64,000 bases of DNA from Eledone cirrhosa (lineage: Eukaryota): contig OZ024743.1 of the NCBI GenBank assembly GCA_964016885.1, positions 319,920,001-319,984,000 of the forward strand, read 5' to 3'. Position numbers and translations under genes: made by a program. Of the stretch, positions 1 through 64,000 are shown piece by piece; position 1 is the stretch's first letter; each line of letters begins with the position of its first letter. The notes under the pieces are model-generated. The model had not been told where the DNA came from. It made no database searches and saw only the letters and a list, made by a program, of their open reading frames with translations.

Positions 1-920
1 GTGAACTTCGATAGAACACTTATAGACCGAATATGAATGGAAAACGGTTTCAAACAAGGCGACATACCTGCAACCATTCGTTCCCCATCTACTTTGCCGT
101 GCTGCTGACATATGCCTTCCAAGTCTTCTAAATCGATGTATACTTGCGAATTAGAATATCTAGCAAAGTCAATAATCTACGACATTTTAACACCAAGTCC
201 AAAACATTTGATACTCTAGTCAGGGGGTTCCTTTATGCTGATGATGCAGATTTTGTTGCACACACAGTAGAAGACATGCAGCCGATATTGAACATCTACA
301 ATGTATGCACTGCATCTGGGCTAAATAGCATAAATAACACAATGACTATGTACACTCACCAATTTGGGAAATGGATTTGAAGCCAGACATTCTCGTGGGA
401 TTAAAAATACTTGAGGTGGTGTACAACATTGTGTATCTCTGAAGTACACTTAGTAGAGACGGTACCTTCGATGACGAAGTAAATCACAGGTTTACAAAAA
501 CGAGTTTTGATTTCGGGAAACTTGGGAAGCGAGTCTGGTTAGATCGGGGTAATTAAACTGACTCAAAGTTCTCTGTGTACGAGGCCTGTGGTCTTCTAAC
601 CTAGCTATTCGGTTGTGAAACGTGGACAACTTACAGGCATCATATCAAGCAGTTGGAAAAGTTTCATTAGAATTGTATGCGACACATCCTGGACATCAAG
701 TGCTCCTCATACTCCCACATTGTTGCTGTACTTGAGAAAGCGGGAAGCACCAGAATTAGAAAGAGGTTAATTGTGAACTAGATACGTTGGGTTTGTGATG
801 AGATCAGGATGGGAGATGGAAGGCTCTCTAAACATATATTTTATGTGGAGCTGACCAGATGGAAATGCTACAGCATAAACCAAAGAAGCGGTTTAAGGGT
901 GTCATAAAAGACAAGCTCTG
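1..920 (+). mobile_element. Degenerate RTE (BovB-like) LINE fragment, RT C-terminal half
   Basis: ORF 144-380 has FLYADDADFVAHT (RT catalytic motif). Broken downstream frames give YL.STLSRDGTFDDEVNHR and LLFGCETWTTYRHHIKQLEKFH, typical of RTE. Many stops and frameshifts. Confidence 0.8.
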
Positions 921-1092
921 AAAATTGATATGGATAACTGAGTAGTATTGACTGAAGGCTGTAGTTAATGGATAAAGAGTGAGTGAGGCATATTGCTTTG
1001 AAACGTTCACTATGTAAGCGAGACCCAATCACTCTTTCTCCATTAATTACAGCCTTCAGTCAATGCTCCTCAGTTATCCGTATAAATTTTCG

Positions 1093-1525
1093 AGGCAAGC
1101 CGGAACGCTCGCAGCGTTACCTCGGGTGATGGCGCAGCTGAGGTGCTGGAACAACTAAGCAGCCCCCAGAACATCACCAGTTAACTCGGTTAGGCGAGCC
1201 GCCAGTGAAGATAAGAACCTCGCAGTTGGTAGGCCGACTCTCCCAAACGTCTCGAACACCACAGGCTGGATAATGTAGTTAGCTGACAGAACACGGTATT
1301 TTAGGATTTTGTTCCGTTCAGCTGCGGATGCTGTAGTTCTCACCCTTACCTCTGCAAATAGTATGAGGGAAGAAGCAAAATAGTCACTAACTGTTACGTC
1401 CTAGGTAAGGCACCTACCTCTTGACAAGGGGCACAGGGTAAGACTGTCAGGTCTTCCCCCATCAATTCTGAACAACCCAGACTATTCCAAAATTGAGTGG
1501 ATATTTGCCCAGCAAAATCTCTTAA
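1093..1525 (-). mobile_element. CRE-clade-like non-LTR retrotransposon fragment, restriction-like endonuclease domain
   Basis: Minus strand reads GLFRIDG.RPDSLTLCPLSRGRCLT*DVTVSD...AERNKILKY...IIQPVVFETFG...LFQHLSCAITRGNA. This matches the RPD..D / K..KY / ET.G / RGN pattern of RLE domains. Confidence 0.7.
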
Positions 1526-1611
1526 GTGGTAATAGGACAGGGTGTGTATGTTCGCGTGCGTGAGTTTGTTGGCATTCTTAAATTAGGGACGCGTGTGAAT
1601 ATGTGTGTGTG

Positions 1612-1726
<115 letters not shown>

Positions 1727-1837
1727 CATACATATATATATATATCTGGGTGTGTCACCTTCCTTTTACACACACGTACATTCACACAAAGACACACATT
1801 GTGTGACGGGCGGATGGATTGAAGTCACTCAAATTCA

Positions 1838-2478
1838 TATACATGTGAATGGAGTTCAACTGAAGCAGGTAGAGAAGTTCAGGTATCTCGGGGCCGTATT
1901 CACGAGTGATGGAAGGCAGGAGGCTAGTGCAAGAATTGCAAAAGCTGATGCAGTAATGCGCCAGCTTCAGCATTCAGTAATCAGAAGGGAGGTAGGTGTA
2001 AAAGCCAAACGCGCTTTCTTCCTGGTTTTCCTGCCAACCCTTACCTATGGTCATGAATCTTTGGTAATGATCGAAAAAATACGATTGCAAATACAAGCGG
2101 CCGAAATGGGGTTCCTCTGAAGGGTCTTTGGAGTAAATTTAGTCGATAAATTGCATAGCTCGGAGATCAGAGAGTCACTCCAGGTAGAGCCACTACTTCT
2201 CTGAATTAAGAGATCACAGCTCCGATACTATGGACATATGGTTAAAATGTCTCAGGAAAGCATCACTGGACAGATTTTACAGGCAAAACCAACTGGTAGG
2301 AGACCCAGATGTAGACCCTGAGCAATATAGTTGGATAACATCCATGATATTGGCTGGTCACGCTTTGGGATCCAGCTGGATCACTTAGAGATGTTTGATT
2401 CTGACAGACTCGCTGGAAGGAGTGTTTGAGAAGGACTCTTCCCCTACGACTCTCTTAGAAATAAGTGGGTGAAGAAGA
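1838..2478 (+). mobile_element. RTE-type LINE 3' fragment
   Basis: [24 protein letters not shown]...[10 protein letters not shown]...IQAAEMGFL. Homologous to 43800-44410 and ends near gaagaaga. Confidence 0.85.
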
Positions 2479-3581
2479 TATTGTCAATTTACTTTTCAAT
2501 TTACATATCATATCTACATGCATATAATACCAATACGCACACTACACATGTTAGCAGAGAACTGTCCGAATGGCGGATCTTCTGATAGTTTAGTCGACAT
2601 ATCTAATAGACTAAAACCTCTGAAAGCTGAGTTGAAAATTTAGATAGAAAAAGAAACACGAAAACAATTGATCGTGTACCGAAGGGACACAAAACCTACT
2701 ACAAAATAACAACTGATTGAATAGAAAAAAGATTAGAAACATATAGAGGAACACGGATAAATGTGATAACGAAAGAACGTTTTTATATATACAAGCTAAC
2801 AAAAATTAGAAAGCAGAAACAAACAACGCTGAAACAATTTAGATAAAAATACAATAAACAAATTTAGTGCCGAAATATAGCATGAAAACGGATTTACAAA
2901 ACATAAAGGAGAAACGGTGAGAAAAGCCACACCACGACCAAATCTCGACAAGGCTTGAAAGAGAAAAAGCAAGTCAAAGTTAATGACAAGAATGATTCAG
3001 AAGCTACGAACTAACGGGAAAAAACAGGATTCATTTTCACAATACACGACTAATGTTTGACCCCAAACAAATATAGGAACACGACAATGAAAACGGATCT
3101 TAACAACAAATGCAGAATGTACAACCAGCAAAATGACACGGTTAACTACATCATTTCCGGCTTCCCACATTTACCAAGTCTGAATATATAAACACTAGCA
3201 TGCCAAACTTTCGACATGAAATAGGGGAAGAAGAGATATAAGCATATAACAAACACGGTACATAACAATAAACAGGTCACTATAATCTGATAAAGAAATA
3301 AAGATAAAATTGTCAAGGATTGGAAAGACTGTTGCTCTTTATTTCAAAATTAAAATTTCAGGCGTGATTTTTATTTTATACTACATTAAAATCATTGTAT
3401 ATTGAAACTAATTTTACAAAATAGTTTTCGTATACAATTATTTTATGAAAAGTTGTTTCAATAAAAAGAGATTATAACAAGATCAATATTTGAAATGACA
3501 GTCGGAGAAAGGCCGTGCTAAGAGGAATGACAAAAAAATATATATCTCAAAAGTAATTCGTAAGCACTAAAATGATCTATC

Positions 3582-4533
3582 ATAAGACACCCAAATTCCA
3601 AGTCGCCCCACTTTATCTTTGCACTAACAATACAACAGACTAAATACGAATAAATAAGGAAAATATGTTTATTCTAAAATATAGACCAGCATTAAATATA
3701 GTTTAATATACATTAACGTATTAACACCATAACATGCTACCCATCCACACAGACACATACATACACACACACATAACACCCTCTTCTATGTTCGAAAATA
3801 AAAGACCAGAGCTAAATATACTTCAACACACGTTAATATTTAAACACCTTTACAGGTTAATTATACCTCACACAAAAACATAACACCCTTCTCCATTTCT
3901 ACTAATGGAATCATTTTCCTACACACACAAACACACATCCGCACACAAATAAAAATAATTATCTCTATTTTCTACCCTGCCGCCAGCACCACCGCTATCG
4001 ACACAATCATTCAATTTATTTCAATAGAAAGTCTGAATTTTGACATCTCAGCACATCAGCCATACTCACTGAACCAGAACCATTTCTCCTCATCCCTTTT
4101 CTTGACCATTATTTTTTGTTTGGCACAAAACCCTCTATGACAAATCATGTGACTGTGAAAATGGCAAATACGAACTGGCGCGAAAGTTGATGTATTTATT
4201 CCCATGACAGTCATCAACCAACCAAATTTCACTTTTATAAGAAAAAAACAATGATTTGAGCCATTTTTTAAAAACTTTGTAACGCGAACTGGCGCCAAAG
4301 TTGATGTACTTATTCACGTGACAGTCATCAACCAACCAAATTATTAAAAAAGAAAAACCAAGCAATTCGAGCCACTTTTTTCCACATAAAACAGAAGTAA
4401 GATCTGAGAAAAACCACAAACCCTCCATCTCAATTCTACTTTTGAAAAGCATAAGAACTGTGAAACCGGTAAAGGAAACAAATAAATATTCTTAAAAAAA
4501 TTCCAGTTGCATTTTCGATTTCTTTTCCTTATA
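3582..4533 (+). repeat. Upstream pseudo-LTR (direct repeat of 7822-8769)
   Basis: Both copies start ataagacacccaaattccaagtc (endonuclease C-terminus) and end cagttgcattttcgattt..ttccttata; about 950 bp. Confidence 0.9.
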
Positions 4534-7500
4534 CTTTCACTCGTGTAGGACATCTCACTTTTTTCTTTACCCCCCCCCCTCACTTTCTTAGTCACACCCA
4601 CCACACGGGTACCGACAATGCCACCAAAGTCTCAACAAGGACATCTTAAATGAACAAAGTAGACCAAATACATATCTACAAAAAAGGACTCCATGAAAAA
4701 GGAGAAAATACCCAAGAGACGGATATTACTCCAGCATATACCAAACTGATCAAAATAATTGAAACAGCAATGCTCCAAAATCTGGAACAAACATTAGAAC
4801 CCATCTACGAGAAGTCCACTCTTTGAAAAACACCCTAAACCATATATGGACTCAAAAGCTCACAGCTCGCAAATTTGTCTTTTGGAATCTCCTAAAAAAT
4901 AATGGAAAAGTTGATATATATGAAACGTGGCTAAACTCTACCCCAATCATCCTCCCCAAAAAACTCCAAATAAAACACTTCCCGAATGAACCAGAAAACC
5001 AACAAATCTTAGGGAAAAGATGGCCTTAGAAAAGTTTAAAATAGAAATAGAACTGTTGCGGTTAAGAGCCAACTCCAACGAAGAAAAATTCAAGTTACTC
5101 GACCAACAGATGGAAACCGAAATCTCAACGCACTCCGAAGGCCTACTCTATGAAAAAACCTTCAAACTTTGGTAAGAAAATTGTGAGGATGAAGAACCAA
5201 CATCCTTTTAACGATGGGAAAAAAACGCCACTTGCTTCAACAACTACGAAATGATTTTCAAAAACAAACACCATACAGGTACCCCATTTTTAAAACAAGA
5301 TGAAATTCACACACCAAACTCATAACAAACAACAAAATGTCCAACATACCCCCAGCAAAAATATGACGATAATCCAAGAATCCATAGACAAAACTTTAAC
5401 CTTACTAAAAAAAACCTAAATGCCCCTTCACACAAGACAGGACCCGATCCGCAGATCACATCCCACACAAAACCTGTTCCAAAACCCTAGACCCCAAACC
5501 ATACAGAACCTGTTCTAAAATCATAGATCCCAACCCACACAACGGAACAAAAATTAGAATCCGGACCATCAACAAACCGAACCTCAATACGTCCGAAACT
5601 TCTATACAAGACCACACAACAACAGGGAAAATGCCATTAGATATAGTAATACCCATGAAAAAACATTTCAGAAAAATCATTTTTTAGACCAAGGCTACAG
5701 GACCCACGACATCTGGTGGCACAAACCGATTTTGAAAAACCGAAAATAGCCAATCTTTCAAATTCAAACTTCTCAGCCCAAGAAATTAAAATTCTCTCAA
5801 AGAGACTGAAATTCACACAAACACCTCAATACTCTAACCTCAATGAGATAAACGATGATATTTCAGACTTCTGTAGAAAATTAGTCAAACAGAGGAATGT
5901 TTTGATAAGGAGACTAACGAACAATCAATTGTACTGAATAAAAGCAGCTACAACCCAACAAAGGGCAGGAACAGAGTTCTTGACAAATGTTGTAACCACG
6001 TATCAACTTTCCCATACCATGAACTACCACAATCTAAACCCAAACCCAACACTAGTCGAAGGGAATGGGAAATTATCCATACATTAAAAAAACAATATTG
6101 ACATTGTAATTAAGGAAGCGTACAAGGGAAGTACTGTCATCATTATGGATGCTGAACAGTATAAAAATTCTATATTCTCTCTCTTACAAGACACTAACTA
6201 CTATGAAAAAGTAAACAACTACCAGCAATCAAAAAAGGTGACCAGATTAAACGCATTCATTTGTCAATACCAGAAAGACAACTAAAAAGGAACGCGATTA
6301 TGTAACACCTTTGAATACAAAACCATCAACCTTTACGGACTTCCGAAGATCCATAAGTGTAAAACAATTAACGATTCCTGTAAAGAATCCACCTCAACCT
6401 GTGTAAACACACAACACCCCACTGATCTTAAATTAAGACCAAATGTAGTGGGCACACAATGTGAAACTCACAGAAGGAGCAACTTTATAGACATACTACT
6501 AAAACCAATTCTCAAACACATACTAAGCCTTGTAAGAGACGACTTGGACCTCTTAAACCACCTCCCCAAACATGTCAGCAACGACACTATTATTGTGTCT
6601 TTCGATGTAGTGAATCTCTACACGACGATCCCACACCAACACGGACTAGAAGCAATAGGATTCTGGCTAGAAAAATTCCCCAATGAGATACCGGACAGAA
6701 TAGAAAAAGGCTTCATCACCGAGGGATTAAAATTTATTTTACAGACCAACTTTTTTGATTTTGATGGCAGCATTTACAAACAAATATCGGGGACTGCGAT
6801 GGGTACAAAAGTCGTTCCAACTTACGCTAACTTAGTCATGGCATACTTGTAAGTCCATATATATGAACATTCCAAATCAAAATACGTCTTGAACTTCCAC
6901 AAATATTTATCAGAGAATTGGAAACGCAACTATGGTCTCACACACTCGACCAACTAAATGATTCCAACAATTTAATTAACAGCATCAATAACCACATCCA
7001 ATTTACAATGGAATACAGTCAAGACCAACTCCCATTTCTGGACATCTTAATCATAAAAGAAGACACAAATATTGAAACTGACATCCATTAAAAACTAACA
7101 GATTCCAAGCAATACCTGCTCTTCACCTCCAGCCATCCAAAGAACACGAAGACGAACGCCCCTTTTAATATAGCAAGAAGAATTTGCACAATTGTCTCCA
7201 ATTATGAAACGCGAAATAAAAGACTTCAAGAATTAAAGGAAATTCTGCTCGAAAGACAGTACCCACCGTTACTATCAGATAAGGGCTAAAGCAATAGTCA
7301 TTGATGAATTACGAAAACAAAAACAAATTCAAGGTACGTCCAATATTCTATCATATATCTCAACACACAACCCAAGAAATACGGAAGCATATAAAATTAT
7401 TCACAAGAACATCCCACTATTGAAACAAGACCCAAGAATGAAAAAAGCTCCTGAAACACAAAATAATCAAAAGCAAAAGACAACCTAAATCACTAAAAAA

Positions 7501-7821
7501 CATTACTCACCAATGCCAAATTACCCACCACAACCCCACAACCAACTGTCAAAAAGTGTGGTCCCTCTAATTACGTAACTTGTACTCTCCTCATTGAAGG
7601 TACCATGTATACATTTCAATCAGGACAACATTTTGTTGTGAAAAGTCACTTCACTTGCACATCAAAAAATTTACTTTATGCCATTAAATGTAAAGGATGC
7701 AATGAAGATTATATAGGTCAAACTAAACTCATGCTCAGAAACAGAATGACAATTCATCGTCAACAATTACGAGACTATACCTCAAGACCACTCAGTGTAC
7801 ATCTAGACATATGCGCAAGAG

Positions 7822-8769
7822 ATAAGACACCCAAATTCCAAGTCTTCCCACTCTATCTTCGCACTGACAATGCAACAGACCAAATACGAATAAATAAGGA
7901 AAATATGTTTATACAAAAATATAGACCAGAATTAAATATGGTTTAATATACATTAATATATTAACACCATAACATGCTAACCATCCACACAGACACATAC
8001 ATACACACACATAACACCCTATTTTATATTCGAAAATAAAGGACAAGAGCTGAATATACGTCAACATACATTAATATTTTAACACCTTAACATGCTCACC
8101 ATACCGCACACATACACACACAAACATAACATCTTTCTCCATTTCTACTAATAGAATAATGTTCCTACACACACACACACATACACACACACACTCATTA
8201 CACACATACATACACACAAACACACATCCGCACACAAATAAAAATATATATCTCTATTTTCTACTCTGCCGCCACAACCACCGCTATCGACACAAACATT
8301 CAATTTATTTCAATAGAAAGTCTGAATTTTGATACCTCAGCACATTAGCCATGCTCACTGAACGTTTTCCCCTCTTCCCTTTTCTTGTACATTATATTTT
8401 GTTTGAAACGAAAATTTAATATACTTATTCACGTGGCAGTCATCAACCAACCAAATTGCACTTATAAAAACAACAATTTGAGCCACTTTTTTAAAGTGAA
8501 AATGACACTAAAGAACCCTCAAACGCGACTGGCGCGAAAGTTGATGTACTTATTCACGTGACAGTCATCAACCAACCAAAATATAAGAAAGAAAACTAGC
8601 AATTCGAGTCACTTTTTTCCACATAAAACAGAAGTAACATCTGAGAAAACCACAAACTCTCCATCTCAATTCTACTTTTGAAAAGCATAAGAACTGTGAA
8701 ACCGGTAAAGGAAACAAATAAATATTCTTAAAAAGATTCCAGTTGCATTTTCGATTTATTTTCCTTATA
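7822..8769 (+). repeat. Downstream pseudo-LTR (direct repeat of 3582-4533)
   Basis: Colinear similarity with 3582-4533; followed by a short (TA)n. Confidence 0.9.
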
Positions 8770-9081
8770 TATATATTGGTGTTTGAGATTCGTATCAGCA
8801 AACTTATAGTTATAAGGTTGGTAATTTAAAACTCTAATTCAGAGATTTGATTCTGACTTAGTTTTTTTGTATTTAATTGCTAAACCTGTAGATATTGTTC
8901 TCTATACAGTAACGTTAAAACTCACTTGTAATAATTATTTACACACATCTCACTATGTAACACACTTCTCTTTGTGTAAGATATTTGCATTTGAGCTCAG
9001 AAGAAAATTCTCTATTCTTCTTTGAGCTAATACTATTATTATTATTACAGTGAACTGCAGAATACTCTTAATTCCGATCTT

Positions 9082-9119
<38 letters not shown>

Positions 9120-9123
<4 letters not shown>

Positions 9124-12100
9124 ATTATGAAGAGAGAAGAAACATTAGATATAATTAGTAATAAGTAACCTTTGAAGGGAAAACTTTCACCCACTCTATT
9201 AAAAATAACAAAAAACTGATTAGGGTCCCTATACAAACTTATAGGTCCCTAAAAGAAACATTTGAAAAGGATGTGTGGAATTCCTGCATTAAACCACTTA
9301 ACCGCGTCCTTCTCAAATGTCTCCTCACCCCAGACACCCCCTCCCCACCAAACATCTCTGTCCCCACCGCGCCGGAAACCACCACCCACCCAGACAACCC
9401 CTCCAACACCCCCATGGAATCGTGCAGCCTGGTCCCCAGGAGACGAAGAAGTGAGTGATTTCTTTTCCTCTTCTTTTAACTTATCAGCACCAACATGGCC
9501 AACATAAGAGTTGGATGTGTGAACGTACGCGGCCTGGGGATGTCCTGGAAACAGGGCAAACTCTTAAACGATCTCAGGTCGCGCACTATGGATGTAGTAG
9601 CCATTTGCGAGTCCAGGATCCACAGCGAGCGACATCTGGCCCACATCTTCGATGACTTTCAGATCTACGCATCTCTCTGTCAGCCGGGAGGTGGGGGCAG
9701 GGTTGCCGTTTTGCTGCTGAAACACCTGGACCTCGTAACAGAGACGGTACATCTGGATCTGGAGGCTCGACTGGTGGTCCTAGACGTTGACGGTGGTGAA
9801 GGTGGAGCCTTCAGGCTGGTGGCCGCATATGCCCCATCCGGGACACCGCGTCCAGACTTCTTCAAACGTCTAGAGACTTTTCTGGGAACGTCCCGCTCCT
9901 TGCTTTTAGTGGGGGACTGGAATGGAATCCTAGATGCACGTTGGGACTATGTGGGAGCATGTCCCTATAAGGGGGGGGGGGGGTAACAGCCTCAAACAGT
10001 TAATCGGCCGATTTGACCTGGCCGATAGATATCGACTAGATTTTCCGACTGTGCCACTGTGGACGTGGACTAATCGTAGCGGAACATCTAGATCGTACCT
10101 AGATAGGGCTCTAGTTAGAAATAAGGATAGGGACATGTTAAGCTGTCCACAAAGGTTCATGGTTGCCTATTCAGATCACAAACTAGTGACCTGCATGGTC
10201 AACCTTGATAGAACCCATAGACAAGGACCCGACTACTGGAAGCTGAACTTGTCCTTACCGACATGCAAAGCCTACAGTAGACGGATTAGAACTTTAGTTA
10301 AAGAACACTTGACAGGGGCCATTGTCAACAACAGATGGTGGTACACTCTCAAGAGGGCAGTTAGATTAGACTCGTTAGTTTTTAGTAAAGAATTAGCGTT
10401 AGATAGAAATAGGACCGAGAAGGAACAGGTAGATAAAGTAGAAGAGACAATTAGAAGTGGCAACGTAGCCAGTGTGATAGCAACGAGAACGGCCTTGGAC
10501 CAGTTCTTCGACGCAAAGCACGAGGGCTGCGTTGTCAGAAGCAAAATACGTGCTCTGGGTACGAGTGAGCCAAAGCTGTTAACTGAGTGACGGAGGGGAA
10601 AAGTGGAAACAAGTGCACGATTCGGTCTTTGAAGGACCAAGACGGACGCGTGATACGTGAGCCGAAGCAGATGTGCGCGGCCTTTCAGCGGCACTTTGAC
10701 GTATGGATTTCGGTCCATACCTCGACGGCCTACCGCGACTCTCCGACGGCAGGGTGAAGTTCTGCGAAAAGCCGATTTCAGCCGCTGAGATATAGGACGC
10801 GTTGAGCCAATGCGGCAAGCGCAAATCTCCAGGTCTCGACGGTCTACCTACGTATTTTACGTAGCAATACCGGACTTGTTCTCCAGTCTCCTGCAACTGG
10901 CAGCATGACGGGAGAATTCTGAGTTCTGTGACCAGGGACGTAGTCACACTAGCCAGGAAATTCGAGAATAAGGGGGATGACTTAGGCAACTTCCGGCCCA
11001 TAACTTTGCTAAAAACAGAGTTACAGATTTTGGCCAAGATGTTGGCAAAGAGGCTGGCGCTTGTCGTCGAAAACCTGGTGGGAGAAGCGCAGACATGCGC
11101 AATCCCGACCAGGTCTATACACGACAACCTCCACCTCATGCGATACATCCTAGAGAGGGTAGGGTGTAAACCCGGCTTCGGTGGGGCCTTGATCAACTTG
11201 GATCAGTCTAAGGCTTTCGGTAGGTTTGACAATCATTACCTGGATGCGGTGCTCGAGGCGGCAGGCTTCGGACCCGTGTTCAGGGACTGGATTGCTGCAA
11301 TGCACAACAACAACATCTGCTCAAGGGTCAAGGTGAACGGCTACCTCTCGGAGCCGTTCCATATCACGCCATCCATCCGACAGAGATGCGCTCTCTCCTC
11401 CCTTCTGTATGTACTGACACTCGAGCCACTACTGCGGAAGTTGGAGCTATTGCAGGGAATCCCTCTAGAACCGGAACCGGGACTGCAAAAAGCGGCATCG
11501 GCCTACGCCGACGACGTCACAGTAATGGTGTCGAGCCCATCGGAAATCAAGGAAGTCGGCACCTTACTGAAGGAATACGAAACGCTGACGGGAGCAAAAC
11601 TAAACCCGGACAAGTCTGTCGGTTTGCAACTCGGTACGTCGAGAGGCAAGCCGATGACGTCTGACAGCGTCGTTGGACGCTGGACGGACGGACCGATGAA
11701 ATTGCTCAGGGTCTGGTTCGGTCCAGACCTTCAGGTGGAGAAAAACTGGAACGAGGTGACAGACAAGGTGTTTGCACTCACCCAGAAGTGTGCCGAGTGC
11801 AAACTATCCTTGAAAGGTCGAGCAGAGGTGGCGAACACTTTTATAGCGTCCGTCATCTACTACCGCTTGACCGTCGTGCCTTGTCCAGCCAAAACAATCA
11901 CCAAAATGGAGCACGCGCTCTTCCAATTCCTTTGGAAGAAGCGGGATCCTTTGGTGAGAAGATCCATCTGCTGGAAACACCCTTTCAACGGAGGGATGGG
12001 GATGACGTGGCTGATGATGCGAAAACACGCACTCAGGCTGCGGCATCTCTACATATTTCTCACCGGACAACCTGACCGAGCTGCAGTCCTGGATCAAACA

Positions 12101-12986
12101 AAGACCGAGGAAAATGGGCGACTGGCACATCGAATGTGCTCAGGCGCTCACAGCCCTCTGGCAGGTGGACCCGGCGATCAGTGGAGACTCCACTTCGTCA
12201 TTCTATAGAGGGTTGATCCGCAGCAAGTGCGACGACGCGTTCGGAGAAACTCTAGGCGTAGAGGAAGACGAACTGACCCGTCTGTTCTGTAGGACCTTCC
12301 GCCCGGGACCGATGAACAACTTCCAAAGGTCCCTGGCCTGGCAGTGCTACCGACGAGCTCTACCAGTTCGAGACAAGCTCTACAGACATGGGCGCCCGGG
12401 CAGGGACCCTTCGAAAAAGATCTGTCCGGGTGACACCTATCCGGTTGACCACCGAGTCCATTGTCATGATCAAACCGCCACCCTCCTTCAAAAACGAAGG
12501 AGAGGCGGTTTTCCTTTGTGTGATAGCTATGGCGAAATAGGTTGTATGGTGGACGAGGTTAAAAGGGATGAGGTCAGGCACCTTTCTCTCCGGCCAACAA
12601 CTGATTCTTTTTTTCAAATACCACTTTGGAAGAAGAATCAGGATGGAGAGAGAGGTGCTGTACCCCAGCAAGTTTTATGAAAGGTGGGTGAAAGTGGCGC
12701 GAATAGCCCGAGTGAATGAGCCTTCTTTCTATATCAGCCTGTAGGTTGAGGAAAAAGAGGAAGAGAGGAAATGGGTACAAAGTCTTCGTACTCCTGGAGA
12801 CGAGGGTTGCACATTTTTTTTCGGGGGTATGTGTTACCCATATAAACTGTCTCCCCCTATTGGGGAAAATCGACTAACTTTTTAAATTGCATTTGTGATA
12901 ACATTTTACACGTTTTTTATTGTATGTAAACTTCCCCCTTTGTATTTGTCCCCTTCTTTTGTACCCCTGTGACTAATAAAGAAACA
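9120..12986 (+). mobile_element. Tx1/L1-clade non-LTR retrotransposon copy A (5'-truncated in ORF1; frameshifted ORF2 9495-12744)
   Basis: APE motifs NVRGL, AICES, GDWN, SYLD, SDH, YWKLN. RT motifs KSPGLDG, NFRPITLL, DQSKAF, AYADDV. The ORF1 tail (FEGKTFTH..LIRVP..YRSLKETF) aligns with the copy B ORF1 tail. AATAAA at 12975. Confidence 0.92.

Positions 12987-13070
<84 letters not shown>
12987..13070 (+). repeat. (TATC)21 tract joining copy A to copy B
   Basis: Perfect TATC repeat directly after aataaagaaaca. Confidence 0.97.
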
Positions 13071-13071
<1 letters not shown>

Positions 13072-16000
13072 CCCTCGATAGACGTGTGCCAGTTCGCTGG
13101 TAAGTTTTTGTTGATTTTCTAAGTAAGAAATAAAAAATTTATTGTTAAATTTGAGACTATTTTATAGCTTGACCTCACGTCTGGACTTTCAGACGGTGGG
13201 TCAACTCATCTTCACCCCTCCCTGGGGTGAAATTTTCGTTTGAAAACATTTCTGCGGTGAAAAAAAAAATTGTAATGTTGCATTTAGTCATGGACGCTGC
13301 GTCCAGTACTAGAAGTGGTGGAGAGGTGGTAAGAGTGTTAAGCTCGCACTCATCTCCTCTCACCACCTCATTGAAAGACGTCGAAAATGTCGTCAGTTTT
13401 GAAAACACGATGTCGAACGTTGATTGTAACATCAACTCTAACACAAACACCAATAACATGCAAAATATAAACAACACCAACCAGGACAACAACAACAACA
13501 ACAACAACAACAATAATGACAACAAAAAGAACAAGAACAACAGCAACAATGATAACAACAACACCACCAACAACAACAGCAACACGAACAACTCCACGAA
13601 CAAGGAAAATATTTCCTTTGCCCAAACTGCGAAAACAACCCTTGAATACCTGCCAGTAGACATAAGCAACGCTAAGGAGCTACTGCAGAAGCCAAAAAAT
13701 ACATAGTATACGTGGAAAATGGATCATTCTCGACCCCCCCACACCCGGAACTAAAAAGTCAGCTACTCCTAAACACAGTGATGTTTAGGTCAGTGTTAAA
13801 TAAAACGAAAAAACCAGCTCAACCATCACAGAGTGAGATAGAGCTGGTCTAAAAGATGTAACGTAAGACATTCTGTTCATACAAAAGGATAGACTCTATG
13901 GGAGTCTATCCATTCTCATGAAGGATCAGGACACGTCAAAAAAACTTTCAGTAAACCTGTTACATCCAACGCATACATCTTCTACCCTACGTACATGGGT
14001 AGAAGGTCACAGAAAATAAAAATACACACAATTCTTCCAACTATGGACATATGGTGGGTGTTGACAGGTTTTCTTGACCTGAACGATGACATATTAATAT
14101 CCATGGGAAAGGCATCGGGTGACGCGTTCAGTGGAACGGGCCTCGAACTTTTAGTTCAAATGAGGCCCAAAAGGATCGCCCAGATGCCCGAACGCGTCAT
14201 ACTGGATGACCGAACTTTTATAAACATTACCGTTGAGGGTAGGCGGCCCTCGTGTTACCTCTGTGGAACCAGAGGTCACCTGAAGGCTGTCTGTCCTCAA
14301 CTTAAAAAGAAAACTCCAATTCTGCCCACACCACCAACAACTACACAACCAACACAATCACCACCACGACCACTACAAAAACAACAACCACAAGTTAACA
14401 CAAAACAAAACACTGCCCCCCCCCCCATCACACACACACACTAAAAAAAACAATTTCCAAAACACCCGCACCGCAAACACTACCCGAAAATGTACCCCTC
14501 CCCTCAACACGGAAGACGATCCGCATTCGTCGTCAGACGAGGGGGAGCATTTCCAAAAAGTCAAAGGAAAGAAAAGAAAACATACCTCAGACACACAAAT
14601 AAAAACAACCCCTCCCCAAAACATAACACAGACATCAACACAAAAGAACACACAACAACAGCAAACAAAAAACACCACACAAAAATAAAATATGCATACA
14701 CATACATAAACACAAGAAACAAAAAACTGTTGAACATTATTTATAATAATAATTTGGTAAAAACCGAAGGGCCTAACTTCACCCACCTCAAAATGATAAA
14801 AGTCCCAGAGGACATATACAAAGCTTTAAAGGACAATTTTAAAGAGCACGTGCCCCCCGCCCTGCGTCGGACCCATTAACCGGGTCCTCCTAAAATAATT
14901 CCCGACTGCGCCATCTTGACTTGGGCAAACTGCAGCGGATCATCTAGGTCGTACCTAGATAGGGTCCTAGTTAGAAATAAGGATAATTTTAAGCTGTATA
15001 AAGATGCTCATGGTTGGCTATTCGGATCACAAATTAGTAACTTGCATACTCAACCTTGATAGATCCCATAGACAGGGACCCGGTTACTGGAAGCTGAACT
15101 TGTCCTTACCGGCAAGTAAAGTGTACAGGGACAGGATTAGTATTTTAGTTAAGGAGCGGTTGACGGGAGCGATCGTCAACAGCAGGTGGTGGGATCTCTC
15201 AAAAGGGAGATTAAAGTAGTTTCAATAGGATTTAGTAAGGAGTTAGCCTCAGATAGAAATAGGAAGGAAAGGGAGTTGCTAGATAGTGTAGAAGAGGCAA
15301 TTAGAAGCGGCGACGTGGCCAGAGTGCTAGCGTCGGGAACGGCCTTGGGCCGGTTCTTTGACGCGAAGCACGAAGGCTGCGTTGTCCGAAGCAAAATACG
15401 TGCTCTAGGAAACGAGGGGACCAAAGCTGTTAGCTGGGCCCGCGTGACAGAAACCAGAGGAGGGATTAGATCCACTATCCAGTCTTTGCGAGACCAGGAT
15501 GGACGGGTGATCCTTGAACCTAAGCAGATGTGTGAGGCCTTTCAAAGGCACTTTACCCGATTGTTCGGGAGGAGAGGGGGCCGGAAGGGGATGTGGACTT
15601 CGGTCCATACCTCGACGGCTTGCCGCGTCTTTCTGACGAGGAGGCGAAGTCCTGCGAGGGGGCGATTTCAGCTGCTGAGATAGGGGACGTGCTGAGCCGA
15701 TGCGGAAAACGCAAATCCCCGGGTCTTGATGGTCTTCCATACGAACTATATCTAGCTATGACGGACTTGTTCCCCGATCTCCTCGAGGCGGTCTACTGCA
15801 ACTGGCAACAGAACGGGAGAATTCCCTGTTCTGTGACGAAGGGCGTAGTTTCGCTAGTGAGGAAGGACGGGAACAAGGGGGACGAAATAAGTAATTTCAG
15901 GCCCATAACTCTGCTAAATGCAGAGTTAAAGATTTTGGCCAAGGTGTTAGCAAAGAGGTTGGCGTTTGTCGTGGGAAACCTGGTTTGAGATGCGCAGACA

Positions 16001-18065
16001 TGTGCTATCCCGTCCAGGTCCATCCACGACAACCTCCACCTTATGCGATACATTATAGAGAGTGTTGGGAACGAACCCGGCTTTGGTGGGTCCCTGATCA
16101 TCTCGGATCAATCTAAGGCGTTCGATAGAGTCGATCATGGTTACCTGGATGGGGTGCTAGTGGCGGCAGGTTTCGGACCCGTTTTCAGGGGCTGTATCAC
16201 TGCCATGCACAGCAGCCGCATCTGCTCTAGAGTCAAGGTGAACGGCTACTCTCGGAGCCGTTCGAAATCGCGCGATCCATCCGACAAGGGTGCCCTCTCT
16301 CCTCCCTTCTGTATGTATTGGCCCTCGAGCCACTGCTGCGGAAGTTGGAGTTGTTGCAGGGCATCACTTTGGAACCGGGATTGCGGAAAGCGGCGTCGGC
16401 TTACGCCGTTGACGTAACAGTAATAGTGTCGACCGCCTCGGAAATCGGGGCGATCGGCACCTTACTGGAGGAGTACGAAAGGTTTACAGGGGCTAAGCTG
16501 AACCGGGACAAGTCGATCGGGTTGCAACTCGGCACGTTGAGGGGCAAATCGATGCCCTCCGATTGCGTCGTCGGACGCTGGACGGAGGGCCCGGTGAAGT
16601 TATCGGGATCTGGTTCGGACCACACCTCCAAGTGGAGAAGAACTGGAGTGAGGTAACGACAGGGCGTTTGCACTAACCCAGAAGTGGGCCGAGTGCAAAC
16701 TATCCCTGAAAGGTCGGGAGGAGGTGGCGAAGACTTATATAGCGTCCGTCATCTACTACCGCCTGACCGTCGTGCCTTGCCCAAAGGAAACGCTCACCAA
16801 AATGGAGCGCGTACTCTTCCAATTCCTTTGGAAGAAGCGGGCCCCTTTGGTGAGGAGATCCATCTGCGTTCAACACCCTTCGAAAGGAGGGCTGGGGATG
16901 CCGTGGCTGCTGATGCGTAAACACGCATTAAGGCTGCGGCACCTCCAGGTATTCCTCACCGGTCAACCGGTGTGGGCACTGTTTGTGAGACTAATCTTTC
17001 CGAGACTCGTCTCACTCACCGAGCTGCAATCCTGGGTCAAGCAAAGACCGAGAAAACTGGGCGCCTGGCACACCGAGTGTGCCAAGGCGCTCACGGCTCT
17101 CTGGCAGGTGGACCCGGCTATCAGTGGAGACTCCATCTCGACATTCTATAGAGGGCTGGTACGCAACAGGTGCGACGACGACCTTGGAGAAGCCCTAGGC
17201 ATGGAGGAAGACGAACTGGCCAGCCTGTTCGGTAGGACATTTAGCCCGGGACCCATGGACAACTTCCAGAGGTCCCTGGCCTGGCAGTGCTACCGAGGGG
17301 CTCTGCCCGTCCGAGAAAAACTCTACACACACGGGCTCACGGGTAGGGACCCCTCGAAAAAGATCTGTCCCAGATGCGTGCGCGACAAGGAAACCGTCGC
17401 GCATGCATTGGTACACTGCTCGGGTGTCGCCGATCTGTTGGGCTATGTCGAACGACTGCTGTCAGGGGTGGGACCTATCCGGTTGACTACCGAGTCCATT
17501 ATAACGATCAAGCCGCCTCCCCCCTTCAAAAATGAAGGAGAGGCGGTGTTTCTGTGCGTAATAGCCATGGTGAAAGAGGTTGTATGGTGGACGCGTTTCA
17601 AATGACTGAGGCCAGACACCTTACTCTCTGGCCAACAACTGGTCCTTTTCTTCCGATATCATTTCGGAAGAAGGATCAGGATGGAGAGAGAGGTGCTCCA
17701 CCCCAGCCAGTTTTATGAAAGGTGGGTGAAAGTGGCGAGAATGGCCCGTGTGAATGGGCCTTCTCTCTATATCAGCCGGTAGATGAAAAAGATGGAAGAA
17801 CAAGGGAGAACCCTCTCTCTGTGCTCCCGAGGAGAAGTTTTGCACACTTTACAAAAAAAAAAATAACAAATATAAAATTAACAATAAAGTCCTCAATAGG
17901 GAGGAGGCATTTTGGGTGCGACCCCCCAAAACGCCTCCTCCCTATTGAGGACTTTATTGTTGATTTTATATTTGTTATTTTTTTTTTTTACTCGTTCTTT
18001 TGTGTAAACTCACCCATTTGTATTTGTCCCCTTCTTTTGCATCCTCGTGGCAACAAATAGAAACA
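13071..18065 (+). mobile_element. Tx1-clade copy B with apparent 5' UTR and ORF1 (gag-like, CCHC knuckle); ORF2 lacks the N-terminal part of the endonuclease
   Basis: ORF1 pieces ~13290-14879 contain poly-Asn and CYLCGTRGHLKAVC (CX2CX4HX4C). ORF2 resumes ~14900 at mid-APE, with RT motifs, C-terminal CPRC...H...C and stop at 17782. Confidence 0.92.

Positions 18066-18126
<61 letters not shown>
18066..18126 (+). repeat. (TATC)n tract joining copy B to copy C
   Basis: About 15 TATC units. The last ATCTA is shared with the element sequence atctactaccgc (microhomology). Confidence 0.95.
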
Positions 18127-18127
<1 letters not shown>

Positions 18128-19395
18128 CTACCGCTTGACCGTCGTGCCTTGTCCAGCCAAAACGCTCGCGAAAATGGAGCGCGCGTTCTTCCGATTCCTT
18201 TGGAAGAGGCGCGCTCCTTTGGTGAGAAGATCCATCTGCTGCCAACACCCTTCTAACGGAGGGCTGGGGATGCCGTGGTTGACGATGCGCAAAAACGCGC
18301 TCAGGCTGCGGCATCTCTACGTATTCCTCACCGGACAACCGGTGTGGGCCCCGTTCGTGAGGCGAGCCTTCCCACGACTCGTCTCGCTGACCGAGCTGCA
18401 GTCCAGGGTCAAGCAAAGACCGAGGAAAATGGGCGACTGGCACATCGAATGTGCTCAGGCGCTCAAAGCCCTCTGGCAGGCGGACCCGGCGATCAGTGGA
18501 GACTCCACTTCGTCATTCTATAGAGGGTTGGTCCGCAGCAAGTGCGACGACGCGCTCGGTGAAACTCTGGGCGTGGAGGAAGATGAACTGGCCAGTCACT
18601 TCGGTAGGACCTTCCGCCCTGGACCGATGGACAACTTCCAAAAGTCCCTGGCCTGGCAGTGCTACCGAGGAGCTCTACCAGTTCGAGAAAAGCTCTACAG
18701 ACATGGGCGCCCGGGCGGGGACCCTGCAAAAAAGATCTGTCCGAGGTGCGTGCGAGACGAAGAAACCGTCGCGCACGCATTCATACACTGCCCGGGCATC
18801 ACTGACTTGTGGTGCTATGTAGAACGACTATTGTCGCGGGTGGGACCGATCCAGTTGACCACCGAGTCCATTGTCATGATCAAACCGCCACCCTCCTTCA
18901 AAAACGAAGGAGAGGCGGTTTTCCTTTGTGTGATAGCTATGGCGAAAGAGGTTGTATGGTGGACAAGGTTGAAAGGGCTGAGGTCAGACACCTTTCTCTC
19001 CGGCCAACAACTGATTCTTTTTTTCAAATACCACTTTGGAAGAAGAATCAGGATGGAGAGAGAGGTGCTGTACCCCAGCAAGTTTTATGAAAGGTGGGTG
19101 AAAGTGGCGAGAATGGCCCGAGTGAATGGGCCTTCTCTCTATATCAGCCTGTAGGTTGAGGAAAAGGAGGAGGAGAGGAAAGGAGTACAAACTCTTCGTA
19201 CTCCTGGAGATGAGTGTTGCACATTTTTTTTCGGGGGTATGTTTTACCCATATAAACTGTCTCCCTCTATTGGGGAAAATCGACTAACTTTTTAAATTCC
19301 ATTTGTGATAACATTTTACACGTTTTTATTGTATGTAAACTTCCCCCTTTGTACTTGTCCCCTTCTTTTGTGCCCCTGTGGCTAATAAAGAAATA
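18123..19395 (+). mobile_element. Tx1-clade copy C (5'-truncated, open frame to stop 19154)
   Basis: YYRLTVVPCP...CPRCVRDEETVAHAFIHC...LYISL*. The 3' UTR is nearly identical to copy A; (TATC)6 follows. Confidence 0.95.
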
Positions 19396-19419
19396 TATCT
19401 ATCTATCTATCTATCTATC

Positions 19420-22400
19420 TCTCTTTTAAACGACATTAGGTCACACAGTATGGATGTGATAGCCATCACCGAGTCCAGTATCCACAACAGGCAGCAAGTA
19501 ACCACCATCTTCGACGACTTTGAGACCTACGCATCTCTCTGTCAGCCAGGAGGTGGAAGTGGAGTGGCTGTCATGTTTCTGAAGAACATGGACGTCGAAG
19601 TACAGCAAGTACACTTGGACCCAGAGGGTAGACTGGTAGTCCTAGACGTGAACAGTATTGGAGGTGGGGCCTTCAGACTGGTGGTCGTTTATGCCCCGAC
19701 CGGGCAATCGCAATCACGGCCAGACTTCTTTAAGCGTCTAGAGTCTTTTCTGGGAACGTCTCGCTCCTTACTTTTAGTGGGAGACTGGAATGGTATCCTA
19801 AATGCACGATGGGACTATGTGGGAGCATGTCCCAGTAGAGCGGGGTGCAACAGCCTCAAAACTTTAATCGGCCAATTCCAACTGGCCGATAGGTATCGAC
19901 TGGATTTCCCGACTGCACCACAGTGGACGTGGGTAAACCGCAGTGGGACATCTAGATCGTATTTAGATAGGTTCTTCATTAGAGAAATGGACAAGGAGCT
20001 GTTAAGCTGTCCACGAATGCACATGGTTGCCTACTCAGATCACAAGTTAGTCGTCTGCTTAGTCAACCATGATAGAATACATAGACAGGGTCCCGGATAC
20101 TGGAAGCTGAACGTGTCGTTGCCGGCACGTAAAGCTTACAGTGAACGGATAAGTAGATTAGTCAAGCAACAGTTAACGGGAGCCATCGTCAACAATAGAT
20201 GGTGGTACTCTCTCAAGAAAGCAATTAGAATAGAATCGATAGGGTATAGCAGAGAGTTAGCCTTAGAGAAAAACAGAATAGAAAGAGAACTAGTAGCCAA
20301 GGTAGTGGAGGCACTAAGAAGTGGCAACGCGGCTAGAGTGTTAGCGTCGAGAACGGCACTGGACCAGTTCTCAGAAGCAAAACACGTGCTCTAGGAAACG
20401 AAGGAGCGAAACCTGTCAGCTGGGCCCGAGTGGCGGAGGCAAAAAAGTGGCAACAAGTCCACGATTCGGTCTTTGAAAGACCAAAACGGGCGCGTGCTAC
20501 TTGACCCCAAGCAAATGTGCGCGGCCTTTCAGCGGCACTTTGCGCGACTGTTTGAGCAGAACTACGGTGAGCCGAACGGGGCAATGAACTTTAGTTCATA
20601 CCTCGACGGCCTGCCGCGTCTCTCAAACACGGACGCGGAGTTCTGCGAAAGACCGATCACGGACACTGAGATACGGGATGCTCTGGGCCGCTGCAGGAAA
20701 CGCAAGTCACCCGGTCTAGATGGTCTAACCTACGAATTTTACATAGGCATGCCGGACTTGTTCTCTGGCGTCCTCGAAGCCGTCTACTGCAATTGGCAGC
20801 AGAACGGGAGAATTCCCAGTTCTGCAGGCAAGGGCGTAGTAACGCTGATCAGGAAAGACGAGAACAAGAGGGACGAAATTAACAACTTCAAGCCCATAAC
20901 TCTGCTCAACACAGAGTTAAAGATTTTGGCCAAGGTGCTAGCGACGAGGTTGGCGCTTGTCGTCGAGAATCTGATAGGGAAAGCGCAAACGTGTGCAATC
21001 CCGACCAGGTCCATACACGACAACCTCCACCTCATGCGATACATCATAGAGAGGGTGGGTAGTAAACCCGGCTTCGGTGGGGCTTTGATCAACTTGGATC
21101 AGTCTAAGGCATTCGATAGGGTCGACCATCGATACTTGGAAGCGGTTCTCAAGGCGGCCGGTTTCGGTCCCGTGTTTAGAGGATGGATCGAGGCGATGCA
21201 CACCAGCAGCTGCTCGAGGGTCAATGTGAACGGCTACCTATCGGAGCCGTTCGCAATCACGCGTTCCATTCGGCAGGGATGCCCTCTCTCCTCCATTCTG
21301 TAGGTATTGACTCTAGAGCCACTACTGCGGAAATTGGAGGTGTTGCAGGGCATCCCCCTAGAACCGGGACTGCGCAAAGCGGCGTCGGCTTATGCCGACG
21401 ACGTAACGGTTATGGTGTCGAGCACCTCGGAAATCGGGGTGATCGGCAACTTACTGAAAGAATACGAAACGCTGACGGGAGCAAAACTAAACCCAGACAA
21501 GTCTGTCGGTTTGCAACTCGGTACGTGGAGAGGCAAACCGATGACATCCGACAGCGTCTTTGGACGCTGGACGGACGGACCAGTGAAATTGCTCGGGGTC
21601 TGGTTCGGTCCAGACCTCCAGGTGGAGAAAAACTGGAACGAGGTCACGGCCAAGGTGTTTGCACTCCCTCAGAAGTGGGAAGAGTGCAAACTGTCCTTGA
21701 AAGGTCGAACGGAGGTGGCGAACACTTTCATAGCGACCGTCATCTACTACCGCTTGACTGTCGTGCCCTGTCCCCGTGAACACCTCGCCAAGATGGAACG
21801 CATGCTCTTCCAGTTTCTGTGGAAGAAGAAGGCTCCGCTGGTGAGGATATCCGTCTGCTGTCAGCACCCTTCCAACGGAGGGCTGGGAATGCCGTGGCTG
21901 ATGATGCGCAAACATGCGCTGAGGCTGCGGCATCTCCAGGTATACCTCACCGACCCCCCAACTGGTGTGGGCACCGTTTGTGAGAAAGGCTTTCCCACAG
22001 CTCGTCTCGCTAATGGAGCTGCAGTCCTGGGTGAAGAAAAGACCGAAAACGATGGGCGCCTGGCACATTGAATGCGCTCAGGCGCTCACAGTCCTCTGGC
22101 AAGCGGGCGCAGCAATCAGTGGAGACTCCACTTCGACATTCTATAGAGGGATTGTACGTTACAAGGGCGACGACGTGCTCGGAGAGACTCTGGGCGTCGA
22201 AGACGATGAGCTCACCAGTATGTTTGGTAGAACTTTCCGCCCGGGACCTATGGACAACTTCCAGAAGACCCTGGCCTGGTAGTGCTACCGAGAGGAGCTC
22301 TACCGGTTCGTGACAAGATCTACAGGCACGGACGCCCCGGCAGGGATCCTTCCAAGAGGACGTGTCCAAGATGCGCGCAGGACATTGAAACAGTCCTGCA

Positions 22401-23015
22401 CGCAAATGTACACTGCCCGGGCGTAACCGACCTGTGGAACTATGCAGAACAACTGCTGTCGCGTATGGGACAAATCCAGTTGACTGCCGAGTCCATAGTA
22501 AGGATCAAACCGCCAGTCTCTTTCAGAAACGAAAGAGAGGCGGTTTTCCTCTGTATTGTTGCGATGGTGAAAGAGGTTATATGGAGGATGAGATTGAGAG
22601 GACTGAGGACAGATGCCTTTCTCTTCGGACAATAATTGATTCCCTTCTTTAAGTATCACTTTAGAAGGAGAATCAGAGTAGAGAGAGAGGCACTGCACCC
22701 CAGTAAATTTACTGAAAGGTGGGTGAATGAAGCGAAAATGGCCCGAGTGATTGGGCCTTCTCTGTTTATAAGCCTGTAGGTTGAGGAAGAGAGCAAAAGG
22801 AAGAAAGGAGCACTTGCACAACACGCTCCTCGATTTGAGGGTTGTTCTATCGACGGTGTATTAAACAACCCATTTGTGGCGCCTCCCCCCTATTGGGGAT
22901 TTCGATTGTTGAAATTGTTTGTTTTTATATTTTTTACACGACTGTATGTAAAATCACCTGCATGTCTTTGTATTGTCCCCTTTCTTGTTGCGCCCTTGTG
23001 GCTAATAAAGAAACA
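19420..23015 (+). mobile_element. Tx1-clade copy D (truncated about 20 codons into ORF2; stop 22779)
   Basis: APE (GDWN, SYLD, SDH), RT (QGCPLS, YADDV) and zinc knuckle CPRC..H...HC. Begins right after (TATC)n at 19396-19419. Confidence 0.95.
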
Positions 23016-23091
<76 letters not shown>

Positions 23092-23128
23092 AATCTATCT
23101 ATCTATCTATCCATCTATCTATTTATCT
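23016..23128 (+). repeat. (TATC)n tail of copy D
   Basis: About 28 units with a few substitutions. Confidence 0.95.
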
Positions 23129-23349
23129 ATTACTAAAGGTCTGTGATTGCTTGCTGGCTTGCTTGTCTGCGATGCAATAGAGCCAAAAGGGTGCATAATG
23201 GGAAAAAGTTTCGCGTAAATTGAAGCACTGGTTCCCGAGATATGGGTTTTCTCCTGGTAGCTCCGTAAACAGAGATAGAAGGATAGAGAGAAAGAGCTTG
23301 TGGTTCTGAGAGAGTAGATCGTAAGAGAGTCATAGAGAGAGGAAGAGGA

Positions 23350-24825
23350 GACAGATTTTTTGCCTACATTGGTTTTAACGTTGAGTGAGAAGGGAGGAGA
23401 GAACCAGATAGTTTGTCTATTGTTACGCTTTGTTTTCTTATTACTGTTGCTGTTAGTGGGAGAGTAAGTGATAGGTTGCGAGAAGCCGCTGTTAGCTAAC
23501 ACCGTGTTTTTGTAGGGTGACGCTCTGTCAAAGATAGCCTTATTAGAGGAAAGTTTGAGACTCTAGTACTGATATTATTCAGCTTCTACCTTCAATTAGT
23601 TAGGACTTAGAATAACAGTAGTTACCAACCTCTCTAGCGTAGATTTCTTAGACATTAATTTAGACCTTCGCACACACACCTACAGACCCTTCCGTAAGCT
23701 TAAAGAAAAACTCAATTACATTCACAAGGACTCATGCCACCATACCATTTGTTTTAGAAACTTCGTAAATAATATCAGTACTAGAATCTCAAACCTCTCC
23801 TCTAATAAGGCTATCTTTGACAGAGCGGCACCCTACTATAACACAGCGTTAGCCAACAGCGGCTTCTCACAACCTATCACTTACTCTCCCACTAACAACA
23901 ACAGCAATAAGAAAACAAAGCGTAACAATAGACAAACTATCTGGTTCTCTCCTCCCTTCTTACTCAACGTTAAAACCAATGTAGGCAAACAATTTCTAGC
24001 CCTCTTAGATAGACACTTTCCCATAGGGCATAAATACCGCTCCATCTTTAACTGACGCAAAGTAAAACTAGGATACTTCTGCGCTAAGAACTTGAAGGCC
24101 CACATCACCAACAGCCCTAAGAGTAACACCCACCAGGGTGCTCTTGCCCTAAGCCCGAAGCTTGTCCCCTTCAACAGCAATGCAACACACCCACTGTAGT
24201 TTATGAAGCTGTGGTCACTTCCAACCGACCAAATCAACCACAGGAGGTCAAATCCTATGTGGGTATGGCGGATGGCCGATTTAAGGAACGCTTCCTGAAC
24301 CACCAGTCGACCTTTAGGTACCCGGACAGACGTTCATCCACGAAACTCGCGAGCCACGTATGGTCCCTCAAGGGCTCAAGTATAGACTACTCCATTCAAT
24401 GGAAAGCCATCACTAAGTCTAAGCCATACGCAAGGGGCAATCCGTCTTGTGGACTATGTATTGATGAACGAATAAATATTCTAAAGAGATTACGCAATAG
24501 CGACTGCCTAAACTCAAGAAATGAATTCTTCACACGTTATCCACACGTCTCGAAACACCTCTTACATAACTACAAAGCTCCGGATTGAATTACAACAACA
24601 TCCTAATTTTCTTATCAACTAGAAACTTTCGGACTTTCGCAGTTATCTCCCTTACACCTCTCGCACGCAATTTAGTATTGCCTGAGCGAAGTGACGGTTT
24701 CTGCGCATGCGCGTTCGTACAGTTGTCCTTCCTCTTCTGTATAACCATGTCCATTACGAGCTGAGGATCCACTAATATGAAACAATTGTTCTCGGTATGG
24801 TGAACTAACTGTTGTGTAACCACTT
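23350..24825 (+). mobile_element. Naiad-type Penelope-like element 3' part with an inverted 5' segment
   Basis: VDFLDINLDL...NLSSNKAIFDRAAPYYNTALANSGF...IWFSPPF, and GIY-YIG SYVGMADGRFKERFLNH...CGLCIDE...LNSRNE. 23350-23578 is an inverted copy of ~23770-23990. Ends in (TA)n. Confidence 0.88.
24757..24794 (+). ncRNA. Degenerate type I hammerhead ribozyme
   Basis: cgag-CTGAGGA-tccactaatat-GAAA-caattg-TT-ctcg. Stem II is poorly paired; homologous to 45849-45886. Confidence 0.5.
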
Positions 24826-24838
24826 ATATATATATATA

Positions 24839-24914
<76 letters not shown>

Positions 24915-25685
24915 AGTGTGTGTGTGTGTGGGCGTTTATATATCTCACTCTATAAAATCTAATCTCTACTGCAGCGAATCAGCGATCACTGAAGCAGATG
25001 TATAAGACCCGATCGTAACAGTCAAGCTGGGCATATTGACAGTAATCTGTAAACGGGACATTCATGCAGGCCTACACTTTCACTATTGACGACTTTGCTT
25101 TCTAAGAATGGCTTGAATCTCTAGATTAAAAGAGAAATATTCACTGGATTTTCTGACCGTTAAACTACAAATGTATTGTGAATTTTGAAGTTATTTCTAC
25201 TTTTGAACAAACACAAGACGTTAATAAATACACAGTATGTTCATACAGATGGAATCTGTTCTGTGGTCGTGGCAATCGTATAAGAGTGAATGTCTTCGTA
25301 ATTCGGAGAGATAAGGTTGTTCCCTAGTATCGGTAATATTATATTACGCTTTCTAGTTATAAAGGTAAGAAGGACTGTCATTTGTAGGTATGGTCATTGA
25401 AAGTATTCATTTTACCCCCTTGAATAATTCTATCGTAGTTGATCTTCTGAAATTCTCCTATGTTCTAGGAGGCAAGCAAATGTTATGATATCAACAGCAT
25501 GGTAAGGAATACTTTTTAAAGAATATGATCTAATCGAACCTAGAATTGATCTGAAAAAGCATTCAATACTGGGAATTTGGGGATCATTGTGGAAATTACT
25601 CTGGAAACTCTACTCTGCGTGTATGAAAAAATGCTTTGGTTTTATTATACGATAAATTTATGTTTTACTTCATTTTATTTTCTAG

Positions 25686-25901
25686 AAAGCAAAGTTGCTG
25701 TCATCAATGGACCAAGTATAATAACTTGTGATCATCTTGCTGAGTTCGGTAACATTAAATCACAAGATCATTGTAAAGAAAAGTGTGTTGTTAATAAATG
25801 CACAGCAATGGAATACGCTCAATTTTACTCCCAATGTAGTGTCACAGACAATAAGCCAAAGAAATACAGCTTGATTGGTGATGATTTCTGGAAATTTACT
25901 G
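25686..25901 (+). CDS. Putative internal host exon encoding a PAN/apple-like cysteine domain
   Basis: Acceptor ttttattttctag, donor G|gtagat, 216 nt, phase 1-1, no stops: ESKVAVINGPSIITCDHLAEFGNIKSQDHCKEKCVVNKCTAMEYAQFYSQCSVTDNKPKKYSLIGDDFWKFT. The C-x3-C-x4-C-x11-C spacing resembles PAN domains. Confidence 0.6.
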
Positions 25902-26199
25902 GTAGATATTATATTTTTTGTTTTTCCTTTTCTTTCAATTTTGTTTTAGTTTCTTGGCGAGTGTCTTCCGGATACCTAGGGCAAAAAAGCTCACTGCATA
26001 CATTGATAAGTCATACACATATATATAACAGATTGTTCACGTCACCTACTTTCCACGGATACAAGAATATCATTTGCTTTATACATATGCACATCATGTT
26101 TAAAATTGTATTATTATTATTATTATTAATATCATTAATACTTTAAACTTTCTTTGAATTCTGCTTCTTTCGCAAATAAAGGCGAGTGATAACTTGGCA

Positions 26200-28603
26200 C
26201 CCGGGACAAAATTATACATTTGACAAGTCATACAAATTATACCACAAGGGCACCAGTTAGAAAGCTAGACGAGGCACATAGAAAAGGCATCACGACCAAT
26301 TCTTCAACCCTAAGCACGAAGGCTGCATTGCCAGAGCCAAGGCACGTGCTCTAAGACACCAGGGGATGAAAGCCGTTCAATGGGCCCGGGTGGTGAAGGC
26401 ATGGCGTGGCAACAAAGTCGTGGTCTTTGGCGCATCACAGCGAGCGCATGTTAGTCGATCCCCAGCATGTGTGCGGCCTTTCAGCTGCACTTCGTTCAAC
26501 TGTTCATGAATGAGTATTTGCGGGCAGGACCATGGAATGGACTTGAGTCCCTATGTCAAAGGCCTGCGCGATTCTCGATGACAGAGGCGGAGTGCTATGA
26601 AAATCCGATAACTGCCGTTGAAATACAGGAGGTAATGACTGGCTTCGTGAGCAAAATATCGCGGACTTATGTACGTATGCCTTACATATACGGTGACCTT
26701 TTGTCAGACGTCTACTGCAACAACTGGCATCTGAACGGAAGAATTTCCAGTTCTGTGACTTGAGGATTAGTGGCGTTGTTGAGAAACACCCTAAGAAAGG
26801 GGTCAACGTATATAATGTCAAGCCCATAACTCTGCTGAGTTATTAGAAAAAGGTTGACGCTTGTCATCGGGAGTCTGGTGGGAGAGGTGCAGACATGCAC
26901 CATTCCAAACAGATTCATCTACGACAACCTCCACCTCATGCGATACATCATGGAGAGGGGAGCTGAGGAACCTGGCACGGTTGGGGCCCTGATCAATTTA
27001 GATAATTCGAAAGCATTTGATATGGTCGACCATCAATACCTGGCGGTTGTACTCAGGGCGGCCGGCTTTGGGCCCGTTGCAGAGGGTGAGTCGCTTCCAT
27101 GCACAATGACATCAACACTGTTGTGAGAGTAGATGGCCCCCTTTCGGAACTGTTCATTATTAACCCGGAAAAGGGCGGTGAATTGGCAGTGTCGGTAGAG
27201 GGTTGGACGCTATGCTTTCTAGCATAGTTACGTCCCTTTACAGTCTGAGTTCAAATCCCGCTGAGGTTAACTTTGCCTTTCCTCCTTACGGGGTCGATAA
27301 AATAAAGTACCAGTAATGTACTTGGTAATTGCTGGTCTTGTGCCTAAAGTAGAAACAATTATTAACCCGGAAAAGTCGCTGGGCTTGCAGCTCGGTCCAT
27401 CTGCGGTCCATCTGCTGCCAGCACCCTCCACGCGGAGAGCTGGGTATGCTGTGGCTAATGATGCGCAGACATGCACTGAGGCTGCGACATCTCCAGATAT
27501 GCTGCCTAAATGGTGAACAGGTGTGGTCTCCGTTTATCAGACGGGCCTTTCCGGAGCTCGTCCCTTTGACTGAGCTGCAGTCCTGGGTCAAGAAGAGACC
27601 AAACTGGGTTACTGGCACCTAGAATGTTGCCAGGCACTCCCTGCTCTTTACCAGGCGGGCAATGCTATCAGTGGAACTTCCAATCTCGAGTTCTATAGAG
27701 GATTAGTGGTGGGTAATTGCGACGACGCACTCAGAGAGGCTCTGGGTGTCAACGAAGTCGAACTGACCAGTGTGTTCCGGAGGACTTTTGAGCCGGGACG
27801 ATGGATAACTTCCAGAAATCCTTCGCTTGGCAGTGCTACCGAGGGACACTGCCGGCTGATTCGAGATAAACTCTACAGGTATGGAAGTGTTGCCCGAGAT
27901 GTGCGCAGAGTAACGAAACCGTTCTGCACGCACTCCTCCAATGTCCGAGCATTACTGACTTGTGGAGTTATGTCGAACAGCTGTTGTCGCGTGTAGAATG
28001 GATCCGGCTATCGGCCGAGTCCATAGTAAAGATCGACCCACCGTCTTCTTTTGGCCAGGAAAGGCAGGCAATTTTTTTCTGTCTGGTGGCAGTTGCCAAA
28101 GAGGCTGTATGGTGAACCAGATTGAAAGGACTGAAGACTGACACTTTTCTCTTCGGCCAATCCCTCATCAACTTTTTCGAATTTCTCTTGGAAAGAAGGT
28201 GAGGGTGGAGAGAGAAGTGCTGCCTCCGAATACATTTGCTAAAAGGTGGATGAATATGGCCAGAATAGCCCGCGTGAGCGGGCCTACTCTGACCATCCAC
28301 CTATAGGCTGGCTAACTTGAGGAGGAAAAGGGTGCCCCTCCCACCGGTATCCTAAAAGAGCCGGGCGGTTCAGGATTAGTGGGGTACATGAGTCACCCCT
28401 GGGTCCTCCCCCTCTATTGGGGAATTTATTTTGTTATATTTATGCATAGTTTATTTTATATTTTTATATCTTCATTGTTAACTTAGTCTTGCCATTGTGC
28501 ACTTTTACTCGAGCTTATTGTAAACCCCACTGTCCCTGTCTTTATATTGTCCCCTACATGTCGGCCCTTGTGGCCAATAAATGAAATCATTATTATTATT
28601 ATT
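26200..28603 (+). mobile_element. Older, internally deleted Tx1-clade copy E with (ATT)n tail
   Basis: MCAAFQLHF, IYDNLHLMRYI, GALINLDNSKAFD and LMMRRHALRLRHL are homologous to copies A-D. Ends ggccaataaatgaaatc(att)n. Confidence 0.85.
27174..27357 (+). mobile_element. tRNA-derived SINE inserted in copy E, with 18-bp TSD
   Basis: A-box-like tggcagtgtcgg, B-box gagttcaaatcc, body ctttgcctttc..ggggtcgataaaataaagtaccagt. TSD attattaacccggaaaag at 27156-27173 and 27358-27375. Confidence 0.9.
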
Positions 28604-28680
28604 ACGAGGTCGATAAAATAAAGTACCAGTAATTCACCGGTGAATTGCTGGCCTTGTGCCAAACGTAGAAACAATTATTA
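28604..28680 (+). mobile_element. 3' half of the same SINE family
   Basis: ggtcgataaaataaagtaccagt...ggccttgtgccaaacgtagaaacaattatta. Confidence 0.85.
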
Positions 28681-28681
28681 T

Positions 28682-28833
28682 CCTAATATCACCCCTGGGG
28701 GAATTCTGTTGTTTGTTTATTTGTTTTGTTAACTTTTTTTTAGTAGATTGCTTGTAAATCCCACTGGCCTCGTCTTTGTATTGTCCTCTATGTTCTGCCC
28801 TTGTGGCCAATAATAAAGAAATCATTATTATTA
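28682..28833 (+). mobile_element. Tx1 (E-type) 3' UTR-only fragment with (ATT)n tail
   Basis: tgtaaa...ttgtcc...gcccttgtggccaataataaagaaatcattattatt; matches 28400-28600. Confidence 0.8.
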
Positions 28834-29443
28834 CTTGCAGAAAAACCACCCTTCAGGTGGTTTTCTGCTGGCATGTCTATTGTACATATTGATATTATAC
28901 GCAAATATATATGCCTGTAGATATGCTACGTCAAATAAAATCGTAATTGACAATATGCACAGAAATTGAAGAGTGTTACAATGTCTCCCGTAATCAGTAA
29001 TCCATGATACATTAAAAAAAGACGATATTATATATAAACTGCATTACGGTGAAATGTAATGAAAACGAAAAAGGAGAAAATTATCGACAGATATATAAAC
29101 GTTATGATATAACGATGTAAATATATGGCCGTTTATATAAGCGATATATGAGATAGCGTCCGTTATATCATAACCGGAAGTATTGACATTTGAAAATTTT
29201 AAAAGAAGTGAATCTTAAAATACGTAATCATTATATATAAGAATATTTATGTTTAATCAACAGCTACGAAATTTAGTACATAAATTATGTAATATTCATT
29301 CATTATTTATTCAAAGTAATCCAACTTATTTTACCAACGGGATTAAAAAATATAAAACGGACGCTGTCCCGCACTACTCCCATTATTATAGTATAGATTG
29401 TGAATTTGATATCTTAGTCACAGTCACGTATAGACACAAAAAT

Positions 29444-29670
29444 GTATAGACACAAAAAAAGATAGCACACACACACACACAAACATACACGCACACACAC
29501 ATACACACGACAGCTTTGGGGCAAGCAGAATTTGACTGCTTACTAAAACGTAGACACATAAAAGGTTAACACACACATACACACATACACACAAACACAC
29601 GACAGCTGTGGCGCAAGCAGAATTTTGACTGCTAACTAAATCGTAGACACATAAAAAGATAACACACATA
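29444..29670. repeat. ~92-bp tandem repeat (about 2.4 copies) with CA-rich spacers
   Basis: cacgacagct.tgg.gcaagcagaatttgactgct.actaaa.cgtagacacataaaa recurs at ~29506 and ~29598. Confidence 0.75.
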
Positions 29671-29907
29671 CACTAGATAACACTACACGCGACTTTGACC
29701 GGTAGGGTCATTTAGAGGGAATTGGGGGGGGGGGGGTAAGGCTGCATAGCCACACTTTCCACCATGGCCATTGGACTGCATGCCCTGCTTTCCAGGTTAC
29801 CCTTCGCCACTGGTGTGTATGTATGTGTATAAGTATGTGTATGTATATATGTGTGTATATATATATATATGCATGTATATATATATGTGTACATGTATGT
29901 ATATATG

Positions 29908-29942
<35 letters not shown>

Positions 29943-29990
29943 GTATGTATATGTATATTTGTATATATATATGTATGTATATGTGTATAT

Positions 29991-30067
<77 letters not shown>

Positions 30068-30073
30068 TATAAA

Positions 30074-30172
<99 letters not shown>

Positions 30173-30587
30173 CCGCCTAAAATAAGGGTTGCCTCCTTTG
30201 CCGAGCCCCACGTGGGGTCGGTAACGGTTATTCCTTAAATTACCAACTCGAACTAAAACCTGTTGAAAAAGTGGCTTCCTTGTTCAATCATCTTACCAGA
30301 AGCCTAACATTATTTGTGTAAGCGGACAGTACTTGATTTAGGAGTCGCAGAAACCCAAATGCTGGATTTTACCAACCATCCAGGGGTTCGGGTAAATTTT
30401 CAATCGCATATATGTTTATTTGTTTGACCCGAATTAGTTGGTCGTTTTTATGGCTCTGCGGATGATTGTTTAACCTAACGTATATTGTAGCTCTGGTTCA
30501 TCTGAATCATTGAGCGCTTGCCACACATCTGGGAAGTTGTTTTTCGTTAATTCCTAAGCCGAAATACGATTCTCGCTAATTTATATT

Positions 30588-30650
<63 letters not shown>

Positions 30651-30689
30651 ATATTAAATAAATAGAAACTATATTTACAAAACCATATT

Positions 30690-30750
30690 TATTCTATTAT
30701 ATATATTTCAAGAGTATCAAAACTTTAGTACGCTTTCATCAGATAAAATA
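30690..30750 (-). ncRNA. Type I hammerhead ribozyme
   Basis: tattttat-CTGATGA-aagcgtactaaagttttgatactctt-GAAA-tatata-TA-atagaata. Confidence 0.75.
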
Positions 30751-31726
30751 CGAAGTGCGTTTTATAAATTTTGACATAACCAAGAAAAATACCTTAACGG
30801 TTCAAGTTTTCCTTGGATTGTGAAGGGATAAGAGAAGAAAAGTCAGATATTTCAAATTATTCAGATGAGTATGCAAATGAGGTTGAGGTAAAGGGCTGAA
30901 AAAACGTTATTTTAGACGCTATGGAGAATTTAAATAATTATGATATGTGTATTTATGCGTAGGAAAGAAGAAAAAGGACGAAGAGCTTGTATTTACGTTA
31001 ATTTGAGGGAAAAGCTGGAATATGATTCCAGAGTTTAAATTTAAATTTATTTACCTATATTATGAGTTATAATATTGTATATATAATCAATTAGATTATA
31101 TGAAGAATTATGGTTGTAAGTATTTTTACCTTATTACATTACAATAGGTTATATGTATATAAATATCTATATAGATTAATAATTGTGCATGTATAAGTAT
31201 TAAAGAATTAGATATAATTTACAATTATTAGTTGTTTATATTTCTAATATGAGTTACGAAGGATTTGAATTTGTATTTTACATAAAAAAAAATAGGTGGT
31301 TCAAGTTGTGACAGGAGAACAATTTGTATATTCGAATATTTTGTTCAACATTGAAAATGCTTTCAGAATATTGCTAATTTAGCGAAGTTGTATAGATTAT
31401 TGTACATAATTTGTTTAGGTTTGTACGATTGAGAAAGGAAAGATAATTTCAATTTTGATTGTTAACCGTTAAATTTGGTGACTGATTTACTCAGAAAATA
31501 TATAGAGAAAATTATTTATTATTATGTGTGAGATTAATTATTTTAGTCGAAAGATCTGTGAAAGTTTGAATATCAAAATGAGAGGAAAAATGTAATGTGC
31601 ATTTCGAAGAACTATCGTAAAGAGGATAAATTTTCAGAATGTCAATTAAATATTATCACTCTACATCTAAAAAAATATATATTTAGAGGGGTGTCATTAG
31701 GAATAATAATGTCAGAATTTAAAATA

Positions 31727-31783
<57 letters not shown>

Positions 31784-32721
31784 TATATATATATTAAAAA
31801 AATTAATGTCAAAAGGTAAAAATATTAGAAATATAAAAAAAATTAGAAATATTAAAAATATTAAAAATATTAAAGATATAAAAACATTTTAAAAATTCAC
31901 ATTTAAAGATATGATCATTTTGAAAGTGTATAGGAATATTATAAACAAAAAATAGTTCTGAACGTGGAATTTTGGCGATGTCTGCAAGAAGAAAATAATT
32001 CTATTCTAAGATTAAGAGAGTTTTGACAGTTAATTATATAAAAAATTTCTTCGATACACAAGTTACAGAATCTTGAGAAAGTCATATTTCGGTATGCTTT
32101 CGAAATCGTTCTCCAAGATATTGAATAGTCTATATTTTTGTCTTTTAAGTTCCAAATTAGATGTGAAAGTGAAGTAGAAGATTTTTTATCGGATCTCTTA
32201 AATGTGTGTTTATGGTTAATCCAGCGTTCTTTGAATTTTGTTGAAGTGGCACCAATATAGTTAAATATTTTGTCTCTAGTTTTAACTGTGCATTTATAAA
32301 CTACGCTTTTATCTAAACAATTATTTTGTAAAGGGCAGTTTGATTTGATTCTACAGTTACATAATTCTTCATATAATCTAATTGATTATATATACAATAT
32401 TATAACTCGTAATATAGGTAAATAAATTTAAATTTAAACTCTGGAATCATATTCCACCTTTGTCCCCAAATTAACGTAAATACAAGCACTTCTTCCTTTA
32501 TCTTCTTTCCTACGTATACATACACATATCCTAATTATTTAAATTCTCATAGCGTCTAAAATAACGTTTTTTTCAGCCCTTTACCTCAACCTCATTTGCA
32601 TACTCATCTTAATAATTTAAAATATCTGACTTTTCTTCTCTTATCCCTTCACTATCCAAGGAAAACTTGAACCGTTAAGGCATTTTTCTTGGTTATGTCA
32701 AAATTCATATAACAGACTTCG

Positions 32722-32782
32722 TATTTTATCTGATGAAAGCGTACTAAAGTTTTGGTACCCTTGAAATATATATAATAGTATA
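32722..32782 (+). ncRNA. Type I hammerhead ribozyme
   Basis: tattttat-CTGATGA-aagcgtactaa agtt ttggtaccctt-GAAA-tatata-TA-atagtata. Confidence 0.75.
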
Positions 32783-32916
32783 AATATGGTTTTATAAATA
32801 TAGTTTCAAATTATTTAATATCATTGAATTTTATACTCCAGAAAATTGTCGAGTGTTCTGAATCAGTTTTAAACATTTATATTTGTTGAATTACCAACAA
32901 TTGAATATCCATTTTG

Positions 32917-32993
<77 letters not shown>

Positions 32994-33004
32994 ATATATA
33001 TGTA

Positions 33005-34190
<1,186 letters not shown>

Positions 34191-34212
34191 TACATATATA
34201 TAAATATATATT

Positions 34213-34333
<121 letters not shown>

Positions 34334-35180
34334 TAATATGTATGTTATGAAACACAGATACCAACACATCTGTATATATATAGCGAAAGAAAAATTTAGC
34401 CAGATTGAAGTATACTAATTATTATACTACAGTTTGTCCATATCGATTTAAAATAATAAATCAACGGAGACGAACTGTATTGGCAAAAGTCCGTGATGTT
34501 TAGACACATTTAAATTTCAAAATCAAACCTGTTCCGTAGATAAGTTTAGACTTTCAGATCCAAATATGTTTCGAGTTAAATAAGTGTAGGAATATCAAGT
34601 CCCGCTCTCCCCAGTAAACATCCAGAGACAAATTGATATGCTTCACTTCTAAATAATTTAAAAGACTGTGTGGCGCACATGGCTTTACAGTATCTAACTA
34701 GTCTCATAACCGTACTGCTAGAAATAACAGTCGTGTATATGAGGCGGTTTTGCAGCTCAAACTAGGAGCAGATTAAAATTAATAAGGTAATGAATTCTTT
34801 TACAATGGAATCAGCTCGAATGAGGAAAAAATATATCCCATGAGCAGTGTTTTTGCGAGTGTGTGGGAGTAAGGGCTTTATATATGTGTGTGTGAATGTG
34901 CTTATAGACACCTGACTACAGGTATTGTTGGCTTGAGAGAACCTTAAAAATGATGTGTGGCACCCCCAGTTTGAACTTGTTTATAGAATTCTTTCTGCCT
35001 TTGTTACTCTAAATATAGTTTTTAAAGAAGTCCCTTTTCTTGAAACCCATCAACCAATGACCTTCACCACCATTTCCTACCACCAGAAAAGATATAAATA
35101 CCAAGATATTACTTGGAGAGTCAGCTTCCTGATGATTTCTCACGAAGGAAACAGTTCTAGTCCTGTAGAAGCTTTTCTAT

Positions 35181-35213
<33 letters not shown>

Positions 35214-35291
35214 TATCCAGGAAGTTCCATCCGTTAAGGTTGTCTTTTTTCAGGGTATGTCAATATTTATTTATAAAACAAATCTGTATTG

Positions 35292-35357
35292 TATTTTATC
35301 TGATGAAAGCGCACCATAATTTTCCTTGGTGGCCCTTGAAATATGTATAATAAAATA
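35292..35357 (+). ncRNA. Type I hammerhead ribozyme in a short (TA)n-flanked PLE end (35215-35398)
   Basis: tattttat-CTGATGA-aagcgcacca...tggtggccctt-GAAA-tatgta-TA-ataaaata, with a perfect 8-bp stem I. Confidence 0.78.
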
Positions 35358-35398
35358 AATATGGTTTTATAAATATAGTTTCCAATTGTTAATATATA

Positions 35399-35467
<69 letters not shown>

Positions 35468-35533
35468 TCTCCTCCACATATACATCGGAGGCAATATTAA
35501 AAGTTTGCCACCAAGATATCTTTAAGTTCACAT

Positions 35534-35645
35534 AGTTCAAATTCCGCTGAGGTCAACTTTGCCTTTCATCCTTACGGGGTCGATAAAATAAAGTACCAGT
35601 AATGTACTGGTAATTGCTGGCCTTGTGCCAAAAGTAGAAACAATT
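35534..35645 (+). mobile_element. 5'-truncated SINE
   Basis: gttcaaattccgctgaggtcaactttgcctttcatccttacggggtcgataaaataaagtaccagt...agtagaaacaatt. Confidence 0.88.
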
Positions 35646-35780
35646 TTTTATATTTCTACTTGCAGCAACTTTCGATGAAATGCCTATAATGAAGAATATA
35701 ACTCAATGATTTTTCCTTTGGACTAAAAGCTTTCGCTGATTATGATTTGAAATGTTTCTTTCCTTATTCTCATATAAATA

Positions 35781-36160
35781 CAGTGCATCTTCGCTTATCC
35801 GGATATCGATTTTCAGAAATTCGATTTACCGGATGGCCATTTCTATACTACTATTTATTCATTTTTAAAAAAGTACTAACTTTTTATGGTTTAACTCAAT
35901 TCAGTTTTACCAAGTTTTTAGTTATTCTTATGTTTGTTTAATTAATTTTCCTATAAATTCTAGCAGTTCTTTTGTTATTCTAATAAACTTTCTTTACTTA
36001 GCATTTGTCTTTTATTTTGACTAAAAGAAGCCAAAACATTAGAAACCACGAGCATTATGTAACAATGGGATTTTAGAATTCACTTATCCGGATATTTCAC
36101 TTAACCGGATTTTTTTCGAACTGTTTGGTTTTGACCGTCCGGATAAGCGAAGATTCATTG
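35781..36160. mobile_element. Tc1/mariner (Tigger/pogo-like) MITE
   Basis: TIRs CAGTGCATCTTCGCTTATCCGGA / TCCGGATAAGCGAAGATTCATTG, TA on both sides, internal ttatccgga-like subterminal repeats. Confidence 0.85.
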
Positions 36161-36314
36161 TATATATATATTTATTAAAAATAGAAGTACCTGCACATAT
36201 AAATACACACATACGCACAAACACCCACTTACCCACATCTACACCAATACCCACATATAGCTATATGTGTTTGTCGGAGTGCGTATAAAATTATTATTAT
36301 GTATATTGCCTATA

Positions 36315-36534
36315 GGGCGATGGATTGGCAGTATTGGTAGAATGTCGGACACCATGCTTCGCAGCATAGAGTTACGGCACTTTACGTTCGGAGTTCAAAT
36401 CCCGCCGAGCTTAACTTTGCCTTTCATCTTTACGGGCTAAATAAATAAAGCACTAGTAATGCACTGGGGTCGATTTAATCGACTTTCCCCTCCCCTTTAA
36501 ATTGCTGGCCTTGTGCCTAAAGTAGAAACAATTA
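36315..36534 (+). mobile_element. Full-length tRNA-derived SINE
   Basis: Same family as 27174. Imperfect flanking duplication attatgtata(a)ttgcctata. Confidence 0.88.
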
Positions 36535-36711
36535 TGTATAAATTGCCTATAAATAAAATATCTCAGCATTGAAATTTGTTTTTGTCGTTTTATTCTTATT
36601 GTTGTTTTGTTTAAATCCAAAGTATCCTTGATATAGGTGAGCTGATCATTGTCCATTCCAGTATTAATCAATGTATTCTTTACAAGCCGAGTGTGTATGA
36701 TGTGGCTGCTA

Positions 36712-36985
36712 TTTCCAGCGGGTCCTCTCAGGAGCAAACTTCTTCAACTTATCCGTCTGAATCCCAAAATGAGACCAGCCAAGCTCATGGATGTTCTGCA
36801 ACCATCTTGCTTGGTGGTCTACATCTGGGACTCCTTGTGGGTCTACATTTCGGTTTTGCCAGTAAAATCTGTTCAGCGATTTATTCCTGAGACATTCTAA
36901 CCACATACCTGTAGTAACATAGTTGTGATTTGTCTTCGGAGAAGTAGCGTCTCTACCTGAAGTGACTCCCTGATTTCTGAAAACT
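36712..36985 (-). mobile_element. RTE-type LINE 3' fragment
   Basis: Reverse complement aligns to 2165-2420 (gagtcact.caggtagag...atccatga..ttggctggtc). Confidence 0.8.
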
Positions 36986-37002
36986 GCTGGAACGGATTCG
37001 GC

Positions 37003-37404
37003 AATGAGCCAGTTTCAGCATTCAGCAATCAGAAGCAGGGAGGTAGGTGTAAAAGCCAAACTCGCTATCTTCAATTCGCTATTCGCGAAAAACCTTACCT
37101 ATTGTCATGAATCTTAGGTAATGACCGAAAGAATACGATCACGAATAAAAGCGACCGTAATGGGGGTTCCTCCGAAGGGTCCTAGGAGTAATGTTACTTG
37201 ATTGTGCGTAGCTCGAAAATTAGTGAGCCACTCCAACCAGAGTCGCTAATTCTCCGAATTGAGAGATCACTGCACCGATACTATGGACATGTAGTTGGAA
37301 TGTCTAAGGAAAGAATCGCTGGACACATTCACAGGGCAAAACCAGCCGGTAGGAGACCCAGTGGCAGAAGAAAAAGAAGAAGAAGAAGAAGAAGAAGAAG
37401 AAGA
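37003..37404 (+). mobile_element. RTE-type LINE fragment ending in (GAA)n
   Basis: Aligns to 1955-2310; LRIERSLHRYYGHVVGM..ER..AKPAGRRP.GR. Confidence 0.85.
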
Positions 37405-37468
37405 TATGTTTCAATTGTGTCCGGGTTTATATACGAATACACTCACACACACACACATACACACACAC

Positions 37469-37541
<73 letters not shown>

Positions 37542-38030
37542 CATATATATGTAAACAAACATTCGACTCATTCTGACGTCACCAGCCCTGTCTTTCCACG
37601 TGTGCGTTTTATTTTTCATAATCACGCATGATGGTGAACTAGCTTGTTTTAAATTCCCTTTTTGGCATATTAATCAGTGAGAAATTTTTTGGTTATCGAG
37701 TTGAGCTCTGCTGAGGATCGAATTCCAACCGTGACCATCTCCACTAAAAGTTTTCGTTAAATAGTCTTTAAGACTATACAGAGCATTTGAAGTTTTTCCA
37801 AATTGAAGGATGAGTATTTTAAACTGTATTTTACCATGAGTTAAGGCTCTATTGATTTTTCCCTGGATTTCACTAAATTCTGTGGATGAATCTATATCAT
37901 GATTCTCTTTGAGTTGAGTTTGAATTATCTTTCCCACACCTTACGTTAACTATGTTTCCCATTTTGACGCTATAGTCACTTATATATTATGGAATACTGT
38001 GGTGGCTTTTTGTTACAATGTTTTCTATAC

Positions 38031-38112
<82 letters not shown>

Positions 38113-38384
38113 GGGAGTGTAACGTGAAGTTACTGTAGGTTCACCCTGATGACCACATTCAGGTTCACGTCAGTGGCGAGGTGTAGAGCTAGATAGAGTG
38201 TATAATAAAACAAGGACGATTTGTTAAGTCTTCATTACGTTTATTGATCACTGACGAGCGTTTCGCTATTAATTAGCCCAAGGTTCGATCTGTATCGATT
38301 TGGCCCGACTCTGGAATCAAAAACTCATCGGAACTCTGCTGTAGTAATGACAGAATGAATAAATAAGGCATATATATATATGAA

Positions 38385-38505
38385 GGCGTGTGGCTGAGTG
38401 GTTAGAGAATTGGATTCACAATCTTGAGGTTGCGAGTTCGATTCGTGGACCGGGCGATGCGTTATGTCCTTGGGCAAGACACTTAATTTCACGTTGTTCC
38501 TTCTA
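38385..38505 (+). mobile_element. tRNA-headed CORE-type SINE fragment
   Basis: A box tggctgagtgg, B box gagttcgattc, then gtccttgggcaagacacttaa resembling the CORE motif of MIR-like SINEs. Confidence 0.75.
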
Positions 38506-38629
38506 CCTGGAGTTGCGACCGATAGATAGTACTAGCAACTGGAAAGACCGACGGAAACATTGTTTCCTCGGTCCGATTTGACGAAAGTCGATCGAAAAGG
38601 ATATATATATATAGAGAGAGATATATATA

Positions 38630-39500
38630 TTTCTTTATTTGCCACAGGGGCGTACACAAATGGGACATTACAAGACGTGACGGCGGTGGTTTTACATAAA
38701 AATCATATAACTTTAACATTAATAAATAACAATAAACTATATATAATAAAATAACAATTGAAATCCCCATTCGGTTTTTTTTTGGGGGGGGGGACACGTT
38801 ACTGTGGGGTTGTTTTACACCCCGTGGATAGAACAACCCTCAATACCAGGAACACGTTTTGTAGGTGTTCTCGTCTTCCTCAACCTACAGGTTTATATAC
38901 AGAGAACGCCCATTCACTCGGGCCATTTTCGCCACATTCACCCCCCTTTCAACGAATTTACTGGGATGTAGCACATCTCTCTCCACTCCCACCTTCCTTC
39001 TGAAGTGGTACTTAAAGAAGGGGATAAGTTGTTGTCCGGAGAGAAAGGTGTTTGCCCTCAGTCCTTTTAACCTCGTCCACCATATTACCTCTTTCGCCAT
39101 AGCCACAGACAGAGGAAAACCGCCTCTCCTTCATTCTTGAATGAAGGCAGCGGGGTGATCCTCATGATGGACTCGACTGACAACTGGATGCGTCCCACGC
39201 GTGGCAATAGCTGTTCGACATAATTCCATTGGTCAGTCACACCTGGGCACTGAACAATTGCGTGCAGAACAGTTTCGAAGTCCTGCTCGCATCTTGGACA
39301 GGTCCTTTTGGCAGGATCTCTGCCAGGGCGTCCGTGCCTGTAGATTTTGTCTCGAACTGGTAGAGCTCCTCGGTAGCACTGCCAGGCCAGAGACCTCTGG
39401 AAGTTATCCATAGGCCCTGGACGGAAAGTCCTCCCAAACAGACTGGACAGTTCGTCCTCCTCCATGCTTAGAGTTTCCACGAGAACGACGTCGCACTTAT
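38630..39500 (-). mobile_element. Tx1-clade copy F (5'-truncated)
   Basis: MDNFQRSLAWQCYRGALPVR...CPRC...LYINL*. Its 5' junction abuts the (TATC)n tail of fragment G. Confidence 0.93.
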
Positions 39501-39515
39501 AGAGATAGATAGATA

Positions 39516-39598
39516 TATTTTTTTATTAGCCACAAGGGCGCACAAGAAATATAAAATATAAAACCAAATATAAAATATAAAAACAAACAATTACAACA
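39516..39598 (-). mobile_element. Tx1 3'-terminal fragment G
   Basis: Minus strand ...gcgcccttgtggctaataaaaaaata-tatctatctatc, sandwiched between two (TATC)n tracts. Confidence 0.8.
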
Positions 39599-39610
39599 GA
39601 GATAGATAGA

Positions 39611-40770
39611 TTTCTTTATTAGCCACAAGGGCGCAACAAGAAAAGGGCACAATACAAAGACATGCCGGGGATTTTACATACAGTCGTGTAAAAAATATAA
39701 AAACAAACAATTTCAACAATCGAAATCCCCAATAGGGGGGAGGCGCCACAAATGGGTTGTTTAATACACCGTCGATAGAACAACCCTCAACTCGAGGAGC
39801 GTGTTGTGCAAGTGCTCCTTTCTTCCTTTTGCTCTCTTCCTCAACCTACAGGCTTATAAACAGAGAAGGCCCAATCACTCGGGCCATTTTCGCTTCATTC
39901 ACCCACCTTTCAGTAAATTTACTGGGGTGCAGTGCCTCTCTCTCCACCCTGATTCTCCTTCTAAAGTGATACTTAAAGAAAGGAATCAATTGTTGTCCGG
40001 AGAGAAAGGCATCTGTCCTCAGTCCTCTCAACCTCGTCCACCATATAACTTCTTTCACCATAGCCACCGTACAGAGGAAAACCGCCTCTCTTTCGTTTTT
40101 GAAAGATTCTGGCGGTTTGATCCTTACTATGGACTCGGCAGTCAACTGTATTTGTCCCATACGCAACAGCAGTTGTTCTGCATAGTTCCACAGGTCGCTT
40201 ACGCCCGGGCAGTGTACAATTGCGTGCAGAACTGTTTCAATGTCCTGCGCACATCTTGGACACGTCCTCTTGGAAGGATCCCTGCCAGGGCGTCCGTGCC
40301 TGTAGATCTTGTCACGAACCGGTAGAGCTCCTCGGTAGCAGTGCCAGGCTAGGGACCTCCGGAAGTTGTCCATAGGTCCCGGGCGGAAAGTCCTACCAAA
40401 CATACTGGTGAGCTCATCGTCTTCGACGCCCAGAGTCTCTCCGAGCACGTCGTCGCCCTTGTAACGTACAATCCCTCTATAGAATGTCGAAGTGGAGTCT
40501 CCACTGATTGCTGCGCCCGCTTGCCAGAGGACTGTGAGCGCCTGAGCGCATTCAATGTGCCAGGCGCCCATCGTTTTCGGTCTTTTCTTCACCCAGGACT
40601 GCAGCTCCGTTAGCGAGACGAGATGTGGGAAAGCTTGTCTCACAAACGGTGCCCACACCGGTTGGGGGTCGGTGAGGAATACCTGGAGATGCCGCAGCCT
40701 CAGCGCATGTTTGCGCATCATCAGCCACGGCATTCCCAGCCCTCCGTTGGAAGGGTGCTGACAGCAGACG
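39611..40770 (-). mobile_element. Tx1-clade copy H (5'-truncated, open frame 40733-39846)
   Basis: Near-identical to the 3' part of copy D including the UTR. The 5' junction is preceded by tctatc on the element strand. Confidence 0.95.
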
Positions 40771-40799
40771 ATAGAATGTTCAGGTGTGGCACTCCATAA

Positions 40800-41891
<1,092 letters not shown>

Positions 41892-41934
41892 TAGCGAGGT
41901 TTTTTATATGAAATCGTGTGTCGAAACAAATATT

Positions 41935-42359
41935 GTTATACATGTGGAGGGTCATATTTGTGTAATATTGCCAGAACACACTCACTGTTTGGTTGGTTTT
42001 CGCTTCTCGCTGTCTTTTATATCTGCGATCTAACTTAATCGGTCCTCAATGTTGCCATTGAGACTGAATAAAAATGGCGTAGACATACAACACAACAGGA
42101 GGAAAAAATATAACACCACTGACGATGTTGCAGATGTGCAACGAAAGATTTATGTAAATTATGTAAACTATATATATGTGTTTGTGTCTATATTGTATCT
42201 GTATTATTTTTGACCGTCGGTCAGTCAATGGCAACATTGAGGACCGATTAAGTTAGATCGTAGATATAAAAGACAGCGAGAAGCGAAAACCAACCAAACA
42301 GTGAGTGTGTTCTGTTATCAATTCTGGCAATATTACACAAATATGACCCTCCCCAAGTA

Positions 42360-42363
<4 letters not shown>
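41935..42363. repeat. Inverted repeat (41935-42066 / 42221-42363) between microsatellites
   Basis: The arms are reverse complements over ~130 bp, with a small insertion in the right arm. Confidence 0.88.
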
Positions 42364-42436
<73 letters not shown>

Positions 42437-43024
42437 TATAGAATTAAATGATAATCGTGAAATAAGCTCAAGAGCACAGTTATACCTGTGTTCTCGGCAT
42501 TGGCATAAAAGTCAAATCTATCATTAACTTATTTTGCACAATAGCTTGCGAGTGGAATTTTCAGTGGGAGAGCATATTACTTACATGGTTACGCGCGCGC
42601 CTGGGAGTAGGCCAGGTAATGTATGACTTCCAGCTATGTATTTCAACTAATACATCTCTTCCCCCTGAAAAACCTGCTCTATTACACATTTCAGTCATTG
42701 AGCTATTTCTTCTACTCTGAGATACATATAATTATTTGTCTCTCTGTTAAAATGCAGAGAAACAGTAATTAAACTTTTCGAAGCAAGCAACACCGTGCTT
42801 CCTAAATCACAATATATGATATATTATAAAAATTAAAACAAAGATCAGTCATATTTTAAGTAACGGAGACAATTTCATCCGAAAGCTGAATATCAGGTTT
42901 TCAGAAAATATTTGTTTCACAAATTGACTGAGAATCTAACCGCTGAGATTCTGTACTCCCTCAAATATACAATACTAACAGGAGCACCACCACCAGAGAG
43001 CATTTATGGTAATATATGATAACG

Positions 43025-44520
43025 GCAAAGTGAGGAATTTGATATTGATTAGAATGACGAAATCTCTGAAGGTCTGAATCTCTGAAAAAGCACATAAGCA
43101 ATGGCAATTTGGAGTGATAATCCCAATTTTCAAAAAGGCAGACAAGAGAAATTGCTCTAATTATAGAGATCTTCTTGTAACGTCTATGCTAAGTGTCTGG
43201 CAAAGAGATGTAGGGAGATTGTCAGTCCAATCTATCTGATAAACAATTTGGTTCTCGCTTCGGACGCAGCAGAGCTGACAAAATATTTGCAACGCGACAG
43301 CTCTTTGAGAAATCGCGAGAGTACTGCCAAGAGGTGTATTCTTGATTTGTAGAACTCGAAAAGGAAAATGATTGTGTTCCACGGGACCTGCCGTGGAAGG
43401 TTCTGCAGCTGTATGGGATTGATGGTCAGCTTCTTGTTGCTCTGATATCTCTATATGTATGCTCGAGTATTTGTGTTCGGATAAATGGTGCTAAATTGAA
43501 ACCATTCAATGTAGGAGTCGGACTCCACCAAGGGTGCGTACTATCACCTGATCTGTTCATTAATGTCAAGTACAGGATTGATATGCCCAGTCGGGTTGGG
43601 AGTAGTATCACGACTGGCGGATGTAAAATCAGTCGGCTGGAAGTTGCAGACGACATGTTATTACTTAACACGACAGTAGGCGATCTTCGTCGTGCCCTTG
43701 ATAGGGTTGATGCCAAGGGCTGCATGGCTGGAATGAAAATCACTGCTGCGAAAACTGAGACCCCCGTCCTCACAAGGAAGCCTCCGCAGTGCACTCTACA
43801 TGTGAATGGAGTTCCACTGAAGTAGGTGGAGAATTTCAAGTATCTTGGGGCCGTGTTCACGAGTGATGGAAGATAAGGGGTGGAATTAAGTGCCAGAATT
43901 GCAAGAGCTGGTGAAGTAATGCATCAGTTTCATCATACAGCAATCTGAAGAAGGGAGTAGACAAATTCCCTACCTTAAATTCGGTATCCATGCCAACCGA
44001 TATGTGTGTCATGAATCTTGAGTAATGACAGAAGGAATACGATCGCTAATACAAGGGGCCGAAATGGGATTCCTCGGAAGGATCTTCGGAATAACGTTAC
44101 GCGATATAGTGTCTAGCACGGTGATCAGAAAGTCAACCTAGGTAGAGCCGATACTTCTCTGAATTGAGAGTTCACAGCTCCGATACTATGGGCCTGTGGT
44201 TATACTGTCTCAGAAAAGAATGGTTGAAGCGATTTTACAGGCAAACCCAATCGCTAGGAGACCCAGGGGCAGACCCCGAGCAAGGTGGTTGGATAACATC
44301 CATCAGGTTGACTGGTTACGATTGGGGATCAAGTTGAACCAGTTGGAGACGGTTGCTTCTGACAGGACGCGCTGGAAGGTGTGTTTGAGTACACTTCCCC
44401 CACTGTCGTCTAAAGAAGAAGAAGAAGAAGAAGAAGAAGAAGAAGAAGAAGAAGAAGAAGAAGAAGAAGAAGAAGAAGAAGAAGAAGAAGAAGAAGAAGA
44501 AGAAGAAGAAGAAGAAGAAG

Positions 44521-44550
<30 letters not shown>
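43025..44550 (+). mobile_element. RTE-type LINE, RT to 3' end, with long (GAA)n tail (44413-44550)
   Basis: [61 protein letters not shown]. Confidence 0.9.
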
Positions 44551-44551
<1 letters not shown>

Positions 44552-45817
44552 TAATAGGCTATAATCAACGATATCAGAATTGGTTAGATACAAATGTAGA
44601 CATTGCAGACTTTTATGCTTCGGTTTCGAAAAAGCTATTAAACAAAGTATTACATTTCGCAGACGGTATTGCATTAGAGATGATAGCAAGTTAAGAGTAA
44701 TGACGCACGTCAGAAGAACATTTACCTTACAAAAAAGAACTGCACTTGGGTTAATATAAACCCAACCTGTGGATTATGCGCCTGAATTGATTTATATTAG
44801 ATAACCTTTAGAAAACCCAACGAAAAACATACATATATGCAATTAAAATGTTGGCTACTGATTACACTACTATCTAATGGATCGTGTAGAAGTGCAGAGC
44901 TTCTATGAACGGTAGCAGGAAATTTAGACTCTCTCAGTTGAGAGGAGACAAAAACTGAAAAGCTCTCTATAATCAGACAATTATTTAAACAAGAGCCATA
45001 CATGCAGCATATGTCCACACTGCAACAAATATATTTTACAATATTGCTCACTACTGAAGAGGTATTGAAACTAGAACCTTCGCTAATGTTGTTTATCAGA
45101 TCATTTTCTTATACTTTAATTTTCTTTAAATACCCTTAATTAACACACCCTTTTGATTTTGTCCATTCTCCCTGTGCTATAATAAAAGCAGCTCAACCAA
45201 AATCCCTTGTTAACTTTTACTTCTAAGCTTGATAAATCGAATCATCTCTCTTTATTTACTAAATATGTATTAATTCTCCATAGCATGAATGTTGACTTAA
45301 TTAGTTTATAAACTAATGTTAATTGAAATTAGAAGAATTATTGTACTATATTAACTTGTATATAATTTGTTCTTAATTTAACTCAATTTAATTTCTATTA
45401 TTAAATTGTAATTATTTTTATCATGCAAGTTCTCATGACGTTCATAGTAGAGAGTGCATTACTAGATTAGATGTCTAATGAGGCCTCTCCGCTTGTATTT
45501 AAATCGGGATTGCCGTTCCTTCTAATCACTAATATGGATGTCAGGGGCTTAGTGCCTACAGGAATGCCAACTGAAATGTCAAACAATGTCTGGCGATGTA
45601 ATTTAAATCTGTGCACTGTGATATTGTTTGAAAGATTGCAGATTTTAAACAGTTGTCTGCAATGAAAGTGGGTTTACGACAACTAACAAATATATTTGAG
45701 CTAACAAGAAACCGATGCATCGAACTTTCAAATTTCGGTTATTTTATATTGCAATGGTATCTTATGTCTTGTCTGATATCAATGAGGCTCTCTCTCTATA
45801 TATATATATAGAGAGAG

Positions 45818-47180
45818 AAGTGGTTACACAACAGTTAGTTCACCATACCGAAAACAATTGTTTCACCTTCGCGGATCTTCAGCTCGGGATGTGTATGGTT
45901 ATAGGAACAGGAAGGACAACCGTACGAACGCACATGCGCAGAACCTCGGTCACTTCACACAGGCAATACTAGACTGCGTGCGGGAGGTGTAAGGGAGATA
46001 ACTGCGAAAGTAAGGAAAGTTTTTAGCTTGAAAATAAAATAAAAAGAATTAAAAATAAAATTACAAAGAATCAGTCCGGAGCCTTGTAGTTATGCAATAG
46101 ATGTTTGGTGACGTGTGGACAACGTGTGAACAATTCACTTCTCGTGTTTAGGCAATCACTATTGCGTAATCTCTTTAGGATAGTTATTCGTTCGTCAATA
46201 CATAAGCCACACGTCGGATTTCCCCTTGCGTATTGCTTGGACTTAATGATGGCTTTTCAATGAATGGAGTACCCTATACTTGAGTCCTTGAGGGACCATA
46301 CGTGGCTCGCGAGTTTCGTGGATGAACGTCTGTCCGGGTATCTGAAGGTAGACTGGTGGTTCAGGAAACGCTCCTTGAATCGGCCCTCCGCCATGCCCAC
46401 ATACGATTTGACCTCCTGTGGTTCGTTTGGTCGGTTGGAAGTGACCACAGCTTCATAGATTACAGCTGGTATGTTACATTGCTGTTGATGGGGGAAAGCT
46501 TCAGACTTACGGCAAGAGCACCCTGGTGGCGTGTTGCTCCTAGGGCTGCTGGTCATGTTCTTAGCGCAGGAGTATCCTAGTTTAACTTTGTGACGGTTAA
46601 AGATGGAGCGGTATTTATGACCTATGGGGAAGTGTCTATCTAAGAGGGCTAGAAATGTTTTTCCTACATTGGTTTTAACATTGAGTAAGAAGGGAGGAGA
46701 GAACCAGATAGTTTGTCTATTGATGCGCTTACTTTTCTTAATGGTGTTGTTGTTAGTGGGAGAGTAATGATAGGTTGTGAGAAGCCGCTGTTAGCCAACG
46801 CCGTGTTATAGTAGGGTGCTGCCCTGTCAAAGATAGCCTTATTCGAGGAGAGGTTTGAGATTAGAGTACTGATATTCTTAACGAAGTTTCTAAAAACAGT
46901 GGAAGCGTGGCATGAGTCCTTGTGAATGTAATTAAGTTTCTCGTTTAGCTTATGGAAGGGTCTGTGGCTGTGTGTGCCAATGTCTAAATTAATGTCTAAG
47001 AAATCTACGCTAGAGAAGTTGGTAGCTACTGTTATCCTAAGGCCTAACTCATTGAAGGTAGAAGCTAAGTCTTTTTTAAACCGGTCGAGGTCGTGACCAC
47101 TTTTATGGTTCGATAACGTCAGTCCATCGTCGCGGTATATTCCCGTGTGGAAGTCCGGGAATCTAACACGTAATATGTCT
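45818..47180 (-). mobile_element. Naiad-type PLE (RT C-terminal part, GIY-YIG, 3' UTR), same family as 23350-24825
   Basis: GIYRDDGL catalytic motif, VDFLDINLD, SYVGMAEGRFKERFLNH. The 3' UTR matches 24640-24825; (TA)n at both ends. Confidence 0.92.
45849..45886 (-). ncRNA. Minimal type I hammerhead ribozyme
   Basis: cgag-CTGAAGA-tcc gcgaa ggt-GAAA-caattg-TT-ttcg, with palindromic loop 3. Confidence 0.62.
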
Positions 47181-47231
47181 AAGATAAAAATATATATGAG
47201 TAAATAAATATATATACATATATATATGTAC

Positions 47232-48330
<1,099 letters not shown>

Positions 48331-49036
48331 TAGAGAGATAGGTATTATCCCACATATATATATATATATTGTCTCCTAACATAATACTTTCATGATGAAG
48401 GACAAACGTCGAATACATTCGGACATTCGTTTTCCCACATGTATAACACAAATTAAACCTTATTTAATTATTTATGCAGTTGACTTCTTTGTATAGCTAT
48501 GACTTCGAACGAATGAAACATTTCTAGTTCTATAAATATCATTTCTACGGGAAATAAATCTTCCTCTGTTTCTTAAAGAAATACCTTTGTTCTACTCCGA
48601 ATTACTGACACTTCCTTATCACACATGCTGTTTAGTATACGGTGAAACCATAATTGTCTCACTCGGCACAATTGAAGCTAGTTTTCAACACATTGCAATG
48701 AAACATATGTCACGCAAATAGATAAAACGAAGTTGATTCCTAAATCAAGAGTAACAGGTAGAAAAAAATGATTAGGACGTCAGATATATTGGTTTCTGAA
48801 ACATGCTAAGCTTTACTGCTCCCTCTAAAACACATTGATTACCAATCAATTAATTATGGAGCTGGCAACGTGTACACCCAGCCCTCATTAAGTTAGTTCC
48901 CACGTATTTCATTTTTACTGCAGTTTAGACAACAGCTGTGCTACATATAACGCGTTACATTTTTGTATATTGATTTTTCTATTTAGAATGTTATATAAGG
49001 TCTCAAATTTTATAATTGGCACCACAAATCGCCAAG

Positions 49037-49067
49037 ATGAAGTTATCGGTTATTGCGGCTCTTGCTG
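49037..49067 (+). CDS. Putative first coding exon (signal peptide start MKLSVIAALA) of a secreted protein
   Basis: aagATGa context and phase-1 donor G|gtattt. Splices in frame to 49342-49386. Confidence 0.55.
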
Positions 49068-49341
49068 GTATTTATCACTGTTTACTATTTCTTGGATAAT
49101 AACATTTCTGTTTTGTCTTATTAATAGATACCATACTTATAAGTAAGCATGAAGAACCAAGAGAAAACACCATCTCTAACAATACGTTACGATCTTCGCA
49201 TCTCAAAAAATGTATTAGATTTATAGCAACAATAATTAAATCGCCCAAAATATATTAATCAATACAGTATTATTTCCATCAAGAAAGTAATATAGTTACT
49301 TTAGATGATATAATACATTTAATACATTTTTATCATTGCAG

Positions 49342-49386
49342 GTGTTCTAACTTTATGCATGTGCGTAGCAGGAAGACCTGATCCAT
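49342..49386 (+). CDS. Putative second coding exon (GVLTLCMCVAGRPDP)
   Basis: Acceptor tttttatcattgcag, donor T|gtaagt, 45 nt, phase 1-1. Completes a hydrophobic signal peptide. Confidence 0.65.
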
Positions 49387-49431
49387 GTAAGTAAAATTTA
49401 ATAAACCTTTAAATTCTCTTTCTTCCTCTAT

Positions 49432-49485
<54 letters not shown>

Positions 49486-49817
49486 ATATATATAACACAT
49501 TATACATATAACACACATATATATATATAACATATATATATATGACATATATGTATATACAACACATTATACATATAATACAACACATTAACCGCAGTCA
49601 TGCATGTTTATGTATGTATGAATAAATTTATTGAATAACCAACAAATTAAATAACTCTTTGCTTATATATATATATATGCAAACTATATTTATATAGATA
49701 CATACACACAATCATACATGTATATGTATGATTGTGTATGTATAATTGTGTGTCTATATAAATATAGTTTGCATTTTATTAAAAGAGGAGAATGGTTCCA
49801 CCTGCATCAAAGATAAT

Positions 49818-49978
49818 TGTTTCTACTTTTGGCACAAGGCCAGCAATTGTCTCAGTGCATTACTGGTACTTTATTTTATGTACCAGGTAAGGATGAAAGG
49901 CAAAGTTAACCTCAGCGGGATTTGAACTCAGATCGTAAAGGGGCGTAACTCTATGCTACAAAGATACTGCCAACCCAC
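49818..49978 (-). mobile_element. tRNA-derived SINE with 20-bp TSD
   Basis: Reverse complement of the family at 27174. TSD ccacctgcatcaaagataat at 49798-49817 and 49979-49998. Confidence 0.92.
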
Positions 49979-50744
49979 CCACCTGCATCAAAGATAATAA
50001 AACCTTATAGAAGCATAGATATGGACAAACTGGTGACACAATGACATACAGATGATACAGAAACAAGAAATTCGTAGCTATTGACTGTACGGATGAATTT
50101 AAACAGTTTTGACTGCTGATTCATCCGGGATCGCAGTATCAAACAAGATAATTAAACAGAACCCTGGAGTATTTTACCCGACAAGGGCGATTTGAAACTA
50201 GAATACTGAATTTGAACATGAATGATAATGTAATCAGATAAAGCAGAACGTACCTGAAATTAAATTTCAAGGGAAAATTACATATATAATGAAAATGTTC
50301 AACATTTCAAACAATGAGTGAAGAAGATTTTCAATTAAACCAGAGAGGCAAAACAAGGTAGAGAGTAGGTGACACACAGACGGAAAATGGTGGGATTGTA
50401 GTAAGCAAGTCTGATTGTTGGGGTAGTACCACATGATAGAAGAGGAGATAAGTTGTGGTGAATATAGTAAAAATCTCCCAAAAGGAAGAGGAGCGAACGG
50501 CGGGTGGTATATCACGAGGAAGTTATAGTGAACTGTGTAGTACACATTTACTTTCCAAACATAATGTTCAGCTTTTTACTTACAATTATTCATACAATAC
50601 ACGATTAACCATATATCTACCCAAACGACTTTACGAATATTACTATTGCTAAGTTATGTGTGCGCGATAATTCATTGAATGCGCTTTTACAAATGGCATC
50701 GAGGCTTATATATATATTCAATAGAATCACGAGAATGCTTCTCA

Positions 50745-53475
<2,731 letters not shown>

Positions 53476-53558
53476 TTGCTCTACGGTTCTTATATATTTG
53501 ATATATATATATCCTTATCGAGCCCTCTTTGGATTTTAGTCTTCAAATTTATTATTAT

Positions 53559-53632
<74 letters not shown>

Positions 53633-53639
53633 TTAATTA

Positions 53640-55770
53640 TTAACCTTCTAAATACCTCTGTAGCAAGCAACCATATTAACGGCAGTAACAATAGAAATAA
53701 CACTAGTATAAGAAATAACACCGGGGTTGACAACCCGAATATCCAAAATCCTATAGCTACCACCCAGACTTCTGCACTGCATTATAACCAGCAGACTAAC
53801 ACACAGGATAATTGTAACTGTAGAGCTAATAGAACCTGCCCTTTAGATAAAAAATGCCTAACCAAGGATATCATATACTCATGCACCGTCACAACTAGCA
53901 ACTCTTCAGAAACCTATGTAGGCTCCACTTCTAACTGCTTCAAAATCAGATATAATTCGCACATCCACTCGTTCATAAAGCACAGCCTAGCCAACTCCAC
54001 CTCACTATCTAGCTACATACACTATCTAAAAACTAAAAATAAACCTTACACACTCAAATGGGAAGTGATAGGCAGCGCGACTTCGTACAAACCACCTAAT
54101 AAATTTTGTAACCTCTGTATACTAGAGACCCACAATATTATCTTCTCTAACCGTAACCTACTTAACAAAAAATCTGAAGTGTTTGCAACTTGCCAGCACC
54201 GCTTCAGACATTCCTTCCAAAACTTTAAGCCCAATATATAGCAATGTCGGACTTGAACCAAACACCACCTTTAGCATCAAACACCAGGGGTACACCTTAT
54301 ACCACATACCCAACACTAACTGATCTAATATAACACAAACAGCGACATCCCTCTAGAACCCTTCGCAGGGCGAATACCCATTTATACCTCTACGTTAGGT
54401 GTGACAACATCCACCCACTTGAACTGCACTCCACCACTCTATAGGTAATTTAAGCATGAATTGATTGGCTTGTTAGTGTTGTGCGGAGGAAGTTCCTTCC
54501 TTGGACAGATGAAAAACGATTTAATCTAGTAACGCTGTTGAGCAGTAGGACCGGTACGCTGAGTGCAGAGAATGAATGTATTGCAACTGGCGTGCGGGTT
54601 GTACATATATGTATGATTTGATGGTCAGAGTGGGGTCATGAGGACTGCGGATTGACCTCTGGTCGGCCCTGGTGATGATTATCTTTCGACATCCAATGTA
54701 GCAAGCGATGACCCAGAACTTACCAGAGATCATTGTGTGTTGAAGTGATTCTGCAATCACAGCGCCTGGTCCTATGAGTAGACTACAACCACAGATATCA
54801 TTAATTTAGAATCCTCGCTCGTCGTCTATAATATTCATTTGTGGCACCCTACGATGGGAGTTAATTCACCATAATAATACGAACACCTTCAGCACAACTT
54901 AATAGACTACTCTATAGTTAAAACACTTTATGCTTTAGAAATTTTTTAGAAGTTGCGCATAACCATAGAAATTAGGGTCTATTTTGAGACACATTTCAAT
55001 AGTTAGTAATAGAAACCTCGGAGTTACCTCCCCTCATGCATTAACTCCCCTTAGCCACACACACACTTCCGGGTAGTATTCAATGTCGATTCTCGAAACG
55101 TAACAGCCTCCTGTATTGAACTAAAGAACATCAAACTACGATTCTCTAACCGGATTGTCAAACGCTCAATATCGAATTGTCGTGGATTATCTGAGGGGCA
55201 AATAATCTGAAAAATACACTCCCCTGAGTATGAAAATGTCGAAGAACATGAAGTCCATAACACCCCTTCGCTGTGCATTTCCAATACTTTTAATATTTTT
55301 AATGCTTGCACTATTTTTAATGCTTATATCATTTCTCCACACACAGACTATAACAAACATATAAAGAATTTGCCACCAGATCAACCAACCTAACACTCTT
55401 GTTTACCTACCTAAGTCCTTCTACTACACGTAACTCTCTGCCACACTATATAAACAAGACGCACGTGCTTGCCACACATATAACATTTGCACTATATAAC
55501 CGCTTATTTTCATGTTGTATTTTAACCTGAATTTTTGATTGTACATTTTAATATGAATGTAATCTCTAAGTGTGTACTGCCACTCTAAATGCTGTAATGA
55601 ATGTTGACCCACAATATTTGCATATGTATCTGTATGTCTCTTGGGTGAAAAGGAGGTCATATAACTGTTCATTCATTAATAAATTGCTCCGATGAATCCA
55701 AACCTCGGTTTGGAGGAAACGGTTGTAAGCACAAAAATGTTTTGAACAGTTCTTTGATTCTTATATTTCA
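53640..55770 (+). mobile_element. Naiad-type PLE 3' part: GIY-YIG (to stop 54241), long 3' UTR, terminal hammerhead
   Basis: CNCRANRTCPLDKKCLTKDIIYSCTV...TYVGSTSNCFKIRYNSH...CNLCILE...LLNKKSEVFATCQH. (TA)n at both ends. Confidence 0.85.
55685..55731 (+). ncRNA. Type I hammerhead ribozyme, U4C core variant
   Basis: tgct-CCGATGA-a tccaaac ctcg gtttgga g-GAAA-cggttg-TA-agca. Confidence 0.72.
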
Positions 55771-55787
55771 TATATATATATATATAC

Positions 55788-56462
55788 ATGGTGGCTGCCA
55801 ACTCGTTTTCGAGTACGGCCACTACTTCATATCCATGTAGGAGAACCCTTACCGATGCGCTGAACGAGTGTGGCTTTTTAGTCCAGCAAGCGACTTGAAA
55901 ACTCTGGTACAAACACTACACTAGTGACAATTATTGACACCTAGTGTTGGGCCTATAGCACCATGTGATCCAAGGTGTCATGTGAGATCACTACTCGACC
56001 TGCATACCCTTCCACAAACATCACATGTCGTCGTCTGATGAACACTTATAGCTCCACAGGTGCCTGCTTCCCTGTTCTTGTGCACTCTCAGGTGACACTT
56101 TAGACCTGCCATGCTCAGACAAACCCTATTACAGGTCTCACATGTCAGGGCAGGCCGTCTGTCAGTGCCTTCGGGAAGGCCAATATGGATTCCTTTCCGG
56201 ACATCTCTTTTTAGTGTCGCGTGCCTTCTTCTTGTTTCTTCAAATAGACTCTTGCCACTAGCCACTGCTTTCCTCCAATGCGATCGATCGCTAGCGCATG
56301 CTTCCCAGTGCTCACAAGGGATGTTACCTTTCATGAGCTCCCCCTTAATGCAGTCCTTAAAACGCATCTTGGGTTTGCTCGCGTTCCCTTTTCCCATTTG
56401 GAGCTCGCCATAAAGCAGCTCTTCGACATTCGCTTGTCATTCATCCTTACAAGATGGTCTGT
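55788..56462 (-). mobile_element. RTE (BovB-like) LINE 3' end with C2H2 zinc fingers
   Basis: WTDHLVRMNDKR...KPKMRFKDCIK...WEACASDRSHWR...CETCNRVCLSMAGLKCHLRVH...CDVCGRVC. Confidence 0.85.
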
Positions 56463-56508
56463 CCAAATTCTTGTTTTGGGTATGTCACTATCTGTAAAAC
56501 AACTTTTG

Positions 56509-56570
56509 TATTTTATCTGACGAGGGCGTACCAAAAATGTTGATACACTTGAAATATATATAATACAATA
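56509..56570 (+). ncRNA. Type I hammerhead ribozyme in a short PLE end
   Basis: tattttat-CTGACGA-gggcgtaccaa aaatg ttgatacactt-GAAA-tatata-TA-atacaata; same family as 32722 and 35292. Confidence 0.68.
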
Positions 56571-56682
56571 AATATGGTTTTATAAAGATAGTTTCCATTT
56601 ATTAATATTATTGATATATATATATACCTAATAAATTTTATTTGTACTGCCTCTCTGTTTTTGTTCCCGTCCAAGTTTTCAC

Positions 56683-56737
<55 letters not shown>

Positions 56738-57057
56738 GCGGTTTTTTTTTTTTTTTTTTTTTTTTGCATTTGTACTTATTTTCATCATCCACACATATTT
56801 TATCACTATCCTCATAATCACCAGCATCTTCATCGTCATATTCATCTTTATAATTTATTTGTGAATGTATAGTTTAATAATTTACACATTTATTTTCTTA
56901 CAGTTTTGGGAAACATTTTCAGTAAGTTTTTAATCACATTTCTAATCTTCTTGAATAAAATATCTAACAAGCAATTAAAACAAAAAAAAACAACTGATTT
57001 ACCTATACGTAAAATATTGCCAGCAACTGATTGTTTCCGTTATTATTGGGCCTACTT

Positions 57058-57244
57058 GGGCGGTGGATTGGCAGAATCGGCAGAACGTCCCTTTACGTTC
57101 TGAGTTCAAATCCTGCTGAGGTTAGCTTTGCCTTTCATCCTTCCGGTGTTGATAAATAAAGCACCAGTAATGCACTGGGGTCAATTTAATCGACCTTCCC
57201 CTCCCCTTTAAATTGCTGGCCTGTGCTAAAAATAGAAACAATTA
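57058..57244 (+). mobile_element. tRNA-derived SINE
   Basis: gggcggtggattggcagaatcgg...gagttcaaatcc...ctttgcctttcatcc...tagaaacaatta. Confidence 0.87.
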
Positions 57245-57382
57245 ATGATATCTATTTACATGTACGCATTTGTATTTTCATATAATACTTACACATTTGG
57301 ATATAAAATGATGACGGTAATTATTTCTCTTAAAAATTAATATTAATGTGTGTGTGTGTGTAAATATATATATATATATATA

Positions 57383-57710
57383 ATATAAGAACAAAAGATG
57401 GTTAAAAGAGTTCCATGTATTTTATTATGCGCATTTCAAAAACAAATATCATCATGCAATAATATTTGTGTTTTCATCAGATAAAATAGGAAGACATGAT
57501 ATGAAGGTTAAAAAACACTTGTGTATAGTGCAGTTTTAAATCAACATATCAGTTTTAAACTGCACTATCCACAAGTGTTGTTTAACCTTCATATCATGCC
57601 TTCCTATTTTATCTGATAAAAACACAAATATTATTGCATGATGATATTTGTTTTTGAAATGCGCATAATAAAATACATGGAACACTTTTACCCATCTTTT
57701 GTTCTTATAT
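57383..57710. repeat. ~155-bp-arm palindrome containing a hammerhead in each arm
   Basis: 57383-57540 is complementary to 57553-57710, with a ~13-nt loop. Confidence 0.9.
57418..57488 (-). ncRNA. Type I hammerhead ribozyme
   Basis: tattttat-CTGATGA-aaacacaaatatta...tgatatttgttttt-GAAA-tgcgca-TA-ataaaata. The plus-strand mirror (57605-57675) has a mutated core CTGATAA. Confidence 0.78.
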
Positions 57711-57798
57711 ACTATGTATACTCCAGCCCTACAAACTGTAGAGTGCTTCTTATCCGATATCTGCATTGCTTTATTGTACTACAATAAAACTCACCTCC

Positions 57799-57840
<42 letters not shown>

Positions 57841-58000
57841 CACGCACACATACACATATATATATATATATATATATTTTTTTTTTGTGTGTGTATATAT
57901 ATATATATGTACATTATTTCCCTTAAAAATTAATATTAATGTGTGTATATATCTCTATATATATCTATCTATCTATATATATACATATATATATATATAC

Positions 58001-58031
<31 letters not shown>

Positions 58032-58067
58032 CATATATATACATACATACACACACATATATATATA

Positions 58068-58132
<65 letters not shown>

Positions 58133-58566
58133 AATATATATATAATAAATACGGTGAAAAGTGTATAATTCGCTAAGGGAGGTAATTACCAGTGCCCGTA
58201 GACAGTCTACTGCATTACTTATCACCAATACCAGCTATGGGAAAACATTTTTTATTTATTTAAAAGGAATTAACATATGTGGGGTTGGTCAACTCAGCAT
58301 AAATGATGCTGTGTTTATGTGTGAATATGATAGACTGTACACATATATACCTAATGTATGGGGACACGTACACATATATACCTAATGTATGGGGGCACGT
58401 TGGGGTGCGAATTTGAAGGCCTAGAAAAATAATGCCAATTTGGATCGAAGCTGTATGTTCATATGATCAATTCATCTAAGAAGTTACTCGGGTTCAGAAC
58501 ACGTGTAAGAGCTATATAAAGATATGTTTTAACGACTAGTAACTCTTTCATTCACTCATTCTTTTG

Positions 58567-58653
<87 letters not shown>

Positions 58654-58874
58654 ACACGTCTGTATTTTAGAGGGACCATGCCACCAAAAACCTTGTCAGA
58701 ACAATGGAAGTTGTCATCCGTTTCTTTTGGGATATAGGTGCGTATGTAAAGACGGTTTCAGCGGAAAGAATTGCCAAACAAGTAAGTCACACTGTAAATG
58801 TAAACAAAATAAAAGTAATTTACAATAAACATTTGTATAATTTCAAAATTACATATATATTATATGAAAGCGTA

Positions 58875-58875
<1 letters not shown>

Positions 58876-58921
<46 letters not shown>

Positions 58922-59045
58922 TTCTTATTTTATTTTTATATTTTGTTATTGCCTCCTCCTTATTGAGGACGCCTTTTTGTGTAAACTCCCCCCTTTGTAC
59001 TTGTCCCACTTTTGATGCCCTAGTGGCAAATAAAAGAAACATATC

Positions 59046-59118
<73 letters not shown>

Positions 59119-59418
59119 CTCTATCTATCTATCTATCTCTATCTTCTCTGTATATAAACCTGTAGGTTGAGGAAGATAAACAGAGGGAAGACGGGAACAC
59201 CTACAAAACGTGTTCCTGGTGTTGGAGGTTGTTCTATACACGGGGTGTAAAACAACCCCGCAGGAACGTTCCCCCATTTGGGGATTTCGATTGTTTTATT
59301 TTATATATAGTCTATTGTTATTCATCATTGTTAAAGATTTTATGTAAAACCCCCGCCGTCACTTCTTGTAATGTCCCATTTTTGTACGCCCTTATGGCAA
59401 ATAAAGAAAGATATCTAT
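58876..59418 (+). mobile_element. Mini-array of two Tx1 3' fragments (I 58922-59041, J 59142-59412) separated and preceded by (TATC)n
   Basis: I resembles the copy B UTR. J resembles copy F (tatataaacctgtaggttgagg...). (TATC)n at 58876-58921 and 59042-59141. Confidence 0.88.
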
Positions 59419-59659
59419 ACATACATATATATATATAAATATATCTTTTTCTCCCTATATATATATATAGAGAGAGAGAGATTTAGCGTTACCAATGTAG
59501 ACTAGTATGACCATATTCAGCTAAGCACTCGATACTTGGGAAAGTAGAGTGTATGTATTGTAAATAGATAGTGTCCGGCATGGTACTAGCTAGCGCCGAC
59601 GTAATATACATAATATACGAAGGAGGGGACGTAAAACGTATAAAAATGATATCGTATAA

Positions 59660-59840
59660 TAATTGTTTCTACTTTTGGCACAATACCAACAATTATCCCA
59701 GTGCATTACTGGTACTTTATTTTATCGACCCCGCAAGGATGAAAGGCAAAGTTAACCTCGGCGGGATTTGAACTTAGACCGTAAAGGGACGTAACTCTAT
59801 GCTGGAAAGCATGGCGTCATACCCTCTACCGATACTGCCA
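59660..59840 (-). mobile_element. tRNA-derived SINE
   Basis: Reverse complement of the 27174 family: aattgtttctacttttggcacaa...actggtactttattttatcgacccc...ggatttgaact. Confidence 0.87.
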
Positions 59841-60858
59841 AAATAATAAATGATAATTACAACTCTTGAAATTAAGGGATAAGTATTCTATTAGTCACTT
59901 TTCTTACTTAGATTTATAAATATTATTGGTAGAACAAATATAAATAGTGTTGTAATAGCTAGACTTGCAATACTGTTCACAGTGAGCTTTCGAGTGTGTA
60001 TGTTAATTATAGTTGCTATTAAATATTAACAACGTTTAGAAGAAAGGTAAAAACAAGCTGTTGATATGGGGAAGCGGTTAACCTGCAGATGAAACTATTC
60101 CGAAGTTGCTGCTGCTGCAAATCTGCACCAGATGGACCAAACCATAACATCTTTTTTGGCAGTGGAGATCGAAACCATACATTTTATTTATTTATTTAAT
60201 TTTTTTAAATTTTATTATTATGATATTTACATGCTGAGGTGGGATCCCAGCTAACTTTAGTTTGTCAGCCAGAGATGGACGACAGATTAAGTTAGACCCG
60301 ATCAGCACAAGATATTTTTGAGAACAGAGAGCATTCTTCAAAGGCATTATCTAACGAACTGCCGTAATGCTCATATAACTAGCCAAACTGAACGACATGT
60401 ACTGGTTTGTTAAGAGGTCCAACGTCTACTTGTCTAGAAGAAATATGAATGTATTTGAACTAACAAGAGAGATGCATCACCAGCAAGAAAGCAGCCGAAA
60501 TTCAAAGCAGGAGAGATTTCAAGAGATACAAATCTATTGCTTCAGTGGGGAAAGAAACAATTAAATGGAGCTTGAAGTAATTCTACAGTACACTGAAGAC
60601 CTTTTATGCTCACCAGTTCTCCGCACATCCGTCTCTCTCTCTCTCTCTCACTCTCACTCTCTCTCTCCCTCTCTCTCTCTCCCGTATTTTAATTCATTTA
60701 CTCGACAATTATTTAGATGACCCATTTCGAATTATAGCATATAAATACGCTTACATATCATTTCCAATATAATTCGAGAAGCATGGTCCATATATTTTAT
60801 AACACACAGACACACACACACATAGATACACACACATACACACATACACACGGACAGA

Positions 60859-60938
<80 letters not shown>

Positions 60939-61301
60939 AATATATATATATATATATATTTATTAGAAAAGGGAAGTAAGGTTCTATACAAAACAGTTGA
61001 TATAGAGAAAAGGTTAAGTTGGAAATAGCACGGGAGATATATTTAAGGGTCTGTTTTTCACTTTTGATTCGTCAAAGTGACATTATTGAAAAGATAATGT
61101 TATTAAAAAATGAGAGGGACAATTCTTTTTAAAACAATTGTTTATGATGTATATAAAGTATATGAAGAATTACCGGTTTCGATGTGTTATTAAAATCCAT
61201 CTTATCAAATGTTGAGTGTAAAAAATTAAAAAGAATTGATAGGAGTTAAAAACGAAAGGTTTAAAATTAAAATCAAAATCAAATGTTTGTATATATATAT
61301 A

Positions 61302-63241
61302 CTAGCTGACGTACCCAGCTTCGCCCGGGTAAAAAGATGATAAGAGAAGACAGGTAAAAGAGAAAATGACTGTATTAGATGTTTGTCTGGTTACAGTATG
61401 AGGCGAGTCCGTGGTGTCTGTGTGATACAGAAAACAGTAAAACAAATTCTTCCAGATATACCACATTCTTCGTTGTACCGTTTGTGCATAGTATATGAAC
61501 AATTCTAGGTGCTCCCACCTAGAATAGTGGTCTCTAGGAGATGGTTCATCTTCTGCCTGACTGTAAAACGTGTATCATTGCATAGACGTGGCTGTTCCAC
61601 GTTTCTCAAAAGGATGATGAAAGTTCCAATATTTTATATTATATGTAGATATATATATATAGATAATTAATATAAAAGATGATGCTCAGCCAGTTCGTCT
61701 TCAACCATAGCAGCACGCTGTCGCTGCTTGGCTCCAATGTTTCGTTGGCGTTGTTCAGCCAGCTCCTCTTCATTCATGGCGGCACGTCTTCGCCTCTGAA
61801 GTTCGGCGTTCCGATGGCGCTGTTCGGCCCGTTTTTCTTCATTCCTGGTGGCACGCCGTCGCCGCTGTAGTTCATTGTTTGATAAAGTCGAATTGCTTTT
61901 ATTATCAGTATTCATTTCGACTAATTGTCAAAAAATGACACAATAATAAATATAAAAGATGTCCGTCAATGTAAAAAAAAGGTCCCTATTTACTCCCTTC
62001 ACATCTCTGTGTATGTTAGACTGACAGACAAGCACACAGACAGATGAACTGCGTGGCGATTTTGGAACGCCCCACGTACACATACATACACGCATGGAAA
62101 CGCGCAAACGCACGCAAACTTACACACGCACCCGTGCACTTACACGCTCACACATGTTGATAGTTTTTACTTTCTGTGGAACGCTGCACGAACGCACACA
62201 CACATAAACATACGCGCACGTACATACCCACGCACACATGGTAATAGTTACAGCGTTCGCTTTGCCTCTCTGTTTCTTACTCCCCCTCTCCCTCCCTCAT
62301 TGGCATTATGCGTATTAATTTAAGTTTGGCGTCGTTGAGGTGAGCGGAGTCGTTTGAAACCTATGAACCAATGATAATCGAGAATTATGACACACGGAAT
62401 ACTGACGTTGTTCAAATTAATATATACTAGCTGACGTACCCAGCTTCGCCCGGGTAAACAGATGATAAGAGAAGACAGGTAAAAGAGAAAATGACTGTAT
62501 TGGATGTTTGTCTCGTTACAGTATGAGGCGAGTCCGTGGTGTCTGTGTGATACAAAAAACAGTAAAATAATCTTCCAGGTATACCAGATTCTTCGTTGTA
62601 CCATTTGTGCATAGTATATGAACAATTCTAGGTGCTCCCACCTAGAATAGTGACGTCTAGGAGATGGTTCATCTTCTGCCTGACTGTAAAACGTGTATCA
62701 TTGCATAGACGTGGTTGTTCCACGTTTCACAAAAGGATGATGGAAGTTCCAATCTTTTATATTATATGTAGATATAGATAAATAATATAAAAGATGATGC
62801 TCAGCCAGTTCGTCTTCAACCATCGCAGCACGCCGTCGCTGCTTGGATCCAGTGTTTCGTTGGAGATGTGCATGGTGGCACGTCTTCGCCTCTGAAGTTC
62901 GGCGTTCCGATGGCGCTGTTCGGCCCGTTTTTCTTCATTCCTGCACGCCGTCGCCGCTGTAGTTCACTGTTTGATAAAGTCGATTTGCTTTTACTTTCTG
63001 TGGAACGTTGCACGCACGCTCACACACATAAACATACGTGCACGTAAATACACACGCACACATGGTAATAGTTACAGCGTTCACTTTGCCTCTCTGTTTC
63101 TTACTCTCCCCTCTCACTCCATAATTGGCATTATGCATATTAATTTAAGTTTGGCGTCGTTGAAGTGGGCGGAGTCGTTTGAAATCTATGAATCAATGAT
63201 AATCGAGAATTATGACACACGGAATAATGACATTGTTGAAA

Positions 63242-63250
<9 letters not shown>
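61302..63250 (-). mobile_element. Two tandem non-autonomous Helitron copies (61302-62426, 62427-~63250)
   Basis: Each minus-strand 3' end is a GC hairpin ccgggcgaagctgg followed by CTAG then T. The internal R/E/Q-rich repeats (LQRRRRAAMNEEELAEQRQRN) resemble Helitron Rep-Hel N-termini. The two copies are highly similar. Confidence 0.8.
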
Positions 63251-63340
<90 letters not shown>

Positions 63341-63791
63341 CTGTGTGGAATGAAAGTCCAATCAAATTAGTGGACTGGTACCAATAGACTAAACGAACCT
63401 TAAATATTATGTCACAGCATGACTGCAGCCTCCTGACTGCTACCAGCGAAGAAATACAAATATATACACTTATTTTAGATGTTGCTCAAATGTTTTTCTT
63501 TTAAACTTTCAATAAACATTTACATTTTCTAAATGTAGACATTTTGAAATATTTAAAAAGTGAAAACATCATATTTCAAATGTATTTCCTCTTAGTTTTA
63601 TTCGTTTTTGTTGTTGTTGCTGTTGGTATACTATTTAATGACACTCGTATGAAAATATATAGCTTCTCTTATGAACTTTTGTATCATAGTTGATTTAAAG
63701 TTAGTTTTTGTTTTTGAAAACTTTACCATTGGTTACATTTCAATCATTTCAATCATATATTGATTATGTTTCTCTACTTTTATGGGGACAG

Positions 63792-63812
63792 GCAAACAAC
63801 CTCCAACGAAAT
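63792..63812 (+). CDS. Putative 21-nt micro-exon (CKQPPTK) continuing the 49-kb gene
   Basis: Acceptor ...tttctctacttttatggggacag, donor T|gtaagt, phase 1-1. In frame with exon 49342-49386 (T|GC = Cys). Confidence 0.45.
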
Positions 63813-63889
63813 GTAAGTTAACTGATTTTTTATCACTCTCTTACTCTCTCGCTTATCTATCAATCTATTCGTCTATGAATCTCTCTCTC

Positions 63890-63949
<60 letters not shown>

Positions 63950-63954
63950 TCTCC

Positions 63955-63989
<35 letters not shown>

Positions 63990-64000
63990 CACACACATAC

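Follow-up and report, generated by a model that had tools for sequence, protein, structure and literature searches.

Stacked L1-group retrotransposons, probably of the Tx1 clade, in the TATC microsatellites of Eledone cirrhosa

Results

The TATC repeat is the insertion target of a family of non-LTR retrotransposons found stacked in the window (the whole 64,000-nt stretch of Eledone cirrhosa DNA analyzed here), and is more than the tail of these elements. We consider it likely that this L1-group and probably Tx1-clade family inserts in fixed orientation and stacks head-to-tail in TATC/GATA, the probable cause being that its APE nicks the GATA strand and the UAUC(U) end of the RNA pairs there to prime.

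Four same-strand copies (A to D) are arranged head-to-tail at 9174-23130 (Table 1). The sequence-only reading had assigned them to at least three subfamilies with (TATC)n at every internal junction, and both claims were confirmed. The copies are APE- and RT-bearing non-LTR retrotransposons, with Pfam matches to APE (PF03372), RT (PF00078) and zf-RVT (PF13966) in their open pieces. Directly before the TATC tracts stand AATAAAGAAACA (copies A and D), AATAAAGAAATA (copy C) and CAACAAATAGAAACA (copy B). Identities between the 3' UTRs (A-C 93.8%, A-D 65.4%, A-B 57.4%, B-D 57.0%) define three subfamilies, namely A/C, B and D. The 5' ends are unlike, with B full-length apart from an internal deletion near 14899, C starting at 18126 and D at 19425. 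The tract between B and C, at 18066-18127, shares a 5-bp overlap, ATCTA, with the start of copy C.

The start of the array had been placed at 9120, which is wrong, as copy A begins at about 9166-9174. Bases 9120-9165, rejected as part of copy A, are the 46-bp terminal repeat of another element, of which two copies lie 594 bp apart in paralogue P3; a look-alike inverted pair was found at L045. The 5' end of A is therefore without a TATC flank. Copy A has the A/C-subfamily 3' UTR and is 89% identical to the intact copy Y of P3, starting at Y position 1823. Copy B carries one CCHC knuckle in its ORF1 (14253-14294) and a 136-bp inverted repeat in its B-type UTR (17853-17988), and the C-type 3' UTR folds no better than its shuffles (z -1.27).

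Table 1. Retrotransposon copies, TATC tracts and related elements located in the window.
Feature	Position	Strand	Description
Copy A	9174..12986	+	5'-truncated in late ORF1; frameshifts and deletions disrupt ORF2 (APE-RT)
(TATC)21 tract	12987..13071	+	tail of A, 5' flank of B
Copy B	13072..18065	+	full-length 5' end (AGACGTG at 13080), broken ORF2
(TATC)15 tract	18066 to about 18125	+	tail of B, 5' flank of C
Copy C	18126..19395	+	young, 5'-truncated; 1.9-2.4% from dispersed relatives
(TATC)6-7 tract	19396..19424	+	tail of C, 5' flank of D
Copy D	19425..23015	+	truncation point just within ORF2; stops in APE, RT and C-terminal region; D-type UTR
Distal imperfect (TATC)n tract	23016..23130	+	common to four paralogues; likely the original target
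ATT-tailed relative	26294..28835	+	decayed copy, terminus AATAAATGAAATC(ATT)n at ~28606; second short 3' piece ~28690-28835
Second stack	38600..40770	-	D-type copy 40770-39611, 3'-end piece ~39600-39516, TATC x3, E/F-type copy 39501-38630
Third stack	58875..59420	+	(TATC)11 within unique DNA, followed by a short 3' piece resembling B, (TATC)n at 59042-59138 and a truncated E-type copy at 59143-59410

The array region is segmentally duplicated, with at least four further copies on C4. Insertion was repeated, since different, younger elements occupy the same TATC tract in the paralogues: copies C and D in the window, elements X and Y in P3, and another D-type element in P1, P2 and P4. Copy Y differs by 0.5-1.6% from dispersed copies, and the flanks and older elements of P3 differ by 1.2-3.7% from the other paralogues and by 2.0-3.4% from the window. 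Copy D is 3.1-3.5% from unrelated loci compared with 5.6-6.2% from its D-type counterparts at that site in the paralogues. P4 also carries one D-type and one B-like long insertion within tracts that have none in the window. The polarity of filled and empty sites is based on divergence and intact frames, with two paralogues of the P4 site (L112 and L114) unreadable at the empty site.

A total of 13,441 exact 3' ends of the TATC type were counted genome-wide, compared with none for the reversed control, together with 3,268 of the ATT type. Stacks are present on many chromosomes, and adjacent ends within 7 kb are all on the same strand (24/24), where 1.9 such pairs are expected. About one third to two fifths of the copies are stacked (30/84 copies; 42 of 100 ends lie less than about 7 kb from a neighbouring end). 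Of the self-stacking first proposed, the part that stands is that head-to-tail arrays are built in TATC; most copies, however, are unstacked. Stacks have been further altered by deletion and occasional tandem duplication (the B-to-D deletion in P1 and P2; L020; L218). A single truncated copy is present as tandem duplicates at L093 and L163, and hence stacking does not arise by insertion in every case.

The proposed targeting of (TATC)n is supported by the dispersed copies, by duplications running through imperfect TATC and by the paralogues. A 5' flank was scored as TATC-like when 9 of 10 bases matched within 12 bp, for which the background rate is 0.4-0.8%. Of the 84 dispersed copies, 64 have TATC immediately 5', always in the orientation of the element, whereas GATA, ATT or AAT was found at none of the 84. 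The mostly unique 5' flanks with ordinary target-site duplications that a tail-only repeat would give were thus not seen. The same flank precedes 37/54 unstacked copies, 20/26 full-length starts and 11/19 copies in a position-ordered sample, and a 3' end with at least 5 bp of TATC phase is present in 83/91 copies. In unstacked copies two or three units often serve as the target, with a median perfect run of 9 bp. The 5' junctions without TATC (20/84 dispersed, 8/19 position-sampled) are explained in some cases by a deletion or a nested insertion, and other cases may be genuine off-target events.

Target-site duplications of about 10-20 bp run through imperfect repeats and start at TATCT, as in TATCTCAAATGT (L023), TATCTGTAAC (L100) and TATCTATATCTAC (L006); in pure TATC tracts a duplication is not readable. 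Anchored duplications, defined as at least 10 bp sharing at least 2 non-repeat bases, were found in 11 of 83 copies, compared with a mean of 1.45 and a maximum of 6 in 40 shuffled pairings. With one shared base the signal is weak (23 against a shuffled mean of 11.5). An earlier unanchored search (11/84 at 12 bp or more) included artefacts at L005, L046 and L093, and the anchored results are used in its place. The 5' microhomology averages 1.4 bp against 0.31 expected, which is suggestive at n=10 junctions.

In a related lineage the elements terminate in (ATT)n; ATT stands 5' of 6/15 of its copies and TATC of none of the 15. The two lineages are 80-82% identical in the RT and 53-60% in the endonuclease, and few residues differ in the endonuclease hairpin.

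Classification

The element of the TATC family is 5.84 kb long and carries ORF1, with one CCHC knuckle, and ORF2, with APE, RT and zinc finger; its 3' UTR terminates in AATAAAGAAA followed by a subfamily-specific dinucleotide and TATCT. The ORF2 protein P0200 (1150 aa stop to stop) matches PF03372 at 27-232, PF00078 at 516-760 and PF13966 at 981-1037, retains intact APE catalytic motifs, and has human L1 ORF2p as its best solved relative (E 3e-38). An N-terminal APE, a central RT and a C-terminal zinc finger, together with variable 5' truncation, target-site duplications and the absence of LTRs, conform to the L1 group (L1/Tx1). The Tx1 clade is described in PMC5203782 as having a type I ORF1 with a gag-like CCHC knuckle instead of Transposase_22. 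The ORF1 protein P0201 has one CX2CX4HX4C at 349-365 (zf-CCHC below cut-off, E 0.24), and neither Transposase_22 nor RRM was found in it by Pfam. Based on these sequence features, the family is an L1-group non-LTR retrotransposon and probably a member of the Tx1 clade.

The RT tree of 33 rows contains no named Tx1 or L1 reference, and its named matches are hypothetical proteins from Argonauta and from fish (37-43% RT identity), the best being Argonauta hians at 61-67%. Cluster look-ups gave no Tx1-named protein, the ESM Atlas matched only generic RT clusters, the ORF1 homologue search gave nothing at E 0.001 or better, and a metagenome scan returned distant relatives only (24-40%). Single-sequence structure prediction of the endonuclease gave no usable fold (mean pLDDT 40).

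Insertion mechanism and alternatives

Insertion is likely to proceed by target-primed reverse transcription, started at a nick in the GATA strand and helped by pairing of the RNA tail. The bottom strand would be nicked in or beside 5'-AGATA-3' and the second nick would follow 10-20 bp on. The transcript would continue past AATAAA into the repeat, so that its 3' end could anneal to the nicked strand. Each insertion would split one target into two, allowing later elements of any TATC subfamily to adjoin older ones, which is the outcome observed. The arrays may also serve as safe harbours, as the sequence-only reading proposed. The endonuclease alone may choose the target, or RNA-tail pairing may share in this choice or dominate it; an endonuclease swap between TRAS1 and SART1 is described as swapping their targets (PMC1919474). 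Because the hairpins of the TATC and ATT lineages are nearly alike, selection could also lie mainly with RNA pairing. It is rather unlikely that the RNA mainly sets the target; in that case a loosely specific endonuclease would nick A/T-rich DNA, extension would be confined to nicks able to pair with the (UAUC)n end, and a changed tail would bring a changed target. This would fit a tail equal to the target in both lineages and the frequent TATC phase at the 3' end, often with a non-TATC 5' flank, and the same idea is put forward for RTE elements in PMC6007223. However, RTE overlaps are given as one to few bases with flanks seldom tail-like (PMC6007223, PMC13295347), TATC periodicity here reaches 8 bp upstream of the duplication, beyond RNA pairing, and the endonuclease has diverged more between the lineages than the RT.

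That the repeat is a tail only, seeding microsatellites as described for snake CR1-L3 in PMC8303610, with arrays and 5' TATC added later by recombination or conversion between tails, is very improbable. The deletion junctions, the tandem duplicates and the TATC tract lengths that vary between paralogues are in line with it, but it is rejected as largely refuted by the 5' flanks, by unstacked copies that are TATC-flanked in unique DNA and by the site-specific duplications. Ectopic recombination would swap flanks rather than duplicate 10-20 bp, and stack neighbours differ in subfamily and in 5' end. It is hardly credible that the array arose as an assembly artefact or through segmental duplication. 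Such an origin could draw on the duplicated region on C4, on P1 and P2, which are just 0.2-1.6% apart and may be allelic, and on the reads, where support for a junction was not obtained, the contigs from sequencing runs not spanning C-D. However, three paralogues share the A-B junction, and stacks are found on many chromosomes. The sequence-only reading had dismissed simple segmental duplication on the differing endpoints and UTRs, and an origin of the array by this route is indeed rejected, as the UTRs of the four copies are 57-94% alike with distinct ends, though the region itself was duplicated.

A broader conjecture, which we put forward with little confidence, is that Tx1-like LINEs have undergone an uncatalogued radiation in octopods, in which lineages recently switched between TATC and ATT targets with hairpins almost unchanged, the choice being largely programmed by the RNA 3' repeat; each lineage would farm its own target, which would make for a main source of the GATA repeats in the genome. 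If true, this would be a naturally re-targetable insertion system. Apart from this conjecture, two close lineages with unlike targets and intact copies offer a ready swap experiment between endonuclease and RNA 3'-end pairing.

Comparison with known systems

Judged by the papers searched, in which no TATC/GATA-specific family was found, the few APE retrotransposons known to be microsatellite-specific gain a new target sequence and a new host phylum, at large scale. Kibi on (TC)n and Koshi on (TTC)n in teleosts, and crocodilian families on (TTCC)n/(TTTC)n, are described as Tx1-clade elements (PMC4494074, PMC3812793) and are likewise APE-type two-ORF elements in microsatellites. Target specificity is set in PMC4494074 at one repeat type in >20% of flanks, which the 5' flanks and 3' ends reported above exceed several-fold. 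The likeness lies in how the elements work. The present family targets TATC/GATA rather than these pure pyrimidine repeats, (TC)n lying beside TATC only occasionally (L046, L054), and is found in an octopod-like mollusc with >13,000 copies and frequent mixed-subfamily stacks.

SART1/TRAS1 in telomeric repeats and Waldo/Mino in ACAY and AC repeats, all of the R1 clade (PMC1919474, PMC3812793), share the fixed-orientation insertion into a short tandem repeat with regeneration of the target; this is APE-driven there and would be so here. Unlike them, the TATC family is interstitial, with its closest solved relative in L1. RTE LINEs and snake CR1-L3 are similar in a microsatellite 3' end whose first bases match the target-site duplication, and in multiplying the microsatellite, but they are described as rarely repeat-flanked 5' (PMC6007223, PMC13295347, PMC8303610), compared with about 60-75% here. 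Tandem SINEU-3/Tx1-Mar and tandem Utopia also form head-to-tail copies by sequential insertion at a regenerated target, given in PMC4494074 and PMC4640811 as a DNA transposon or U2 genes and not a microsatellite.

The TATC family explains why octopod assemblies contain GATA microsatellites in clusters and LINEs in head-to-tail arrays, and is relevant to marker design and repeat annotation. Two more stacks are present in the window itself (Table 1), and both tracts of the third contain extra long insertions in P4.

Organization of the arrays

Self-comparison of the window recovered four copies on the same strand (A to D) separated by (TATC)n, with tracts at 12987, 18066, 19396 and 23016, as the sequence-only reading had described. 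APE, RT and zf-RVT domains were found in the window copies. The subfamilies, given there as at least three, number three by UTR identity (A and C 93.8%, remaining pairs 57-66%). The array start of 9120 was 46-54 bp too early: positions 9120-9165, tried as part of copy A and rejected, are a terminal repeat of a different element, doubled in P3, one of four paralogues of the window region (P1-P4). This 46-bp repeat adjoins a (TA)n tract. In P1-P3 it is present twice in direct orientation at a spacing of 530-594 bp; locus L045 has two inverted copies with a spacing of 644 bp.

Features in and around the arrays of the window
Feature	Position	Strand	Remark
Array of copies A-D	9174-23130	plus	
Inverted repeat in copy B 3' UTR	17853-17988		136 bp, 93%; exceeds hairpin length of other B-like copies
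Decayed element	23131-24800		226-bp inverted segment, 23355-23579 vs 23768-23993
Probable PAN/EGF exon	25688-25900		
Related element ending in (ATT)n	26294-28835		
Further stack	38600-40770	minus	
Probable PAN/EGF exon	58670-58780		
Further stack	58875-59420		

The frames of the decayed element had no match in Pfam and presumably resemble a Penelope RT C-terminus and a GIY-YIG nuclease. The stacks sit among PAN- and EGF-coding exons (EGF, E 1e-7; PAN, E 5e-4, below the cut-off). They are apparently located in introns or between gene copies, and the exon sequences suggest a tandemly duplicated PAN/EGF gene with stacks within its introns.

Structure of an intact copy

Copy Y of P3 (locus L188) is 5,842 bp long and has two open frames. 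ORF1 (P0201, 643 aa from stop to stop) has one CCHC knuckle, for which the Pfam zf-CCHC E value is only 0.24. ORF2 (P0200, 1150 aa) comprises APE (27-232), RT (516-760) and zf-RVT (981-1037) domains. The APE motifs NVRGL, ICES, YAP, GDWN, SYLD and SDH, which we take to be catalytic from established knowledge of the L1 endonuclease, and the RT motif YADD are all present. The element ends in AATAAAGAAA, a subfamily-dependent dinucleotide (TA, CA, GA or TC) and TATCT, and 83 of 91 copies continue for at least 5 bp in TATC phase.

Target preference at 5' junctions

The top 30 loci from each of four 3'-UTR searches and 8 further matches were sampled, 30 of them being extended. With the window and its paralogues excluded, 119 dispersed copies were obtained, and 20 of these (7 TATC-type; 13 ATT-type, the relative ending in (ATT)n) were dropped as their 5' end was outside the locus or unresolved. 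The junction from refined chaining was used for 12 copies and later also for L100. A 5' flank was scored TATC-positive when a 10-mer with at least 9 matches to (TATC)n lay within 12 bp of the junction.

Targeting of (TATC)n, proposed from the window, is borne out by these flanks: 64 of 84 TATC-type copies were positive (D 24/34, C 25/28, E 15/22), with random non-element positions scoring 0.4-0.8%. By the same 10-mer test GATA, ATT and AAT were each found at 0/84 junctions. Thirty copies were stacked in the stricter sense of following another family 3' end (27 positive); among the 54 unstacked copies 37 were positive, the median length of their perfect run being 9 bp. Full-length 5' ends were TATC-flanked in 20 of 26 cases, paralogues and one match without a 5' end left out. 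Since both the dispersed and the full-length sets are biased toward close relatives of the queries, a position-ordered sample was also taken (20 loci, taken from the first 100 pattern matches on C1 at intervals of about five), where 11 of 19 resolved junctions were positive, one more had 8 bp of TATC after its neighbour's tail, and seven had none. The ATT-type lineage, as reciprocal control, showed 5' ATT in 6/15 copies and 5' TATC in 0/15. We are highly confident that TATC is targeted by the family at all.

Abundance and stacking

Across the 3.0 Gb genome the pattern GGCWAATAAAGAAANNTATCT is matched exactly 13,441 times (reversed control, 0) and the ATT-type 3'-end pattern 3,268 times. The predicted enrichment of head-to-tail neighbours was found: among the initial 100 TATC-type ends of C1, 24 adjacent pairs were no more than 7 kb apart, against 1.9 expected under uniform spacing. 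Both ends are on one strand in all 24 of these pairs, and in 12 of 23 pairs 12.5-100 kb apart. Of the 100 ends, 42 have a neighbour inside 7 kb; stacking is common, yet the majority of copies are solitary.

L093 and L163 are tandem duplicates of a single 5'-truncated copy and share its start point, which suggests either unequal exchange between repeats on the flanks or an assembly error. In L201 (about 3355-3570) a family 3'-UTR fragment lies inside ORF2 of another copy, without TATC context.

Probable repeated insertion in paralogues

The window (C4:319920001-319984000) is one member of a segmental duplication on C4 (about 319.9-320.9 Mb; L171-L192), of which at least four further copies exist, in both orientations. 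P1 and P2, which differ by 0.2-1.6% and may be uncollapsed alleles, carry a deletion running from B into D. A distal tract and its flank are common to the window and P1-P4. The elements upstream of this tract vary: C and D in the window, X and Y, both full-length C-type, in P3, and a different D-type element in P1, P2 and P4. Between window and paralogues, divergence is 1.2-3.4% in the flanks and in the older A and B; Y, which is intact, diverges by 0.5-1.6% from dispersed copies. For window D the divergence is 3.1-3.5% against copies located at unrelated sites and 5.6-6.2% against the D-type elements of P1, P2 and P4. In P4, furthermore, a D-type element of 5.3 kb and a B-like one of 5.7 kb with an open frame of 1103 aa lie within two tracts that are empty in the window, at 58875 and 59042. 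The site matching 58875 is likewise empty in L115; in L112 and L114 it was unreadable. Independent insertion after the segmental duplication is the simplest reading of these comparisons; at any single site, precise loss of the sequence between tracts, or gene conversion, is a possible alternative.

Target-site duplications and mechanism

Target-site duplications (TSDs) were called as matches of at least 10 bp starting within 4 bp of the element end, ending at the 5' junction and sharing at least two non-repeat bases. They were found in 11 of 83 copies, L093 being removed as a tandem duplicate; 40 shuffled pairings averaged 1.45 and never exceeded 6. TSDs are clear in L023 (TATCTCAAATGT), L100 (TATCTGTAAC), L006 (TATCTATATCTAC), L110, L004, L121 and L125. 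These duplications span about 10-20 bp from an initial TATCT or TCTAT, and TATC periodicity extends 8 bp further upstream of the duplication. The apparent tail in such copies is largely duplicated target, and a site of one or two TATC units can be used.

The most likely mechanism, and one we hold to be probable, is target-primed reverse transcription with a (GATA)n-preferring endonuclease, in which the UAUC(U) end of the RNA would pair with the target and aid reverse transcription. Every insertion leaves TATC on both sides, which is sufficient to explain mixed-subfamily stacks. RNA pairing as the main target selector is an unlikely rival. Seeding by the tail only, followed by recombination, is quite improbable beside the TATC flanks of unstacked copies and the clear TSDs; an artefact is hardly credible.

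Relationship to known families

In the literature covered (including the available text of PMC3812793, PMC4640811, PMC8869645, PMC8303610 and PMC13295347), full-text search found no TATC/GATA-specific Tx1 family among the matches listed; figure 3 and the supplements of PMC4494074, which lie outside the search, list other Tx1 targets and may bear on novelty. For O. vulgaris, 80 L1-Tx1 families occupying 56 Mb are reported in PMC13282606, whose text and one supplement do not mention TATC or GATA. The family is a real and well supported new target variant among microsatellite-specific APE retrotransposons, set apart by the literature covered; it may well be catalogued in Repbase or Dfam already, with or without its target noted. 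Kibi, Koshi and SART/TRAS are precedents for its mode of insertion and limit the value of the finding, which the TATC/ATT lineage pair and the paralogue series raise.

The best named protein matches come from Argonauta hians (61-67%), which points to a probable octopod host. The RT tree (33 rows, E subfamily not included) supports a TATC-type clade of five rows (99/98) and an ATT-type clade of three (99/95). Support for joining the two clades is weak (82/0), and the joint group sits beside Argonauta P0202 and P0001 in an unresolved position. As the tree has no named Tx1 or L1 sequence, membership in Tx1 is probable from the domain layout, the type I ORF1 (PMC5203782, in part) and the confinement of site-specific APE elements to the Tx1 and R1 clades (available text of PMC6007223). 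The two types share 80-82% identity in RT and 53-60% in the endonuclease, where the segment aligned to the L1 hairpin, whose role is treated in the available part of PMC1919474, has the sequence WSNRSGTSRSYLD in P0200, compared with WTNRMGSSRSYID in ATT-type copy L206. ATT-type copies (the window element, L143-L170 and L203-L210) end in AATAAATGAAATC(ATT)n. They also stack (L157, L158), and L153 and L165 run into (TTC)n instead.
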